Origin: a virus
Virus record (IMG/VR): IMGVR_UViG_3300037483_000443
Location: 1-64,000 of that record
Length of the DNA stretch: 64,000 bases
Direction: 5' to 3' (one strand)
The notes below the pieces were generated by a model. That model was not told where the DNA came from. It saw only the letters and a program-made list of their open reading frames with translations, and searched no databases. Positions 1 through 64,000 of the stretch are shown here, one piece after another (position 1 is the first letter of the stretch; every line of letters starts with the position of its first letter). The position numbers and the translations under genes are program-made.

Positions 1-498
1 CGGAACTCCGTTCTCATCGATGGTGATTCCGATGATGTCGCCCGGATCAATATACTTCCAACGCTTGAAGTCTGACTGCTTTTGGAAAAAGCAATCACCA
101 AATTTTACAGTTGTACGAGCGATGTCGTACAGGTTGGTGTTCAAATTCTGGATTTCACACCAGTGTCGAAGAGCAGCACGAACTGTCATTGTGATTGAAG
201 CTGGAACTTCCTTGTTGTTCTCATTCTGGTACTCAATCTCAAATGGGAGGTTAGTACGAACGTTCGTCTGCGTCATCTCTTCTGCGACAGTGTCAAGCGC
301 ACGTGAAACGAAGACATCGCTATCCATGTTCTTATATTGCACATACTTGGAAAAGCGCGACGATGCGCCCTTCATAACCTTCGTATACCATGAAAAATTC
401 GAGTAGAGTTTCGCTGCTTCAGGACTCGAAGCTACATACTGTGATTTTGATGGTGCAGGTTTAACGATTCGCCAGTAATCGGTAAAAATTCCAGACAT
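1..498 (-). CDS. Portal protein (T4 gp20-like), N-terminal part, truncated by window edge
   Basis: Not in ORF track. Own translation from ATG at 498: MSGIFTDYWRIVKP...RFSKYVQYKNMDSDVFVSRALDTVAEEMT...LYDIARTTVKFGDCFF. The Y-xx-MD-x-D-xx-V-xx-ALD-xx-AEE pattern and the GD-x-F motif resemble gp20-type portals. Confidence 0.7.
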   Translation of the reverse strand, partial: MSGIFTDYWRIVKPAPSKSQYVASSPEAAKLYSNFSWYTKVMKGASSRFSKYVQYKNMDSDVFVSRALDTVAEEMTQTNVRTNLPFEIEYQNENNKEVPASITMTVRAALRHWCEIQNLNTNLYDIARTTVKFGDCFFQKQSDFKRWKYIDPGDIIGITIDENGVP

Positions 499-501
499 AG
501 T

Positions 502-2031
502 TTATTCCTTTGGTTTATAGTGAAACACTCGATTTCCACAATCGTAGATTTGATGATATTTAGCATTTTTCATGTTGTCAACTTCAGAGAGCTCTTCATC
601 AAACCGATCTCCTAATAAAACTTTAAGTTTGTGCTTTTGTGTTTGATATCTACTAAGACGTAGTCCATTTCTAACATAAAAGTAAGACGGTGGAGAAGGT
701 AAAAGCTCTTCAAATCCAAGCTGACGATAGAGTGACCCATTTGACCAACACCGGTCAGCATAAGTAATCATGTTTTCATACCCAGCAGCTTTAAAGAGTC
801 TACTAGGACCACCGACGACATTTAAGCCAAGCTTAGTGCAATATCTTAGAAGCTCCCAGTCATACTTAACATTGAACCTGGGTTTTCCAAACGTCATAAG
901 AGCAACTAGTTCTTCTTTAAAAAATAAACCTACTCGACGTTTTGACCCTACAGAACCTTGAAGGTGATTCTCTTCGCAAAAAACCGAAGCTGTAACTTCT
1001 TCTACTTCTCTTATCGTACACTGTCTAGCATAGATTCGATCATTCTTGCCAAGAATTGATTTTATCCGGCTCTCAACGATAGAACGTTTGGTTTGCCATT
1101 GATGTTCAAATACGTGAATAAGTCTAATTCCAAGTGTTTCACATCTGTTCAGCTTGTTAAGGTGGTAGTTCTTATTCTGTTTTACTTCTGTTGAGTGAAA
1201 ATAATCTCCGTTATACTCAAATGCAAGGTTTTGTGCCTTAATGAAGATATCTAGCTCGTACGGCTGAATTAGATCTCTGACTTGAGTCTGAATAGACCCA
1301 AATTGCATGAGAAATTCGGCAAGTTCTTTTTCTCCATGACTTACAAAAGATTCTTTACAGGTAGGACAACTTAAGATGAAACCAGAAGATACTTTACTCT
1401 CAAAAATAGTTCCGCAAGAATGTTTCCACCGATAGATAGCGGCTTCTCCAAGATAAGATCGATCTCCTATTAGTTCTACTTTACAAATTTCTTCAATCAC
1501 TTTAAGACGTTTTGGCCACTTAACAGCAACATATTTTTCAATGTATCTTTCTCTAGCTTTTTTCTTTACTGCATCTACTTTAAAAGCATGATCTACACCA
1601 TATCGTTCAAGTAAATTTCGTTTTACTGTTGCTTGAACTATCGACGAAGCAACTGGAGTAACTGTACCATATCGCTGTAAACTTACTTCTTGCAAGCGCT
1701 GACGCGCATATTTTGATGCTAAGGGATTCTTAACCCCATACTTAGAGATGCAACTAGCTTCACGTCGCTTTATAAGAGATTGATCTGTCATTGCACACTT
1801 TGGAGAGCAATATTGACGATAACCTTGGTTAAAACTGATGAAATTATTGAATTCTTTATGACAATTCAAACATCCTTTGAACTTTTCAGCAGAACCGGGA
1901 TAGCAATAGTTGAAAGCTTTTTCTGGAACTGATCTACCTTTACACTTTTCAATTGTTTGATTAGTGCTCAGTAGCTTTCCAGCATGTCTTGGCTTCTTCA
2001 AAAATAAGTCAATGATCTGTTCTCGGTTCAT
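502..2031 (-). CDS. Hef-like putative homing endonuclease (KYGV repeats, Zn ribbons, Vsr/DUF559-type nuclease, C-terminal GNAT-like domain)
   Basis: KYGV/RYGT/RYGV repeats; ELDIFI...AFEYNGDYFH nuclease motif; C-terminal IYARQC...NHLQG...WELLRYC...YADR domain; AT-richer than flanks; inserted upstream of the portal gene. Confidence 0.7.
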   Translation of the reverse strand: MNREQIIDLFLKKPRHAGKLLSTNQTIEKCKGRSVPEKAFNYCYPGSAEKFKGCLNCHKEFNNFISFNQGYRQYCSPKCAMTDQSLIKRREASCISKYGVKNPLASKYARQRLQEVSLQRYGTVTPVASSIVQATVKRNLLERYGVDHAFKVDAVKKKARERYIEKYVAVKWPKRLKVIEEICKVELIGDRSYLGEAAIYRWKHSCGTIFESKVSSGFILSCPTCKESFVSHGEKELAEFLMQFGSIQTQVRDLIQPYELDIFIKAQNLAFEYNGDYFHSTEVKQNKNYHLNKLNRCETLGIRLIHVFEHQWQTKRSIVESRIKSILGKNDRIYARQCTIREVEEVTASVFCEENHLQGSVGSKRRVGLFFKEELVALMTFGKPRFNVKYDWELLRYCTKLGLNVVGGPSRLFKAAGYENMITYADRCWSNGSLYRQLGFEELLPSPPSYFYVRNGLRLSRYQTQKHKLKVLLGDRFDEELSEVDNMKNAKYHQIYDCGNRVFHYKPKE

Positions 2032-2036
2032 GAAGT

Positions 2037-2044
2037 TATTTATA
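2037..2044 (-). promoter_or_regulatory. T4-like late promoter TATAAATA (representative; TAAATA also at +4454, -4484, +4847, -9147, +15677, -15695, +19120, +22853, +23281, +27122, +35714, +44471, -49989, -52512, -57429, -57771, -61545, -61594, +61638)
   Basis: TAAATA recurs at gene boundaries, mostly oriented with the downstream gene; a gp55-like sigma is encoded in the window. Confidence 0.75.
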
Positions 2045-2073
2045 AGCCATCAAAACCTTTGTGTACCAAGAGA

Positions 2074-4437
2074 TCAACCCACACTGTTAGCAACGATAGC
2101 AGCAGATTCTTTGAACATCTTCTTATCAGGTCCCGCTCTAAACGCAGTTGCTGTATTTTGAGCGATCTCCATTAAGATTTGAGTCTGTTTTCTCAACTCC
2201 GACATTGCTAAGTCGCTTCCTGGAGATGGGACTGCTGATGGACTGGTAGGAATAGATGAAGCAGCTGACATTGGGGTGGGAGCTGCAGGAGCGGTAGGAG
2301 CCGTGATTGCTGTGTTTGTTGGGAACATTTTGCCCCAATTTTGATAAGCTCCATAAGCTCCACCGGCAAGGCCTCCTATTGCACCTCCAGCTAATGTTCC
2401 AACTCCAGGTATAAAGCTCCCCAACATCGCTCCGGTACCTGCCCAACCCGCGGCAGTACCTAACATGTCAGCAGTACCACCTAACTGTTCATGTCCTCCT
2501 GCAACTAATTTCTCACTAGCATACCCAAGACCAAGTGAAGCGGCGCCCCCTATCATTCCGGCACCTAGTCCTCTCATCAGCTTACTCTTTAATCCACCAC
2601 CTTTTTTACCTCCATCAGGAGAGCCACCACCTCTTACTCCAGCAGCACCAGATCTTATTTTGGTAATGAGTTCATCAAAAGCTTTTTCTAATCTAAGACC
2701 TTTGTAAGCAATTGCAGCAAATGCTACAGCAACACCCACACCAGCAATGCCGATACTTGTATTCATGATAGCATTCCATTGCTGTTGAACGTCGCGGGCC
2801 ATCATCACCGTTTTTGTAAGCAGATCTTGCTCAGTTTTCAATTTCATAGCAGATTCGCCTTGTTGCTTGAAGGCTTCGTCAGCGATAGCAACTCCTGTTC
2901 GTTCTCCCTTAACAGCAGCTGCGCCTGCCATGCCAGCAACGTTTGCAACATCTCCAGCAGCACCCTGCATGATGTTGGCTGCGTGCTGGAACATCAACGC
3001 GTCTTCTTTTCTACCTGACTTAAAGAGCTCAGCCTGTTTTTGTGTATTCTTGTCAAGAGCAGCTTGATATGTCTTAAACGCAGCTGCATTCTCGGAGATG
3101 TACTGTTCGATTTGATCAGGAGTTGCGCCACCTTCTACCATCTCAGCGTATGTTCTTAGCGCAGCTGTTGCGTTGGCCAAATCTTTGTTCTCAGGTTGCA
3201 TTGCTTGAAGTTGGGTAAGAAGGTTCTTAAAAGATTCTGCCTGTTGAATCTTTTGACGCTCGATGTTCTTCTTCGGATCAAATGCGGCATCAATTCGATC
3301 ACCAAACTCTTTGATTTGATCGTTTGACATACCAATTTTCTTCAAATTCTCAGTTCGAAGATAAACTTCTTGACGAATTTGAGCGAGTTGAGTTTGATTT
3401 AGACCTGTCAGCTTTGCCTGAATGGTAGCTCCATTCATCTGAGCTTCCATTAGATCGGCAAATTGCTCAGCCGTATCACCAAAGATGTAATTGAATTTTG
3501 TAAACTCGTCCTGAGTTTGTTTGAGAGCTTCATTGAAGTCTGCGGAATTTGACTTTACATTAACTCCCATCGTCTTCATTGATTCAATGAAGCGAGCAGT
3601 TGCCTTGACTCCATCTTTTCCCATGTAAGCCAAGTTCTCTGAAGATTTATCTAAGATTTCACCAAATCTTTTGATTCCTTCTGTCCCTCCTCCAAGCTGA
3701 CGAACGATGTCACGATTTTTTGCGATAATCTCTGAGAACTCTTCAAACGACATCTTTAACTTGATCGCTTGGTATCCTATCGTTGAAAATGAGTCTTGAA
3801 GACCGACAGCGGTAGCAGCATTTAACTCATCGATTGCATGACTGAGAGCAGCTTTCATCAGCTCCCATGACTTGGTAGCAGTCAAGGTCTTTGCTACCCA
3901 TCCCTTCAATGCTCCAGTACTGAGGTCTACATACTTTTGAAAGTCATTCAGCTTTTCGGCAGATTGAAATAGTGCTTCGGCTTGAGTTTTAAAGCCTTGG
4001 ATTCCCTTCTTCTGAACATCAAGTGCAGTAACTTCACCTTTAAGAACTTCAGTACGAAGACGAATCTCTTCAGCTTTCTGTTTGTTACCGCGAGCTTCGT
4101 AGTGAGCGACGAGACCTTCTTGCTTAGTGATCGTCTTGGTCAGATCTTTCATCTGATCGTCAAGAGCTTTAATTGTCTTCTCAAACTGTTGCTCTTGTTG
4201 ATCAAGAGCATCAATCAAGTCATCGGTTGACTTGATCAGTGTAAGTTGCTCGTCATTAAGAGCTCCGGTATCCTTGGCAAGCTTTCTGAGGTTCTTATCA
4301 AGATCTTTGAGTGCAGTTTCACTCAAGCTCTCCATCGCCTTAGCAAGCTTATATGCGACTCGCTCTTGTGCTTCTTGAGCTCTTCTCAGCCGGTCAAATA
4401 CGTCTTCGGTTTGCTTGGTAGTATCTTTCGCCGCCAT
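2074..4437 (-). CDS. Tail tape-measure-like protein
   Basis: 787 aa, long Ala/Lys/Gln-rich helical region, hydrophobic segment, Gly-zipper (GAGMIGG..GAMLGSFIPGVGTLAGGAIGG); divergent from the hub/chaperone genes. Confidence 0.65.
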   Translation of the reverse strand: MAAKDTTKQTEDVFDRLRRAQEAQERVAYKLAKAMESLSETALKDLDKNLRKLAKDTGALNDEQLTLIKSTDDLIDALDQQEQQFEKTIKALDDQMKDLTKTITKQEGLVAHYEARGNKQKAEEIRLRTEVLKGEVTALDVQKKGIQGFKTQAEALFQSAEKLNDFQKYVDLSTGALKGWVAKTLTATKSWELMKAALSHAIDELNAATAVGLQDSFSTIGYQAIKLKMSFEEFSEIIAKNRDIVRQLGGGTEGIKRFGEILDKSSENLAYMGKDGVKATARFIESMKTMGVNVKSNSADFNEALKQTQDEFTKFNYIFGDTAEQFADLMEAQMNGATIQAKLTGLNQTQLAQIRQEVYLRTENLKKIGMSNDQIKEFGDRIDAAFDPKKNIERQKIQQAESFKNLLTQLQAMQPENKDLANATAALRTYAEMVEGGATPDQIEQYISENAAAFKTYQAALDKNTQKQAELFKSGRKEDALMFQHAANIMQGAAGDVANVAGMAGAAAVKGERTGVAIADEAFKQQGESAMKLKTEQDLLTKTVMMARDVQQQWNAIMNTSIGIAGVGVAVAFAAIAYKGLRLEKAFDELITKIRSGAAGVRGGGSPDGGKKGGGLKSKLMRGLGAGMIGGAASLGLGYASEKLVAGGHEQLGGTADMLGTAAGWAGTGAMLGSFIPGVGTLAGGAIGGLAGGAYGAYQNWGKMFPTNTAITAPTAPAAPTPMSAASSIPTSPSAVPSPGSDLAMSELRKQTQILMEIAQNTATAFRAGPDKKMFKESAAIVANSVG

Positions 4438-4488
4438 TGGACTTATCGCTTCATAAATAGATTAGCACAACTTACAATCTACTTATTT

Positions 4489-4857
4489 ATGTTCAACGAC
4501 CTTAAAGAATTGTGGATCACCAACTTGTATAAGTCTTATTGGGCGATCTTACTCCCGTCTATCGAAAAACAGATGACCACTTCTGGGCTTATTCTTGACC
4601 TTGATAGTCTTCCTAATCATCCAATTCCGTTCAAGGAGTTCTTCATTAGATGGCTGATTTCTATACAACGAGATCGAATAGAGAGAGGAGCCGGAGTGAT
4701 CGTCACGAAAGAGATTGTGTTAGCTTGTCCGCTGTGGAAAGTCGTAAAGTGCCCTCTAAAGAGAATTAAGCTGACCAAGGAAGCTCTATTCAATCGTCCA
4801 ACTCCTTCTAAGAAAAGTATCGGTACTAAAGGTACTCAGGGCTCCATAAATAAGTGA
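4489..4857 (+). CDS. Hypothetical protein (probable start at ATG 4489)
   Basis: The upstream part of the listed ORF overlaps the tape-measure gene antisense; TAAATA at 4454 precedes ATG 4489. Confidence 0.5.
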   Translation: MFNDLKELWITNLYKSYWAILLPSIEKQMTTSGLILDLDSLPNHPIPFKEFFIRWLISIQRDRIERGAGVIVTKEIVLACPLWKVVKCPLKRIKLTKEALFNRPTPSKKSIGTKGTQGSINK

Positions 4858-4879
4858 TACCAAACGATAGGCTCAAACC

Positions 4880-5680
4880 ATGACAAATCCTCTTCTCCAG
4901 AAAACCAAGCTTCCAGGTAGAATCTTCCAGCTCCCTTCAAAGGGAATCTTTTACAAACAAGGTGTTCTAGCAGAACACGTAAGGGATGGTGAAGTAGAAG
5001 TTCAACCGATGTCAGCTTTGGCTGAGATGAAGCTACGTTCACCGGACATGTTGTTCAGTGGACGCGCTCTCAGAGAGATCTGCCTAGAGTGCATTCCTGA
5101 TATTCTGAAGCCTGATGAGCTCGTCTCAAAGGATGTCGATGCGATCTTCTGCTTCTTGCGCATCGTGACATATGGACCGATAATGGAATTTCGATCGGTC
5201 CACAATTGCCCAAACCGCCAGATCCACGAGTACAAATCGAGTCTTGAGAACATCACGTTAAAACCAAACAATAAGATACTTGAGCATGCAGATGTCCTCT
5301 ACACGTTTAAGTTGTCAAATGAACAGACAATTAAGTTGAGACCGGTTAGGTTTCAAGACGCAGTTGAGATGTTACACCTGCAACAGGAAGCCGAGAAGCA
5401 GCTTGAATCTGACGGACAAGTAGATCAAGCAATCATCGAGAACACAATGGTATCTGACCTGTTGACGATCATCGATGCAGTTGACGGTGTAGTCGATCGA
5501 GCAATGATCGAGGAATGGGTGAGATCTTTACCGCGTAAGATGTTCGTCGAGATTATCAACAAGTCTCGTCTTGCGAGTGACTGGGGATTTGACTTGAAAG
5601 TAGAAGTTACGTGTGCAGATTGCGGAACTGCTTATCTGCACGATCTAGAACTGGATCCCATAAATTTTTTCTCCGAGTGA
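4880..5680 (+). CDS. Baseplate hub assembly / tail assembly chaperone (T4 gp26-like)
   Basis: LPSKGIFY..., DVDAIFCFLRIVTYG, Zn-ribbon CADCG, C-terminal PINFF typical of gp26-like proteins. Confidence 0.7.
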   Translation: MTNPLLQKTKLPGRIFQLPSKGIFYKQGVLAEHVRDGEVEVQPMSALAEMKLRSPDMLFSGRALREICLECIPDILKPDELVSKDVDAIFCFLRIVTYGPIMEFRSVHNCPNRQIHEYKSSLENITLKPNNKILEHADVLYTFKLSNEQTIKLRPVRFQDAVEMLHLQQEAEKQLESDGQVDQAIIENTMVSDLLTIIDAVDGVVDRAMIEEWVRSLPRKMFVEIINKSRLASDWGFDLKVEVTCADCGTAYLHDLELDPINFFSE

Positions 5681-5913
5681 TCGCTACTAGGGACTCAGAG
5701 ATCATCTCATCAATGATCTCTTCGTTCACTCGTCAAAATGAGTCACTGATCCACCAGATCAACCAGCTGATGTATTACTTCAGGGGATCTCTTGGACGAG
5801 ATGACGCTTGGGCTTTGAGTTACGTAGAGCGAGAGATCGCGATCTCGTTTATCAACGATCGCTTTAAGGACGCCGGAGAGATGATGAAGGCTCAAATCCC
5901 GGTCTTCGTGTAA
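5665..5913 (+). CDS. gp51-like / tail-chaperone C-terminal extension, probably reached by -1 frameshift
   Basis: LMYYFRGSLGRDDAWALSYVERE resembles the gp51/gpGT C-terminal motif; lies in the -1 frame relative to the upstream gene at slippery AAATTTTTTC (5662-5671). Confidence 0.55.
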   Translation, partial: FFLRVIATRDSEIISSMISSFTRQNESLIHQINQLMYYFRGSLGRDDAWALSYVEREIAISFINDRFKDAGEMMKAQIPVFV

Positions 5914-5967
5914 CCCGAAAGGGTATGACCCCGGATCCGGGGTCGAGTTGGCTAGCCAACTCCGTTA
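5911..5967. repeat. Three tandem hairpins including two adjacent perfect 18-bp palindromes, between convergent genes
   Basis: ACCC-GAAA-GGGT (5913-5924), GACCCCGGATCCGGGGTC (5927-5944), GAGTTGGCTAGCCAACTC (5945-5962). Confidence 0.85.
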
Positions 5968-5968
5968 T

Positions 5969-6310
5969 CTAGTCGCGACGCATCTTTGCGATGTCCTTTG
6001 CATCTTTTGTAGAGAAAACAGGTACCGAGTTTGACTTGTGCATCGTTGCGATTCCAATCATTGCGGTACCTGTATACATCTGGGCTTGTCTTTGAAACGT
6101 GTCTACTGCAACTGACTTGATTGACTGAATTGACTTGAAGACTTCTGCGCCCGATCTGATCGGGGTTTTAGGTTGAATCGCAGACATCGGGACAAATTTC
6201 TTTGATTCGGTCTTCACTCCGTACTTTTTCTGTTGCTCATTCCAGGCTGCTTCCTGTTTAGCAATCTGTTTTCGAGTTTTCTTTGAAGATCTCCCTGTGT
6301 AAATCATCAT
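5969..6310 (-). CDS. Conserved hypothetical protein of T4-like phages
   Basis: Basic protein ending YTGTAMIGIATMHKSNSVPVF...DIAKMRR, a motif I recall from T4-like phages. Confidence 0.65.
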   Translation of the reverse strand: MMIYTGRSSKKTRKQIAKQEAAWNEQQKKYGVKTESKKFVPMSAIQPKTPIRSGAEVFKSIQSIKSVAVDTFQRQAQMYTGTAMIGIATMHKSNSVPVFSTKDAKDIAKMRRD

Positions 6311-7017
6311 GTTGCATCGTCCGGATCGAGTCGAAAGTTGAAAAGGGTTTGCAAAAAGTTGGAGAGACGCTCTCTAGATTCTCCGAGGGGACTCACCCGA
6401 GGAGAATCCACGCTCTTTATAGATAAGAATGATGTAGTGGATATGTTGATGAGCCGTAAGAAGAAGCCGTGGAGAGCACCCAGAGCCTCCTTCAACACGG
6501 CATAGAGCTGGTCGCGCTGCTTCTTCAAGTATCTTTGCTGAATGAAAGTGTACAACCACTTCGTGTATGCATAGAAAGAGTATGATGAGTACCTTGAGTG
6601 CTTCTCAGAAATCTTGTAGCCTCGAGTGATCGGAGTGATCAGCTTCGTGAAGAACTCGCGGTAGAAGTATTGTCCGCTGTCACGAATGATTGAGGCCTTG
6701 GATGGAGATGAAAACGCAGATCGACTAGCAAATTCGATCTGTAGCTGGTGACGCAGCAGCATCCCGTAGTTGACGATGGTAGATTGCTTGCGGTCACCCC
6801 TAAGAATCTCATCGAAGAACTTTTTGTGTTCGACTTGAGGATTGTGCAGAGTTGCACGCTTGTTGCCACCCGCTTCAGATTGCGGAGTAAAGGCTGACAC
6901 TTCACGGCCTAACTTGTATGACTCTGCTTTGAGAGACTCTGTAATGTCTTGAGCTCTCTGATTCAGAGCGAAATTAGACCACCCAATAAGCTGTGTCAAC
7001 TTAAAAACTCCTGCCAA
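6307..7017 (-). CDS. Hypothetical protein
   Basis: 236-aa ORF overlapping its neighbours in a minus-strand block. Confidence 0.55.
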   Translation of the reverse strand: MAGVFKLTQLIGWSNFALNQRAQDITESLKAESYKLGREVSAFTPQSEAGGNKRATLHNPQVEHKKFFDEILRGDRKQSTIVNYGMLLRHQLQIEFASRSAFSSPSKASIIRDSGQYFYREFFTKLITPITRGYKISEKHSRYSSYSFYAYTKWLYTFIQQRYLKKQRDQLYAVLKEALGALHGFFLRLINISTTSFLSIKSVDSPRVSPLGESRERLSNFLQTLFNFRLDPDDAT

Positions 7018-7187
7018 GCTTCATTGATCTCACGGTTGACTTCCTCATCAGTCTTAGACTTTACTGAGGATAAAACTGGTTTAACAATTTCGGAGAGATT
7101 TTGGAAGTCTTTTTTACTCATACGTGATGCCCTGAGCTTTTCAAGAATTCGACCATTGTTACCAAAATCTCCTTCAATAACACTCAT
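6996..7187 (-). CDS. Hypothetical protein
   Basis: 63-aa ORF, ATGA-type overlap with the upstream gene. Confidence 0.5.
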   Translation of the reverse strand: MSVIEGDFGNNGRILEKLRASRMSKKDFQNLSEIVKPVLSSVKSKTDEEVNREINEAWQEFLS

Positions 7188-7549
7188 TGTTTGATATCTT
7201 CTGCGGTGTGAGCAAACTCAGATCCAACTGACAAAACATGTGGAGGAACTGCTGCCTTTTGAGATGGTACCGGAACGTCTACTGAGGTGTGATTCTTAGC
7301 TATTTCTTTCTTTAGGTGATTGTAGAGACCACGCTTACTGCGGGCTTCTACGGTGATTGTACCAGCTGCAATTGGGATCGTCTTCTCAACCATCTCACCC
7401 TTGTCATCAAAATCACTCACAGTGACTTGCTTACGGTTGCGAACGTTCTCACTGTATGCAACCTCTGGGATTACTTGTTCTCCCCCTTGACGCATCTTTT
7501 CCAGATTGCGGATGATCTTACGGAGGGCTTTGGCTTTTTTTGCGTTCAT
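7184..7549 (-). CDS. Hypothetical protein
   Basis: 121-aa ORF with AAGGA SD; MNAKKAKALRK start. Confidence 0.65.
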   Translation of the reverse strand: MNAKKAKALRKIIRNLEKMRQGGEQVIPEVAYSENVRNRKQVTVSDFDDKGEMVEKTIPIAAGTITVEARSKRGLYNHLKKEIAKNHTSVDVPVPSQKAAVPPHVLSVGSEFAHTAEDIKQ

Positions 7550-7764
7550 TCTATTTCCTTTGGTTTAGTATTTCTTGCTGTGGTAAATCTTTTTGAAGTG
7601 TAGTCATGTGTTGTCTAGCTCGTCTTACAGCTATCGCAATGTCTGGTCTTCTTTGATCTTCAGTAAGAAGCCCATTCAGATAATTTTGCCATTGAACAAG
7701 CGAGGCACCTGCTTCAGGAATTACGTGAACTATCCAAGATACTTCTCTGCCAACAAATCCGGTC

Positions 7765-7932
7765 TTACGCAAAGAATACTTTCCAGCCGATAAATCCCAA
7801 TTGAACAAATAGAAAAACTGCCAATAGATCAGTAAACTTTGTCGGTTTTCCAGATGATTCTACGATGAACCTGTGCAGAAAGCATGAACCGACAAATACT
7901 GCAATCAGCATAAAAAGAGATACACTATTCAT
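7765..7932 (-). CDS. Small two-TM membrane protein (not in ORF track)
   Basis: Own translation MNSVSLFMLIAVFVGSCFLHRFIVESSGKPTKFTDLLAVFLFVQLGFIGWKVFFA; its ATG overlaps the TGA of 7929..8423. Confidence 0.5.
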   Translation of the reverse strand: MNSVSLFMLIAVFVGSCFLHRFIVESSGKPTKFTDLLAVFLFVQLGFIGWKVFFA

Positions 7933-8423
7933 TTAGATTCTCTAATCTCTCTCAGAATTGCTGAGATGTTGTAGAGCTTGACGCTTACTTCAAACATCTT
8001 CTCTAGAGAGTCAACGATGAAGACGTTGGGATTGTTGACCTTCTTCAGGTGTGCAAGAACGATCGCTCTCGCATTGTGAGATTCTTTTGCGGCAGATGGA
8101 TTTTCCATACTGAGCAGAGGATTTAGCTTTTGTTCGATGTAGATGACTACAAAGCGCTGCTGATCGTTTGATCGGATTGCACTGAGGATCGAGTAGCCAG
8201 TTTCGGCAAGAGAGGCTGTACCAAAAGTCTCACCTGTGATTGGAAAGAGAATGACGTCATCGTTGACGAGATGCTCTGCTTCAACTGCAGAGTCTTCGGG
8301 TTTCCAATCATCCTTGAGAGGATTGAAGAAGTTGATGCTTCTCATCTTGTATCGATTGACGAATGCGTCCCGCCACTTACTTGATCCACACGTTCCAAAC
8401 AATCCAATGCAAGGTTTACTCAT
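7929..8423 (-). CDS. Nucleoside 2-deoxyribosyltransferase-like (NDT/TIR-like flavodoxin fold) protein
   Basis: IGLFGTCGSSKWR...FFNP...W...E...DVILFPITGETFGTASLAETG pattern with conserved Glu. Confidence 0.6.
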   Translation of the reverse strand: MSKPCIGLFGTCGSSKWRDAFVNRYKMRSINFFNPLKDDWKPEDSAVEAEHLVNDDVILFPITGETFGTASLAETGYSILSAIRSNDQQRFVVIYIEQKLNPLLSMENPSAAKESHNARAIVLAHLKKVNNPNVFIVDSLEKMFEVSVKLYNISAILREIRESK

Positions 8424-8649
8424 CTTTGAAGACTCCTGCTCTCTTTAGCGTCTCATACATTGCATGCAATCCATCTTCACTTGACACATTCCAGTAGATT
8501 CTAAATCTAGTGATGTAACGGCCTGTCATGAGACACAAAGAAAAGTACGGAGCTTCTGGACGTCTGCACAATTCAAATCCCAAAGTAGGAAATACCCAAG
8601 GAACCCGCGTGTCTAACTCTTTAGGAGAGACGAATTGAAATTCTATCAT
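8416..8649 (-). CDS. Hypothetical protein
   Basis: 77-aa ORF filling the gap, overlapping the next gene. Confidence 0.5.
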   Translation of the reverse strand: MIEFQFVSPKELDTRVPWVFPTLGFELCRRPEAPYFSLCLMTGRYITRFRIYWNVSSEDGLHAMYETLKRAGVFKDE

Positions 8650-8653
8650 AGAA

Positions 8654-9145
8654 TTATTTTAACATAAAGCCATGAAAATGTAAACAATTTAGGAGACGCT
8701 CGTGGAGCTTAGTTTCCTTGTTGTCAAACCACTTTCTCATGATCTTCGTGCGAATGTGACCGTTGATGCACAGTGGGTCAAACATGCTGCCGGTCATGTA
8801 AAGGAGAGATTCTTCACTATAGATTGTAGCTGCAGCTGTTTCTACGAAGATCATGATCTCACGCTTGAACTTGTCTTCGCCTAATTCTTTAACCATCTCC
8901 TTGAGATAGTCAGATGATGACCAGTAGTCTTTCCAGTCAGACTGAACGAGGGATCTTTGCTTCTTGATCGTTCCGTTCTTTCTCTTGACATTTTTAGTAA
9001 CTTTACGAAAAATGTTTTTCCTGCCTATATACCAACGTCCAGTCTCGACGTGAGTGATGATGTAGAGAAAAGCAATTGCCTTCTCTGGGATGTCTTCGTC
9101 TTGTAGAGGTTTACCCTCATAATACCAAAAATTATTTTCCATCAT
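8654..9145 (-). CDS. GIY-YIG family endonuclease (short, conserved in T4-like phages)
   Basis: FLYIITHVETGRWYIGRK...SDWKDYWSSS...FKREI...E. Confidence 0.7.
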   Translation of the reverse strand: MMENNFWYYEGKPLQDEDIPEKAIAFLYIITHVETGRWYIGRKNIFRKVTKNVKRKNGTIKKQRSLVQSDWKDYWSSSDYLKEMVKELGEDKFKREIMIFVETAAATIYSEESLLYMTGSMFDPLCINGHIRTKIMRKWFDNKETKLHERLLNCLHFHGFMLK

Positions 9146-9148
9146 CTA

Positions 9149-9176
9149 TTTACTTCTTGGCATACTGTGATATAAT
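9149..9176 (+). promoter_or_regulatory. Sigma70-type early promoter
   Basis: TTTACT (9149-9154), 16 nt, extended -10 TG-n-TATAAT (9168-9176); GGAGG SD before ATG 9205. Confidence 0.6.
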
Positions 9177-9204
9177 ATCTCATCGTAAACGATTCGGAGG
9201 TAAT

Positions 9205-9408
9205 ATGACCAAACGTGATCTTCTTGATCTGATAGCAAATCTCGGGGACGACGACGAGATCATCATCTTGAAAGATGGTGGTGAATACTGGGGTTCCTAT
9301 TACGATGAATTGGAGGTAAACTTCACCGTCGGACCTCAATCAACCGGTCATCCAGGTGGAAATCGTGGCCGCATGGTCGACTGTAACAAAGTAGCAATCA
9401 TCTCCTAG
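9205..9408 (+). CDS. Small hypothetical early protein
   Basis: Strong SD and early-type promoter; MTKRDLLDLIANLGDDDEIIIL is a common phage small-protein start. Confidence 0.65.
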   Translation: MTKRDLLDLIANLGDDDEIIILKDGGEYWGSYYDELEVNFTVGPQSTGHPGGNRGRMVDCNKVAIIS

Positions 9409-9567
9409 GTGCCAAACATGAGTCAACGAACTGACATCCTAGACAAGCTCGGCAGAAAGTTCCTGTAGTGCAACCGTAAACTTGAGCTAAATCGTTCTCA
9501 GTGCAGCTGAAGACGTTCAAGTCTACACTTCTCTGGAAGAAGCAATCAAATGTTTGAAGCAATTTGG

Positions 9568-10254
9568 CTAGATGAAGAAGTCTAGTACATTCTTCTTGTC
9601 ACATACAACTACGATGCAGATGAAGCCTCGGCGTTGACATTCTTCTATCTTTTCTCGGATCACCTCAGGCTTAAACTGAAGAGTAAACCTGCTCTTTACC
9701 TCAATCATCAGATTGGTACCCTTGATCCAGATGTCAGGATAGTATCGTGAGATTCGTTTAGTTTCAGGGTGATTGTAAAAGATCTTTGGGATGCTTGCTC
9801 GGCTGGTAATGATCCGGTCTTCACAGATTCCCATCTCATTCAGTAAGAACTTGATCACTACATCTTCATAGCCTTGGTACTTGAAGATCGTTCCAGACTC
9901 GGCTTCAAATGACTTGATCTTAAATCGAGCACTCATAACTCGTTGAAAGACTCTGAAGTTCTGCATCGGGTGTCGTACTCCGTATCTTCTCAGAGAAGTA
10001 GTGATGCTCTTCTCTGTGTGGGCGGGATACTCTTCACCGTACTTTGCAAGATTTGTTGCCTTTGCCTTCTCTCGAAATTCAGGTACATGAGCAACGTTGT
10101 CTACTCCGTACTTCTGTAGGTTTGAGATCTTCTTTCTTCTTTGAAACTCTGGGATGTGTGCTACGTTCTCTACCCCGTACTTCTTCAACACCGTCAAACG
10201 TCTTTTCTCTTTTGGAGATAGCTCATTTGATGTGTTGGTTGTAGGACTTGTCAT
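9568..10254 (-). CDS. Putative homing endonuclease with KYGV repeats and PD-(D/E)XK domain
   Basis: KYGVENVAHIPEF / KYGVDNVAHVPEF / KYGEEY / RYGVRH repeats; YYPDIWI...IEVKS. Confidence 0.7.
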   Translation of the reverse strand: MTSPTTNTSNELSPKEKRRLTVLKKYGVENVAHIPEFQRRKKISNLQKYGVDNVAHVPEFREKAKATNLAKYGEEYPAHTEKSITTSLRRYGVRHPMQNFRVFQRVMSARFKIKSFEAESGTIFKYQGYEDVVIKFLLNEMGICEDRIITSRASIPKIFYNHPETKRISRYYPDIWIKGTNLMIEVKSRFTLQFKPEVIREKIEECQRRGFICIVVVCDKKNVLDFFI

Positions 10255-11044
10255 CCATCATTTCCTTTACCCTCTTCTGGAGAGCCAGAAGCACAGGGTA
10301 GATCTCGTCCTCGAGTTGTTTAAGCTCGATGATCTGCTCAACGTAGAGTTTTCCCCTTGACTGTCGGTTACCCGGAAGTCCTACGTGAGGGATGCACAAT
10401 AAACTCTTCGTTGAAGCCTTTACCGAGAAACCGTCTAAGTTAGGGTTGATGTTTCTCAAAGAAAAATCAAACCCAGATAGAACCATTCCCGTGGTAACGT
10501 GTACTTTGCAGTAAAGACAGTTAACGCCGTTGATCACTCTCTGAGAATAGAACCCAGTAGGATCTTCGATGTGATATTTAATGGTGACGGTACATTGTTC
10601 TCTCCCGTCAAGAGTCTTTGCGACTTGCTGAAGTTGAGAGCCCTCAGTGACACCGTAGGGCGGTTTGATGTAAAAGCCAGTTCCTGGAATCTCTACTTGG
10701 CTGTTTCCAAAAAGGTCACCGAATGAGATCGTAACATCTCGGACTTGGGTGTCAGCCTTTTTCTTCTGACCCATATCAACTTCAGTCCATGTTCTGGAAG
10801 TGTACCAGTAAGCATCATGAGCTGGCGTTGCTTTTGGAGGTTGAGTTTGTGGCTTAGGCTCTGATTTATACTTGCCAAAGTTTTTGATGATGTAGTCGTA
10901 TGCTTGCTTGATCTGCTTGAACTTTTCAGTATCACCTGTAGGTTTGTCAGGGTGATAGTACTGCGCTAGCTTCTTGAAAGCATGCTTTACCTCATCTTTC
11001 GAAGAGGTCTCATTTACTCCAAGAAGCTGGTAGTATTCACGCAT
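10223..11044 (-). CDS. DnaJ-domain co-chaperone
   Basis: YYQLLGV...YHPDK...FKQIKQAY J-domain; degenerate DnaJ C-terminal (GLP...RGKLYV). Confidence 0.8.
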   Translation of the reverse strand: MREYYQLLGVNETSSKDEVKHAFKKLAQYYHPDKPTGDTEKFKQIKQAYDYIIKNFGKYKSEPKPQTQPPKATPAHDAYWYTSRTWTEVDMGQKKKADTQVRDVTISFGDLFGNSQVEIPGTGFYIKPPYGVTEGSQLQQVAKTLDGREQCTVTIKYHIEDPTGFYSQRVINGVNCLYCKVHVTTGMVLSGFDFSLRNINPNLDGFSVKASTKSLLCIPHVGLPGNRQSRGKLYVEQIIELKQLEDEIYPVLLALQKRVKEMMDDKSYNQHIK

Positions 11045-13190
11045 CAGGCTGCAATATCAGAGACGAGAATCCACCTTCTTTGCGGATCACGAAGCTATTG
11101 TCACAACGTCCATCAAACTCTGGGCGGTGTGAGATAATAAAGATCGCGATGTCATCGTCCCAAGCCTTACTTTTCAGAGTCGAAATCAGAGCATCAACAT
11201 CAGGGCCGCTGATGGAACCACCGTCGATCTCATCAGTAAACAGAACGTTGACCTTAGAGTGGAGGTATGTCAAAACATCACGAAACGATAGGCAGAGTGA
11301 CAAGTTCAGCATCTTCTGCTCACCTTTTGAGAGGTTGCCGTGATCAAGATCGCGACCAATCTGCGTGATCTCACAAGACATGTCTGGCTGGAACATGACG
11401 ATGTGTGGCAGATTCAACTTCTCAGTGTAGTAAGCTATGCGCTTGTTCAAGAACGGAATCGTCTTAGAGACGATGTTCTTACGGATGAAGGAGTTTTTGT
11501 CAGTCAGTAGCTTCAGAAGAAATTGCTGGTGTTCTTGGACCTTGTTGAGCTCATCAAGAACTTCAATCTCTACTTCAACTTCACCTTCCTTGAGCAGAGC
11601 TTCATGAGCTTCTACGTGAGGATTAGACTCGTTGTTCAATGATTCTACCTTGGATTGGAGAGTACCGATCTCATTCTTTGCTTTGAGCAGAGAGTTCAGA
11701 TCCTTGTAGGTGAGAACTGAAGAAAGCTCATTGAGAGTTGACTGCTTCTCCTTGAGAGCTGGAGCATGGATGCTCTCCACCTTAGAAGCATTGAGCTTCA
11801 TCAACTCATCTGAGATTTGCTTCACATCAACAGCCTGTTGATCTTTGAAATTCTTGATCGCATCTTCCAAAGCTCTCATCTCTAACATTATCGTCTCAAT
11901 GTCTTCGGTCTGCTTCTTCTTGAACGAATTGATTGCTTCTTCTAAGAGAATCTTGGAGCTCTCATTTTCAATGATAGTAGTAGAAACAGAACTTAGCTTC
12001 TGTGTGAGGTCTTCTACTTTGGATTCAGCATCTTCAAACTTTTGGAGACAGTACGGGCACTTGGAATCCTTGAGGTGAGAGAGCTCTTCCTCAATCTTAG
12101 CCTTCTCACTCTCTGTTGTGACTTGATCTCTGAGAAGCATCGTCAGCTTTGCTTGTTCAGGAGCAACTTCGCGTTCGCGATCAGTTTTATCTCTGATCAA
12201 AATAGACAGCTGTTCTTGTTCAGGAGCTACTTCACGCTCTCTTGAAGACTTCTTGGTCTGGAGTTCACGGTAGCTAGAATCGTATACCGAAGACTCTTCA
12301 CGGATCTTAGACTGGAGATCAACGATGTCTACTTTGAGGGTAGCGATCTCACCGAAGAGAGCTTCCTCGGAATCAAAGTCAATCGATGACAGAGTTTGGA
12401 TCTGAGAATCGATACGTTGAATCTCTGCTACCCGATTGGAATCCCACTTCATGATGCGATCAGCTGCCTCTTGAACATGACGAGCATGAATTTCGTTCTG
12501 CTTCTTCTGGTGTTCGATTTTCTGTTTCTGTAGAGTGATCGTCTTCTCTAGCTCACCGATCATACGCTTTAAAGCGTTGGCCTTCTTGGATAGCATGGTA
12601 ATGCGGAAAAGCTCTTCGATCAGAGCACGCTGTGCTCCGACACTGAGGTCAAGGAACGGCTGAGAGTTGCCATTGAACAGAATGATCTGAGAGAAGAGAT
12701 TGTAGCTGAAGCCAAGGATCTCCTCGATCTTTGCGTTGAAACTATCTTCACCTCGGTTGACGTTTGCTGGGGTGACATCCAGGTCATCCATAAGTAACTG
12801 TACGCCTGTAGCTCCACCTCTCCAGCGACGAACGGAATAAGTGTGGTCATCTTTCGTGAAGGTCACCTCTACTTCCATCTGGGTGATCTTCTTGTCATTC
12901 GTGCGATTGATGAGCTTGTCCTTGACGACACTCGCTGGGATCTTGTCATAGAGACAGTAGGAGATTGCGTTGATGAGCGTAGATTTACCTGCACCAGAAG
13001 AGCCGCCCTTGTCAAGGTTCTCTCCCATCAGGAGAGTAGTACCAGGCTTATCTAAAGCGAATTCAGTCCACAAATTTGAAAACGACATGAAATTCTTGAA
13101 CTTGACAGTCTTAAAAACGATACCCAACTCATTCAAAATTTCTTTATTATCTAGTATAGTTGTTGTCACTTTAGAATTGCCTCGATCCAA
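11037..13190 (-). CDS. Recombination ATPase subunit (T4 gp46 / SbcC / Rad50-like)
   Basis: KNFMS, Walker A GAGKST, coiled coil with CPYC hook, LSKGE signature, FTDE Walker B, ISH. Confidence 0.92.
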   Translation of the reverse strand: MDRGNSKVTTTILDNKEILNELGIVFKTVKFKNFMSFSNLWTEFALDKPGTTLLMGENLDKGGSSGAGKSTLINAISYCLYDKIPASVVKDKLINRTNDKKITQMEVEVTFTKDDHTYSVRRWRGGATGVQLLMDDLDVTPANVNRGEDSFNAKIEEILGFSYNLFSQIILFNGNSQPFLDLSVGAQRALIEELFRITMLSKKANALKRMIGELEKTITLQKQKIEHQKKQNEIHARHVQEAADRIMKWDSNRVAEIQRIDSQIQTLSSIDFDSEEALFGEIATLKVDIVDLQSKIREESSVYDSSYRELQTKKSSREREVAPEQEQLSILIRDKTDREREVAPEQAKLTMLLRDQVTTESEKAKIEEELSHLKDSKCPYCLQKFEDAESKVEDLTQKLSSVSTTIIENESSKILLEEAINSFKKKQTEDIETIMLEMRALEDAIKNFKDQQAVDVKQISDELMKLNASKVESIHAPALKEKQSTLNELSSVLTYKDLNSLLKAKNEIGTLQSKVESLNNESNPHVEAHEALLKEGEVEVEIEVLDELNKVQEHQQFLLKLLTDKNSFIRKNIVSKTIPFLNKRIAYYTEKLNLPHIVMFQPDMSCEITQIGRDLDHGNLSKGEQKMLNLSLCLSFRDVLTYLHSKVNVLFTDEIDGGSISGPDVDALISTLKSKAWDDDIAIFIISHRPEFDGRCDNSFVIRKEGGFSSLILQPDA

Positions 13191-13354
13191 GATTCAATTT
13201 CAGACAAGATACCAGAGATTTCTGTTTCCTTAGTATCTCTCGTACAAACTTTATCTACAAAGTTATGCTCATTTGCAACCTGTCTATAGAGCCATCCAGC
13301 TTTATGAGCTTCATCTCGAAGATGTCGTAAAGCAAGTTTTTGAAGTTCTGTCAT
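13166..13354 (-). CDS. Hypothetical protein between gp47 and gp46
   Basis: 62-aa ORF overlapping both neighbours. Confidence 0.45.
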   Translation of the reverse strand: MTELQKLALRHLRDEAHKAGWLYRQVANEHNFVDKVCTRDTKETEISGILSEIESWIEAILK

Positions 13355-14430
13355 GCTTGTTCGTTCTCGGTAGATTCAGAGGGGAGTGATTTGTAGATTT
13401 CGACTAACAGAGCTCCGTCAATCTGAGTCTTCTTGTCACCGGTTACGGTCTCAAGCTGCTTGACGACAAGGTCATCGATGCTTGAGAAGTCGAGGAGAGT
13501 TTCTTCAACCTTCATGTTGTCACCCTCGAGGAGGCCTTGCTTTGCAGCCCGGTCTTCTTCAAGTACAAAGTCACGAAGCTGATAGGCTTCGGTCATTGCT
13601 TCGCGTAGATCTTGAGCTTCTTGGTATCCAAGCTCACCATCGATCGTGCACTTCACCTTCATCTTGGGAAGCGGCTTCCACTTCTCATTCAAGACGGCTG
13701 TGAGGGTGGTCTTGTAGTACTTCGGACAGTCGCTCCAGTTGGTAAAGGTTACTTTATCATCTTTCACGTAGTATGAACACATACCGCGCTCATAGTCACC
13801 TGCATCACCAAAATCCATAGGATAGCAATTTCCTATGTACACTACGTTATCTTGTTGCTGACGTTTGTGGTAGTGTCCTGAGAAGATCTTCTTTGGGCCG
13901 TTGAACAGATGATGGTCAGGACCATGTTGTGCAACGTGTGTATGACCGGTTAGCACAAAGTTCTTGAACTCGAAGTGACCGAACCAAGCTTGAAGTTTAT
14001 TGTGCTCAATCAGCTGTGCATATTCTTCCTCAAACAGAAAGGGAGAGAACAACAAGTTCTCAATCACTGTAGGTTTATCGATCACCACAAAGTTGCTTAG
14101 CTCGTTAAACATCCGAACAGAGTGAACGTCACGAGTCGTGCGACGGTGAAGGTCATGGTTCCCAACGCAGAAGTAGACAGGCAGACCGACGTCGTTCAAC
14201 ATCTTGAGAGCACGATAAGAGTACTCCAACGTCTCAATGTTGATTGCAGAGCGACTCTCGAACCAGTCACCCAAGAACGCGATCTGAGTATAATTCCCAC
14301 CTGATAGCTGAGTACAGAACCACTCCACAAAGTCAAGACAGTCTTGATTGTGAACTCTCGAGTTTCCCCGACGTCCGAAGTGTATATCCGAAAAGAGTGC
14401 TATTTTTTCGAAAGTTTGTGAGTTAAGCAT
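13351..14430 (-). CDS. Recombination nuclease subunit (T4 gp47 / SbcD / Mre11-like)
   Basis: Metallophosphoesterase motifs DIH, GD, GNHD, GH, GHYH; next to gp46. Confidence 0.92.
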   Translation of the reverse strand: MLNSQTFEKIALFSDIHFGRRGNSRVHNQDCLDFVEWFCTQLSGGNYTQIAFLGDWFESRSAINIETLEYSYRALKMLNDVGLPVYFCVGNHDLHRRTTRDVHSVRMFNELSNFVVIDKPTVIENLLFSPFLFEEEYAQLIEHNKLQAWFGHFEFKNFVLTGHTHVAQHGPDHHLFNGPKKIFSGHYHKRQQQDNVVYIGNCYPMDFGDAGDYERGMCSYYVKDDKVTFTNWSDCPKYYKTTLTAVLNEKWKPLPKMKVKCTIDGELGYQEAQDLREAMTEAYQLRDFVLEEDRAAKQGLLEGDNMKVEETLLDFSSIDDLVVKQLETVTGDKKTQIDGALLVEIYKSLPSESTENEQA

Positions 14431-14678
14431 TTTTAGATTTTGGTCCTGCTATTCTGTAACATTTCCATCCATTATACTCTAAAAGACGCCCAGACGAAAT
14501 TTTTCTCATTTCATTCAATGAAAGTCTGTTTGCTTTACAGAAGACTCCAAGTCCTTTCACTGTAAATTTTTCATCTTTAGGCGATATGCAGATATAAGTG
14601 AATGCTTTAGATTTCTGTAATGCTGCTAAACTTGCTTTTCGTGCTCGCTGAGATCGTTCTTCTTGTGTCAGAGTTCAT
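14423..14678 (-). pseudogene. Frameshifted/degenerate homing-endonuclease DNA-binding domain remnant
   Basis: Open frame 14674-14423 (TLTQEERSQRARKAS...YICISPKDEKFTVKGLGVFCKANRL...GWKCYRI) lies 1 nt out of frame with ATG at 14678. Confidence 0.45.
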
Positions 14679-14680
14679 GC

Positions 14681-14866
14681 TCAGATCAATCGAATGATTT
14701 CTACTTTACCTTCGCCGGCGTATGAAGTGACGATGACGTCTCCGTGTTTCTTGAATGCTTTGCGCATGCTCTTTGCGTAATTACTGATGTAGTCTTTAGC
14801 TTTACTCGGAGGAAGATTTCCGGTTGGGACGTTGATTTGAAAGATTGAACGTGTTTTCTTGCTCAT
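14681..14866 (-). CDS. Hypothetical protein
   Basis: 61 aa; IFQINVPTGNLPPSKAKDYI resembles a segment of gp20-type portal proteins. Confidence 0.5.
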   Translation of the reverse strand: MSKKTRSIFQINVPTGNLPPSKAKDYISNYAKSMRKAFKKHGDVIVTSYAGEGKVEIIRLI

Positions 14867-14875
14867 TTTGGTTCC

Positions 14876-15574
14876 TTATTGATCAAACTCAAGCAGACTT
14901 GATTTAACTGCTGGAATATTTGTGTAATCTGGTGCATCAGGATCACCTTCGACAAATCCGTTAGCATCTAACTCATCGGTTGTGATGGTGCCTTCTGCTT
15001 CTTCTGCTAAGTTCTTCTCTTCCATCGCCGCAATAGCTGCTGCTTTTGCGGCTGCGTGTATCGCGTCTTGTTCGAGTCGAAGTTTAGCTTCTTCGATGTT
15101 AGTCTTGATCTCAGCAAATTCGGGACCAAGTTCACCGTTTTCATGTTGTCGTGCTTCTTCTTGGAAATTGAAGCTGGGATTTTCACCCATCTCAACGAGG
15201 AGTTGATCGCGTATTCTGCGATGCTTCTTCTCTACGTTCAAGAACTGTAAGAAGGAAGAGTTGATACAGGTAGTGTAGTAAGCGAAAGGGTTTGATGATT
15301 TCTCAGGATTGAACTTCAGAGCATTCTGACAGAGATTTGCCAGTGCTTCTGAGATCATGTCTTCCTTGTAAGTATAGTTGTAGAAACAAGGTCTCTGCGC
15401 ATACCTACGAGTGAGCATCATCAACATCTTCGCCAACTCATCGGAGATCCTACCGGTCTCTTTCGACTTTATCACTTCAGGCAACATCTTACCGTTAGTT
15501 ACGTAATACTTTGAGGTGTACTCCGGAGTGTCTGGATTTTTCGCTCTCTTTTGTGGCTTTGTCGTAGTTGTCAT
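14876..15574 (-). CDS. Late transcription sigma factor (T4 gp55-like)
   Basis: YVTN..., FYNYTYKEDMISEA...KFNPEKSSNPFAYYT...SFLQFLNVEKK motifs; acidic C-tail; upstream of gp47/46 as in T4. Confidence 0.88.
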   Translation of the reverse strand: MTTTTKPQKRAKNPDTPEYTSKYYVTNGKMLPEVIKSKETGRISDELAKMLMMLTRRYAQRPCFYNYTYKEDMISEALANLCQNALKFNPEKSSNPFAYYTTCINSSFLQFLNVEKKHRRIRDQLLVEMGENPSFNFQEEARQHENGELGPEFAEIKTNIEEAKLRLEQDAIHAAAKAAAIAAMEEKNLAEEAEGTITTDELDANGFVEGDPDAPDYTNIPAVKSSLLEFDQ

Positions 15575-15713
15575 GTGTCTTTCTCGATAGTTGTGTAGTA
15601 CCTCTAGGAACTAGATAAAGTCATCTTATCACATTCAACGAAAAGATGTCATTTTTCTAGACAAGTACAAGAGGTGTAAATAGAAGGGATTACTTATTTA
15701 GGGTTACCAGCAC

Positions 15714-16343
15714 ATGAAACTTGCACAACTTTTTGAGAAGATCGAGGCGAAACGTCTAGTGGTCGTCTACGGAGGGCGTTTTGAGCCTTTTCATAGAGGC
15801 CATTACGAAGCATACAGATGGTTGTGTAAGAAGTTTGGTGAAGAAAATGTGTGGATAGCGACATCAAACAAAACTAATTTCAACCCCAAGAGCGGAGACA
15901 TTTCTCCCTTCAACTTCAAGGAGAAGAAGGAGATCATGGTAGCGATGTATGACATCAATCCACGGCGCATCGTTCAAAGTAAGAATCCAGCTTTCAGACC
16001 CCAAGAAGTGTTTGACTTGTACAAAGGGTTTCCGATCATCTACGTCTCTGCTGTGGGTAAGAAAGATGCAGATCGCTATCACACTGGAACGTTCTTCAAA
16101 GAGCTGCCCCAGCCGTTCGTGAAGCGTGATGTGGAAGCTCTTGCGACACTCGATGATAGTGTCGGGTACTACGTTGAAGTTCCGATGATCGTTCGTGATT
16201 TATCAGGCACAGAAGTTCGCAAGCAACTGAAATCTGCTAAAGGTGATGAGCGTGAGAAGCTATTCAAGAAATTCTTTGGTGTTTATAATTCGATTATAGA
16301 CTCTTTGATTATTGCCAAATTGAAGGACGTTAAAGATGAATAA
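15714..16343 (+). CDS. HxGH nucleotidyltransferase (cytidylyltransferase-like)
   Basis: GGRFEPFHRGH motif, KD-x-DR, SGTEVRK; late promoter at 15677. Confidence 0.8.
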   Translation: MKLAQLFEKIEAKRLVVVYGGRFEPFHRGHYEAYRWLCKKFGEENVWIATSNKTNFNPKSGDISPFNFKEKKEIMVAMYDINPRRIVQSKNPAFRPQEVFDLYKGFPIIYVSAVGKKDADRYHTGTFFKELPQPFVKRDVEALATLDDSVGYYVEVPMIVRDLSGTEVRKQLKSAKGDEREKLFKKFFGVYNSIIDSLIIAKLKDVKDE

Positions 16344-17070
16344 TTTTCAGCCTACATATCTTTATATTAAGCAACATACAGTTACTGGCAAACTATACTT
16401 TGGAAAAACAACTAGAGTAGATCCGGTAAAATATCCAGGGTCTGGCACTTATTGGAAACTCCATCTTAAAGTTCATGGTAAAAAGAATGTTAAAACTCTT
16501 TGGATTAGCGATCTTTTCCTTGATTTTGAAGATTTAAAAGAATTTGCTCTATTTGTGTCAGAAGAATTTGATATTATCAAGTCAGATAGATGGGCAAATT
16601 TAATTTTTGAGGATGGAATTGGTGGAGTTAGCGGTATGAAACATTCTACTGAAACAAAACTAAAAATCGGATTAGCTCATAAAAATAAACCCAAAACAGC
16701 AGATCATCGTTCAAAAATATCGGCTTCCTCTAAAGGAAAATCAAAATCTATTGAACATAGAGCAAACGTTAGTAAGGGATTGACAGGTAAAAAACAATCT
16801 CTTGAAACGCATGAGAAAAGAGCAAATTCTAATAGAGGTAAAACACGATCTTTAGAAACTCGTGAAAAGATTTCTCTTTCTCGACGCGGTAATACCCCCT
16901 CTATTGAATCCCGTGAAAAAATGGCAGCTGCTAAAAGAGGAAAGAAGAATGGTCCACAATCACCTGAACTTATAGCAAAGAGGGTAGAAGCTAGAAAAAA
17001 GAACTATCTCCATAGAATGATCATAGTACGGGTTAAAGACGTCAAAGAAATTGATGGAGCCGAAGAATGA
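16336..17070 (+). CDS. GIY-YIG homing endonuclease with NUMOD3 repeats
   Basis: YLYIK...LYFGKT...YPGSG; repeated HS-x-ETK-x-KI / KS-x-EHR units; AT-rich. Confidence 0.8.
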   Translation: MNNFQPTYLYIKQHTVTGKLYFGKTTRVDPVKYPGSGTYWKLHLKVHGKKNVKTLWISDLFLDFEDLKEFALFVSEEFDIIKSDRWANLIFEDGIGGVSGMKHSTETKLKIGLAHKNKPKTADHRSKISASSKGKSKSIEHRANVSKGLTGKKQSLETHEKRANSNRGKTRSLETREKISLSRRGNTPSIESREKMAAAKRGKKNGPQSPELIAKRVEARKKNYLHRMIIVRVKDVKEIDGAEE

Positions 17071-18230
17071 TAGATTTCTTTGACGTCTTTAACCCGTACT
17101 ATGATCAATTTTCAATTCACTCTGCTGATTTTGTTGTGCCTGCTCACTTTAGCCAGTACGTACCAGACAACCAAACTGATTATCAATGCTTAACGGTACT
17201 CTCACCCAATCTTAGTCGCGGAGCTTCCCAGTGGACACTAAACAACACGATCTACGGGATCTATCAAAGTGACGCTTGGATCACGATCGGTGTTTATCGT
17301 GACGAGGGGAGAGCTGCAGCAAGACGTCCTGCTAAAAACAACGTTCAGTGGGTTCGAAGTGATTTTACTGTCACCGTCACAGACTCTTCACACAAAGTAC
17401 ACGTCGGTGATCTAATCAACGTATCAAACGCTAATGTTCCTACACTAACAGGTATTGAGGTGATAAGAACTGATGCTAATGGTTTTGACTTTTTAAGTCA
17501 AGCTGTCGGGCCAACATCTGGAGCAACCGCAACTTATCAGATGACTAATGAAACTAACTTCTATGAAAGTCACCTTGTTTTTAGATTGCTTCCATCGTTT
17601 AAGTTGATTCCTTACTCACTAGTACAGCAGATCTTTGAGACGACCGCTCCGACTACTACCCCGGCACTGAAAACTCTCTATAATGTCACTACTGGTAAGA
17701 CGATCGTCGTCCCAAACGCCACAAATAGCTACACGAACTACGAGCTACCTAATAAAACGATTCCACCGTCCGATTCAATACCTCTTCTGCGACGTTTTTC
17801 TCAGGTGTATGATGAAAACGGTAAGCCGATACTTCTACAGTATCAGACTAGTGGGTATCCTACACCGGTAAACAATGTAGATTCACAATACAAGAATATG
17901 CAAGTATTCTACAATTTACCTGTAGATCCTACAGGTGATTCTAGAATTTTTGTTTATGATTTCTATGGTCTTGACATTAATGATCCTATACGAACCCCAT
18001 ACACTTCAAGCACTATCGTATCTCGTGACACTAACGTCTCAGGTGACTTGGACAATTTCAAGATTCAAACAGACAACCTCGGGGATCCTGTTTACACTGG
18101 AACTTTGAATGATCTCTATGGCAACCTTGCGATCGGTGTGCAGTCAAACAACGCTCTTGTCATTCGGAAGCAAGTTCTTCCTCTAGAACTTGACGCATTC
18201 AATCGACCGGTTAAGGGAGCATCAGCATGA
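17067..18230 (+). CDS. Putative virion structural protein
   Basis: First gene of the baseplate operon, beta-rich composition. Confidence 0.55.
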   Translation: MIDFFDVFNPYYDQFSIHSADFVVPAHFSQYVPDNQTDYQCLTVLSPNLSRGASQWTLNNTIYGIYQSDAWITIGVYRDEGRAAARRPAKNNVQWVRSDFTVTVTDSSHKVHVGDLINVSNANVPTLTGIEVIRTDANGFDFLSQAVGPTSGATATYQMTNETNFYESHLVFRLLPSFKLIPYSLVQQIFETTAPTTTPALKTLYNVTTGKTIVVPNATNSYTNYELPNKTIPPSDSIPLLRRFSQVYDENGKPILLQYQTSGYPTPVNNVDSQYKNMQVFYNLPVDPTGDSRIFVYDFYGLDINDPIRTPYTSSTIVSRDTNVSGDLDNFKIQTDNLGDPVYTGTLNDLYGNLAIGVQSNNALVIRKQVLPLELDAFNRPVKGASA

Positions 18231-19117
18231 CATACAAAGTTACATTATCGTACGGCATGAGTCCTTCAAATCGAGTTATGTTTGAAGCTTCTGTACCGGT
18301 TTCGGAAAGTAGATCAGCAAATTATGATGGACATAGTATCGTTCACTTGCCTACCGACATCTGGTCATATCGAAATACTTCTGGTCGACACTTTTCAGTC
18401 GCAGGAAAATTGGTGTCTAGAAATGCAAGTGAAATGAAGGCAAATCTTCACTATATTGACCTGATTCGTGCTTGGGTGTTACCGTCATTTGGAGCATCCG
18501 GTTCAACTCCGCCGATCATTAAGTTTTCAGCTTTCAACAATCTGAACATCAAAGGTGTTCCATGTATCATTCGTTCTTACTCGATCAATTTTGCAGATGA
18601 TGTTGATTGGGTATTTGACTCGACAGATCCAAATTCAGCTGGACTGCCCGTGATCTGTTTTATCAATATTGAGCTTGATGAAGCTTATAGCCCTTCTCAG
18701 GTCACGGCGGGCGCTTGGAAGATGAATACAAGCGGTCCAACCGGTAGTTTTGTTTACGGAAATGTCTATGGAGATAATACATCAGCCGGCGGAGGGCAAC
18801 ACAGCGAGCAGCAACCTGCGCCCATAACTCCAGTAGCTTCTCAATTAACATCAACGTACAATGGAACTTCTGGAAGTATCAACGGACAACCAAATGGAAT
18901 CATGCCCTTGTCTCCTGGAAATGGAAGTCTTGCTGGAACCTACGGAGTTACTTCAGACGGACGAATCGTTGATCAGACGGCTTTAACTAATTCTATCACC
19001 CCTAACGATTTGTCAACTTTATACAACCCAAATCCACCCTCGATCCCCGCGATTACTTCATCATCAGGAACTGTTTTAGCTCCTCCTGTAATCGTCAACC
19101 CAGCTTCTACATTCTGA
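18227..19117 (+). CDS. Baseplate tail-tube initiator-like protein (gp48/gp54-like)
   Basis: SESRSANY...YRNTSGR...PPIIKF...VPCIIRSYSINF...IELDE pattern. Confidence 0.6.
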   Translation: MTYKVTLSYGMSPSNRVMFEASVPVSESRSANYDGHSIVHLPTDIWSYRNTSGRHFSVAGKLVSRNASEMKANLHYIDLIRAWVLPSFGASGSTPPIIKFSAFNNLNIKGVPCIIRSYSINFADDVDWVFDSTDPNSAGLPVICFINIELDEAYSPSQVTAGAWKMNTSGPTGSFVYGNVYGDNTSAGGGQHSEQQPAPITPVASQLTSTYNGTSGSINGQPNGIMPLSPGNGSLAGTYGVTSDGRIVDQTALTNSITPNDLSTLYNPNPPSIPAITSSSGTVLAPPVIVNPASTF

Positions 19118-19130
19118 AGTAAATATACTC

Positions 19131-19523
19131 ATGGTAACGACTACTAACAATTTTGATCCACAGGTAAAGAACTCAGCATACAACCAGAAGAACGGACGAT
19201 ATGTTCTCGGAGGTTCTACTGAGGTATCTTCATTTGCTCTTGAGATGTGGGATGCGATACAAATTCAACCTGACGTGTCTGACTTTGTATACTTTGTTGA
19301 AAAGAAATATGAAGGTAGACCCGAGATGCTAGGTTACGTCTTTTACGGTGACCCCGGATTGTGGTGGGTTATCTGTCAATACAATAACATTCTTGACCCA
19401 ATGGTTGAATTGATTGAGGGTAAACCGTTACTGATCCCAACTTTTGAGCGTGTCCAAAGCCAAGTTCTTGCTAATTCCACTAAGATCGGTGGAACTTCTT
19501 CTACTAGAACTACTAACAACTAA
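19131..19523 (+). CDS. Baseplate wedge protein gp53-like (LysM-like)
   Basis: YEGRPEMLGYVFYGDPGLWWVICQYNNILDP...LLIP. Confidence 0.8.
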   Translation: MVTTTNNFDPQVKNSAYNQKNGRYVLGGSTEVSSFALEMWDAIQIQPDVSDFVYFVEKKYEGRPEMLGYVFYGDPGLWWVICQYNNILDPMVELIEGKPLLIPTFERVQSQVLANSTKIGGTSSTRTTNN

Positions 19524-21370
19524 TGTCTTCACCTCCTAACCCATTAGATAACTTTTCAACTTACACGTATCATTTTGAGCTGTTCGCGTCATCAAACTAT
19601 GATGATATTGCCAAAGTTGAAAGTTTAGTTTCTAACGTAGCGACCTCATCTACGACAGCATCACAAGTTGCTGGTGTAAGTGCTCCTGTTTTACTTATCA
19701 ACACTCGTCGAGATGCTCATCAAATGATCGACGATGTAAAATTTAGTTACGTTGGACCTTCAAATAATTCTCAGGGATTCATGGTCCCAGATGGGCTTTT
19801 AACACTGAAGGTGTTTGAACCTAATCGAGTTTACTTCCTCCAAAAATTACAAAACTTGATGAGAGATCACAACGTCAGTAACCTTTCTGGTTTGCACTGG
19901 GCTCTCAAGATTTACTTTGTGGGACGCACACCAGAAAATAAGATCGGTTTATTGACAGGGTTTGAGTCAGGTGTTACTATTCCAATTGCATTTTCAGAGT
20001 TAACATCTTCTTTTGGCCCCAAAGGCGGCGAATACAACTTCACTTTCGTTTCTCAGAGCAGCTTTGCGTGCTCTGCTGATCCTCAAGCTCAATCTTTTGT
20101 GATGCTTGCAGGATACTTCAACCAGAACATCTCGATTCAAGCAGCTACAGTTAAAGAAGCACTCAGAAATCTTCAGACAGAGCTGAATGATAAGTACAAG
20201 CAGATGTTTCAAACTGAATTGAAGAGTCCCAACATGCGCCCAATTGAGTACATCATCAATGTACATGACAGTGTGCTCGATGGATCGATCGATTTGGTTG
20301 GTGGAGAGAGTTATGCACCCAACAGTAAAGTTCCGATGGGATTTTCTCGTGACAAGACGATCATCAATTGGATCTTTGACATCTTAAGATCTAGTACTGA
20401 GTTGAACGGTTACATAGGACAGTCAATTCAAAACATTCGAAAGCCTGGACATGAAGGTGTAAATTTTTTCTCTGTCTACCCGGTGTATCGAGCTGGAGAA
20501 AGAGGGTTGCAGATCATCTACCATGTTTTGATGTATAAGGGACAAGGCAAAGACAAGAATGTGCACACCTTTGACTTTATGTTTGGAACTGACAAACATG
20601 TAAACGTAGACGTTCTTGGGTTTGACATGCATATGAACAGTGCTCAAGCATGGTTCTCAAACACCGCAGACAGTAGCACCGCAGGAGTGACTGCGATCGG
20701 TGGTACTCCATCATCACAAAAAGAAGCAGCAAAAGTATATCATGAAGATAGGTCTCAATCTTCTCAGAATGTACAAAAGGGTACATCGTTCTTGATTCCA
20801 GGCGGAAAAGCTAATGACATTCAATATGTTCCAGCTGTGTCTAAATCAGATCAGAACGGTCAAGTCAAAGTCATAAGTGATAAAGCTGCTCAGAATCAAA
20901 AGTTGATGTTTAACTCTATCGTGCAGATGCACTCGGCGTTTGATGCACAAGTTGCAGTAACGATTCGCGGCAATCTTAACATGCTGACAGCTGGGATCAT
21001 CAAACCATACACAACGATTGGAGATCTTCAAAAGATTCCATTTGGGATAGCTGCACCCACGTGGGTCAAAGTTAATGTCAAGCAACGACAGGGCGAAAAT
21101 CAACCTTCTGATTTTTTCTACAGCGGATTGTACAACTTGATTAGCATCGAAAATCACTTCGTTAATGGTCAGTTTACACAAGTGTTGCATGTATTGATGA
21201 TGGGTGACGAACAAGATAAGAAGAGATTTGACGAAGCAGCACCAAGCAATGACGGTAAGACAAACCTGATCAATGACAATCTTGACATTGAACCCAATAT
21301 CTTACAGAAAAATGTTGATCTAAGAGTAGAACAACAATACTTACAAAATAATGCACCTAAGACATCATGA
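19523..21370 (+). CDS. Baseplate hub protein (gp27/VgrG-N-like)
   Basis: NPLDNFSTYTYHFEL start, VTIRGN, YSGLYNLISIENHFVNGQFTQVL end; located between gp53 and gp5. Confidence 0.65.
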   Translation: MSSPPNPLDNFSTYTYHFELFASSNYDDIAKVESLVSNVATSSTTASQVAGVSAPVLLINTRRDAHQMIDDVKFSYVGPSNNSQGFMVPDGLLTLKVFEPNRVYFLQKLQNLMRDHNVSNLSGLHWALKIYFVGRTPENKIGLLTGFESGVTIPIAFSELTSSFGPKGGEYNFTFVSQSSFACSADPQAQSFVMLAGYFNQNISIQAATVKEALRNLQTELNDKYKQMFQTELKSPNMRPIEYIINVHDSVLDGSIDLVGGESYAPNSKVPMGFSRDKTIINWIFDILRSSTELNGYIGQSIQNIRKPGHEGVNFFSVYPVYRAGERGLQIIYHVLMYKGQGKDKNVHTFDFMFGTDKHVNVDVLGFDMHMNSAQAWFSNTADSSTAGVTAIGGTPSSQKEAAKVYHEDRSQSSQNVQKGTSFLIPGGKANDIQYVPAVSKSDQNGQVKVISDKAAQNQKLMFNSIVQMHSAFDAQVAVTIRGNLNMLTAGIIKPYTTIGDLQKIPFGIAAPTWVKVNVKQRQGENQPSDFFYSGLYNLISIENHFVNGQFTQVLHVLMMGDEQDKKRFDEAAPSNDGKTNLINDNLDIEPNILQKNVDLRVEQQYLQNNAPKTS

Positions 21371-22842
21371 GACAACCAGGTAACCCGCTTGTAGGCAATA
21401 ATTTTGCAGTTTCGCTTGGGATCGTCAAGAATAACGCTGACGCTGCACAGCATGGTCGTCTACAAATCTACATTCCATCAATTGATTCTAAGTACTACAA
21501 ACTTGAAGATCTTCCTTGGGCTCTCTACGCATCCCCCTTTGGCGGCTCGGTAGCAAACGTTAAAGCCGGGAGATCAGGGAGTACGATCAGCGGAGTTACT
21601 ACTTATGGTTTTTGGGCGATTCCAAAAATCGGGGCTCAAGTTCTCGTGGGATTTCTTGAGGGAGATCCTCACGTTAGATATTGGTTTAGTAGTCTCTACA
21701 TTCCACAGATGACTCGAACCTTACCACAGTCAATTGATGGAGGCCTCACAGAGATTGAACCTTCGGAACTTTATCCTCAATCTGTGATTGATTTTCAGCA
21801 TTCAAACTTGGTGAAGGCTGGATTGGAGCCGGGATCTCTTCACTACAAAACTCGAGGAGGATACGAGCGTTCTGTATCTTATCCGTCAAACAATGACACA
21901 AATAAACCAACTACAAACGGTTATGGTAAGAAACCCTCTCAAACTGACGTTGCTGATTCGCAAACAATTTGCCTGACATCACCCGGACGTCACTATTTTG
22001 TGATGTCTGATGTAGATGAATATTGTAGAATTCGCCTTAAGACGGCTGAAGGGTCTCAAATCATCTTCGATGATACAAACGAGCGGATCTACATTTCAAC
22101 GGCTCAAGGTAAGAATTGGATTGAGATGGATGAAGGCAATGGAAAGGTCTACATTTATTCTGATTCAAAGTTCATCGTTCGTGCCAAGAATGACATTGAT
22201 TTCTACTCTGATGAGAACATCAACATCGTTGCTAAGAAACGAGTAAACATCAAATCAGAGGATCGCTCGATCAACCTAGAAAGCAATCATGACATTCGAT
22301 TGCTGTCCAATCAGGGCGATGTTATGTTGACCGCGTCTCGTGACATTCATCTAAAGACCGTGAACGGTCCGATCGCTCAAGCAACTGCTGAGAAAGCCGT
22401 TTGTTCTACTGATGTAGGATACGTCTATGAGTGGGCAGAGAAAGCTGGATCATCGACGAGTAGCATACGACTTGATTCGTCAAATAACATCGAAGGCTCT
22501 GCGATGCAAAGCATTGTTCTATCTTCAAAAGATAGCATAAGTCTTCGTTCGATGGTTTCATCTCTTAACTTACAAAGTGGAACTAACATAAACCTCAACG
22601 GTTCGATCGGAATTGACTTTACTTCTCCAACGATCGGATTGAATGCGATCAGTGGTTCTGAAGGTCCATTGCTCGTCCAGGCAACAGGAACGGCAGTATC
22701 TGCAGCTGCTGCCGGATCTGGACAATCAGTTTCCTCTGTCAGTGTGGTAGATCACATGATCTTACCTGAACATGAACCATGGGAGAGAGATGCTGATGAG
22801 CTTAAGTGCAAAACTTCTCGAAATTCCAAGTACCAGGGATAA
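21367..22842 (+). CDS. Baseplate central spike (gp5/VgrG OB-fold and beta-helix)
   Basis: GIVKNNADAAQHGRLQIYIP...LPWA...PKIGAQVLVGFLEGDP; beta-helix repeats; PEHEPW C-terminus. Confidence 0.8.
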   Translation: MRQPGNPLVGNNFAVSLGIVKNNADAAQHGRLQIYIPSIDSKYYKLEDLPWALYASPFGGSVANVKAGRSGSTISGVTTYGFWAIPKIGAQVLVGFLEGDPHVRYWFSSLYIPQMTRTLPQSIDGGLTEIEPSELYPQSVIDFQHSNLVKAGLEPGSLHYKTRGGYERSVSYPSNNDTNKPTTNGYGKKPSQTDVADSQTICLTSPGRHYFVMSDVDEYCRIRLKTAEGSQIIFDDTNERIYISTAQGKNWIEMDEGNGKVYIYSDSKFIVRAKNDIDFYSDENINIVAKKRVNIKSEDRSINLESNHDIRLLSNQGDVMLTASRDIHLKTVNGPIAQATAEKAVCSTDVGYVYEWAEKAGSSTSSIRLDSSNNIEGSAMQSIVLSSKDSISLRSMVSSLNLQSGTNINLNGSIGIDFTSPTIGLNAISGSEGPLLVQATGTAVSAAAAGSGQSVSSVSVVDHMILPEHEPWERDADELKCKTSRNSKYQG

Positions 22843-22880
22843 GCAAGAAGCTTAAATAGATCGTTATTCTGAAAGAAAGT

Positions 22881-23261
22881 ATGGCCTCATTCAAGAAATT
22901 CTACAAAGGTTTCTCTACTCGCTACTATGAAGAGCAAGGGGGAGGTTTTAGTCTGAGCGACGTTGCCTGTATTGAAGAAGATATCATGAATGAGATCTTT
23001 ACCGAGAGAGGATCTCGTCTCTACATGCCAACTTACGGTACTCGCATCCCATTGCTCACCTTTGAACCAAATGACGCGGCTACGATGGACGTAATTCGTG
23101 AGGACCTTCAAACAGTTGTCGATCATGACCCTAGAGTAACTCTTTTGGACATGGCAGTCATGCAAGCACCTGATAGCAACATGATCATTGCTGTTATTCG
23201 TCTAGGGTATATTGAATTTCAAGTTACCCAAGATCTCTACATCGAGATCAACAGTCAATAA
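22881..23261 (+). CDS. Baseplate wedge subunit gp25-like
   Basis: TERGSRLYMPTYGTRI...FEP...DPRV. Confidence 0.85.
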   Translation: MASFKKFYKGFSTRYYEEQGGGFSLSDVACIEEDIMNEIFTERGSRLYMPTYGTRIPLLTFEPNDAATMDVIREDLQTVVDHDPRVTLLDMAVMQAPDSNMIIAVIRLGYIEFQVTQDLYIEINSQ

Positions 23262-23313
23262 TTAGTAAGCAACTGTCTCATAAATAAACGGAATCTACTT
23301 TAAGATAAATCCG

Positions 23314-23547
23314 ATGGCAACTACAAATCTACTTACAGAGATGAAATTAAGAGCTGCTCAAAAGAGCACAGGAAGAACTCACTCTGAAGAATCAAAGAAA
23401 GTGATGAGAGAAAAAAGGCTTCAAAGAACAATTCAACCTTGGAGTGAAAAGAATCATTCCGAAGAAACTAAACAAAAAATAGCAGAAGGCCAAAGACTAG
23501 CTTGGGAGAAAAGAAGAATTCTCAAGAATAAAGGTGTATCACTATGA
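23314..23547 (+). CDS. NUMOD3-only mini protein (homing endonuclease remnant)
   Basis: Two NUMOD3-like units (GRTHSEESKKVMRE, NHSEETKQKI), no nuclease domain; own TAAATA at 23281. Confidence 0.6.
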   Translation: MATTNLLTEMKLRAAQKSTGRTHSEESKKVMREKRLQRTIQPWSEKNHSEETKQKIAEGQRLAWEKRRILKNKGVSL

Positions 23548-26500
23548 GTACAACGTCATTATTAGCAGTAGCAGAATCTTGGGAAAAGGTCTATAAGGCA
23601 TTTCAATCTATAAATTTTACCGCTTATGACTATAACGCCGTCAAGCAGTCTCTCATAGATTATCTGAAGCTCCAATACCCAGAGAACTTCAATGACTACA
23701 TCGAGTCTTCGCAACTAATCGCTCTCGTTGAAACGTTTGCATACGTTGCTGAATTGCTAGCTTATCGCGTTGACCTCTCGGTTCATGAGAGCATGATGCC
23801 GACAGCAACTAGAAAGCAAAGCATTCTGCGTCTTGCAAAACTCATATCTTATTCTTCCTCACGAAATCTTCCACTGAGAGGACTAGTAAAGATCAATTCT
23901 ATTTCAATCTCAGAGAACTTTACTGACTCACAGGGAAATTCTCTGTCAAATCGAGTTATAAATTGGAATGACCAGAACAACACTCTTTGGAGAGAACAAT
24001 TCTTCACCGCAATTGACAAGGTGATGACTCAAAGTTATGGAAACCCATACAAGTCATTTCAGATTGACAACACGATCTTTCAACAGTATGAGATTCGAAA
24101 TGTTCTTGAAACAGAGAGCATCGGTAGTGCGTTTCAAAACGGAGTTCTTAAAACTTCAACGACGGTAAATGGTACGAGCTTACCGTTTGAGTTGGTTTCG
24201 GCTGATCTTGATCAGTCAGGCGTCTTTGAGCGATCACCTAATCCCAATGCTTATTTCTCGTTCATTTACGGAGATGATGGATTTGGTGACGCATCTGACA
24301 CAACCGGGTTCATGATGTTCACTAAGCAGGGAGTTTTGCAAAAACTCCCATTCATTTTTGACATCAATCTTCCTAATCGCACTCTTGACGTTAACATCCC
24401 AAACATCAATGATTCTGACGTTTGGATTCAACAGGTTGATTCCCGTGGAATCATCCAGAGCAATTGGGAACAAGTACCAAATGTGGCTGGTGTAAATCTC
24501 ATCTTCAACAATGTTCAAACGATGAACAAGTATGAAGTTGAAACCTTAGAGAATGATCAAATTAGAATTATCTTTGGTGACGGGGATTTTGCTGCAATGC
24601 CCACTGGAATTTTCAACATCTGGGTTCGTTCATCCACTTCCGGGGGATTGACGGTACCTAAGACGTTGATCTCTAATCAAGCTGTTACCTTCAGCTATAC
24701 GTCTCGCACAGGTACGGTTGAAAGTTGTACGTTGACTTATTCACTTGTTGGTGCGCTTCAAAATTCTGCACCAACCGAAAGTGTGTCTCACATTAAGAAC
24801 GTTGCACCGTCCGTATACTATACACAAGATCGTATGGTCAATGGCCAGGATTACAATTCTTATCTATTACAAGACCCAACGATTCTTCGTCTCAATGCAA
24901 TCAATCGTACCTTTGCTGGACAGCCAAAGTACATCAATTGGAACGACGCATCTGGATCTTATCAGAACGTCAAGATCTTTGGTAATGATCTTCGTATTTA
25001 CTATGACATCGGATCGCTTACACAATCATCGACGATCTCAGAACGATCTCTCATAGATGACGTTATCGAGCCGGAATTGTCGATTGCTGGTATCAGCAAT
25101 CTGTTGATTTACGCAACTTACAAGACACCTCTTCAACTTACATATACGGCACCGTCAGGACCAGTTACAATAGACGTCCATCCTTACTTTCGGCCTCGTA
25201 CAAAGTTCATAGAAGATGTTACTCAGTTGATCAACAACATCACTATACAAGAGAAGACCGAGATCCAAGGCATCATAGACCGTCACTGGTATGGCGAAGC
25301 ACAAACGACAGTTCAGCTTGATTCTAATCTCTCTGACGTCTCAAGCAATCCAAAGTCAATATACTATGTTGTCAACAATGATACCGATCAACGAATTTGG
25401 CCTTCTACTGTAAAGTGTGTAGTTCAGGATTCTACTACGGGACTGTATAGTCTAATTTCAACCCCAAACGGGACTTCTGGAATCCAAGAAACTGTCATCA
25501 GAGATCGTAGATTTGCAATCACGTATACACCAACCCGCCCGTTTGCGTCTACATTGCAGATCGGCGACCCAGGAACTCTTGATAGTGGGTTCCCGACCTC
25601 CAACGTTCTAGCTTACACTGACGTCAACCAAACACTGGCTACAGAAGACGTATACACGATTGAATTTACTGACAAAGTTGGATCTTTTACTGTTCATAGT
25701 TCAACGCATGGAAATCGCACAGCTGGAAAAATTGGTACCAATTACACCGATGGTATCTTTAGCTTTATCATCGGTCCTAGTACCGCAGTTTCTGTACCCG
25801 GTGATGCATTTGTTGTCTCAATAAATCTAGACAACACTGGTCACTACGTACCTAACGTGCTGACGACCAATTTGACGGGTCGATTTAACGTAATAGACAG
25901 CACCGTTCTTACTGGAAACGCCGAGCAGCTTGAATATAATCCAGCTGATCCCGTTGCATCTTGGATATTCATTATCACTAGGACAGATGATGTAAATGCC
26001 AACACGTTATACTGGACGATGACCAGACGCGATTTCAGTTTGGTCATGGAAAGTTCAACGACAAAGTTCTGGTACAATCAGAACATGACGATCATCGACC
26101 CTACTACACAACTACCTGTAGTAGACATGATCAGGTTGTTGAAGTCAAATCTTAATGCGGCTAGATCTGCAGCAATAGGGACAGATCATATCTACAATAT
26201 AGTTGCCGACGTTAAGTATAAGAACGGTGAAGTCAACTTCAATGCTCTTGAAGTTGCTCCGGCTGATTCTCACTTGAACATTACTACAGCAGTTTCTGGT
26301 ACAGCTACAGATTCTTTGCAGTTTTTGAGTTTTGTCGGTGATAACGATTACGTCTACTTTTCAATTGACTCTAGAACTGGAAACTATATCCCAGTTAACT
26401 CCACTACATATCTATCATCACTAACGTACACAAACAACGTGTCATCAGATGGTCTTTATGCTCGTCGTATCGGCAGAGATAATCTTGATTTTCTATGGCA

Positions 26501-27092
26501 GCATTTTACTCCGTTAGATAATCTAATTGATCCATCTCCTTCAAACATCATAGATGTTTACGTCTTGACTAGCGGATACTATTCACAGATCCTAGAGTAT
26601 GTCAATGGTGTTATGGTGACGGAACCCAAGCCACCTTCTTCTCTTGAGTTGCGTAACACGTATAGAAGTCTATTACAGAATAAGATGATCTCTGACTCGG
26701 TGATCATGCACAGCGGCAGTGTTAAGCTTTTGTTTGGAAGTTTAGCAATCCCAGAGTTGAGAACGAAATTTAAGGTAGTTTTATCACCGTCGGCTACCTT
26801 GACCGGTGATCAAGTACGTGCAAGCGTACTTGCAACTATTAATTCCTACTTCACCATCGATAACTGGGACTTTGGTCAGAGCTTCTATGCTACTGAACTT
26901 TGCGCTGTAATTCACCAAAAACTATTTTCCGAAATTTCATCTGTCGTGATGGTTCCTGAGTTCCCGACGAATTATTTTGGAGATCTGTTCTTCCTCAGAA
27001 GTAGTCCTAATGAAGTTTTCATTTCATGTGCAACGATCGATAATATTGAGATTATCACTAGCATTGACCGGATGACGATGAAACAGAAGTAA
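23544..27092 (+). CDS. Baseplate wedge protein (gp6-like)
   Basis: FTAYDY...YPENFNDYIESS...SILRLAKLISY; IIFGDG; QDRMVNGQDY; WDFGQSFY. Confidence 0.85.
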   Translation: MSTTSLLAVAESWEKVYKAFQSINFTAYDYNAVKQSLIDYLKLQYPENFNDYIESSQLIALVETFAYVAELLAYRVDLSVHESMMPTATRKQSILRLAKLISYSSSRNLPLRGLVKINSISISENFTDSQGNSLSNRVINWNDQNNTLWREQFFTAIDKVMTQSYGNPYKSFQIDNTIFQQYEIRNVLETESIGSAFQNGVLKTSTTVNGTSLPFELVSADLDQSGVFERSPNPNAYFSFIYGDDGFGDASDTTGFMMFTKQGVLQKLPFIFDINLPNRTLDVNIPNINDSDVWIQQVDSRGIIQSNWEQVPNVAGVNLIFNNVQTMNKYEVETLENDQIRIIFGDGDFAAMPTGIFNIWVRSSTSGGLTVPKTLISNQAVTFSYTSRTGTVESCTLTYSLVGALQNSAPTESVSHIKNVAPSVYYTQDRMVNGQDYNSYLLQDPTILRLNAINRTFAGQPKYINWNDASGSYQNVKIFGNDLRIYYDIGSLTQSSTISERSLIDDVIEPELSIAGISNLLIYATYKTPLQLTYTAPSGPVTIDVHPYFRPRTKFIEDVTQLINNITIQEKTEIQGIIDRHWYGEAQTTVQLDSNLSDVSSNPKSIYYVVNNDTDQRIWPSTVKCVVQDSTTGLYSLISTPNGTSGIQETVIRDRRFAITYTPTRPFASTLQIGDPGTLDSGFPTSNVLAYTDVNQTLATEDVYTIEFTDKVGSFTVHSSTHGNRTAGKIGTNYTDGIFSFIIGPSTAVSVPGDAFVVSINLDNTGHYVPNVLTTNLTGRFNVIDSTVLTGNAEQLEYNPADPVASWIFIITRTDDVNANTLYWTMTRRDFSLVMESSTTKFWYNQNMTIIDPTTQLPVVDMIRLLKSNLNAARSAAIGTDHIYNIVADVKYKNGEVNFNALEVAPADSHLNITTAVSGTATDSLQFLSFVGDNDYVYFSIDSRTGNYIPVNSTTYLSSLTYTNNVSSDGLYARRIGRDNLDFLWQHFTPLDNLIDPSPSNIIDVYVLTSGYYSQILEYVNGVMVTEPKPPSSLELRNTYRSLLQNKMISDSVIMHSGSVKLLFGSLAIPELRTKFKVVLSPSATLTGDQVRASVLATINSYFTIDNWDFGQSFYATELCAVIHQKLFSEISSVVMVPEFPTNYFGDLFFLRSSPNEVFISCATIDNIEIITSIDRMTMKQK

Positions 27093-27145
27093 AGGTCGTT
27101 TTTAGAAGATTGTCCCTTGTGTAAATAATCATTACGAGGAAAATT

Positions 27146-30100
27146 ATGGCAAACTCTCTAGATCTTACTTCATTACTACCAAACCGAAACCGCGATCGTA
27201 CCATCGACGGTTTGCTTAAGAATCTTTTCAACCGATTCTTAAGCAAACCTGATACCGTTCCTCTCTATGGATTTGTCGGTGATCAATCTGAGCTTTCTCC
27301 AGGTGAAGTTCAGATCACAGAAACAGATCTTGAAAGACAGATCAATCAACTTGAACCCTTTATCTTTTCTCAGCATGCTTCTGAGAAGATAGTTACATCA
27401 TGGTTTGATCTCATCCAAAAGCTTGTTGTATTGGGAGTAGACTATACAACGTTGAACCAGTGGTTCAACAGTAAAAGCTATAACTTTGTCCCTCCGATTG
27501 ACCTGGATAAGTTCTGTAACTTTCAGAATTACTTCTGGATAGGTAATTGGTTCCTGACAAAACCGGCACTAGATTACACTTCTCTTGGATTTGCAACCGT
27601 TTCTACGTATCACGTAGCACCATTTGCCGCTTGGAATAATTCTACTCTAAGTCCTGAGTATTACGTGATTGCCAGAGGGCCACTTCAAACAAATGGCGCT
27701 CCGATAGCTCCTCAGCCTACGTTTTCTAATTCTAGTTCATGGTCTGATTGGTCTTACGGCAACCTTTGGGTTCATCGAGCCGATCTCATTAACTTTGCAA
27801 ATCAGCATAAGATTGATGTATCTATCTCTACTGCAGTACAAGCTACTCGACCGATCATAGAATATTCAGCGTATGTAGGATTAAACGTTGCGCAGACTTC
27901 TGCGGGTGTACCAACGGATGCTGCGTTGGGAACTGGGGTTCCTCAAGCTAAACAGTTCATGAACCAACTGCCGTTGTTCGATCTCTATTACTATGACAAG
28001 ATTCATGCTGGAGTAACTAGTTCAATTTTCTACTACACGGAAGCCCAAGATCAGCCGGTTGACAGTGTGATAGGGCGTCGCCTGACTGTAGATGCAAACG
28101 GTGATTTTATTTTCGGTCACTCCTTGGTGAATTCTATCGACAATTCACTATATTTCTATAAACTGTATGACACCGTAACTACAGTAGCAGGCTCTCACTT
28201 CAAGATGCTAACTATTTGGAGAGAAGGACCTGATGATGCGATAAAATACGTGAAATACGATACATCTGGTTCGCTCATCGACCTTGACAAATTTGTCAAT
28301 TTTTCTAATTACTTCTGGGTTGGTATTGATGCTACACCACAGCCGTCTTATAACCCAACTGGATTGCCCGAGTATTACACGATCGCAAAGGGTGGTACTT
28401 CTGACTGGTCTGTCTACAATTACTGGACTCACGTTAGTGCTTTAAATCGCGCGGATTTGACAAGATATGTACAAGCAACAAAGCCAATCATTGAGTTTAA
28501 TGTAGCACTTGAAAGTCAATTAGTTGTCTATGGGAAAACTGTTCGCGCTGAAATGCCGATTTTCAAGCACTTTGTGTTTGATCAACCAACACAGTCATTC
28601 CAACAGATTCCTCGAGACAATGACAATGATGCATACCTGGCTGGTCATTTGTTTGCACGTCTCTCAGATCTTCCTGCTAGTACACAAGCCGCGGTTACGA
28701 CAAACCCAGAAATCTACACGAACAATTGCTTTAGCTATAACAATGAGATCTACATACAGGGATTGTTCAACGGATCTTACTATGCGTTTGACACCTCATT
28801 GAATTTTTATGGATACAAGTCTCGCCTGGTATCTTTCAACGGTGAGGGTAACGGTAGTGCTACGATCAATGCTCTTAGCTCAACGGCATACCCAGAACTT
28901 ATCGTTCTGACTTATAATGGAACTTCATTTAATGCCGTTGGTAGCGTTTCTGGAGATAATGGATTTGTTGACGTGGGGGTAGAAACTTCTATCCAAGGCA
29001 TCACGATCAAAATTGACGTAGGAAGCACACCTTACGCGATTGGTGACGTTTATACCTTTGAGATTACGAGCTACGTGTTCTCTCCAGTCAACATTTACGT
29101 ATACGTCAACGGAGTATATAGAACTCTAAACTCTCCTATTCAGATTACTACTCAAGTTCAAAACACAACCGTTGTTGAAACTGACGTATCCCGCCAAGAT
29201 GGTGTTTGGACACCTCCCCCACAACTTGAATGGAACATTCTAAATGAGACAAGATCTACTGTCAGTGAAGGGGATCTCTACTATCATTTAACTTCTATCA
29301 TCGCAGCACAGCCTGGACTTATTGGATCTGCTACTGGAACGAACAACTGGAGAACATTATCACCGGATGTAGGACTTGGTGGTAAGATCAAACAGTTTGA
29401 TGGGAATACTGCACTACTTATTTCAATGTTGATGCAGAGAGGAATTTCTACCCTTTCTCTGATTGAGTTCGCCCGTGAGTCTTACCAAGCATTTTCCACC
29501 TCAATCAGAACATTTGTTCAAGACATTTTGCCTGACATGATCGCGGCAGGGCAAATCTCCCTTCCGAAGAATGTACCGGCTGGTATCTTCGTTAATGGGC
29601 AATCTTACGTTATCACTGAGATCGGAACTACTGACTTTACGGCGATAGGAGCTTCTAGTAACTCCATCGGTCTATCGTTTATTGCTACCGGTCCTGGAGA
29701 TGGTACTGGCTCTGCTGACGAAAACTCAATTGATTCTGAAATTGTTTCTTCTTTCATGACGTACTTCAGCCGTCAATCTCCGCTGGTTCTCTCAACGTCG
29801 ACTCCAGTAGATGACACTATATCTAGCCCCTTCTATGATTCGACTGCTGAGATCTTCAACTTGGTAATTACTCTTCCGTACATGGGGTTGACACCTAAAG
29901 CACTGCCTCAGAAGATCTTTGATGCTGATTTGAATCTAGAGATGCTTGTTCACCATGATGGTCACCGAACCAAACTAGAATCTAATCCAACCGACCTTGC
30001 TAAAAAGTTAGCACAAAAACTATACGTGCGCTCTCCAGGAGAATCTACTCCTGGATTTATCGCGGCTGATTATCCAGTACGCCCGTACGCCGGACAATTC

Positions 30101-33100
30101 TGGTTCAATACGATAACTGGAAAGCTCTTTATCTTTGATGCTGTTTCTGACTCTGGAGAATTACTATCTGGAGTAAAGTATGGAGCTTATTCTTATGATC
30201 GTTCTACTAATCAAGTTTGGCAGACAGACGGACAAGATTGGACTCTATTAACTGATTTACAGTCAGATCGTTTACCTTGGACTGAAGTTAAGCTTGATCT
30301 CATCATCAACAATCTAGAGTTAAATCTTGAAACCGAATTGTTTGATGAATGTCCTACGTTGAATCCTCGTGTAGACGAAGTAGGTCTTCAAGCTTACTCA
30401 AACTTTTCATCAATGATGGATGCTGAATTTCAAAGCTTTGGAATTCGACACAATATCAATGACATTTACTCTAACCCACAAATTTATGCGTTCTGGACGA
30501 AAACTTTAGAGTACCTGTATTCACTACAAAAGACATACTTCAAGCTTGACCCGTTGACCTATGTTCGAGAATCTTGGGGAGTTAAACATCTTACCGTGGA
30601 TGAATACACTCTTAATCCACAGCTCGGACGTAAAGAAGCCCCACCCGACTTTACTTTACACGGTGAAGTTTTAGATGAATTAGCTCAATCATCTTGGGTT
30701 TCCGCTTCACTTGTTAATTTGCCTCCATTCCACCTTACTCCAGGGCAGTCATACATCATCACGTCTGTCGGTACTACAGACTGGACTCTGTGGGGAGCAT
30801 ACGCAAATGAAGTTGGTGTTCAATTTACAGTACCGCTAAATGCACAGATCGGTCCTGGATCTGGGACTGGAACCGCTTCGGTTCTTCCTCCCCTCTTCAC
30901 TCGTACTTACTATTTCAAGTGCGCAAATCGTACCGACGGTATGTTCTATACTTACCTAGATGATGAAGATGCAGCTCGTGAATTGACAGAACCCCTGACA
31001 AACGGTTATCTACCGTACTACGGATATACACCATTCTCAGCTCCACCTCTAAAAGCTGATCCTGTATTCAGTGAAGCGATTGGAAACGACTTAACGTATC
31101 GTGACAAATATCTTGATGTCACGATAACTGCTACTCGTCGTGGCTTTTTCTGGGGAGATATATTCAAGATAACCGTGACTTCTGACGGTGTGATTTCCGT
31201 TGAGACTATTCCTCAACAATATTTCAAAGCAGAGGGATTCAATCAACTCTTTGTCCAATATGGAAGGATCTACGGTGAAGACGCATCGCTTTCGATCAAC
31301 ACAACTCTTCTAAAAGATTGGTCAGTAAAGTTAGGATATCGCTTCGGTGGAATGGTAAACACTGATACCTTAACAGTCAAAACTCAAGACACAATCGATT
31401 CGTCTGGTTATAACGTCTACTTGAAAGAAAATCTCTTTAACAGTAGCTCATGGATAAATGCGCTTCGAGTACAAGTTGTACAAAAGGGCGCTACAGAGAT
31501 GCTAAACGGTGTTTCTGTACCGGTGATCGGATTCGGTGGATCTCCAGGGGAAGATTGGATCTTTAGGATAGATAACTACAATAAGAATCGTACTTCTCTA
31601 TCTTGGTATAATTATGATCTAGTGGGAGATCAACATAAGTTCATCGCGCTAGATGGACTTGCTACTGATTACTATGAATGGGCCCGTTATACCAGCAAGA
31701 CAACGATCTCAACTCTGAATGCTCCATTCTTGATCACTGGCATCCAGAATCTGATCAACTTCGTTTTCGGATACGCTGATAAACTAGAAGCTGACGGTTG
31801 GAGATTTAATGATCCCAATAACCCACGAATTGATCCAACAACCGGACTTCACGTTGGTTATCAGTCACTGGTAGAGTCATTTATCGTTCAACAGTTTTCT
31901 GGAGTTAATGCTGGATCGGTATTTGTCTTCAATCCATTTGGACAAAAAGTTTGGTTTGAAACTTCTCACGGTTTTGTGTCAAACGTTAATAACGTGCTGG
32001 GATTTGAGACCGAAACCGTCAACGCGATCCTTGATCAAAACGCAAAGCAAGTTTCAAAGAATGACATTCGTGTTTTCCGTCAAGATGACATTACAGAGAT
32101 GGTTTTTGACACTCCCGTTTATACTCTGCATCTGTTGACGTCTGAATTTGAGCACGTCGTTCTTTTTGAAAATAAAGCTACTAACACATTGTTGATCTAT
32201 GATCCTTTCTTGGGACAACGTGTTAGTCGAATTTTCATGAGTGGGCAGAAACAAGCCAATTTCTCCGGGCAAATCGACTTTGGTGGTCACTTTTTGCTTG
32301 GGAACGAGATGAAAAAGAACATCGAGAGTTCGGTGAATAGCATCATTAATCTCTATGACACTACCGTCAAAGACGTTGATTCTCAAATTCTTGATCGCTC
32401 AAGATCATTACTGGGATACCAAAAAAAGTCATACTTTGACGTAAGAGGAACTACAGATACGTCTCAGTTTAGATTTTGGCAAGGGATGATCGCCAATAAG
32501 GGTACTAACTTCTCCGTAGATGCTTTCATTAACTCGGCGTCTTATCACGACGCAATCTTGGACGAATACTGGGCTTACAAAGTAGCTGAATATGGAGATT
32601 CTCGTTCGATCATAAAGACAGAACTTTTGGTACAGCCAGAGGATTGTATAGGTGAGTATGCTAATTTCATCTTCTTAGAATCGGATGACATTTCTACTCA
32701 GTCTACTGATTCAGCAAACTTGTATGACAACGTTGTTTATGACTACAACGGTTTTAGTGCAAGCTCGCAGCTTGACGTTACCGGACTTATCCCAGTAAGC
32801 GCAACCGATGAAACACGTTGGTTCTCTTATTCTGATTTGAATACGTTATCATATCTTGAAGCTCAACCTATTGCGACGATGTTTTTACCGTCTGCAAATC
32901 AAATTGCAGTAGGTAGTTGCTTTGTCATAACGGATTCAAACGGTCGTCCTGTTAGAGCAGATAGATTTGAGATTATCAACTTCAACTCGACATCAGCGAG
33001 CACGATCATCTTCCGTGAAGCCGGTGATTATATCGTTGGTACAAATCCACCTGATTTTTCTTTACCAAGATTTGAACGATTGAATCAATCTGTGATCAAG

Positions 33101-35716
33101 ATTCTTGATCTAGGTGGCGATCTTACTCAGGCTGTGAATTTGATACCAGGACTTGCGTATAACATCATCTCTCAAGGAACTTCAACTGACTTTACCTTGA
33201 TCGGGGCTGCAAACAACAACGTTGGTACTTCATTTGTTGCTACAGGCCCAGGGTATGGTAACGGTGTTGCGACGATCAGTCCTATCGTTCTAGGCGTAAC
33301 TGCTATAATTGTAGGGCAAACTTACACCATCACTACTCTTGGAAACACTGACTTTACACTAATCGGTGCAGCCGCCAACTTGGTCGGTGTAACGTTTACC
33401 GCGGTAAACGTTGGGGTAGGAACTGGTACGGTAACTGCAGTTTCGGCGTTAACTAGTGCAGGTTCATTCGTTATTGGTGTAACATACACCATCAACACTA
33501 CAGGTGTATTAACTGACTTTACGCAAGTTGGTGCACCAAACAACAACGTTGGAACAGAGTTTATCGCGACCGCCGCTGGGACTGGTAGTGGAACCGCAGC
33601 GACGGTAGTAGTTACAGGGTCTCTACAAGTGGTTGCATATGGCCCGGCTTCAAGTTGGTACAGCCCAAACTTGCTTTATGATTATGTTAACAACGTTCTA
33701 GTTAAGAATGACATCATTTGGTGGGATCCGGGTAGGGGAATTCACCACCCACAAGCAGCAGCATCTATCTCTTATGACTTAGATTCCGATCCTGCAATCT
33801 ATACCAGTTCTCTCCTAAGTGATGCAAAGGTATCAAACTTGAAACCCTGGGGATCTGCTCAGGTAGGTAAGATCTGGTGGAATACCGAGAACTTGCACTA
33901 CAAACCATATTCTGATGATAAACAAGTTCCTCAGGTAAAAGATAGAATTGCCTCATGGGGAGCTTTATCTGACATGTCAAGCATCGAGATCTATGAGTGG
34001 GTTAAGTCACAAGTACCTCCGAGTTCTGCAGTTCTTGGACAAAGCATGAATGGCGAGCCTGCGATTACCAACACTTTGACTCGTACACGTACATGGTGGC
34101 AGCGTCCGGTAGCTTGGAGATATTCTTCAAATCCTGATATCACCCCAAGGGCGTTCTTGCAGTATCAACCATCTAGACTGCAGATTACCTACTTTAATGG
34201 TGTCGGTCAAGCAACCCTGAAGACGGGAAGCTTTGACACACTTGGAATCATGATTGGTACTAAGATCTCAGGTACAGAATATTCAAGTACTACTAAACTT
34301 GATAATGTCTTGTCAAAGATCTTTGGTCTTGCGATCGTTTCTTCAACGTCGACAACCGTAGTAGGAACCACTGGAGGGTACGCAGATGGCCCTGGATTCA
34401 CGAACAATGCTACGTTCAGTAACTTCCAAGCGGTTCTTGATCAGAATGTTCTGAAGTACAGAACTACTTCTCTTGGTCAATATGCCCTGAGTACTTCTGC
34501 TGACTTGGCAACTGTTTCAGTGGGATCTCTCAACGTTGGAACTGACTATACAATCACTTCGATTGGACAAACGTCTCCAACGACAGCTGGATACCTTGTC
34601 ATTGGAAAGACCTACGTTATCGTTTCGATAGGATCGACCACAAACTTTATGTTGGTTGGGGCTTCTGCAAACACACCCGGTGTAGAATTTGTGGCGACCG
34701 GAATAAGTAGCGGTGATGGTACTGCAATGCTTGTGACCAATAATGTAAATGCCACGGCTTTGATTCCGGGCTTCACTTACGTGATCACAAATACCGGTAC
34801 GACAGATTTTACCGCTGTTGGGGCTTCTGCAAATACAAACGGAACGGTGTTCATTGCTACAGCTGCTACGACCGGATCTGGTACTTGTTCTACCGCAAAT
34901 ACCGACTTTACGACAGTAGGTGCTATCACCGTGTCACCGGGGTCATTTGTGTCTGGGCAGACGTATGTTATCAAGGCAGCTTCTACCGGTGGTACTTCAA
35001 CGAACTTCACGTTGATTGGAGCACCAAATAACACTCCCGGAACAACGTTCACTGCTTCTTTCATCGGTGCCGATCCAACGACAGGCACAGGAAGAGCTTA
35101 CAACGCTACGTTTACAGCTTCAAGTACATCTACCACTGGTACTGGAACAGCGCAGTACTCGGTCAATACATATCTTTCCTTGACCCATGTGAGCTCCGGT
35201 GAATCGCAGAAATTGAAAGTGATCAATTCTACTCGCTCCCAGGGCCAAACTCTTTCCTATAACTTTGACGCGTTGGGTGTCCAAGTAAGTGCGACACTGG
35301 GAGTAAACTTACCGCATGCTTCAACGATTGTCAGTGGACTTGTAAGCGGAAATGCTGACATCAATCTACGTAGTTCTGTGACAGTGAAAATCCCGATGAT
35401 CTTTAATGATGGGACAACTACTTTTACAGAATTTTTCTCTAATACTGACACTCTATCTCAGCTTGGCTGGATAGCTTGGAATGATCCAACGACGAACCCG
35501 AATTTAGGTAATCCTCCACCTAAAAATCTTTATGAACCGCTGGTCGGAGATTGGGTTCAGGTGGGGTCAAATCTTCATGCGGTGTCTGATGATATTGTTC
35601 TTCGTATCTCAGATCCATGGACTTGGTTTGATGGCTTAGATTACACTCCATACAAATCTTCATGGACTGCCTGGACTAAGATGTCTCCTACGATTATTGA
35701 AGCATACAACCTGTAA
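27146..35716 (+). CDS. Very large baseplate/virion structural protein (2856 aa)
   Basis: Follows gp6; duplicated DLDKF-x-NF-x-NYFW domain; EYWAYKVAEYG motif; nine copies of the Thr/Gly module; late promoter at 27122 and SD. Confidence 0.75.
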   Translation: MANSLDLTSLLPNRNRDRTIDGLLKNLFNRFLSKPDTVPLYGFVGDQSELSPGEVQITETDLERQINQLEPFIFSQHASEKIVTSWFDLIQKLVVLGVDYTTLNQWFNSKSYNFVPPIDLDKFCNFQNYFWIGNWFLTKPALDYTSLGFATVSTYHVAPFAAWNNSTLSPEYYVIARGPLQTNGAPIAPQPTFSNSSSWSDWSYGNLWVHRADLINFANQHKIDVSISTAVQATRPIIEYSAYVGLNVAQTSAGVPTDAALGTGVPQAKQFMNQLPLFDLYYYDKIHAGVTSSIFYYTEAQDQPVDSVIGRRLTVDANGDFIFGHSLVNSIDNSLYFYKLYDTVTTVAGSHFKMLTIWREGPDDAIKYVKYDTSGSLIDLDKFVNFSNYFWVGIDATPQPSYNPTGLPEYYTIAKGGTSDWSVYNYWTHVSALNRADLTRYVQATKPIIEFNVALESQLVVYGKTVRAEMPIFKHFVFDQPTQSFQQIPRDNDNDAYLAGHLFARLSDLPASTQAAVTTNPEIYTNNCFSYNNEIYIQGLFNGSYYAFDTSLNFYGYKSRLVSFNGEGNGSATINALSSTAYPELIVLTYNGTSFNAVGSVSGDNGFVDVGVETSIQGITIKIDVGSTPYAIGDVYTFEITSYVFSPVNIYVYVNGVYRTLNSPIQITTQVQNTTVVETDVSRQDGVWTPPPQLEWNILNETRSTVSEGDLYYHLTSIIAAQPGLIGSATGTNNWRTLSPDVGLGGKIKQFDGNTALLISMLMQRGISTLSLIEFARESYQAFSTSIRTFVQDILPDMIAAGQISLPKNVPAGIFVNGQSYVITEIGTTDFTAIGASSNSIGLSFIATGPGDGTGSADENSIDSEIVSSFMTYFSRQSPLVLSTSTPVDDTISSPFYDSTAEIFNLVITLPYMGLTPKALPQKIFDADLNLEMLVHHDGHRTKLESNPTDLAKKLAQKLYVRSPGESTPGFIAADYPVRPYAGQFWFNTITGKLFIFDAVSDSGELLSGVKYGAYSYDRSTNQVWQTDGQDWTLLTDLQSDRLPWTEVKLDLIINNLELNLETELFDECPTLNPRVDEVGLQAYSNFSSMMDAEFQSFGIRHNINDIYSNPQIYAFWTKTLEYLYSLQKTYFKLDPLTYVRESWGVKHLTVDEYTLNPQLGRKEAPPDFTLHGEVLDELAQSSWVSASLVNLPPFHLTPGQSYIITSVGTTDWTLWGAYANEVGVQFTVPLNAQIGPGSGTGTASVLPPLFTRTYYFKCANRTDGMFYTYLDDEDAARELTEPLTNGYLPYYGYTPFSAPPLKADPVFSEAIGNDLTYRDKYLDVTITATRRGFFWGDIFKITVTSDGVISVETIPQQYFKAEGFNQLFVQYGRIYGEDASLSINTTLLKDWSVKLGYRFGGMVNTDTLTVKTQDTIDSSGYNVYLKENLFNSSSWINALRVQVVQKGATEMLNGVSVPVIGFGGSPGEDWIFRIDNYNKNRTSLSWYNYDLVGDQHKFIALDGLATDYYEWARYTSKTTISTLNAPFLITGIQNLINFVFGYADKLEADGWRFNDPNNPRIDPTTGLHVGYQSLVESFIVQQFSGVNAGSVFVFNPFGQKVWFETSHGFVSNVNNVLGFETETVNAILDQNAKQVSKNDIRVFRQDDITEMVFDTPVYTLHLLTSEFEHVVLFENKATNTLLIYDPFLGQRVSRIFMSGQKQANFSGQIDFGGHFLLGNEMKKNIESSVNSIINLYDTTVKDVDSQILDRSRSLLGYQKKSYFDVRGTTDTSQFRFWQGMIANKGTNFSVDAFINSASYHDAILDEYWAYKVAEYGDSRSIIKTELLVQPEDCIGEYANFIFLESDDISTQSTDSANLYDNVVYDYNGFSASSQLDVTGLIPVSATDETRWFSYSDLNTLSYLEAQPIATMFLPSANQIAVGSCFVITDSNGRPVRADRFEIINFNSTSASTIIFREAGDYIVGTNPPDFSLPRFERLNQSVIKILDLGGDLTQAVNLIPGLAYNIISQGTSTDFTLIGAANNNVGTSFVATGPGYGNGVATISPIVLGVTAIIVGQTYTITTLGNTDFTLIGAAANLVGVTFTAVNVGVGTGTVTAVSALTSAGSFVIGVTYTINTTGVLTDFTQVGAPNNNVGTEFIATAAGTGSGTAATVVVTGSLQVVAYGPASSWYSPNLLYDYVNNVLVKNDIIWWDPGRGIHHPQAAASISYDLDSDPAIYTSSLLSDAKVSNLKPWGSAQVGKIWWNTENLHYKPYSDDKQVPQVKDRIASWGALSDMSSIEIYEWVKSQVPPSSAVLGQSMNGEPAITNTLTRTRTWWQRPVAWRYSSNPDITPRAFLQYQPSRLQITYFNGVGQATLKTGSFDTLGIMIGTKISGTEYSSTTKLDNVLSKIFGLAIVSSTSTTVVGTTGGYADGPGFTNNATFSNFQAVLDQNVLKYRTTSLGQYALSTSADLATVSVGSLNVGTDYTITSIGQTSPTTAGYLVIGKTYVIVSIGSTTNFMLVGASANTPGVEFVATGISSGDGTAMLVTNNVNATALIPGFTYVITNTGTTDFTAVGASANTNGTVFIATAATTGSGTCSTANTDFTTVGAITVSPGSFVSGQTYVIKAASTGGTSTNFTLIGAPNNTPGTTFTASFIGADPTTGTGRAYNATFTASSTSTTGTGTAQYSVNTYLSLTHVSSGESQKLKVINSTRSQGQTLSYNFDALGVQVSATLGVNLPHASTIVSGLVSGNADINLRSSVTVKIPMIFNDGTTTFTEFFSNTDTLSQLGWIAWNDPTTNPNLGNPPPKNLYEPLVGDWVQVGSNLHAVSDDIVLRISDPWTWFDGLDYTPYKSSWTAWTKMSPTIIEAYNL

Positions 35717-35726
35717 ATAGAACACT

Positions 35727-38651
35727 ATGTCAGATCTTAACAACATTCTAACCAAGATAAACTCAACGATCGTAGCTCAGTCTGATTCCAGACTGTCGTT
35801 CTCATCACAATACGCATACAGTGTGACAGGCGCAATGAGCGGAACAACTACTCTCACGGGATATGTCGCGATTTACTCGATGACTAATGCTACATATCTG
35901 ACTGATCTTGTTCCAATTTCAGGAGGTGCATGGAGTACATCTACCGCGATTGCTGGAATCAAGATCATTGAAAACTGTGCAAGCGGTACGTTGAATGCTG
36001 CTGGAACAATTTCTTGTACAACAAACATCGTTACGGGGGTTGGTACTTCATTCACAACACAAGCTGTGGTAGGTGGGTTGATCTACGTCAACGGTCAGCG
36101 TGGCTGGATTCAGTCAATTCAAAATAACAATCAGCTTACTCTTTGGTCAAACGTTACTACATCTTTTTCTGGAGTTGCTTATTCAATTCTAGGACCAACG
36201 ATAGCTAGAACAATTTCAAATGGAACTCCTCCCTCACTTCCAGTAAGCTATGTAGTTCCATTTAACGATCCAGATTTTCAACAATCTGGTAGAGGAACGA
36301 AGAGCAATATAGAAGATGTTGGTTCTTACTTGTTAGTTTGTGCACGTAATCAAAATTTTACAACTGGTAATGCTGTAGTAGATGCTCTAACCTTGCTTTC
36401 AGGGTATGTAGATGCTAATTTGGGTACAATCGGTGCTTTGCCTATTACAGCTAACAGCTTTAATCTCTCAGTTGGAGATTTAAATTCAGTGCGAACTGGA
36501 GTTTCAGCTTGGGTTGGAACTGCTCTATGTGAGTACTATAAGTCTTCTGGATACATCCCTGCTCTCTCTTTAGCAGAGAAAATCGGTACTTATCTTCTGA
36601 GTGTTCAGGTATCACGGTTTTCAGTAAATGATCGTCGTTCTGGACTGATTGTAACTGGTCAAGATGCCGGGATTCTCTCGATTCAGGCATCAACAGAATC
36701 TAACGTTAACGCTTACTTCTTTTTCAAGGATCTTTACAGCCTAACTCTAAACATCACACACCGACAGGCTTATTTTGACATACAGTGGGGCTTGTTGAAC
36801 CATCTCTATGATGGTACTCTCGGTAGATTTTTGTACGGTACCTCGTCTACTACTGGAGATTACGCAGAGTCCATAAGCTTATATGCAGAGGGTGGCATAT
36901 TCTTGCTTGACTCAAATGAGGTTGATAAGTCAGTAGCCATCGCGACTAGAATGATGTCTAAATTCTATGTAACAGGCAAAACGATCGTCTTTGAAAATAA
37001 TTACCCATCTAAGTACAATCAAACATACTCGAACACAGCAGCTGCTAACGGATTGAGAGAAACAGCTCTTACAACAGATGGAGATACTACCAGCAGTTAC
37101 ATAAATCCTCCTGATTCAATTTCGGTTTACGGGACGCAGGAAGCTCTGTTGATGCTTTCTAGATTAAACAATCCAGCGTTTATCTCCCAACAATCAGATC
37201 TATCGGCTGGTCAGGAAATCATTTATAACACCATCGGTGACGGATCGATCGTCGGATATACTAGCTCTAGCCGTCTATCTCCGTACGAGTTCCAAGTGTG
37301 GCCGTCTTTGACAGCTTTGTGTTGGTGGTGGCTAAGAGCTTCTGCTTCAAGCTTACTTTACCCAACCACTACTGCGCTTCCACAATTCAGTTCTCTATTT
37401 GCGTTCCCTGGGTTTACCCAGGCTCAAGTTCAAACTCAGGGAGTTGTTTACTTGAATGAAACGCGCTTGAAATCATCTCAGTGGTCTGTTACGATGTCTG
37501 GTAATACACCGACCGTCATCGTCGATCCTACATTAATCAAGCAGGGGGACTTGATTAGAGCTGTTGTGAACCCTTATGTACCAACGATTAATGATTATGC
37601 GTTTGATCCGACGATAAGTGACACTAATCCTCTGTTGTTGAATCAATATAAGCAAGATATTCCGTATGTCACTGAAGTTCTAAGAGATTCAAATGACAAT
37701 TTGTCTATCACAAATTACTACTATTGGGCAAAAAATAAGACAACTATCGGTTTAGCTGGACAGCTTTCAACGGTCGACATTACTAACTTGATGACAGAAA
37801 ACTCTGACATCTATGCGATCCCACTACAACTCAAGCCGTACAATCAGACCGACGGACGTCCTAATCGTTATTCTCGGCTGACTATTAAGAGTTTGAATCG
37901 TGAAGTAAATGCTGTCAACCACTACAAGCTTCGATTGAACAAAAACCAAACTATGCGAGACCGTGATGAGAACAGCAACTTAAAACCGGTCTTCACCGAG
38001 TGGAAGCTGCTTCGTCGAGGACAGCTTGATCTAATTCCCCTTGACTTGTGGAATGTATTGGTAGATACATTAGCTGCGAGCACTCAATTAAATCTACCGC
38101 TCCCATACACTTCACTACAGCTATATGACAAGAAGAATAAAACTTCAGTTAGCTATGGATTGAATACAGGACAGGTAATGACAGATGCAGACATCGCGAT
38201 CGCTACCGTGAAGCATACGATTCTAAATACTCAAGTCAATAAATATGTCAACGGTTCATTCATACCTGATTACATTTCGTATACGCCATCTCCTGTGAAT
38301 GAGATGTACGGATCTTCTGGAATGTTTGACATTGCAATGCTTGATACATATTTTAGCACGACTGATAACATCAGACAACTTATGTCTGACTTGTGGCGTT
38401 TTGCAAAACCTGCACAGGTTAATGAGATTTTCTTCAATGTGTTGCAAGATATGGCTGCAAAGAGCCTGGAAATGGATTCTTTCTTTAAGACTTCATTCGT
38501 ATCTCTGAACGAGATCAAAGCAGTTACTGCTACAAATCAGACTTTGGATGTAGCTACAAGCGCTGCAACTACAACCGGTGCAACACTTTGGGATTTTGTA
38601 CCTACGCCAAATTGGGATAATCCACCACCGCCGACTAACTGGATAAACTAA
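35727..38651 (+). CDS. Virion structural protein with putative alpha/alpha-toroid insert
   Basis: C-terminal YYYWAKNK...FFKTSFV region looks like the continuation of the giant baseplate protein; central helical region. Confidence 0.65.
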
Positions 38652-38658
38652 GGACAAC

Positions 38659-41600
38659 ATGGCTTCTAACATCGATCCAACAAGACCAACGCATGTCAAC
38701 CCTCAAACTGAGGACGTGCGTCTTAATTTTCAGCATGCTCATGATGAAATCAATGTTCTTCAAGAACAAGTAGCTGGAATTTTGATAGGTCCTACTGGCC
38801 CCACTGGTCCCACTGGTCCTACTGGCCCCACTGGACCTACTGGCCCCACTGGTCCTACCGGTCCTACTGGCCCCACTGGTCCCACTGGTCCTACTGGCCC
38901 TTCAGTGACAGGTCCTATCGGTCCTACCGGGTCAAATAGTGTCTTAACTGAAGTTGCTGGATTGGAAGATCTCCCAGTTCCGGGTACTCTTCCGAACTTC
39001 AATGAATATCTAGTCGGTCCTAGAGCTGGTACAAACGATTCTGTACTCGTTGTCAAGGGGTCTAGTGCGGCTTGGGAATTTCCTCAGTATGTGGCAGAGA
39101 TTCAATTTAACGGATCCTCGGTCGGTACTGCAACAGCAGGCGGAACTATCAATACTGTAGTAAGCACTTCTTCAGATTTTACTTCTCTTACTGATACTGC
39201 TAATCCGGTAGGAGTCGGAACACACATCATCCAATTCTTAACTGGTGCTCTTGCAGGTCTTCCTCGATTTGTGACTAGCGTAGTCGGTTCGACGGTAACA
39301 GCAGAAACCCCTTGGGCTTCTGCGCCTTCGGTAGGTGACACTTTCAAGATTTACAAGAGAGATCTTGTGCTCATGAATTCGTTGGAGCAATTTAGCTTTT
39401 CTAAGACGCTGAAACAAAACACAGGTATCAATTATCTGGCCCGTCTAGTTAGAGCTGGTACTAGAGCAGTTCGTGAATATAGTGACATCACAGACGGTGG
39501 AACTGCCGGATTGACTCCAGGGACGATCTCTGAGGCGGCAACTACGTTCAATGCCCAGTTTACGTTGTCTCCTACACCTACAAACGTCTTATCATGTACA
39601 ACAACCGTTGGATCAGACATCATTCTCACTGCTAATACTTCATCGGTATCTATCGGAGATAACATAGCAGGGGTGGGTATCCCTGTAAATTCATGGGTAA
39701 TTGCTATCAATGCTGGAGTAAGCTTTACTATCAACAATTTAGCATCTGCTAACGGTACTGTAACTCTTACAAGTACTCGTTATTGGGTTCGCGATCGTTC
39801 TAATGCAGGTGATCACTCTTATCTTCGTAGAATCAATGAAAGCTACGAAGAAGAAATTTGGTTTTCTGACAACACCGTCGCTGCCACTGGTGTTTTGTGG
39901 CAGCTACGCAGCCGCATCCAATTGATTACAGGTCAGAATCACCTGTATGGTATCTTGACTGTTACACAAGACCCATCTACTCAATTTGAACTCGCGACCA
40001 AGGGATACGTAGATGCTACAGCCCAGGGATTAAACATCAAAGATCCGGTGCACTGTGCAGCAAACGGAGTCAATGTTGTTTTGTCTGGTGTTCAAACTAT
40101 CGACGGATTCTTGGGTACTGCTGGGGTAACCCGTGTACTGCTTGCATATCAAGCAGTACCTTCTGAGAACGGAATTTGGATCATGCAGACAGGTGCATGG
40201 ACCCGCTCTACCGATACAAACAACCCTGGAGTGAATTCTGCACCAACCGCAACGAACATGATTCGAGGATATACTTTTGTCGCAAACGGTAATAACACGA
40301 CCGGTACTTCGTGGGTCATGACTACTAACCCATATACTCTTGATACTACTGCGCTGGTATGGACTCAGTTCTTTGCAGCGGGATCAATTACCGCGTCACA
40401 GGGGCTGCAGAAGATCGGGTCTGATATTCAAACTAAACTCAACCCTTCTGATTTGCGTGTCAACGGAACTACTGGCGATCTTGAAATTCAACCCGCAATT
40501 ACCGGACACACGTACGACGGACTTACTCTTACTTCTAATGCAGTAGGATTTAGCATCTCCGGTGGTTCAACTGCAAAAAATTTAGTTCTCAACAACAGTC
40601 TAAGTTTTTCTGGAACCGATGGTTCTACTTTGAACATTGGGGGTGGTGGTACCTTAGGAACAGCCGCGTACATAAATTTCGTAAACGCAGGTCGAGGTGT
40701 TGTAGATTTTAATACATCGACTAGACCAACTGGAGTTTACGCAGTTGAAGGTGCAGGAAGTAACGGACCGGGCCTGGCATACCCTAACTTAATTCACTGC
40801 ATGAATTCTAACGACTTAGCTTTCCAGATTGCTGGTGGTTACACTACCGATAAAATGTACTTTAGAGGTGGCTATAATCTTACGACGACACCCGGATGGA
40901 CCACGTGGAGAGAAATCATTCACTCTGGCAACATCTCAAGTCAGTCAGTATACTCATCTACCCTGGTTAATAGCGTATTAGATGGTGGAATCGTTAATAA
41001 CCAATCGGGTGCATCTGGATGGATCGGTAGAATCATATCAAAGAATGTTGCATCCGATTCTTCTGTCGCGATAGGAACTTGCAACGGCCTACCTTCCATA
41101 GCATCACACAACTATGCTCTTACTGCCTGGAAAGATCTGTATGTTAATACAGTTGATGGTTCAGGTGGAGGAACGATACGGATGCCTGGCGGGATCGTCA
41201 TTACACCTGGCACGATCAATGCTACAAGTTTCGTAGGAACTGCTTCGAATGCTACTACGTTTATTGGGAACTGGACCAATTGGGTATCATATCGCTCTCA
41301 AGCGGTTGCGAACATGCTGGGTTGGAAGGCATACGGCAACAATCATGTGATCTTTGACGCCTCCGCAGGCTCGTCCCCCACCGGCTCGGCGGTGAACAAC
41401 ACCAACGCCCAAATTCCGTGGGCTGGATCTTATCCGACGTTAATGGGTTGGAACGGGGTAAACACCTTTGGTGTCAGAGTAGACAGCGCGAGGGTGGCGG
41501 ACAACGGCATCTCCAAGTTCATATCCACGATACTGACGGTTCCGACCGCGGTCGCACAGGCACAATCTGTAGCTCATGGACTTGGTGCAGTTCCAGCGTT

Positions 41601-41847
41601 AGTAAGATTAGTAGCTGTATGTAAAGTCGCTGGATATGGATATGCCGTTGGAGATGAGGCTGAAGTTCTATGTGGTGCGTATGACAATGGCAACGTTCAG
41701 CTCAAACCGTGGGCAAGTGCAACCTACGTCGGTTGGAGTTCAGGCTCAAATATGATGATAATAAATCGAAGCTTAGCCCAAGGTAATGCGCTGAATATAA
41801 TTAACCTCGGCGTGTACTTCGGTCTAAGGGTATATGCTTACTTATAA
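38659..41847 (+). CDS. Tail fibre protein with collagen-like repeat
   Basis: (GPT)12; ATKGYVD...GLNIKDPV...QTIDG...RVLL...NGIW module; variable C-terminal tip. Confidence 0.8.
38788..38895 (+). repeat. Collagen-like (GPT)x12 coding tandem repeat
   Basis: 12 units of GGNCCNACN. Confidence 0.95.
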
Positions 41848-41855
41848 ATGGAAAT

Positions 41856-42074
41856 ATGATGAAAACTGAACTCTTAAATCTTGGATATGCCCCCGTCCCT
41901 CATAAGTTAAGCAATGAGACAATCTGTGTGGGAGTGGTACTCCCACTTTCAAGGCATCCGGACATCGTGTCTACATTGATTTCCTCTATTTCACCCAAAA
42001 AAATCGATAGTAATCACCAAACTTTGGAACTTGGTAAAGATCTGCTGCTCTTTTGGCCTAACATTGCTTACTAA
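41856..42074 (+). CDS. Hypothetical protein
   Basis: 72-aa ORF filling the gap in the operon. Confidence 0.45.
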   Translation: MMKTELLNLGYAPVPHKLSNETICVGVVLPLSRHPDIVSTLISSISPKKIDSNHQTLELGKDLLLFWPNIAY

Positions 42075-42079
42075 GCCCG

Positions 42080-44452
42080 ATGAATATAAATGATGCCCTC
42101 ACCCAAGCGTTGATCGATTACATCAACGATGTCAAGCCGTTTCACACTAAGTTTCGTGAAACAGCTTCACAGATCTTTTTTGAAGATCAGTTTAATGTAA
42201 ATGTGAGTGAAAACTATATCGTTGAGTCACACTTCAAGAATTCTTGGGGACGAGACGATCTCGGAGGTTTTGGTCTACAGAAGCTCTCAGAAGGAGATCT
42301 TGATGATGCCACATACACTCTTCCAGCAACGGTCTTCTCAAATTTTAGTCTCAATGACGGGATAAACGTAGGTCAGACTCCTGTAGGTAACGATCCAGCT
42401 ACACTCAACGCAGACGGTAGTGGGTTTCCGTTTATTGATTCTGGTGATGGAATTCCAGATTCGGAAACTCCCTGGGAAGTTACTGCTGGAAGCTTCATAG
42501 TCGGTAACTCATATACGATCGTTTCTATCGGATCTACTGATTTTTCTCTCATCGGCGCAACAGTAGTCACTGCTGGATCTCTCAGCTATGGCAGATCATA
42601 CATGATTCTTGCTGCGAATACAACGGATTTTACGCTTGTTGGATCGGATTCTAATACAGCTGGTACAATCTTCCAGGCAACCGGGCATGGAGTAGGTACT
42701 GGAACCGTCTATGAATTAAGATTCACGGCAACCGGCCCTGGAACGGGAACTGGTAAAGCTGCGCTGAATACTTTTTCCCATCAAATGGGAAGCAACCAGA
42801 TTCCAGTTGAAGCAAAAATTTTATCAGTGGTCTACGGTAACACATCCTTTTCAATTACATTTGACGCAAGTTACGAAGCCACCTATGGTTTCGACCCAAA
42901 TCTGATCAGAGTTACCGTCAATGATCAAGAATATGACGTTGCAGATACAGCGTTCTTTGTTAAAACGAGCACTCCCGTACCAGGGTACACAAATGCAGCT
43001 ACGATCACTATGACGATTCCCGGTGGATTGATCGCCCCAGCAAATCGTGTAACGGTGACATACTTGAGTACAGGGCGGTTCTTAGTGCCGTTTCACCAAG
43101 GATCCCGCGTTCGAGTTGACGGAAGCTTACAACAATTGGGTGTTCATTACGTAATTGATAAAACCAGAACATTCATTCAATTTCTACCAAACCGTCATCC
43201 TCGACTCTCACATCATGTAGACATAAATCTTATGAAGTCTGATAAGTTGTTCATCTGTAAGCATGATCCGTTTGCCTACAGGGGATTTCAAGATACGTTC
43301 ATAGTAACATCCGTTTCAACTCCAGGTTTTGTTAGTGCAGGTTCACTTGTTATAGGTTTGGGATATACGATCATGACGGTTGGAACTACTGACTTTACCC
43401 AAATTGGAGCGGCATCGAATACCGTTGGATTGACTTTTACTGCTACCGGAATAGGTGCAGGGACTGGTGCTGCTGCTCCTGCTTCTATGACAAATTTGAG
43501 AATGTCTACCAAAGAGATTCTTGCTGGTTTTTCTTACATCATCATCTCGGCTGACACTGCTGACTTGACGATGATCGGAGCTAACGATAATCTACCAGGA
43601 ACATCTTTTACTGCATCTGCAAATGGAAACATTCTTGTTGGATCTGGCTCGGTAGTCCCTAGTGTCACCTGTAGTGTTCAGTTCAATAACGCAGACCCTC
43701 TCACTCACAAGGCTCAACTAACGAACGTCATCACGACAGCATCTGCTGGAACTGTATGGACCTTAACAGCCATCGGTCCGTGGACTTTTCAAGTACAGAA
43801 AACTTCTCCCCTAAGCTCAACCACGACCAAAGCTTACTTCAAAGTACCGTATGGTGATGGAGAGCTGTCTTTTACGTTAGATCGAACCTGGGTAAACTAT
43901 TACGTTAGTGATAATGTAGCTTATGTCTCCTACGACATTCAACAAGATGTGAATAGCTACTACACATATGATGAGTCACTGCTCGGCACTGGGGATGGAT
44001 ACGGAGCAGAAGAATTCTTCCCAAATCTTGACTCTGTTACCGAACATGGAGTTGTGTCTGATCCAGTTCCACCGATACACTCACCGGTTCGATTCAATCA
44101 GTTTGGGATCGTTAGTAAAACTTCTGACGGAAGTTACAAGTTCATATTTGACACGATTCCTCCTCGTTATACATACGTAGAATTCAAAGTAGAAAAGGCT
44201 GATCAATACAACCCATCGGTTAGAACTGCTATCACTGAAGATGTGAAGCTCTACGTGACCTATGATTCTATCACTGAAGGTGGAATCGTGGCCGGAAATA
44301 CTTACGTTATCAACTCTGTCGGGTTCTCTGATTTTACGGCAATCGGCGCCCCATCAAACACGGTAGGAGTGATGTTTTTGGCTTTATTAGATGGAAACCC
44401 ATTTGGGTCAGGAACTGTTTCGAGAATAGAAACAGTTCCTCTTACTCCTTAA
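42080..44452 (+). CDS. Virion structural protein with five Thr/Gly modules
   Basis: LIDYINDVKPFHTKFR N-terminus as seen in jumbo-phage baseplate proteins; repeats visible. Confidence 0.7.
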   Translation: MNINDALTQALIDYINDVKPFHTKFRETASQIFFEDQFNVNVSENYIVESHFKNSWGRDDLGGFGLQKLSEGDLDDATYTLPATVFSNFSLNDGINVGQTPVGNDPATLNADGSGFPFIDSGDGIPDSETPWEVTAGSFIVGNSYTIVSIGSTDFSLIGATVVTAGSLSYGRSYMILAANTTDFTLVGSDSNTAGTIFQATGHGVGTGTVYELRFTATGPGTGTGKAALNTFSHQMGSNQIPVEAKILSVVYGNTSFSITFDASYEATYGFDPNLIRVTVNDQEYDVADTAFFVKTSTPVPGYTNAATITMTIPGGLIAPANRVTVTYLSTGRFLVPFHQGSRVRVDGSLQQLGVHYVIDKTRTFIQFLPNRHPRLSHHVDINLMKSDKLFICKHDPFAYRGFQDTFIVTSVSTPGFVSAGSLVIGLGYTIMTVGTTDFTQIGAASNTVGLTFTATGIGAGTGAAAPASMTNLRMSTKEILAGFSYIIISADTADLTMIGANDNLPGTSFTASANGNILVGSGSVVPSVTCSVQFNNADPLTHKAQLTNVITTASAGTVWTLTAIGPWTFQVQKTSPLSSTTTKAYFKVPYGDGELSFTLDRTWVNYYVSDNVAYVSYDIQQDVNSYYTYDESLLGTGDGYGAEEFFPNLDSVTEHGVVSDPVPPIHSPVRFNQFGIVSKTSDGSYKFIFDTIPPRYTYVEFKVEKADQYNPSVRTAITEDVKLYVTYDSITEGGIVAGNTYVINSVGFSDFTAIGAPSNTVGVMFLALLDGNPFGSGTVSRIETVPLTP

Positions 44453-44495
44453 AATTGAGAACCATCTACATAAATAGAAATATGAAAGGTACAAG

Positions 44496-45071
44496 ATGAG
44501 AGAAAAATTTGAAATTGAAGTTGAGGGACGAGTACAGATCTTTGATCATGAAACAAGAGAACTTTTGCGTGATACTAAGAACGCTGTTCATCCACAGAAT
44601 ATGGCGATGATGATCGCGAAAGCTATCTCTCGCGATACTGCAACATCCCCAGGCATTCTTCAGTTGTGCTTTGGAAATGGTGGAACTTTCTTTAACTCAA
44701 GCAATCAAATAGTGTTTCGCCCGCCAAATACCGTTGGTGTGTCTGCTCTATACAATCAAACTTACTCTGTTCAAGTTGATGATCAGGTTACCGGCACCCC
44801 GTCAACTAATTCTGTCATTTATTCAGCTTCTCCTAGTCCAGCTATCACTTCAATCGTGACCGTAACGGCTCAATTGAATGCTAATGAGCCGGCTGGACAG
44901 GCAGTAACTGACAACGTCACTACAAATCCTAACTCTCTGTTTACATTTGATGAGATTGGATTAAAAGCTGCAGATGGTTCTTTGTTGACGCACTTAGTGT
45001 TTTCACCATTTGAAAAAACTGCTAACCGCGCTTTTCTCATCATCTATACCTTGACGATCAGCGTTTCTTAA
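44496..45071 (+). CDS. Baseplate/fibre attachment structural protein
   Basis: EGRVQIFD...KNAVH...FGNGG...FDEIGL...LLTHLVFSPFEKTANRAFLIIYTLTI. Confidence 0.7.
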   Translation: MREKFEIEVEGRVQIFDHETRELLRDTKNAVHPQNMAMMIAKAISRDTATSPGILQLCFGNGGTFFNSSNQIVFRPPNTVGVSALYNQTYSVQVDDQVTGTPSTNSVIYSASPSPAITSIVTVTAQLNANEPAGQAVTDNVTTNPNSLFTFDEIGLKAADGSLLTHLVFSPFEKTANRAFLIIYTLTISVS

Positions 45072-45088
45072 ATTTTGGGATGAAATAA

Positions 45089-45307
45089 ATGGATGAATTT
45101 TCAACAACCGACATCGTACTAGCAGCCTATCTAAAAGTGCAAGGCTACAAGCTGATAGAAATTCTTAAGAATGGAAACAAGGGAACTTTTGTGTTTGCTG
45201 GTGTTCACGAGGAGATCGTCAATGAATATGATCTTGGACAAGCCAGAGTTGAACCTAAAGCTCTCAACTACGAGATAAAATCTTTGACGACTGCAGCTCG
45301 TAGATAA
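45089..45307 (+). CDS. DUF5659-like small protein
   Basis: FSTTDIVLAAYL...G...FVF...VEP pattern. Confidence 0.55.
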   Translation: MDEFSTTDIVLAAYLKVQGYKLIEILKNGNKGTFVFAGVHEEIVNEYDLGQARVEPKALNYEIKSLTTAARR

Positions 45308-45316
45308 GGAAACCTG

Positions 45317-46624
45317 ATGACCTACATTTTGACATGGAGTGATTCTTCACTGAAGCCAACCCCGATCACGTTAGCAAACAACGTGATCAGTTCAAACGCG
45401 CTTTCTATCACGTTAACAGGAAAGGGAGCTGTTAACTGGGGATTTCCTCTTCAAGAAGATTTGATGCACATGTTAGAAAACTTTGCATCAAACGGCACTG
45501 CACCACAGTATGCAACTCTCGGTCAGCTGTGGTATAATGCTGCAACAAAGCATCTAAACATCAACACAGCTGTTGGTTGGGCCGAGCTTGCATATCGTCG
45601 CGTTGATTCTTCTTCTCCCCCATCTCCCCCGTCTTATTCTGGAGATACGTGGTTTGACACTACAAATCACTTCTTTAACGTATATGATTCAGCTGGAGCT
45701 GGTTCTTGGAATCGCTTGGCCTTTACTACTCAAGTTCAAGGAAACTATTCAGTAGAACAACCTGGAAGCATAGCGAATGCTTACATCGTTGTGCTAAACC
45801 CAACGATCGCTTCATATGCCAATAACTTTACCGGATCGTTCAAGGTAAGTCACGCAAATACCGGTGCATGTACTATCAATGTTGGAGGTGGAGCTGTTCC
45901 ACTAAGAAACCCCAATGGAGGAGCGTTAGTTAACGGTGATCTTCTAGCTGGACAGATAGTTTCTTATGTTTATGTGCTCAATGACAATGCAGCCTACGTC
46001 GTTTCGGTTACTCAAAGTCAAACTGATACCCGATATGCAAAGTTGGCTGGTCTCAGCACTCAAACTTTCAACGTTGCTACAGCAACGGTTGGAACCCACG
46101 CGATCAATCTTACTCAGGCAAATTCTCTTTATGCTCCGATCATCGCTAACAGCAATTTAGTTCCTGTTGGAACTGTGATCGATTTTGCCGGGCCTAATGC
46201 ACCAGATACAACTTATCTTGTGTGCCCTGCTTCTGCTGGGTCTGTTTCACCCCCTCAGTTGTTACAAATCTCTCAATATCCAGATTTATTTGCGGCGTTA
46301 GGGTACACTTATGGTGGTGTCGCTGGACAAACTTTTGGAATTCCTTGGTTTCCGACTGGTTTTCCATCTATCGCTGCAAACGCTGGTGGAGGCGCACCTG
46401 TAGGATCATCTTCTCACGGAATGCTGATGGAACACCACCACACTTACGGTTGGAGAGCATCTTTAGCAGCCCAATCTGGATCATCAACTCCATGTTGGGT
46501 CGGTGATTCTACACAAAATACTTCAGGATACATTGATGCACACGGCCGAGTGGGTACTAGTCAAGTTGACAATATGCCGGCAGGCATGTATATGTTGAAG
46601 TGTATTAAAGCAAAGAAAGTGTAA
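45317..46624 (+). CDS. Short tail fibre / tail-collar-domain protein
   Basis: HMLENFAS...GQLWYN N-terminal module; VPVGTVIDFAG...YPDLFAALGYTYGG collar domain; HHH motif; CIKA end. Confidence 0.75.
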   Translation: MTYILTWSDSSLKPTPITLANNVISSNALSITLTGKGAVNWGFPLQEDLMHMLENFASNGTAPQYATLGQLWYNAATKHLNINTAVGWAELAYRRVDSSSPPSPPSYSGDTWFDTTNHFFNVYDSAGAGSWNRLAFTTQVQGNYSVEQPGSIANAYIVVLNPTIASYANNFTGSFKVSHANTGACTINVGGGAVPLRNPNGGALVNGDLLAGQIVSYVYVLNDNAAYVVSVTQSQTDTRYAKLAGLSTQTFNVATATVGTHAINLTQANSLYAPIIANSNLVPVGTVIDFAGPNAPDTTYLVCPASAGSVSPPQLLQISQYPDLFAALGYTYGGVAGQTFGIPWFPTGFPSIAANAGGGAPVGSSSHGMLMEHHHTYGWRASLAAQSGSSTPCWVGDSTQNTSGYIDAHGRVGTSQVDNMPAGMYMLKCIKAKKV

Positions 46625-46633
46625 AGGAAGATA

Positions 46634-48802
46634 ATGGCTGACTATATCTTACGGTGGTCAAGTACTCAAATAGTTACAGGCTTGTTTGATCCAGGTACCC
46701 AATACATCATTACGACTTCTGGCAATACCGATTTCACTTCTTTTGGGTCTGTGAACAACAATGTTGGCACTACCTTCATAGCAAACAACAATACGATCAC
46801 TCCAACGTCATTGATCATTGGAAAAGCTTATAAGATCTTGACGTTGGGTTCTACCGTTTTTTCTACTGTGGGTGCACTGCTTACTAATGCTGGTAACTTC
46901 ATTAGTGGAAATACGTACATCATCTCTACCGTCGGTACTACAAATTTTACATTGATCGGGGCCTCCAGCAATACTGTTGGAACTATCTTTACTGCATCCT
47001 TCGTTGGAACTGACCCTACTGCTGGGACTACAGGATCTGCGTTTGGCCAACAATTTGTTGCTTCTGCGGTTGGAACTGGAACTGGTACCGTAACTGGAAA
47101 TTGTGGTTCTGGAACTGCAACCACAGCATTTAAACCTTCACTTACAGTTTCTGAAACTGCGATAGATTCAACTTCGACATCTTTATCTCTTTCAGGGCGT
47201 GGATCTGTAGATTGGGGTAGATTGATCCAGGAAAACATGCTGCGGGTAACGGAAAATTTTGCTGATAAGATAGAACCGCTAGCACCAACAATCGGACAGA
47301 CTTGGTACAACTCTCTCGGCGGCAACTTGAATCTATATTCACAGAATTCTGTTGCTGCTGGATCTTTCGTGATAGGTCAAACATACACGATTTCTAGTGT
47401 CGGAACTACTGATTTTACTCTAATCGGTGCTGTAGGTAATAGCATTGGGATGACTTTTGTTGCAACTGGTGTAGGATCTGGAACAGGTACTGCGATGTCT
47501 TCTTCACCGACTTGGAAGGAAGTTCCAACGGTGAATCATGCGAGCCTGGTCGCTGCTTTGATGTTTCCAAAGCCGGAGTGGCCGGTGTTCCCTTGCTACG
47601 AGGTAGGAGCAGAAACGACAAGGATAGTTAATGGAAGTACGATTGAAACATTCGTATTCAATGGCGTGAATTTGTCCTATGGTGAGATGACCGATACGAG
47701 ATGTACTAGCGTTGGTGCTCTAGCTGCTACAGATGATGCTGATGCAAGATTTGGATATGTTTTCAAAGTGGGAAGTATCTATTATCAGACATACCAACGT
47801 GCCGCGGATGGCCAAATAGGGTTGAAGAAGAGCATAAACAAGCTCAACTGGACAGTAATAAATGGTGGTAATCCCGTACTATCTGGTGGTGCGATTGGAT
47901 CAATTTATTACCATACGTGGAATACAGGCGTCTATGTCTCTGGTGATACGTGGCATTTGTGGGTTGAATGTGGAGCTGCTGGAGACCAATCTGACGTTGG
48001 GATTGCTTATTCGTATGGAACGTTTTCCGGGGATGTAATCAATTTTGATACCCACAGAACGGCATCGCATGTTATAAGAGGAGGTGGTCAGCCTAATCCT
48101 GTACTTATTGATAACTACTTAGTTATGCTGCATGGCTCTATCAACGTCCAAGACCGTACGTTATGGGAGATTCGCGCAGCAACTGTACTTGTTACTTCAA
48201 ATTGGGCATTACCAGAAAGCTATACAGAGTCGCCATATTTCCAGGTCAAATATCAAGGTATGCATACAGCTGATCCGGACTTTGTGGATTTCGGCACCAC
48301 GAAATCACACAGATTGGGAATCGGTTTCATGTACAACCAAAATAGGTCAGACCTCCTTTACCTTGATATGACGCCTGCTCAGTTCTTGGATGCCTTGTTA
48401 AATGGTTACCGAGGAGGGTTTGGTAGATACCCAAAGTTCAGCGAAACACTTTCGCTCGCATGTGGAAGCGGCAGTGTAACGATGAATACTGGATTTAGTT
48501 ACTTCTATTGGCAGATCGTAGGCAACGTTCTGGAGTTCCAATTCTCGTTCGTTGTAGGAACTACAAGCATTCCTGGAGGCAGACTTAGTGTAACCCTACC
48601 TTTTTCAATTTTCCCGACAAAGCCAATGAGCGGAGTTTGCCATGCCTACAACATAGTCGGAGTTCTTGGAGTTTACGAATACGAAATATCAGGGTCAACG
48701 ATGTACATAGACCGATTTGAGGCAGGTGTACAGAATCTAGACGCAGCTGCTCAACTCGTTCCTGATTCTACGTTGAAGGGTTTCGGAATAATAATCTTCT
48801 GA
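46634..48802 (+). CDS. Tail fibre/receptor-binding protein with nested Thr/Gly modules and putative beta-propeller glycoside-hydrolase-like domain
   Basis: N-terminal module paralogous to 45317 (ENFA...GQTWYN); GGNPVL, WHLW, IAYS, ADPD propeller-like motifs. Confidence 0.65.
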   Translation: MADYILRWSSTQIVTGLFDPGTQYIITTSGNTDFTSFGSVNNNVGTTFIANNNTITPTSLIIGKAYKILTLGSTVFSTVGALLTNAGNFISGNTYIISTVGTTNFTLIGASSNTVGTIFTASFVGTDPTAGTTGSAFGQQFVASAVGTGTGTVTGNCGSGTATTAFKPSLTVSETAIDSTSTSLSLSGRGSVDWGRLIQENMLRVTENFADKIEPLAPTIGQTWYNSLGGNLNLYSQNSVAAGSFVIGQTYTISSVGTTDFTLIGAVGNSIGMTFVATGVGSGTGTAMSSSPTWKEVPTVNHASLVAALMFPKPEWPVFPCYEVGAETTRIVNGSTIETFVFNGVNLSYGEMTDTRCTSVGALAATDDADARFGYVFKVGSIYYQTYQRAADGQIGLKKSINKLNWTVINGGNPVLSGGAIGSIYYHTWNTGVYVSGDTWHLWVECGAAGDQSDVGIAYSYGTFSGDVINFDTHRTASHVIRGGGQPNPVLIDNYLVMLHGSINVQDRTLWEIRAATVLVTSNWALPESYTESPYFQVKYQGMHTADPDFVDFGTTKSHRLGIGFMYNQNRSDLLYLDMTPAQFLDALLNGYRGGFGRYPKFSETLSLACGSGSVTMNTGFSYFYWQIVGNVLEFQFSFVVGTTSIPGGRLSVTLPFSIFPTKPMSGVCHAYNIVGVLGVYEYEISGSTMYIDRFEAGVQNLDAAAQLVPDSTLKGFGIIIF

Positions 48803-48887
48803 CGAGGTCATGGACAGGTAGTGTATCTGGCATATTATGTTCAGTTGGCCGGCATTGGCGGTATTTAATCTTTTGTAAAGGGTAACT

Positions 48888-49241
48888 ATGTTTGATCAAA
48901 TTTCACTTATCTTTGCAGACATGACAGCTACAATGGCGGGAAAGGTATTCTCTCTACTGTTGATCGCTGTCGTGCTAATTCTTTTTCTGTTGGCTCATAG
49001 AGATCCAAGTAGTAAGATTGACTTGAGCGATCTGTTCGTAGATCAATCTGGAAAAATTGGCGGAAGTCAGATGAGATTGAATCTTGCATTCGCTCTCAGC
49101 TCTTGGGTCATCATCTTCTCGACTCTGAACGGCAACCTTTCCGAGTGGTTGTTCTCTGCTTACATTGCAGCTTTCGTGTATGATCGCATCGCATCACGGA
49201 AATCTAGCGGAACGAAGCCCTCAGTAGATGAATCTCAGTAA
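48888..49241 (+). CDS. Holin-like membrane protein
   Basis: Two to three hydrophobic segments, charged C-tail, last gene of the structural operon. Confidence 0.5.
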   Translation: MFDQISLIFADMTATMAGKVFSLLLIAVVLILFLLAHRDPSSKIDLSDLFVDQSGKIGGSQMRLNLAFALSSWVIIFSTLNGNLSEWLFSAYIAAFVYDRIASRKSSGTKPSVDESQ

Positions 49242-49271
49242 GATCTTACTAGTTAAAAGAACTACTACTTA

Positions 49272-49302
49272 AAGAAAAAGGGAGATGAATTTCATCTCCC
49301 TT
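49272..49302. terminator. Intrinsic terminator between convergent operons
   Basis: AAGGGAGATGAA-T-TTCATCTCCCTT inverted repeat (49278-49302); U-tract on the minus strand. Confidence 0.75.
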
Positions 49303-49330
49303 GCTATTTGCGCTCAAGTTATTGGGAACA

Positions 49331-49954
49331 TCAAACGATGTCTGAAAACCACGTCCTAAAGTCGCCCTTGAACTTTTCAGGATCATACAACCAGAATCCT
49401 TCACCACAGATGTGGAATCTTACGCATTGAAGTTCTCCAACGAGAATCGGAGTAGTGAGAGAGATGAAACGTTCACATGAAGGATATACGATTAACGTCC
49501 CCTTCTGTGGTTGGAAACCAAAGTTGTAGACTGGAAATTCTAACTTCCCACCGAGAACTTGAGTTTGTATGTTGAACGGTGGAGATTCTTGATAATCTTT
49601 CAGCCAAAGAATACCAGTAAGATCACGATCTTTAACACGCAGCCACTTCTTCCTCTTGAATACTGCATTTTCACAGTGAGGTTCTTCTGCATTTTGGTTA
49701 GAGACTGGAAATTGTTGGAACACTAGGTGCTCAGTACCTCGATACTTTACCCCAAAGTGTTCTTCAATTTCTGGGATTAGATGTTGAAACTTGTCAAAGA
49801 TTTCAAGTTCGGCTTCTTCATGAAACCGATTGACAGGTTGAAGAACCCCCTCGTCATTCTTTAAGAGCTCAACTCTGACTGTCTGTGCAAGTTGATCACA
49901 ATCTGTTGAGCTAAGAAAATTCTGGTAAACTAAAAATGGGGATTTGATTGTCAT
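49331..49954 (-). CDS. 2OG-Fe(II) oxygenase-like (prolyl-4-hydroxylase-type fold), degenerate motifs
   Basis: NFLSSTDCD, PHCE, RDLTGILWLKD, GGKLEFP, PQKGTLIVYPS. Confidence 0.7.
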   Translation of the reverse strand: MTIKSPFLVYQNFLSSTDCDQLAQTVRVELLKNDEGVLQPVNRFHEEAELEIFDKFQHLIPEIEEHFGVKYRGTEHLVFQQFPVSNQNAEEPHCENAVFKRKKWLRVKDRDLTGILWLKDYQESPPFNIQTQVLGGKLEFPVYNFGFQPQKGTLIVYPSCERFISLTTPILVGELQCVRFHICGEGFWLYDPEKFKGDFRTWFSDIV

Positions 49955-49991
49955 ATAGTGTTTAGTGTTAAGTTAATGCAACTGCATCTAT

Positions 49992-51461
49992 TTACTCTTC
50001 TTCCTCATACTCTTCGACATCACTTTCCGGAGCATCGTGCTGAACTTTGTCATCGTCGGTATGAACGATAACTGGAAGACCTAGAGCTTGGAGAGCATTG
50101 CGACCGATGAGTACTTCATACTTCATGTTAGAGCGATCGTTGAGCGTAAACTCAATTTGATTGAGGCGAGTGTTACGCATGACAAGATCGAGACGAACGA
50201 CTGGACGACGTGGAGCTTCACCGTTCACCGTCATCGCGTTTCGGATCTTCACTGTCTTAAAGACAGGTACTTGGTATGTCACGTCACCACGAGTAAAGCG
50301 GACAGTGTTCTCGAGCATCTCAACGTGGTCGACGTGTAAGGAGCAGAACTTTGCACCGGTGTCGATGCGAGCTTCCACGTCACTGGTAATGCGATTGATT
50401 GCGACGATCTCGGTCTCGCCGATTGTGTCTTGAGTAGGTGCAGGAACTTGAGGAGGAGCTTCGTCCTTAACCTGATCTTCGACGTCTTCCGGTGGAACTT
50501 CAGCTGATTCAGTACCCATAATGTACTCAATGACGGTCTTCGGGAGATTCTTGTCAGGCCAATTCTTCTGAATTGCTTCAAGACCAGGAGAACCGTTGAC
50601 TTCCAAGACGATGATCTTTTTATCTTCCGTGATCAGGTAGTCGATCGCACAGAAGTTACAGCCAAAGAGCTCTACGATCTGTCGAGCCACGTTCAGCTCA
50701 TCGTCTGATGGTTTGTAGATCTCAGTTTCAGAGCCTAGGTGAGAGTTGGTGCGAAACTCGTCTTTCTCTTTCGGTTGACCACGAAGGTTTGCTGCGAGCA
50801 TCTCGGTACCGATCATGATGATTCGTGCTGAACGCTCATGTTTGCAGAACTCTTGCAGCATGAAGTCAAGGCCTTCCTTGGCAAGCAACTGACAAACAGA
50901 GACGAGAGATGATCGGCTGTCTACCTTCATGACCCCGATGCCGTGAGTACCTCGTAGTGTCTTGATGACGAACGGGTACTTAATCTTCTTTTCTTCTTCA
51001 AGCTTAGCAACGACAGTCTCGATCTCGTCAAGACCTTGAATCATCACGCTGTAGGGTGACTTGATTCCTGCCGAGTTCAGAACGATCTGAGTCATCAGCT
51101 TATCATTGCACAGCTCCATTGACTCTGGAGAGTTCAACAATTTTGCGCCCTGTTTTTCGAGACGCTTCAAGATGCCGATCTTTACTAGCATGTTGTACTC
51201 GTTCAATCGAGGAATGACAGCTGTCTCGGTGTCAACCTTGACTTCGGTAAGAGTACCCTTTTCAACGTCTACGGAATAGACTGCGCTCTTCAGCTTGAAG
51301 TTTTCAGGTGAGTCACCTTCAAGTTCTTCACAGAGAACGGTCTTAGAGATGTCGAGGATCTCTGCTTTGAGACCTAGTTTCTCTGCTTCTTTTTGAAGTT
51401 CTACTGGTACAAAGTTAGAAGGTTCTGCTGTTACAAGCAGCACTTTTTTGATGGTCATCAC
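49992..51461 (-). CDS. RimK-like ATP-grasp ligase fused to RimB-like (retropepsin-fold) protease
   Basis: NDKL...PFVIKTLRGTHGIGV...LQEF...FRTNSHLG...AIDYL...LEVNGSPG; C-terminal ARIDTGAKFCSLH...RRPVV...FTLNDRSNMKYEVLIGRN. Confidence 0.88.
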   Translation of the reverse strand: MMTIKKVLLVTAEPSNFVPVELQKEAEKLGLKAEILDISKTVLCEELEGDSPENFKLKSAVYSVDVEKGTLTEVKVDTETAVIPRLNEYNMLVKIGILKRLEKQGAKLLNSPESMELCNDKLMTQIVLNSAGIKSPYSVMIQGLDEIETVVAKLEEEKKIKYPFVIKTLRGTHGIGVMKVDSRSSLVSVCQLLAKEGLDFMLQEFCKHERSARIIMIGTEMLAANLRGQPKEKDEFRTNSHLGSETEIYKPSDDELNVARQIVELFGCNFCAIDYLITEDKKIIVLEVNGSPGLEAIQKNWPDKNLPKTVIEYIMGTESAEVPPEDVEDQVKDEAPPQVPAPTQDTIGETEIVAINRITSDVEARIDTGAKFCSLHVDHVEMLENTVRFTRGDVTYQVPVFKTVKIRNAMTVNGEAPRRPVVRLDLVMRNTRLNQIEFTLNDRSNMKYEVLIGRNALQALGLPVIVHTDDDKVQHDAPESDVEEYEEEE

Positions 51462-51466
51462 GTATC

Positions 51467-51667
51467 CTATTCGTAATCAAATTCACCGTTGAAAACGATG
51501 ACTACTTCTACACCTTTAACGGGGTGATCAAGCTCAACAACATAGTATCGACGTTCGCTATGTGCTTCTTTACTAAAGACGATCTTTCCAATTTGACCAG
51601 TAAAATCACCTTCTTGAATCTTAATTTTCTTACTGTAACCTTCGTCTAGGAATTTCTTAAAGCTCAT
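51467..51667 (-). CDS. Small KOW/SH3-like protein (probable start 51667)
   Basis: MSFKKFLDEG then KIKIQEGDFTGQIGKIV KOW-like motif; ATGA overlap with the upstream gene. Confidence 0.55.
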   Translation of the reverse strand: MSFKKFLDEGYSKKIKIQEGDFTGQIGKIVFSKEAHSERRYYVVELDHPVKGVEVVIVFNGEFDYE

Positions 51668-52506
51668 AATGACCCTCGTTTGTGTAAATTTATGTAAGCT
51701 GTACGCTTTATCAAAAGTGCCGGGAAATCTATCCACACTTCATGGTCTCCGGTACCGCGTGAGAATGATTCAATGCGAACAGAGTGGAATCCGTTGGCTT
51801 CAGGCTCAAGTTTCTCAGCCAGATATCTTTCAGTTGAAGAGATGTGACGAGACAGCAGATCTTTGATGATCTTGGCATCTTCATTTGAGATACTCTCACC
51901 GATCGAGAGGTTCTTCTCAAGCTTATGACGATCTTCACCGATGATCTTGTCGATCTGCTTCAAAGCTGTCCTGAACTCACCGAAGGTTTTCGGCTTATAC
52001 TTCTTGATCTTCGTATCGGTCAACTGAGCAAAACTGTTCTGGACGGTGTCTAGCCAGTCAGTGAAAGTCTTATTATCAACCCGATCAAATCCGAGATTCT
52101 TGTGAAGGCCCTTGAAGCTGCGGTAGAATGAAGCACCCGGAGCTACACCTACTCGTGTTCCGTCAAGAGGGATCAGAACGTAGACATCATCTCCACCAAA
52201 GGTGCGATCAAAGTTAGTATAAGCCTTGATGAAACGAGAGCGACTAGGCATCCGGTTCCAAGACGGCATCTCCTTGATGAGCTTGTCAACCCAGAACTTA
52301 GAGCGTTCTTCCTTGGCTGCCGGGGTGACCAACATCATATCTGGACCGGTGTCTTGCCTGAAGAAGGGAGTGTGTTGCGCGATCAAGTGCGCATTCTTCG
52401 CCTTCTCTCTCAGCAGCTCTAGGAACTTACCTTCTGTAAGTTCACGGCGATGCTCTGCATCTGTAGGATCACCCTCGTTGAGGAAATGTTTGAAGTTTAA
52501 GTTCAT
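51664..52506 (-). CDS. Hypothetical virion protein, possibly ADP-ribosyltransferase-like fold
   Basis: FFR...PSRSRFIKAYT...YVLIPLDGTRVGVAP...HEVWI. Confidence 0.5.
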   Translation of the reverse strand: MNLNFKHFLNEGDPTDAEHRRELTEGKFLELLREKAKNAHLIAQHTPFFRQDTGPDMMLVTPAAKEERSKFWVDKLIKEMPSWNRMPSRSRFIKAYTNFDRTFGGDDVYVLIPLDGTRVGVAPGASFYRSFKGLHKNLGFDRVDNKTFTDWLDTVQNSFAQLTDTKIKKYKPKTFGEFRTALKQIDKIIGEDRHKLEKNLSIGESISNEDAKIIKDLLSRHISSTERYLAEKLEPEANGFHSVRIESFSRGTGDHEVWIDFPALLIKRTAYINLHKRGSL

Positions 52507-52514
52507 CTACCTAT

Positions 52515-53192
52515 TTACAGCTTTGCGTAAAATTGGGTGACACGATTGAAAAGCTGTTCAACTAGATCTTCGGTGATAGTTTTCTTGAAAACAAGCGGCA
52601 GTTTGTTCTCGACTCCCATGAGAATGACCATCTTTTCAATGTTAGTACCAAACATCTCATTGTGCATGATCGCGTAAGCTGCACATTGTACCCAATAGTC
52701 ACCTATCTCATCAGCTGACTTGATCCTACTAGAAGTCTTGTAGTCAACAATCGCGATCTCTCCTTGATACTCGGCGATCAAGTCACAACGCCCTGCAACC
52801 CCCAGGGTATCAGAGTACAGAACGACTTCTTGACCGAATACTTTGTTGACCTTGTTAACTTCTAATCGAAGACTTTTAAACAGACGAGTGTGTGCTTCTG
52901 GAAAAGATTCTAGCTGAGGATCTTCATTGCGGAGATAGCGCTCCAACATTAAGTGAGTGTTGGTACCACGATCACATGCATCTTTTGAGATCTGGTCAGC
53001 TTTCTTGTTACCAACCCGAGCTCTCCAGTTTGCTAGAACATCTCTCTTCTCAGACTCAAGAGTGTTACCCAGAACAGTCGTGATGCTGGGGAACATCTTT
53101 TCATCCGAGATGCAGTAGACTCTACCGACACCTTGTAGGTTGGTAGTCTCGCAATCGAGATACTGAAAGGTGTCGAGAGCTAATTCAGTCAT
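52515..53192 (-). CDS. PD-(D/E)XK exonuclease
   Basis: PSITTVL, RGTNTH, AGRCDLI...VDYKTS, Q-CAAYA. Confidence 0.85.
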   Translation of the reverse strand: MTELALDTFQYLDCETTNLQGVGRVYCISDEKMFPSITTVLGNTLESEKRDVLANWRARVGNKKADQISKDACDRGTNTHLMLERYLRNEDPQLESFPEAHTRLFKSLRLEVNKVNKVFGQEVVLYSDTLGVAGRCDLIAEYQGEIAIVDYKTSSRIKSADEIGDYWVQCAAYAIMHNEMFGTNIEKMVILMGVENKLPLVFKKTITEDLVEQLFNRVTQFYAKL

Positions 53193-54920
53193 TTAGAACT
53201 TAACAGGTGAGATGACTGAATAGATTCCATCATAATTGCAAGCAATGACGTTCACACCATTGATAGACATCAAATAGTTAGGAAACCAGTCTCCGCTTTC
53301 CACTTTCTTTGCGCCTTTTTTATTTGCTTTGAATAAAGATTCAACCTTTGGATCGTGCTCAGACGTAATCATGAATGTATCTTTCAGATCCTTACCAAGA
53401 TGATTTTTCACAGCTTTCTTACTAGCTTCAATATCATCTTCTGCATCGTCACCAAAAGCAGCTTTATTGGTCTTAAACCAGCCATTTAGTTTTTCTTCAA
53501 TGGCTTCCTTAATGTCATCTTCCTTGCTCAGATCATGCTTACTAGTACGATCTGGGACAGCAGCTGCCATCAGAGCTTCAACGTCCTTCGAAGACATCAT
53601 GAAACCGTCATCTTGACCAACAGCTTTCACCAACACGGTAGACCCGCGAGGAGAGAAGACGAACTTCTTTGCTGGTGACTCGGTGTGGTCACGAACGACT
53701 GTGACATTACGATTATTAAGACCTTTGACTAGCTTCTCGGATTCTTCATCGTCTAGCTCCATCGTGATCTGCTTGCTTGTAATGCTTAAACGCCCATCTT
53801 CAGACTTGAATGCCCAGTCAATCTTTTCTTCGGTGATGTTGATCTTCATGTTTTCACTAACTCCTGATAGTTCATTGATTCTCTTTTCAAACTTAGCTTT
53901 TACTTCTGAATAGCTTGTACTAGGAGAATCTTTTGCCAGGAGCTCCCACTTTTCTATCGGCTGTCCTTTCTTAGCCAAGTAGAATCCGTCTCCTCGATTC
54001 CACTCAATGGAGAAATCTCCTTTGACAGCCTTAGTCTGCCATGCTTCATTCAGATTTACGTCTTCCTTGATTCCCTTTGTATCATCAGAAACGTTCTTCG
54101 ATTGCTCTGTCTTATCAGACGTCTTCTTCTCTGCGGTGTTCTCATTTTTCTCTGCTTCCTTCTCATAGTCAAATGAATGGCGGATGAAGTTCTTAAGCGC
54201 AGTCTTCATCTGTCCGTTCTGTTGAATCTCTGCAGCAGCCTCCTTGATTCCCTTGATAATCGCAGCACGATATGGGTTGCGGGCGAGCGCGATCTCGGGA
54301 ACCCCGAGGTCAATGATAGCATGGTATACCATCAGCTGGGAAGCAGTAGAGAAACGGCTCTCGATGCTAGCAGCACTCTCAAGCAGTGCTAAGATAGCTT
54401 CTTCACCGTAGTTGAGTTCTTCACTGGTAGCTTCAGATGAACCGAAGTTTCGGTCAAAGTTATCTTCAACCGTTCCATTTTTGTTGTTAGGGCCGTAAAC
54501 TCGTTGATCAAGAGAAGAAGAACCGTCGTCTTCAACCTCTTCGTCCTCTTCGTCCTCTTCTTCACCTTCTCCTTCAGGCCACTCAACGTCGATGATCTCA
54601 TACTCTTTGGAGAGGTCATTCAGAACTTCTTCGATGTCGTCAATCTCTCCCAGCTTCGCAGCAAGAGCTTTCTCGAAGGGTTCTGCCTGTTCGGCATTGA
54701 CGTAGACCTTGACGATCTTGCCGTCATCGGTCTCCAAGCCAAAAGTCACACTGTCGATCTCATCAAACTTGACTGAGCGATCAAGTTTGTCAATGACTGC
54801 TTGTTCATCGGATGCATTTGGAACGTTGGTATTGGTAGCTCCTTCACCAGATCCACCAATCCCGGCTTCAAACAGCTTGAAATCTCTTGTCATGTTCTTG
54901 AGGATATTACGCATTGTCAT
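53193..54920 (-). CDS. Acidic putative internal head protein
   Basis: Multiple hydrophobic-x-E motifs (LFE, LLE, IKE, LNE, ITE) between segments; acidic tract. Confidence 0.55.
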   Translation of the reverse strand: MTMRNILKNMTRDFKLFEAGIGGSGEGATNTNVPNASDEQAVIDKLDRSVKFDEIDSVTFGLETDDGKIVKVYVNAEQAEPFEKALAAKLGEIDDIEEVLNDLSKEYEIIDVEWPEGEGEEEDEEDEEVEDDGSSSLDQRVYGPNNKNGTVEDNFDRNFGSSEATSEELNYGEEAILALLESAASIESRFSTASQLMVYHAIIDLGVPEIALARNPYRAAIIKGIKEAAAEIQQNGQMKTALKNFIRHSFDYEKEAEKNENTAEKKTSDKTEQSKNVSDDTKGIKEDVNLNEAWQTKAVKGDFSIEWNRGDGFYLAKKGQPIEKWELLAKDSPSTSYSEVKAKFEKRINELSGVSENMKINITEEKIDWAFKSEDGRLSITSKQITMELDDEESEKLVKGLNNRNVTVVRDHTESPAKKFVFSPRGSTVLVKAVGQDDGFMMSSKDVEALMAAAVPDRTSKHDLSKEDDIKEAIEEKLNGWFKTNKAAFGDDAEDDIEASKKAVKNHLGKDLKDTFMITSEHDPKVESLFKANKKGAKKVESGDWFPNYLMSINGVNVIACNYDGIYSVISPVKF

Positions 54921-55899
54921 TCTCCGTTCCTTGTGTTTGTGACGGGGTGCTCTCTGGAGCTTTCTCGATCTTCTTAGGTTTCAAGAATGCTGGAGCTTTA
55001 AACTTCTTTGTACTGAAGGTGCGAGCTCTCTTCTTGATCGTCTTACCGTCACGGATCTTATATTTACCGTTTTGCTTATCTGTGTTTTTCTCAGGAGATA
55101 ACTTCTTGAGACGGTACAGGCCCCCTAAGTCCTTATCAAGATCTTGTTTGGTATCTCCCCAACCGGATTGTGAATTAGTAGCTCTAGCTCTTGGGTCAAT
55201 GATCGCGTTGCTAGTAGAAGCAACACCTCCGGTAGAAACAGCTCCACCGTCAGCTGTTTCGTTTAACTTCGCGAAACCGATGATCTTCTGAGCAGCTGTG
55301 CCGAATCTCCTTGACGCGATCAGATTAGATAGCTTGCGGAGGTGAGGAATCACCTTGGAAGTAGGATCACTCTGCATCATGAACATCAGGGAGTCATTGA
55401 TGGCCTTCTGCTTCGTGTTGAAGTTTACTGTGTCCCATTTGTGTAGAGTTTTGAGAATGCCGTGAAAGTAGCTGCTCTGAACGTTGAAAACATATTGAAG
55501 CAACAAGATGGCTCCGATTACCTCATTCCAGTTGATTGCGTCTGGAGCAGTCAGAGGCACCTTCATGATCTTTTGGATGCGTGTCGCAGAGACCTTCTTT
55601 GCAGCTTTGATTAGGTCTGCAGCATCTTCAGGTTGAATTCTGGACTTAACTTCCTTGTCACCGGCATGAAACATCGCACGAGCCCAGAAGTTAAGGTCAC
55701 TCATGTGGGAAGAGAATTTTGTCAGGTTGGCATGTCCGTGATCATTGATCAGCTCCAACCCCTTGAGGTCTTGCAGCTTCAAGAACAGCAAAGCAGTCAC
55801 GTAGTTCGCGAAGAAACCGTTCTTGATGTCGGTATCATCAGCCTTCTCTAGACGCTTCAGATTAATGCTCTCTTCAAGGTTAGCAAAAAAGTTAGTCAT
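54907..55899 (-). CDS. Putative internal head protein (probable start 55899)
   Basis: GGAAG SD-like before MTNFFANLEES; LNE-T..GG..STGGVA motif. Confidence 0.5.
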   Translation of the reverse strand: MTNFFANLEESINLKRLEKADDTDIKNGFFANYVTALLFLKLQDLKGLELINDHGHANLTKFSSHMSDLNFWARAMFHAGDKEVKSRIQPEDAADLIKAAKKVSATRIQKIMKVPLTAPDAINWNEVIGAILLLQYVFNVQSSYFHGILKTLHKWDTVNFNTKQKAINDSLMFMMQSDPTSKVIPHLRKLSNLIASRRFGTAAQKIIGFAKLNETADGGAVSTGGVASTSNAIIDPRARATNSQSGWGDTKQDLDKDLGGLYRLKKLSPEKNTDKQNGKYKIRDGKTIKKRARTFSTKKFKAPAFLKPKKIEKAPESTPSQTQGTENDNA

Positions 55900-57424
55900 T
55901 GTTACTTCCATAAAGTGAATCAAGTTGATCTCCGAAGAACGTGTTGACCAAATCATACATGTCATTCGCTCTGCGAACTTTATGCAGAGTCTCGATCAGT
56001 TGACGACGTGCTTCAGCAAACGTCAACAGAGTGCGTCGCTTGATCTCTTTTGTATACTTGATGGTTTGGCCGTCCTTAAGATTCAGAACGTAGTCATCGC
56101 CATTTGTCTTGAACGAACTCAAGGCATCTTCTAAGTCATCGATTGCAGCAATGTAGATCGCTTGGATCTTACGACGAACAGACCCGAAGTTCAGCTGATT
56201 CAGACTTTTCGTGATGCGTTCAAGGGTCTCATCTCGATCTTCACCTTGAAACTTTTGTAAGACTCTCTTCGTCTGACTTGGAGTGTCTGCATTCTCAAGA
56301 CCGAACAGCTTAACAGAGCGAAGACGAGCGTCTCCAACGATGCCACCACGGGCTTCGATCGACATGTTCGTGTCTGAAGTAGTTGCACGAGTAGCAACAC
56401 TTTTACGAGCCTGGTAGTTGAACTTGTTGATCGCGGTGAAGACATCTTTATCGACGATCTTGAACTTCTCGCGTGTCTTGGGGTCACTGAAGATGATTCC
56501 TTCTATACCACGGTATGCAGCCTGATCGTCTTCAACCCCACGCAGAGACGGCTTCTGACGATAGATCAGATCCATCAGCTTCTCCTTAATCGGGAGCTTG
56601 AAGTCAGCCATTATCTTGTCTTGAACTGATTGTCGTTCATTCGTTAGATCACGAGTGCGATCCTTGAGTACTTCAAAGTTAGTTAGATCCCGTCCTAGCT
56701 CACGAGCAAATGGATTCTCCTGACGAAGATAAGTTTTTAAGGCTCCTAGTTCCTTGACGAAGTTGACCTTCATGACCTCTTCTCTCGGTACGATGTCAGA
56801 AATAGAGAATTTCCAAGTAGTAACGGTCGGGGTCTTCACGATTGTGACACCGTCGACTGTATCAGAGATTGCTGTTCTTACGGTGAACTGCTTGTCACCG
56901 ATGCGCTTCATCAGGTCTTTAATCTTCTTCTGGTCAGGCTCAACCGAAGGATCATCTCCCGAGAGCATCTCGAGGAACGCGATGTAGTTTAAGTTGTCTT
57001 TACCGTAGAGAACTGTATTCGGTTGAGGGCCGAAGAGGATCTCAAGGTTGATCGACTCTCCCGGAACTAGAACCTCCATGAAGTAACCTTCAGCCTTCTC
57101 TAGAACTGCGTGTGCGGTCTTGAAGCCGTCATATGCAGAGCTTTTGGGAAAGTCCGATTCATTGTAGAATCGCTTTCCCCCCTTCTGTTCACGAGAAGTA
57201 TAGAGCTCACCGTGATCGTCCAGACCAACTCGTAGATTTGCTCCGTCAAGTTTTTGAACTGCCTCGAACTCATGAAGCTTCTCGATTACACGAAGGAAGG
57301 CTTCGATGTCTAGATCTTCCAGATGAGTTATGCTGTAATCACTAGTACCTTCTGTTAAAAGTACTTTTGATGCATACGATTTGAAATTAGATTTCATGAG
57401 AGATGGGCAGAAGTCATTGTTCAT
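55892..57424 (-). CDS. ATP-dependent ligase/capping-enzyme-fold nucleotidyltransferase
   Basis: ITHLEDL; motif I QKLDGAN; motif III NLEI; motif IV EGIIF; motif V KFKIV. Confidence 0.65.
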   Translation of the reverse strand: MNNDFCPSLMKSNFKSYASKVLLTEGTSDYSITHLEDLDIEAFLRVIEKLHEFEAVQKLDGANLRVGLDDHGELYTSREQKGGKRFYNESDFPKSSAYDGFKTAHAVLEKAEGYFMEVLVPGESINLEILFGPQPNTVLYGKDNLNYIAFLEMLSGDDPSVEPDQKKIKDLMKRIGDKQFTVRTAISDTVDGVTIVKTPTVTTWKFSISDIVPREEVMKVNFVKELGALKTYLRQENPFARELGRDLTNFEVLKDRTRDLTNERQSVQDKIMADFKLPIKEKLMDLIYRQKPSLRGVEDDQAAYRGIEGIIFSDPKTREKFKIVDKDVFTAINKFNYQARKSVATRATTSDTNMSIEARGGIVGDARLRSVKLFGLENADTPSQTKRVLQKFQGEDRDETLERITKSLNQLNFGSVRRKIQAIYIAAIDDLEDALSSFKTNGDDYVLNLKDGQTIKYTKEIKRRTLLTFAEARRQLIETLHKVRRANDMYDLVNTFFGDQLDSLYGSNND

Positions 57425-57464
57425 TTACTATTTATGAACAATGAGCATTCTGCCCAATTTTGAC

Positions 57465-57737
57465 TTACTGTTGTTGTACTGCGGCCGCTGCAGCATCGAC
57501 TGCCTTGAAGCGAACTTCTAACTCTGTCATCAATCCCTTTAGAGCAGCTTCATACTTAAAGACTTCACGACGAGCAACTTCATGTTCTTGCTGCCACTGT
57601 TGGTGAATCTTGATCATGTCCTGCATTGCAGGATCCAACGCTTCAATGATGTAAGATTTTCCGTTGAATGTAACTGTTGGCTTTGGATCGTAAGCGTTTA
57701 CTTCTTCATTTACTGGAGATTTTGTTTCGTCTACCAT
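57465..57737 (-). CDS. Small coiled-coil protein
   Basis: AGGAG SD; full TATAAATA at 57771-57778 (minus strand). Confidence 0.65.
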   Translation of the reverse strand: MVDETKSPVNEEVNAYDPKPTVTFNGKSYIIEALDPAMQDMIKIHQQWQQEHEVARREVFKYEAALKGLMTELEVRFKAVDAAAAAVQQQ

Positions 57738-57773
57738 GATATGCTCCTATAGGTTTAGTTTGAGGTTGATTAT

Positions 57774-59126
57774 TTATACTTGAAAAATTCCGTCCAAATC
57801 ACCTAATCCAGAACCAGATTTGGGTAAAGAGGGCGGAGTGCTTGCATCAGGTTTTCTCTCTACGTAAGAGCTGATCGACTTTGACATCCTCGCTTTACCT
57901 GGATCTTCATCGATGTTCTCAAGACAAAGAGTTTTCTGGTTAAACTTTAGCATGTAGAAGTTACCTACACCGTTAGATGATCTAGTCTTCAGCAGTTTGA
58001 ACATCATCTCACCGCGGGCTTTCATTTGAGGGGTTTGCAGAATCGCAACCAGGTTATCAGTTGTGTTGATCTTTGACAAACCACCGGCGATGTTTGCGTG
58101 ACCCATATCTTCAACGTTGTCAAGCTGATGCGCAGAACGATTCAACTGTGAAGCTGTGATCATGATGAGATTGAACTCGTTCGCGATCGCACGCAGTTCT
58201 TCCGAGATGAACTTATCTCGAGTGAAGGTGTTCTCAGCTGAGATCTGCTGAACTGAAGCTAACAGGTCAAGATAGTCAACGACGATGAAGTCAGGTACAT
58301 AGCCATTAACGATCTCAAATTCTTTGAGGTGCGCGCGAATGTGGTTGGCGTTAGTAGATGACTCTGGCATACGCTTGATGTGTAGAGAACCATGCTTCTC
58401 CTTTTGCTGACTGATCTTTACTGTAGCCTCAGTGACATTCTTAAGAAGTTCGCCTTGTTGCATTCCAGAGAACATCGAGTCAAATCGCTTAGCAACAACT
58501 TCTTCAGATAGTTCTAGAGTGTAGTAGACACCGTTCAGGCCTCGCTTCATGAGGTTCTTTGCAAGATTAGCCATCGTCAACGACTTACCGACCCCGGCAG
58601 ACGCAGCAAAGATGATCATCTCCTTGCGGTTTAGACCACCGCCAAGATACTCATCAAGCTTGAGCCAACTTGTAGGGATGGAGTTATTGATTGAGAGTAG
58701 TCTTAGACGAGCTTCGGGATCACTGAAGTAGTCTAAGCCGATATTACGCTGCAATCCGACGGTGATCGCATCCTTGATCATTTTCTCGATCTCACCGTAT
58801 TTTCCCTCATCGAGGAGTTTTGGGGCTGCAAAGATGGCCGTCTCGATCGCTTTCTCACGACAGAATTGCTCAAGCTCATTCTCAGCATACGAGAGCTCTT
58901 GGCGTGTTAACGATGGCTTGAGATCAAGCTTTTGGCTAGTCTCGGCGATGATTTGATCAGATGACGGTGGTGTCTTGTATGTGTCAAAGTAGTTCTTAAC
59001 GAAGTTGACGACGTTCTTGATCTTGGGGTCAAAGTAAGCAGTCTTGAGGATCGGTGAGACCTTGACGAATAATTCTTGGCTCGAGACGAGATACGTCAAG
59101 AGCAACTTTTGCTTTTCTAGTTCCAT
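57774..59126 (-). CDS. Replicative DNA helicase (T4 gp41/DnaB-like)
   Basis: Walker A GVGKS, TLELSEE, IVVDYLDL, TASQLNR, KTR. Confidence 0.92.
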   Translation of the reverse strand: MELEKQKLLLTYLVSSQELFVKVSPILKTAYFDPKIKNVVNFVKNYFDTYKTPPSSDQIIAETSQKLDLKPSLTRQELSYAENELEQFCREKAIETAIFAAPKLLDEGKYGEIEKMIKDAITVGLQRNIGLDYFSDPEARLRLLSINNSIPTSWLKLDEYLGGGLNRKEMIIFAASAGVGKSLTMANLAKNLMKRGLNGVYYTLELSEEVVAKRFDSMFSGMQQGELLKNVTEATVKISQQKEKHGSLHIKRMPESSTNANHIRAHLKEFEIVNGYVPDFIVVDYLDLLASVQQISAENTFTRDKFISEELRAIANEFNLIMITASQLNRSAHQLDNVEDMGHANIAGGLSKINTTDNLVAILQTPQMKARGEMMFKLLKTRSSNGVGNFYMLKFNQKTLCLENIDEDPGKARMSKSISSYVERKPDASTPPSLPKSGSGLGDLDGIFQV

Positions 59127-59142
59127 GTTAAGGCTCTTTCTT

Positions 59143-60144
59143 TTATATTGAACATTTCATTTCAAGCAATAGTTTTCCCTGGAAGCCCTTACAGGCAGTA
59201 GTCGCCAAGTGAGTTGTCACCCAAAGGCGTCCTAACTTCTGGAGCGCGTCATTCGAATCATCGATGTTGTCAGGAAAAACAGTGACGAAAAAATTCTCGT
59301 CTTCCAAGATAGACAGTCCCAGCTTCTTACCGTTCATGTTCTTGTCGATGACGAAGATTACCCTTCTACGCTTGGCTGCTTTTCGCAGTTCAGCTCTTTT
59401 GAAGTCCGTTAATGCACTACCTGCTAAAGCAACAGCATTTCTGCCGATCGAGATAGCATCTAACGGACCTTCGGTCACGAACAAAGGGTTAGTTGTGTAC
59501 CGGTAGATCTCGTCCATGTTGAAGAAGATGTTGTGCTTCTCCACGATAGGATTTTTGTAGCGAGGCTCGATGAACTCATCGTCGAGAGATCTGCCTTGCC
59601 AATAGATGATGCGATCCCTAAAGAAGTAAGGGATCAAGAGACGACCTATATAAGCTGTCTCGTCTGTGATGTACCAGTCAAAGTCAGTAACCTTGAGAGC
59701 TCTTGATTCAAGGTAATGTCGAGCGACGTCGCACCATGGTGACTGCCCTGATGAGACTAGTACTGACTTTGTCGGAAGAGGAACTTCTTTCATAGGAAGT
59801 TCCATGCCGGTTGGTTTCGTTTCTACATTCATACACCCTTCAGGTTTCTCCTTGAAGAATTGAAAGGCGACGGTTCGGTCGATCTCTCCTTCTGGAATAC
59901 CAAAGGAGAGAAGAATGTCCTTGAGCTTTTTCGAGATTGTATGACGGTTCTTCTCAGGAGAGTATCCTTCACTAGCTCCACAATTAAAGCATTGATAGTG
60001 AACTCCACCGTTCTCAAACTTGAACCCACCGCGAGACTTATAGTCATTGCAGTGAGCACACTTTACAACTTCGTATCCTTTTGGAGAGCGCTTCCCGAGG
60101 ATTACGTAACTACGAATGAGAGATTCAAGATCGTTATGGTTCAC
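59143..60144 (-). CDS. DNA primase (T4 gp61-like)
   Basis: CAHC...CFNC Zn ribbon, WQGR, KY-like RYKN, TOPRIM TEGPLDA, DSND. Confidence 0.88.
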   Translation of the reverse strand: MNHNDLESLIRSYVILGKRSPKGYEVVKCAHCNDYKSRGGFKFENGGVHYQCFNCGASEGYSPEKNRHTISKKLKDILLSFGIPEGEIDRTVAFQFFKEKPEGCMNVETKPTGMELPMKEVPLPTKSVLVSSGQSPWCDVARHYLESRALKVTDFDWYITDETAYIGRLLIPYFFRDRIIYWQGRSLDDEFIEPRYKNPIVEKHNIFFNMDEIYRYTTNPLFVTEGPLDAISIGRNAVALAGSALTDFKRAELRKAAKRRRVIFVIDKNMNGKKLGLSILEDENFFVTVFPDNIDDSNDALQKLGRLWVTTHLATTACKGFQGKLLLEMKCSI

Positions 60145-60832
60145 TGGCTAGAATTAGGTTGTCTTTACCTTTCCATTCTATCCTGGCATCATCAATTTGT
60201 ACATTTTTCATCCGCTTGGAGAAATGTTGTACTCGTTTGGTGTAGTCATGGTGTTTGGGATTTACTCGGCGTACAGCACCTGGCCCCACGTTATAAGCCG
60301 TGATCGCTCTTGCTGGATTGTCATTGATTCCCATCATGAGCAAGTATTTGCTTGCTACACGAATGTTAAACTCATCATCGAGAATGAGTCTTGCTTGGAT
60401 TTCTTCGTCGGTGTCTGTATTAAGGAATCTTCTCATCTCTGGAAACTGATCTAGTACACCGCGAGCTGCAGCTACCTTAATCTGTCCACAACCAAAGTAT
60501 CTATTTCCTACTCGATTTGTAAGCCCGGCAACCCTCCAACTTTTACCGTGACACGCATTTGACTCCTGAAGTAAAATTCCTTGGAGGTATGTGGGATTTA
60601 GCATTCCGTCGGCTTTCGCGACATCATACGCGAATCCTAGGAGCTTTTGTTGTTCTATGCTTAAATTGTCTGAAACTACGACCGTAGTAAGACGAATGTT
60701 ACCGTCTTGGTCGTTTGAGATGCTACTGATTACTGCTGTACCCTTAGAAGTGGTATAGGGTGTTGAGTATGCTGCTGCCGTCAATCCCAAAATGATTGAC
60801 AGGGTAATGCAAAGTGTACGAAGTAAAGTCAT
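60134..60832 (-). CDS. Lytic transglycosylase (SLT family) with N-terminal signal/TM
   Basis: QES catalytic Glu, GCGQI, NIRVASKYL, AYNVG; AAGGAG SD. Confidence 0.85.
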   Translation of the reverse strand: MTLLRTLCITLSIILGLTAAAYSTPYTTSKGTAVISSISNDQDGNIRLTTVVVSDNLSIEQQKLLGFAYDVAKADGMLNPTYLQGILLQESNACHGKSWRVAGLTNRVGNRYFGCGQIKVAAARGVLDQFPEMRRFLNTDTDEEIQARLILDDEFNIRVASKYLLMMGINDNPARAITAYNVGPGAVRRVNPKHHDYTKRVQHFSKRMKNVQIDDARIEWKGKDNLILASEP

Positions 60833-60938
60833 GTCGATTTCTCCTTAAGTTGTGCAGGCTAACTTCAAGTCCCGCTTTGGCTCTTGAGATCATCTCGTGT
60901 AGCTAGTTCTGTCCTTTCTTGATAATTGAGATGACAAG

Positions 60939-60977
60939 ACTAGAACCCGGAGAAGGGATGCTTCGTCGGGTTCTAGT
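60939..60977. terminator. Stem-loop (possible terminator or processing signal)
   Basis: ACTAGAACCCG...CGGGTTCTAGT 11-bp arms with an inner GAAG/CTTC stem. Confidence 0.55.
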
Positions 60978-60996
60978 TTGGTATACTGTGTAATGC

Positions 60997-61482
60997 TTAG
61001 GCGTCGAGTGTCGCCGAGGTTGGATCAGAGAACTCCGAACCGATGATGCCGCTACCTTCAGCTTTAGCACCCATCAGACCGCCGTCCATACCGGTGTTAA
61101 CTGCACCAACGCCGTGCACAACCCGAGTGAGCTGGTGGAAGTAGTCTAGCGCGTTCTTCCCGTTGCTGAGAGTGTTCTGAGCAAGCAGATCCCACAGTTC
61201 ATACTTGTCAGTATGCTGGTTGGTTACCACTGCCTTCAGACGACCCTTGTCAACCTGATCAAGCAAAGCCACGTCGATGTAGTAAACTGAGCGAATCACT
61301 CCACTCTTGTCACGATCCAACTTCACGATCGCGACTTCACGAAGACGACCGTCATCTTGGATGTCAAAATAAGCGATATGCTTCATGCCGGTCGGTTGAA
61401 GACGGGCTTCAAGTCCGGTCTTAACTGATGATGCGCCAACTGCTTTAGCGTCATGTGTTGCGACTTGGTTTTTGTTTGCCAT
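60997..61482 (-). CDS. Conserved hypothetical protein
   Basis: AGGAG SD, late-promoter motifs upstream, 161-aa ORF. Confidence 0.7.
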   Translation of the reverse strand: MANKNQVATHDAKAVGASSVKTGLEARLQPTGMKHIAYFDIQDDGRLREVAIVKLDRDKSGVIRSVYYIDVALLDQVDKGRLKAVVTNQHTDKYELWDLLAQNTLSNGKNALDYFHQLTRVVHGVGAVNTGMDGGLMGAKAEGSGIIGSEFSDPTSATLDA

Positions 61483-61750
61483 TTACTGCTCTCCTATGTG
61501 TGATCTGTTATCCCATGCCGGGCTAGTACTGCAATCTAGATTTGTATTTATTGTAGTTCTGGACCGTCATTTTGATATGATTTGATATGCATGTATTTAG
61601 TAGATGCATATCTGGAGCAATCCTGATCAGTACTCAATAAATAAAATCTTAGCTCTCATGTGGAAGCTTGTCTAGATTACCATGTTGTGACGATACCACT
61701 GGGAGAAAATCCCATCCCAGAAGAACACCATTCCGTTTTCTTGTCTCATA

Positions 61751-62473
61751 TCATTCTTTAAATTGAAGCTCAAAATCACGCAGTGCATTGACCTTGGCAT
61801 TCTCTACTTCTTGTGCTGGGCACTCATGATCGACCTGGCCTACATCATCAAACAAAATTGGCCACAGCTGCCTAAACCTTGCCAACAGAGGACAGATTAT
61901 CTGGCGGATCTGCGGGTGAGCAGCATTCGAAGTGCGCAGAGCCGCGATGTGACGCCACTCACGGATGTTAGCAGTAACGACGATCTCGGTCTTCAAGCTA
62001 TTCGGTAGAATCGAGCGAGCTTCTTGAGGTTTGGCTTTATTCTGCAGTTGGTTAAGATAAGCAGCTTCTGCAGACATGCACATGTTTTTCCAGCTATCAT
62101 ACAGAGCCGTGTTTTCATCTCCGTTTGGATTGCATGACGGGACGTAGAAGAACGGCTCAATGAACGTCACTTGATTGTCAAACTTATCTTTGCCGTAGTT
62201 ACAGTAACGAGTCGATTCTTGGGTAAAAGATGCTACTCGATGACGCACCAACTCATGTGTAACGCCACGGTCAGTAATGAACTTGACGGTGATACTACCA
62301 TGCTCGAGAGTCGATTCATGCTTGAAGTTCTTGATGCGACCGATGATCTCGGTGTCAGTACCTGGACCGATCTTGTCTTCAGACTTATAAGCAGTGCGAA
62401 TACCAAGCTCGATGAGTCGAGTCATGAAGGGAGTGTATCCCATAATCTCGAAAGAAGGTTGTATAATTTTCAT
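61751..62473 (-). CDS. thyX: Flavin-dependent thymidylate synthase
   Basis: HESTLEH; ELVRHRVASFTQESTRY (RHRxxSxxxxSxR); ARSILP; NIREWRH; AHPQIR. Confidence 0.95.
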   Translation of the reverse strand: MKIIQPSFEIMGYTPFMTRLIELGIRTAYKSEDKIGPGTDTEIIGRIKNFKHESTLEHGSITVKFITDRGVTHELVRHRVASFTQESTRYCNYGKDKFDNQVTFIEPFFYVPSCNPNGDENTALYDSWKNMCMSAEAAYLNQLQNKAKPQEARSILPNSLKTEIVVTANIREWRHIAALRTSNAAHPQIRQIICPLLARFRQLWPILFDDVGQVDHECPAQEVENAKVNALRDFELQFKE

Positions 62474-62700
62474 GTTGATCTCTTATTGATAAAGTTTGCG
62501 ATCTCGGTTAGATCAATTGACTCGAAAGCTGGCGGATCACCAGCTTTCTGCCCCTTGACGTAAACGAAGAACTTCTCTCTTACACAGAACAAAAAGTAAC
62601 CAGCCTTCGCTGCATCTGCAGAAAGCACATTGTACATGTGGATGAAAGCCGGTTGACTGTCATGGTTGTATGTTACATTGAGAGTGTAGTTAACGTTCAC
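62470..62700 (-). CDS. Hypothetical protein
   Basis: 76-aa ORF filling the gap between rnh and thyX. Confidence 0.5.
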   Translation of the reverse strand: MNVNYTLNVTYNHDSQPAFIHMYNVLSADAAKAGYFLFCVREKFFVYVKGQKAGDPPAFESIDLTEIANFINKRST

Positions 62701-62701
62701 G

Positions 62702-63769
62702 TCAAAATCCTAGTAGATTGTTCTTGGTAGATACTACTTTCTTTGCTTGCTGAGGCTTAACTTTCTCCTGCTGAGGGTCGCCTTTCAAGAAACGTTGATT
62801 GTTAGCAAACATGTCGATGAACTTCATCGCGTCTTCGGTTACCTTCTGAAGTTCGAACTCATGCAGGAACCGCAAAAAGTGAAAGTGAGAGTAGGTACCG
62901 ATTGTCTCAACCTGCATCTTCACTCCTTCCTCGAGGATTAGACGCTGATCTGCAGGTTGCTTCCAGAGATCCATGAGGATGATGTTCTGCTCATAGAGAT
63001 CTCCCACGCGGTGAGTCACTTGGTGATTTCCGATGATGTTACCTTGATCGTCATAGTCAAAGACCGTTTCTGTCCATTGCTCATTCATGAAGTTCACTCT
63101 CTCATATACATTCTCGTATGCTTTCTTGATACGAGTTTCGCGAACGCGAGGATAAGCTGAAGGCACGTTGTCTCCACCATCACCTCTGATGCACTTCTTG
63201 AAGATCCAGTATTCAAGGTCGGCCTCATAGTCCTTATCACCAGGAGAGTTGCGGAACTTTCCGTTGTCAGGATTTACTAGCTTGATGTTCTGCAGTTTCA
63301 ACAGCTGAGTGAAGTCCTTGTCACCAGAGATGATGAAGATCTCATGATCTGGGTTTGCGTAGAGCTGACAGTAAGCCGCGATCGAGTCATCAGCTTCCAA
63401 CGTGTCAATACAGAGACAGCAGATCGAGGTATGAGAGCTGATGGTCTCACGGAAGGCTTCGATGAGCTGGTAGTAATGCTTCATCTCTGGATCAACTACA
63501 CGGTTTCCCTTGTAGGCTCGACGAGCTTTCTCAACCGCAGTGTAAGTCTTTCTCCAGTTGTTCGCACCTTCAAAGGCAAATACTACAAAGTCAGGCTTGA
63601 ACTTGTTAAACCATTTCATGATTGAGTACAGAGAGATGTGCATGCACAGTCCGACAAGCTCTTGAGTCGAGCTATCTCGAGCATAGGGACTGTTCTTCTG
63701 AACCGCCGCAACTCGAAACAGAACGTTTGAGATATCAACGACGAGTGATCGCTTAGGAATCTTTTTCAC
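62702..63769 (-). CDS. RNase H / 5'-3' exonuclease (T4 rnh-like, FEN family)
   Basis: VVDISN, YKGNR, LEADD, ISGDKDFTQL, GDGGDNVP. Confidence 0.9.
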   Translation of the reverse strand: MKKIPKRSLVVDISNVLFRVAAVQKNSPYARDSSTQELVGLCMHISLYSIMKWFNKFKPDFVVFAFEGANNWRKTYTAVEKARRAYKGNRVVDPEMKHYYQLIEAFRETISSHTSICCLCIDTLEADDSIAAYCQLYANPDHEIFIISGDKDFTQLLKLQNIKLVNPDNGKFRNSPGDKDYEADLEYWIFKKCIRGDGGDNVPSAYPRVRETRIKKAYENVYERVNFMNEQWTETVFDYDDQGNIIGNHQVTHRVGDLYEQNIILMDLWKQPADQRLILEEGVKMQVETIGTYSHFHFLRFLHEFELQKVTEDAMKFIDMFANNQRFLKGDPQQEKVKPQQAKKVVSTKNNLLGF

Positions 63770-64000
63770 AGTTTGATCCCACGTCTAGCTAATTCTTCAC
63801 GCAAAAACTTTCGCCCATCCCGAACTACGCTTTGAACTTCCTCAGAAGTGTTGCGCAGAAGATTAAAGAGCTCTTCGATCTCGGCTTCAACGTTGACGTC
63901 TACCTCTTTCTTGCTCTTCATGATGTCATCAAAGATCAACTTGGCAACATCTCCCTCACCACGAACGGTCTTGAATGGAATGTTGAAGTCGTTGAGCATC
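63766..64000 (-). CDS. C-terminal part of a gene truncated by the window edge
   Basis: Open frame running to the edge, overlapping the rnh start. Confidence 0.5.
   Translation of the reverse strand, partial: MLNDFNIPFKTVRGEGDVAKLIFDDIMKSKKEVDVNVEAEIEELFNLLRNTSEEVQSVVRDGRKFLREELARRGIKL

Follow-up and report, generated by a model that had tools for sequence, protein, structure and literature searches.

A first-pass annotation of 64,000 nucleotides of viral DNA (positions 1 to 64,000 of record IMGVR_UViG_3300037483_000443; hereafter the window) described a short protein module that appeared to be inserted within copies of itself. This raised the question of whether the interrupted copy at 34511-35152 is a genuine module split by whole copies of its own kind. 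The best explanation, which we consider very probable, is that an autonomous, self-inserting small beta domain is nested at this locus.

A module family of phage tail and baseplate proteins

The module was modelled with an HMM made from 13 clean copies. It was ~50 aa long, with the consensus xxAGxFxxGxxYxIxxxGTTDFTLIGAxxNxVGxxFxATGxGxGTGTA. The HMM found 15 clean copies and three split outer copies in the window, all in three genes (A, B and C); the first pass had counted roughly 18 copies. Two further copies were present at 72826-73704 of the same record, outside the window. Genes A, B and C lie in the tail or baseplate region of a giant phage.

A profile search returned 4162 representative proteins with the module at E ≤0.001 and 2050 at E ≤1e-10. 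The Atlas neighbours having a taxon record were 98–100% viral, with tail families recurrent, and the relatives of the module-bearing proteins included baseplate wedge, tailspike beta-helix, Mtd_N, CBM_5_12 and other tail families. The module itself reached the threshold of no curated family in Pfam-A, NCBIfam or PHROGs. The top Pfam match to the 15 modules was YjbE (16.5 bits, under the cut-off of 27.9), and Pfam assigned 0 families to the whole gene A protein and to its 214-aa nested region. NCBIfam gave no module match below E 0.17, in PHROGs neither the 214-aa region nor genes B and C had a match, and the best E value of a PDB sequence search with the module was 0.076, which is chance level. 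The module belongs to a large family, named in no library, that probably adorns the tail and baseplate proteins of tailed phages. A name for it would give numerous phage tail proteins now labelled 'hypothetical' a partial annotation. DNA copies of the module were just 68–75% alike, indicating that the nested architecture is old and has been maintained.

Arrangement of the modules in genes A, B and C

Gene A (27146..35716, + strand) is a 2856-aa ORF for a virion structural protein (phrog_10938, E 1.5e-84). Its upstream neighbour (23544-27092) matched phrog_10646, baseplate wedge, and from such gene neighbours we infer a location on the virion. The region 34511-35152 lies entirely within the gene A ORF, and its translation agreed with that quoted in the first pass. 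On the + strand, the first outer piece (34511..34567) comprised strands 1–2 of the module and ended at the G before TDFT. It scored 16.5 bits alone, with an HMM match over 34511-34573 (model positions 3–23), and was also kept in the P0003 orthologue. Two whole copies followed in tandem in the first loop of the outer copy, at 34577..34732 (69.4 bits, HMM 3–53) and 34739..34894 (65.9 bits, HMM 2–53). The second outer piece, TDFTTVGA (34901..34924), scored 11.2 bits alone at model positions 21–28; in context the match ran over 34889-34924 (model positions 19–30). The third whole copy (34928..35104; 60.0 bits for 34928-35089) came after GA, in the second loop, and ended in a variant tail, FTASFIGADPTTGTGRAY, common to gene C, P0003 and P0046. 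The last outer piece (35105..35152), made of strand 3, the Gly-rich tail and strand 4, was weak, with -2.7 bits in context (35108-35155, HMM 38–52) and 7.2 bits alone. The three outer fragments matched complementary, collinear parts of the model, and the HMM matches thus bore out the order of three fragments around three whole copies. Gene A was the weakest nested case, its last outer piece being marginal by itself.

Gene A also contained contiguous copies, all on the + strand, at 29567..29722 (79.2 bits; 3 of 12 homologues have a copy at this site), at 30716..30877 (73.9 bits) and, as three tandem copies, within 33119..33604 (33119-33277, 33287-33439 and 33449-33604; 68.1, 64.5 and 67.5 bits). 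Nesting had been claimed for two other genes as well, and it proved real in genes B and C, where the rejoined outer copies scored above that of gene A. In gene B (42080..44452, + strand, 790 aa) the inner copy at 42560-42715 was flanked by outer parts at 42479-42559 and 42719-42763, and contiguous copies lay at 43328-43477, 43514-43651 and 44264-44419. In gene C (46634..48802, + strand, 722 aa) a copy without tail (46676-46789) preceded the nested pair (outer 46790-46876, inner 46880-47032, outer 47045-47098), and a contiguous copy lay at 47345-47500. An inner copy stood directly after (I/V)GA in all three nested cases, as had been noted. The alignment of a gene C paralogue (45317-46624) started at aa 164 of gene C, indicating that the first ~150 aa of gene C, including the array, are absent there. 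A proposed third level of nesting in gene C was not significant: of 1000 10-mers drawn at random from these proteins, 109 equalled the score of the outermost tail.

Rejoined outer pieces score as full-span modules

The check proposed in the first pass was to excise the inner copies and score the rejoined outer halves. In genes A, B and C these scored as full-span modules (22.8, 42.6 and 33.6 bits, respectively), spanning model positions 2–49/50; for gene A this was a single alignment over model positions 2–49. None of 2000 within-piece shuffles reached the rejoined score in any of the three genes (the maximum for gene A was 15.9 bits). Among the six possible orders of the gene A pieces, the native one alone gave a full-span match, and of 2000 sets of pieces drawn at random from the same proteins, only 2–7 reached full-span alignment. 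The order expected of nested homotypic insertion, with an N-terminal host part, a whole guest and a C-terminal host part, was found by HMM in genes A, B and C, and the rejoined host parts amounted, in sequence, to one complete copy of the domain in these genes and in P0003 and P0016.

Arrays come and go within a conserved scaffold

Presence and absence of the insertions among homologous phage proteins had been suggested as a further check. When 12 homologues of gene A were compared, the flanks of the 214-aa array (gene A aa 2456-2669) were 95–100% occupied in all 12. The array site itself was a gap (≤4% of residues aligned) in nine homologues and was 34–35% aligned in two; in the remaining one, P0003, 93% of the array residues were aligned. 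In P0004, P0005 and P0009, BLAST alignments ran straight from one flank to the other. Arrays are therefore gained and lost within a conserved scaffold.

Predicted fold of the nested copies

For the gene A region (34463-35200), AlphaFold with a 2-row alignment gave a pLDDT of 36.8, which says nothing either way. The nested pair of gene B (42470-42775), predicted by AlphaFold2 with a 79-row alignment, gave a pLDDT of 96.8 and a pTM of 0.86. In this model the outer copy has strands at residues 3–5 and 14–19, a helix at 25–28 and strands at 84–86 and 96–99, and the inner copy has strands at 32–34 and 43–48, a helix at 54–57 and strands at 67–69 and 79–82; the predicted elements have equal order, lengths and spacing in the two copies. 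VIA-align treated model residues 30–84, the inner copy, as a single compact domain. A continuous solenoid had been named as the outcome that would argue against nesting; the inner copy of the gene B model aligned as a compact 47-residue small barrel and not as a solenoid coil. Packing of the outer halves against each other and closeness of the termini are suggested by the predicted secondary structure, the model confidence and the co-variation described below.

The best structural matches to the predicted inner copy were SH3-like small beta barrels (FeoA, the C-terminal domain of DtxR/IdeR, ribosomal L2 and KOW), which have no sequence similarity to the module. The top match, FeoA 3e19_A, had Z 4.0 and rmsd 2.1 Å over 47 residues (model residues 30–83), where Z <8 may reflect only a common arrangement; the Z of 3.8 for IdeR 4o6j_A is also under the meaningful level. 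Foldseek found no PDB match at E ≤0.001. We take the likeness of the model to SH3-like barrels as a lead on topology only.

Is the gene A host copy still a domain?

The insertions could be real and yet purely historical, with the host copy of gene A destroyed and its fragments surviving around the three functional inner copies as linkers without a fold or as remnants in decay. The low scores of the three outer pieces speak for this, as does their rejoined score, which falls below the 33–57 bits of genuine modules from which loops had been deleted. The gene A region also has no confident predicted fold, and the second inner copy of P0003 has lost 9 residues, so decay does happen in the array. 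However, the gene A outer pieces retain the invariant core residues, aligned in register. Between P0002 and P0003 the outer pieces show roughly the conservation of the entire region (54%), like the inner copies, and the rejoined outer copy of the P0003 orthologue scored 32.6 bits (0 of 1000 shuffles). At P0016 site 1, where two tandem copies split the host at the same G/TDFT position, the rejoined host scored 60.9 bits (0 of 1000 shuffles), within the 55–84 bits of intact modules; P0016 site 2 gave 27.5 bits (0 of 1000 shuffles). The outer halves of gene B were predicted at pLDDT 92–97. We consider destruction of the host copy unlikely, and the outer copy of gene A, though split, probably folds as a single domain.

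Half-modules and breakpoints in 165 proteins

We surveyed 165 proteins, consisting of the top profile matches and the gene A homologues, a sample enriched for multi-copy proteins. At a threshold of at least 8 bits, 595 and 437 half-module matches were found, compared with none in locally shuffled versions of the same proteins. The balance of halves was examined around 448 contiguous modules. An extra C-half followed 13 of the 15 modules that had a preceding open N-half and 11 of the 433 others (Fisher p 6e-17). Clean N/NC/C units numbered 13, in 11 proteins. Twenty-five open N-parts directly before a new module ended at model positions 26–30, just after GA, and the insertion sites fell in loops between predicted strands. 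No C-half was detected for 176 N-halves at the 8-bit threshold; inspection suggests that most of these have a diverged tail and are not true orphans.

Co-variation among 442 unique contiguous modules linked strand 2 of the N-half to strand 3 of the C-half in an antiparallel ladder (pairs 13-37, 12-38, 14-36 and 10-39) and revealed couplings between the start and the tail of the module (17-48 and 7-49). This indicates that the C-half lies in the same sheet as the N-half.

A deep array was that of P0018 (1560-2520), in which many N-halves in succession gave way to an equally uninterrupted series of C-halves, the units within each run being very alike. The N-cores (about 19) and C-cores (about 21) were close in number but unequal, and nesting may reach about 17 levels. 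Three otherwise identical P0018 variants differed by 29-aa and 36-aa N-half units with an unchanged C-half array. This variation of N-halves alone suggests half-unit slippage as a second route to deep nesting, beside whole-module insertion. Taken with the unequal core counts, it also indicates that strict pairing is not universal, or that these metagenome assemblies are imperfect. The 29-aa and 36-aa steps were those seen in P0167 and P0168.

P0018 lends itself to another reading, that there are two repeat types, the N-half of ~29 aa and the C-half of ~17 aa, each stacking with like units into a continuous fibre or solenoid, and that nesting is a by-product of adjacent arrays. Its two successive runs, the alike units as from tandem amplification and the change of N-half number by whole units at constant C-halves are all in keeping with this. 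The strand 2–strand 3 ladder, however, pairs one half with the other, extra C-halves were concentrated after open N-halves, and the two core counts of P0018 are close. The nested cases of the window contain no arrays of halves: whole copies are enclosed there by one N-half and one C-half. The predicted inner copy aligns as a compact barrel, albeit at the modest Z noted above. We therefore regard two separate repeat types as quite improbable. Chance resemblance of Thr/Gly-rich low-complexity sequence near real copies, which the Thr/Gly/Ser-rich and poorly scoring last outer piece of gene A and the random 10-mers matching the proposed gene C tail might recall, can be dismissed given the shuffles, the rarity of full-span random piece sets, the lack of half-modules in shuffled proteins and the recurrence of the pattern in unrelated proteins.

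A model for self-insertion

The self-insertion reading proposed in the first pass is supported by the sequence grammar, its recurrence, the gain and loss of arrays and the confident predicted fold of the gene B nested pair. Of the two outcomes named there as refuting it, neither was seen when the excision and the structure predictions were carried out. The ~50-aa unit would be an autonomous small beta domain built of four strands and a single short helical turn, whose first and last strands would exit side by side, so that a whole copy could fit into a surface loop of another copy and leave the host unbroken. In gene A, one outer copy would then exist in three pieces, with two tandem copies in the loop between strand 2 and TDFT and one further copy in the loop after GA, in place of xxNxxG. 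The product would be four domains joined in a branched cluster, without free linkers between them. Arrays probably originate through in-frame duplication and insertion, with half-unit slippage later expanding or contracting them. The function may be that of a rigid, extensible surface decoration or a weak adhesin on the tail, an assignment to which we give somewhat less than even odds.

More speculatively, the deep arrays may follow a true bracket grammar, with phages building length-adjustable 'zipper rods' that run out through the N-half stack and back through an equal C-half stack, each level being a small barrel in a loop of the level below. If so, half-unit slippage would alter rod length between near-identical phages, and appendages that are linker-free, branched or tunable would arise by a route undescribed for virions.

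Relation to known systems

Ig-like, FN3 and carbohydrate-binding domains are small beta domains that occur as accessories on phage structural proteins in variable number and position, and they are present or absent among close homologues of tail, baseplate and fibre proteins. They normally occur in tandem and are not self-nested. The phage module resembles them in its place on tail-related proteins and its variability within a conserved scaffold; no Ig, FN3 or CBM model matched it.

The closest known case of nesting is the Si3 insertion of cyanobacterial RNA polymerase beta'. According to the published accounts, recursive insertion of HABAS/SBHM domains (CATH 2.40.50.100) is already described there (PMC11515920), Si3 comprises eight SBHMs, four of which combine chain segments that are far apart, and its body measures 150 Å in length (PMC10895346), and nesting of HABAS/SBHM domains in RNA polymerase reaches six levels (PMC13114784). 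Both systems place a small beta domain inside copies of itself, over several levels and with sequence-discontinuous domains, and the Si3 body, built from nested SBHM domains, is elongated. The phage module differs in belonging to another protein family, in phage tail structural proteins rather than a polymerase. It is smaller than the Si3 unit (about 50 aa), has no Pfam or NCBIfam model, is nested independently in one protein after another, and may go about 17 levels deep in P0018. Fold matches to the RNA polymerase beta' chains 6edt_D and 8syi_Z were weak (Z 2.4 and 2.3 over 35–36 residues), values that do not show homology.

The first-pass remark that recursive self-insertion was not known from phage structural proteins held within our literature search, which found no such precedent beside the RNA polymerase one (PMC11515920). 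What appears new here is recursive self-insertion in phage structural proteins; self-insertion as such, a rare architecture, was known mainly from Si3. This makes the module a second natural case, independent of Si3 and recurrent in many proteins, and a good system for asking which folds tolerate self-insertion and whether nesting originates by whole-module insertion or half-unit slippage. A stable ~50-aa domain that takes its own copy in up to three candidate loops would be of interest as a display scaffold and as a building block of rigid multi-domain rods. Nested copies also defeat ordinary domain callers, which return orphan half-matches, and mislead multiple alignment, as where MAFFT displaced P0003 by one repeat.

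Nested copies of the module and excision of the inner copies

Copies of the ~50-aa module were located by a regular-expression scan, and an HMM was then built on 13 clean copies. The window contains 15 contiguous copies scoring 34–79 bits each. Gene A (27146..35716 (+)) carries eight of them, gene B (42080..44452 (+)) four and gene C (46634..48802 (+)) three. G10, Y13, I15, G27, N31, G34 and F37 are invariant in the 51-position model. Two more full copies (72.1 and 68.6 bits) lie beyond the window, in a 529-aa open frame at 72826-73704 (-) of the record, and thus the module is not limited to the window's three genes.

The first-pass annotation had described 34511-35152 of gene A (214 aa) as one outer copy interrupted first by two tandem inner copies and then by a third. 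This order was borne out, as complementary partial HMM matches flank full copies. The first outer piece (34511-34573, + strand) matched HMM positions 3-23 and was followed by two full copies, the second (34889-34924, +) matched positions 19-30 and was followed by one full copy, and the third (35108-35155, +) matched positions 38-52. The nested pair of gene B (42479-42763) opens with positions 4-31 at 35.1 bits and, beyond a full copy, closes with positions 38-52; in that of gene C (46790-47098) a full copy stands between positions 2-30 at 19.7 bits and positions 36-53.

Upon excision of the inner copies, the rejoined outer pieces behaved as the annotation's reading implied, giving a single alignment over positions 2-49 or 2-50 with scores of 22.8 (gene A), 42.6 (gene B) and 33.6 bits (gene C). 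None of 2000 within-piece shuffles matched the rejoined scores. When 2000 sets of pieces were drawn at random from these three proteins, only 2, 3 and 7 sets spanned at least 45 positions. Any non-native piece order caused the alignment to fall into parts. For reference, genuine modules minus the xxNxxG loop scored 33–57 bits and intact modules 55–84 bits. Genes B and C thus act like genuine loop-deleted modules, and gene A is the weaker excision case. The observation of nested self-insertion is real, and its interpretation holds as far as tested. A third nesting level in gene C is not supported: the proposed closing tail, NCGSGTA, adds 3.3 bits, which 109 of 1000 random 10-mers equalled.

Recursive self-insertion is already known from RNA polymerase Si3; here it is carried by a large nameless family. 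Published work documents recursive insertion of HABAS/SBHM domains into their own copies in cyanobacterial RNA polymerase Si3 (PMC11515920), describes Si3 as 150 Å long with eight SBHMs, four of them discontinuous (PMC10895346), and reports nesting to six levels among 48,551 insertion events surveyed (PMC13114784). The annotation knew of no description of recursive self-insertion in phage structural proteins, and a search of article texts for phage tail proteins with nested or discontinuous domains found nothing relevant. Literature searches for the motif strings found no paper, and those on 'Russian doll' domain insertion returned general insertion papers only.

Balance of half-modules across the family

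The N-half (~29 aa) and C-half (~17 aa) were counted separately in 165 proteins, namely the 150 best profile matches plus the gene A homologues, a set skewed toward multi-copy proteins. Half-module HMMs gave 595 N-half and 437 C-half matches at ≥8 bits, and locally shuffled proteins gave zero. A simple bracket parse at 8 bits left 176 unpaired N-halves. When five proteins with unpaired N-halves were read through, these were mostly contiguous modules having diverged tails, and the raw parse was therefore replaced by a conditional test. An N-half without its own C-half (an open N-half) stood directly before 15 of the 448 contiguous modules; an extra C-half followed within 25 aa in 13 of these 15, and among the remaining 433 modules only 11 had one (Fisher p = 6e-17). 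Thirteen clean units of the form N, NC, C were listed.

Open N-parts directly before a new module ended most commonly just past GA (25 cases, model positions 26-30). A second group, which also includes plain tandem copies without a tail, ended past strand 3. The sequence also points to a possible third site, past strand 3 (xxFxA) and ahead of the Gly-rich tail.

Predicted structure and co-variation

AlphaFold2 run on 34463-35200 with a two-row alignment (the window plus P0003, the gene A orthologue with the same nested array) gave a mean pLDDT of 36.8 with no residue at ≥70, and its strands carry no information on the fold. For the gene B nested pair, modelled as 42470-42775 with a 79-row alignment (67 single modules plus 12 nested units from natural proteins), AlphaFold gave pLDDT 96.8 and pTM 0.86. 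In this model the strands of the inner copy span residues 32-34, 43-48, 67-69 and 79-82, with a helical turn at 54-57. Those of the outer copy span 3-5 and 14-19, followed by a turn at 25-28, and past the insert 84-86 and 96-99, so that the predicted elements of the two copies are equal in length and spacing. The inner copy starts 1 residue past the outer GA and ends 1 residue ahead of outer strand 3. From the model we infer that the two outer halves may pack into one domain. A complex prediction pairing the gene B outer N-half (30 aa) with 30 aa from the start of the outer C-half scored 0.01 against a mark of 0.32, the fold of the partner being uncertain; this result weighs on neither side.

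Co-variation among 442 unique contiguous modules gave independent support, with an antiparallel ladder between strands 2 and 3 (pairs 13-37, 12-38, 14-36 and 10-39) and with pairs 17-48 and 7-49 tying the domain's tail back to its front. The ladder and the front-tail couplings together indicate that the N-half and C-half belong to one sheet. All three insertion sites fall between predicted strands.

Foldseek against the PDB returned nothing at E ≤ 0.001. VIA-align against 48,161 chains gave Z ≥ 2 in 31 and Z ≥ 5 in none, with SH3-like small barrels as the closest solved folds (FeoA, Z 4.0 over 47 residues, rmsd 2.1 Å; IdeR, Z 3.8). At Z values this low, no fold is named with confidence.

Presence and absence in homologues

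The gene A homologues span 2850–3180 aa. The annotation had called for a comparison of homologues at each insertion site. When 13 sequences were aligned, occupancy of the array (aa 2456-2669) was 93% in P0003, ≤4% in 9 of 12 homologues and 34–35% in two, and its flanks were occupied 95–100% in all 12. BLAST alignments of three homologues without the array (P0004, P0005 and P0009) join the flanks directly. The remaining module sites of gene A also vary, being occupied in some homologues and empty in others. A 14-row MAFFT alignment of the exact region, with P0003 shifted by one repeat, was dropped.

P0003 is 58% identical to gene A over the C-terminal region and has the same layout, an outer copy in three pieces interrupted by two inner copies and then by one; its outer copy, rejoined, scored 32.6 bits. 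At ~2848-2889 of P0003 (orthologous to window 34739-34894), the second inner copy has a 9-residue deletion that removes the last part of the TDFT turn together with the xxN loop, and scored 14.4 bits. This deletion indicates that single copies within the array can decay.

The neighbouring genes 45317-46624 and 46634-48802 (+), the latter being gene C, share an N-terminal domain of ~70 aa (37% identity, E 8e-11), which a ~150-aa module array precedes in gene C only. The 45317-46624 paralogue aligns to gene C only past the first ~150 aa, where the array sits. In P0016, an unrelated database protein, a copy is split between G and TDFT, as in gene A, by two tandem copies (rejoined, 60.9 bits), and a second split copy is broken after GA (rejoined, 27.5 bits). 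In the database proteins P0026 (423-538), P0059 (310-431) and P0006 (2230-2380), the Gly-rich tail appears to resume beyond a whole inserted copy, the pattern of the possible third site.

Family and distribution of the module

The module represents a large family without a name, with no match in the family libraries or among solved structures. Pfam on the 15 copies gave sub-threshold noise only, the best NCBIfam E was not under 0.17, and a profile search of PDB sequences gave a single chance-level match (E 0.076). Among 1.84 billion representative proteins, a profile search found 4162 at E ≤ 0.001, 2050 at ≤1e-10 and 136 at ≤1e-30. Where the taxa or co-occurring families of carriers are known, they are those of phage tails. 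Beta_helix and Mtd_N were found in 2 of 10 module-bearing representatives scanned. Atlas structural neighbours were 98–100% viruses, with Baseplate_wedge, Phage-tail_3, pectate-lyase-like, T4-gp15, SU10 adaptor, Phage_tail_L and pb9 among their families. A BFVD structure search gave seven matches at E ≤ 0.001, six uncharacterised by name and one a YHYH-domain protein; the source was an uncultured Caudovirales phage for six of them and Virus NIOZ-UU157 for one.

Origin and growth of the arrays

Recent DNA-level duplication was ruled out, the copies being only 68–75% alike over 44 nt. The two nested units that are related between genes A and C have also diverged well, and the DNA copies in the window are old. 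Gene A, gene C, P0003 and the database protein P0046 have in common one nested unit whose tail is the variant FTASF(V/I)G.DPT, so nested units are passed on and relocated whole.

P0018 (4359 aa) has a long N-half run followed by a C-half run, with ~19 N-cores and ~21 C-cores by pattern count, an arrangement that fits deep nesting. P0018 and its metagenome cluster mates P0167 and P0168 (4323–4388 aa) are identical save for one 36-aa and one 29-aa indel at residues ~1960-2046. Both indels amount to complete N-half units within the long run of N-halves, and the run of C-halves is constant. These N-half-only indels are the main misfit to a strict insertion-only model. Either unpaired halves are tolerated and half-unit slippage grows the arrays, or the repeats were mis-counted in the metagenome assemblies.

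Genome setting of gene A

The nested array lies near the C-terminus of the 2856-aa product of gene A, which matches PHROG 10938 'virion structural protein' (E 1.5e-84) and zero Pfam families. Two baseplate genes, one hub-like and one for a wedge protein, lie upstream; downstream are tail-fibre-like genes, one with a collagen-like Gly-Pro-Thr run. The 1062-aa tail-fibre-like protein encoded at 38659-41847 (+) has an N-terminal collagen-like stretch of 16 Gly-Pro-Thr triplets, through which several tail fibre PHROGs match it.

A megablast search of 50,697 phage records with gene A gave no match, and tblastn with the nested pair against known phages gave only three records (b-glycanase, virion structural protein and phage stabilization protein). 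The virus record is 135,654 bases with a CheckV completeness of 37%. Judged by its baseplate wedge protein, its closest cultured relatives are jumbo phages (Ralstonia phage RsoM2USA, 44.5%; Xanthomonas phages Xoo-sp13 and XacN1, about 40%), and we read the record as a putative piece of a giant myovirus. A 103-aa ORF on the opposite strand (34777-35088 (-)) lies entirely within the repeat-coding region and is probably a by-product of composition.

Follow-up and report, generated by a model that had tools for sequence, protein, structure and literature searches.

Can a small protein module become lodged inside copies of itself, level within level, in a single phage protein? The question arises from a 64,000-nucleotide stretch of IMG/VR virus record IMGVR_UViG_3300037483_000443 (positions 1 to 64,000; hereafter, the window), in which a gene at 46634–48802 encodes a 722-residue protein of tail-fibre type from an uncultured giant phage. 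The gene (hereafter 46634; all features below are on the plus strand) is supported by the open reading frame list, the sequence and a pN/pS comparison with an orthologue; AGGAAG stands in front of its ATG, which lies 9 nt beyond the stop of the upstream gene. A 435-residue paralogue at 45317–46624 (hereafter 45317) shares its N-terminal domain (aa 1–100, 45317–45616) with 46634 and carries a phage tail collar domain. An earlier note on this DNA had read about 150 residues that 46634 has in excess of this paralogue as three modules nested one within another. The best explanation of the region as a whole, and in our judgement a likely one, is that it encodes a self-nested domain insertion.

The N-terminal domain common to the two proteins provides the frame against which the insert can be measured. 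BLASTP aligned aa 164–234 of 46634 with aa 10–82 of 45317 (27/73 identical, E = 2e-13), and also the two starts, YILRWS (aa 4–13) with YILTWS (aa 3–12), an alignment that is not significant alone (5/10 identical, E = 2.7). Between WS and KP lie 157 residues in 46634 and 4 in 45317, confirming the extra insert at about 153 residues. The host N-terminal fibre domain is accordingly found in two parts: a first piece (aa 1–16, M-A-D-YILRWS..., 46634–46681), cut off from the remainder by the nest, and a main body (aa 165–238, 47126–47347) whose homology to aa 10–82 of 45317 is supported by BLASTP, phrog_14394 and a host-domain HMM. Matches to phrog_14394, annotated as 'virion structural protein', were found at aa 179–234 of 46634 (E = 4.3e-5) and aa 14–77 of 45317 (E = 3e-7). 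The host-domain HMM, built from four insert-free homologues, aligned with intact 46634 over hmm 15–83 (59.1 bits) and, once the modules had been removed in silico, from end to end (hmm 2–90, 70.1 bits), so that the N-termini do align when the modules are taken away, the point on which the earlier note had said beforehand that its reading would stand or fall.

The inserted module comprises about 48 residues with the consensus G..Y.I...G.TDFT..GA..N..G..F.A.G.G.GTG.A. A profile HMM built from seven clean copies did not match the 45317 ORF, and on 46634 it returned hmm 4–41 at aa 16–53, hmm 3–27 at aa 57–81, hmm 2–43 at aa 85–126, hmm 26–49 at aa 131–154 and hmm 44–50 at aa 158–164, followed by a full copy at aa 240–288. 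The pieces are complementary and run N1, N2, full, C2, C1 along the chain. To score the outer copies, we excised inner copies in silico and rescored the remainder with the module profile (the peel test). With copy 3 (aa 85–134, 61.3 bits) out, a full-length copy 2 emerged from aa 58–84 and 135–154 (hmm 3–48, 30.9 bits), and with copy 2 out, a full-length copy 1 emerged from aa 17–57 and 155–164 (hmm 4–49, 38.6 bits), copy 2 breaking and resuming at hmm 28 and copy 1 at hmm 40. The parse of copy 1 around copy 2 around copy 3 made in the earlier note is thus reached by both the HMM pieces and the peel test.

Along the gene, copy 1 begins at 46682–46804 (aa 17–57) with strand 1, a short helix and strand 2, and is broken at profile position 40, in loop C. 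Copy 2 follows at 46805–46885 (aa 58–84) with strand 1 and the helix, and is broken at profile position 28, in loop B. Innermost and uninterrupted, copy 3 occupies 46886–47035 (aa 85–134, hmm 1–48); strands 2 and 3 at 47036–47095 (aa 135–154, hmm 26–49) then close copy 2, and a last strand of the G-S-G-T-A type at 47096–47125 (aa 155–164) closes copy 1. A fourth, single module, which had also been noted earlier, is present in full after the WYN...LNLY hairpin at 47348–47500 (aa 239–289, supported by the alignment; 72.5 bits over aa 242–289 in the peel test). All four copies, including the reconstituted outer ones, fit one profile over hmm 2–49 with conserved G, Y, I, G, TDF, G, F, A and G. When the pieces are reduced to tokens, their order parses as depth 3; of 300,000 shuffled orders, only 2114 parse.

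The closing piece of copy 1 is the least certain part of this parse. Because it is only about 10 residues long and has little score of its own (aa 158–164 alone, iE = 420), the choice between a triple nest and a double nest plus an open copy rests on this piece and its conservation. Conservation was assessed in the orthologue P0001, which is 63% identical and has the same nest with no gap over 155 codons. Every nest piece has a positional orthologue there, and the peel test gives identical outer copies; copy 3 is 80% identical to its counterpart, and 8 of the 10 residues of the copy 1 closing piece are kept. The nest region has a pN of 0.236 (host domain, 0.29) against a saturated pS of 0.79, indicating that it is coding, and the nest is conserved under purifying selection. 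A database gene call, P0006, represents the window's own gene in N-terminally truncated form, starting at an internal Met (aa 202) downstream of the nest.

AlphaFold2 (AF2) modelled a single module of 51 residues with high confidence (pLDDT 96.0, pTM 0.77) as beta-alpha-beta-beta (E11–16, H22–25, E35–37, E47–50). For aa 1–300 of 46634 the model was weaker overall (mean pLDDT 66.2, pTM 0.44), yet the canonical elements appeared in copies 2 and 3 at block pLDDT 78–93: E65–70 and H76–79 in the N-part of copy 2 (78–90), E94–99, H105–108, E118–120 and E135–138 in copy 3, and E140–142 and E152–154 in the returning half of copy 2 (block pLDDT 85 and 83). Copy 4 was modelled at 82–92 and the N-part of copy 1 at 68–76 (E23–25, H34–37, E47–49), whereas the copy 1 closing piece and the host domain were poor (29–42). 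On the basis of secondary structure and pLDDT, we infer that the split halves may pack into complete domains.

Nesting appears to be a general habit of the module. Across 247 proteins (two of them duplicate window proteins), peeling recovered 795 complete copies, then 68, then 11 that emerged only after inner excision, but these copy counts and the junction counts below include related proteins, and at 60% identity the 78 outer copies form only 39 distinct clusters (loop C, 19; loop B, 15; loop A at positions 14–20, 8; other, 2). The junctions lie in the three inter-element loops in 88 of 92 cases, at profile positions 16–20 (n = 22), 25–33 (n = 33) and 37–45 (n = 33), the remaining ones being two at 14–15 and two at 3–4.

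The window genome itself has about 18 module copies in three genes, and each of the other two genes has a nest. In a 790-residue protein, an outer copy (aa 135–163 and 213–228) surrounds an inner one (aa 164–212) at loop B (42482–42763), and after excision the outer copy scored 44.6 bits with its junction at hmm 32. In a 2856-residue protein, an outer module in four pieces (34520–35155) holds two inner copies in loop A and one in loop B; after excision it aligned over hmm 2–48 with 24.7 bits without composition correction and 4.6 bits with it. The latter protein also has a tandem array of three modules in a row. Among relatives, a filled and an empty site can be compared directly: the module is uninterrupted in P0077 and L013, and the same module is split at loop A by an inner one in P0032 and L009, the proteins being 88% and the flanking DNA 84% identical and the outer copy reaching 57.2 bits after excision. 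An outermost module read by eye around the L009/L013 block did not emerge in the peel. Whole-module indels also occur in non-module loops between proteins that are 86–90% identical. Nest depth is 0, 1, 2 or 3 at the host site discussed below and apparently 10 in P0002, where the token grammar parses ten levels. Of these, the HMM peel bears out no more than the innermost two, since the closing pieces of loop-C insertions are too short to be picked up by local HMM alignment; the depth of ten is a post hoc parse, as three regular expressions were adjusted after mis-tokenised leaders had been seen.

These observations bear on a simpler account without any nesting, in which whole and degenerate partial copies stand in a plain tandem array and what look like closing pieces are Gly/Thr-rich linkers or leftovers. 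Tandem arrays of modules do exist, as in the 2856-residue protein, and the copy 1 closing piece is as short as such an account would have it. Moreover, some pieces are ambiguous, the leader of the module (A-G-x-F-V-x-G) being similar to strand 2 (G-x-x-F-x-A), and the first token expressions did mis-assign leaders. Against it, first and second halves are balanced in number and come in reverse order, each pair being interrupted and taken up again at one profile position; the joined halves score as full-length modules at 30.9–57.2 bits, few shuffled token orders parse, and confident strands are predicted in the returning half of copy 2. In a junction control on 245 distinct proteins, a complete module spanned 72 of 775 excision junctions. 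When right flanks were swapped between proteins, the figure did not fall to zero (14, 19, 15, 5 and 10 of 775) but remained well below that for true pairs, and shuffled flanks gave 0 of 775. We therefore consider the tandem account very improbable and read the pieces as nested copies.

Given nesting, the direction of change has to be weighed, because the modules could be ancestral to both paralogues and have been lost by deletion from 45317 and the other insert-free homologues; the whole-module indels between close relatives are not polarisable by themselves. The use of 45317 as an empty-site control in the earlier note holds up when extended to 12 proteins with the host domain, compared at the site after W-S/T (P0006 being the truncated call of the window gene). 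This site has no module in 7 of the 12 (45317, which is P0244, and P0245, P0246, P0247, P0040, P0018 and P0067), one module in P0002, two nested modules in P0056 and three in 46634 and P0001; at the copy 4 site, a module is present in P0001, P0018 and P0067 and absent in 45317 and P0056. Insert-free host domains are thus the majority, with the most distant members (P0040, P0018 and P0067) among them, and 75 of 80 loci of the P0032 family are without any module. The graded series fits stepwise gain, whereas loss would require precise removal of a whole nest, restoring the short loop, many times over. Parsimony and the pattern in other families, rather than a rooted tree, argue for insertion, and we regard ancestral presence as unlikely. 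A currently active mobile DNA element, an in-frame 'jumping' cassette that brings its own means of transposition or homing, would account for insertion in a different way, and both the number of copies in three genes of one genome and their variable presence among close relatives recall such an element. Module copies within the 46634 gene, however, are not near-identical DNA and have only 13–35-nt imperfect matches in common, synonymous sites are saturated between orthologous copies, and at the L009/L013 junction there is no duplication, and most synonymous positions are different between the inner and the outer copy. The junction traces that the earlier note suggested looking for, target-site duplication or microhomology, were seen neither in the window nor at the L009/L013 filled and empty pair, where at 84% flank identity they could have been erased. 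Judged from the DNA, the insertion events are old and show no sign of recent mobility, and an active element seems to us the most improbable of these accounts.

For self-nested insertion, we propose the following course. An autonomous module of about 48 residues would have been inserted again and again, without breaking the reading frame, into loops on the surface of baseplate and fibre proteins of phages, its own three loops being among the insertion sites. In 46634, one module would have gone into the N-terminal fibre domain at its first loop, directly after the W-S motif; the second sits in the last loop of the first, and the third in the loop that joins helix and strand 2 of the second. 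These nested positions explain why the chain passes through two first halves, one whole module and two second halves. Another loop of the host domain holds the fourth module. The insertions may have arisen in frame, by illegitimate recombination or by duplication, with selection presumably sparing only those that landed in loops. We tentatively picture the modules as a compact, branched cluster at the virion periphery, a putative surface-adhesion or decoration element.

The company the module keeps is that of virion proteins, and its identity was sought by sequence and by structure. In the window its neighbours are a gp6-like baseplate wedge protein, collagen-repeat proteins and tail-collar proteins, and in relatives it co-occurs with tail-fibre-type Pfam families. 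Although it was found in 4013 protein clusters, Pfam gave no family for 46634 at E <= 0.1 or for the 2856-residue protein at E <= 0.01; on the 790-residue protein, PF02719 (E = 0.091, aa 492–545) touched a copy but fell short of the cut-off. NCBIfam had no match to the module, PHROGs matches covered the host domain and none fell on the module, and the best PDB match by sequence, an alkaline phosphatase (E = 0.54), was taken as chance. Beyond the nest, the C-terminal 422 residues of 46634 had no relative in the PDB. At the nucleotide level, megablast of 42000–49000 against phages gave no match, a scan of viral contigs with aa 1–300 of 46634 found none, and tblastn with one module found only three phage records.

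Structure searches were similarly sparse. Foldseek against the PDB returned nothing at E <= 0.001 (best E = 3.4), the best ESM Atlas score (0.81) led to unnamed viral clusters, and the seven BFVD matches at E <= 0.001 comprised six named 'Uncharacterized protein' and one 'YHYH domain containing protein', none with a functional annotation for the module. In a VIA structural search of 48,161 chains with the single-module model, the best of the 21 matches listed were 4o6j_A (Z = 3.6, rmsd 2.1 over 44 residues) and 3e19_A (Z = 3.5). The top entries were SH3-like domains of the FeoA/DtxR type (Z = 3.4–3.6), all below Z = 5 and none clear of the others, and two entries were RNA polymerase beta' (Z = 2.6–2.7 over 34 residues). 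The SH3-like C-terminal domain of DtxR/IdeR and FeoA, which showed no sequence relation to the module in Pfam or the PDB, is a lead as regards topology and no more. In the module, conservation falls on glycines and on hydrophobic residues of the core and gives no hint of a binding site.

Domain insertion is common, but published examples of repeated self-nesting are very few (RNA polymerase Si3 and ferlin DysF). 'Six-level nested structures' are reported in PMC13114784. The closest published analogue is the recursive insertion in the beta' Si3 of cyanobacterial RNA polymerase, in which a small beta-rich domain (HABAS, a sandwich-barrel hybrid motif) likewise sits recursively in loops of its own copies within a host domain. 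No HABAS entry was among the 21 VIA matches listed, and the phage module has a smaller and apparently different fold (~48 residues, strand-helix-strand-strand). Unlike Si3, which belongs to one enzyme lineage, the module is spread over many virion proteins that are unrelated to one another, and its copy number varies between close relatives, with the ten levels of P0002 seen by the post hoc token grammar only. In the ferlins dysferlin and myoferlin, one DysF copy likewise lies inside another, but this nest is fixed at two levels, eukaryotic, intracellular and not promiscuous, and is without sequence or fold relation to the phage module. Our literature searches found no paper on self-nested domains in phage proteins; the supplements of PMC13114784 may list homotypic insertions that bear on novelty. 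The module also resembles the Ig-like, Big_2 and FN3 domains in being a small accessory unit on tail, fibre and capsid proteins that is variably present among homologues. Such domains were reportedly described by Fraser and colleagues in 2006 as promiscuous decorations of phage virions. They are thought to confer weak surface adhesion and are usually appended or in tandem; they are not known to be self-nested. The module differs from them in its strand-helix-strand-strand fold, which is not Ig-like, and in having no Pfam match.

What sets the module apart is that an unnamed unit of 48 residues, spread over thousands of clusters, takes up insertions in each of its three loops. A far-reaching possibility, about which we are rather doubtful, is that it represents an undescribed fold family and a recursive phage building block. 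Under a simple grammar, in which a module is strand 1, helix, strand 2 and strand 3 with further modules admitted at each of the three places in between, fibres would gain branched, tree-shaped arms of any depth. Depth would then evolve fast, be open to selection and fix the valency of a weak adhesin. If so, nest depth would act through that valency on adsorption and host range. Because nesting depth differs among homologues of one host domain, these proteins offer a natural series for the insertion tolerance of a minimal fold, and the module, being compact, could be used as a scaffold in the design of branched or multivalent proteins. It could also mark peripheral virion proteins in annotation, where pipelines overlook it: no family describes it, and one gene call in a database starts past the nest. 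An experimental entry point is the cultured cyanophage S-TIM54, which has one module copy, in UYE97271.1.

We compared the 722-aa fibre-type protein encoded from position 46634 (hereafter, the 46634 protein) with the 435-aa paralogue encoded at 45317. As the earlier note had claimed, the two proteins align (46634 aa 164–234 with 45317 aa 10–82; 37% identity, E = 2e-13, BLASTP), and the 46634 protein has ~153 additional residues between the N-terminal YIL.WS motif, which BLASTP also paired, and the aligned region. A profile of the module, an unnamed mini-domain, was built from seven clean copies of the same genome and resolved the insert into five ordered pieces (hmm 4–41, 3–27, 2–43, 26–49, and 44–50), an order that exactly matches the note's parse of copy 3 within copy 2 within copy 1; the fourth module, which it placed after the WYN..LNLY motif, is a single full copy at aa 240–288. 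When complete modules were located, excised in silico, and the remainder rescanned (peeling), copy 3 came out first (61.3 bits), followed by a full-length copy 2 spanning the excision (hmm 3–48, 30.9 bits, junction at hmm 28) and a full-length copy 1 (hmm 4–49, 38.6 bits, junction at hmm 40). A host-domain profile built from four insert-free homologues matched the intact protein at positions 15–83 (59.1 bits) and the protein minus all modules at positions 2–90 (70.1 bits), so the N-terminal alignment on which the note had staked its claim survives removal of the modules. The observation of nested modules is thus confirmed, and its interpretation as nesting is supported.

Virion genes surround the nest-bearing gene in the window, which spans the opening 64 kb of a 135,654-bp record (CheckV completeness 37%); no close DNA-level match to 42000–49000 was found among GenBank phages. 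They include a gp6-like baseplate wedge protein (gene at 23544), a 2856-aa protein (27146), a 1062-aa collagen-repeat fibre protein (38659–41847; Pfam Collagen, E = 2.4e-6), a 790-aa protein (42080), and the 45317 paralogue with its phage tail collar domain. The 1062-aa protein, with a G-P-T collagen-like triplet run close to its N-terminus, is probably another fibre. A 72-aa DUF5659 protein (45089–45307) lies among the fibre-region genes directly upstream of the paralogue pair, and in the related locus L089 a gap between ORFs 192–767 and 1012–2391 matches its position, as located by ORF spacing alone. Adjoining the fibre block is an auxiliary gene (49992–51461, minus strand) for a 489-aa protein matching phrog_2599, "ribosomal protein S6 glutaminyl transferase" (RimK-like; E = 6.2e-18).

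Chance assembly of modules across excision junctions was assessed by peeling 247 proteins, comprising 243 database relatives and four from the genome studied here, two of them already present as database entries. The first pass found 795 complete copies, and 68 and then 11 more existed only across junctions. With the two duplicates dropped, a complete module spanned 72 of 775 junctions, against 14, 19, 15, 5, and 10 of 775 when right flanks were swapped between proteins and 0 of 775 with shuffled flanks. Written as three tokens (strand 1 plus helix, strand 2, and strand 3), the 46634 protein has the order of a depth-3 nest, which 2114 of 300,000 shuffled orders also parse as, with regexes tuned post hoc. 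An AlphaFold2 prediction of aa 1–300 from an eight-row alignment (mean pLDDT 66.2, pTM 0.44) gave the canonical elements for copies 2, 3, and 4 (block pLDDT 78–93) and two strands for the returning half of copy 2 (pLDDT 83–85); prediction was poor for the host domain and for the piece that closes copy 1. From these elements we infer that the split halves would pack together.

Thirteen aligned copies from the window share invariant G, Y, I, G, N, G, F, and G positions, and conservation across 730 distinct copies falls at glycines, core hydrophobics, a T-D-F-T turn, and one Asn. No Pfam-A family reached cut-off on any copy in the 46634, 790-aa, or 2856-aa proteins, no NCBIfam family matched the 46634, 790-aa, or 45317 proteins, PHROGs matches were confined to the host domain with none on the module, and no PDB chain matched the module by sequence. 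Of 1.84 billion cluster representatives, 4013 matched the module profile at E ≤ 0.001, with 1896 still matching at E ≤ 1e-10. The Pfam families accompanying the module in relatives (PF18454, PF13229, PF12708, PF13550, PF07484, PF11134, PF13884, and PF02839; Collar and CBM_5_12 are among them) are tail fibre and tail tip families. AlphaFold2 modelled a single module from the 13-copy alignment (pLDDT 96.0, pTM 0.77) as strand 11–16, helix 22–25, strand 35–37, and strand 47–50. Foldseek found no match for this model in the PDB, and the best hit of an exhaustive VIA search (Z 3.6), the SH3-like domain of IdeR and FeoA, is a weak lead; in BFVD the same fold recurs in uncultured-phage proteins, and no annotation there names the module. 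In some modules the last loop is longer (F-T-A-S-F-x-G-x-D-P-T type), and copies of this subtype tend to occupy the innermost or inserted position, as at 46886–47035 and 34940–35095 in the window and in the related proteins P0001 (aa 358–406), P0127, and P0002 (aa 18–68). Copy 3 of the 46634 protein is closest to a long-loop copy from the 2856-aa protein, at 68% identity.

Insertions of module into module cluster by position: 22 of 92 junctions fall at profile positions 16–20, 33 at 25–33, and 33 at 37–45, with two at 14–15 and two at 3–4. The three main clusters coincide with the strand 1–helix, helix–strand 2, and strand 2–strand 3 loops (A, B, and C) of the single-module model, profile position being model residue minus one. 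Clustered at 60% identity, with duplicates of window proteins dropped and loop A taken as positions 14–20, the 78 outer copies formed 39 clusters (loop C 19, loop B 15, loop A 8, other 2). Two further nests occur in the window, in the 790-aa protein (outer copy 44.6 bits) and in the 2856-aa protein, where three inner copies split the outer copy into four pieces (24.7 bits without composition correction, 4.6 bits with it). By eye, a composite of an outer module with two inner copies in loop A and another in loop B appears to be shared by 34520–35155 and the related loci L009/L013 (about aa 100–345 of their ORFs), whose host proteins are unrelated to the 2856-aa protein; the HMM peel did not recover the outermost L009/L013 copy. 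Such sharing would hint that a nest may be moved, or selected, as a whole. P0002 aa 335–858 reads as ten modules, five opened within loop C and four within loop B, with nine closing pieces in the exact reverse order and type of the openings; its token string parses at depth 10 and 0 of 300,000 shuffles parse (regexes tuned post hoc), and HMM peeling confirmed only the two innermost levels.

The orthologue P0001, encoded on a 9.5-kb metagenome contig whose genes follow the same order, is 63% identical to the 46634 protein over aa 1–300 and has an identical nest, each copy being most similar to its positional orthologue. Across the nest, 155 codons align gap-free with pN 0.236 and a saturated pS of 0.79 (host domain pN 0.29), which argues that the nest is old and has been kept by selection on the protein. 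A database call of the 46634 gene, P0006 (521 aa), begins at an internal Met at aa 202 (47237–48802) and so lacks the nest completely, along with most of the host domain. Support for the longer ORF comes from P0001 and from the omitted stretch, where pN is well below pS. Distally, aa 300–722 of the 46634 protein (47534–48802) have no detectable match in P0001 (compared with L089 2400–5399); the middle of P0001 is instead similar to the 45317 paralogue (39% over 164 aa). Between the 46634 protein and P0001, the nest and its N-terminal domain are retained and the distal part, presumably receptor-binding, was exchanged.

Occupancy varies among relatives. In 12 host-domain proteins, including P0006 as a truncated call, the first site holds no module in seven, one in P0002, two nested in P0056, and three nested in the 46634 protein and P0001; the second is filled in the 46634 protein, P0001, P0018, and P0067. 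Close relatives also provide direct pairs of empty and filled sites: a module intact in P0077 and L013 is split by an inner module in P0032 and L009, and modules are gained or lost in non-module loops between proteins 86–90% identical. In the P0032 family of large proteins (L014–L088 versus L009–L013), modules are missing from 75 of the 80 loci; the other five have a modules-only block of ~230–280 aa in place of an 8-residue loop.

At the L009/L013 junction, one codon is replaced in frame by about 54. The target-site duplication that the earlier note had proposed to look for is absent there, most synonymous sites differ between inner and outer copies, and copies within the 46634 gene have only short imperfect DNA matches in common; on these grounds a currently moving element was rejected. 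Domains probably accreted through old in-frame recombination or duplication, with selection for loop positions filtering the accreted modules.

Self-nesting as such is already known: RNA polymerase Si3 is described as likewise recursively nested, to six levels (PMC13114784), and ferlins have a nested pair of DysF domains (PMC3898210). Full-text literature searches on phage proteins with domains inserted recursively or nested in one another returned nothing relevant, and the module's motif strings occurred in no paper; what is new here is an unnamed, widespread mini-domain nesting in itself. Given its protein context and variability, we consider a putative role in peripheral adhesion or decoration most likely. 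One un-nested module (61.2 bits) lies in a 1334-aa "virion structural protein" (4636–8640) of the cultured, T4-like cyanophage S-TIM54 (GenBank OP053362.1; L090), a possible experimental system for the module.
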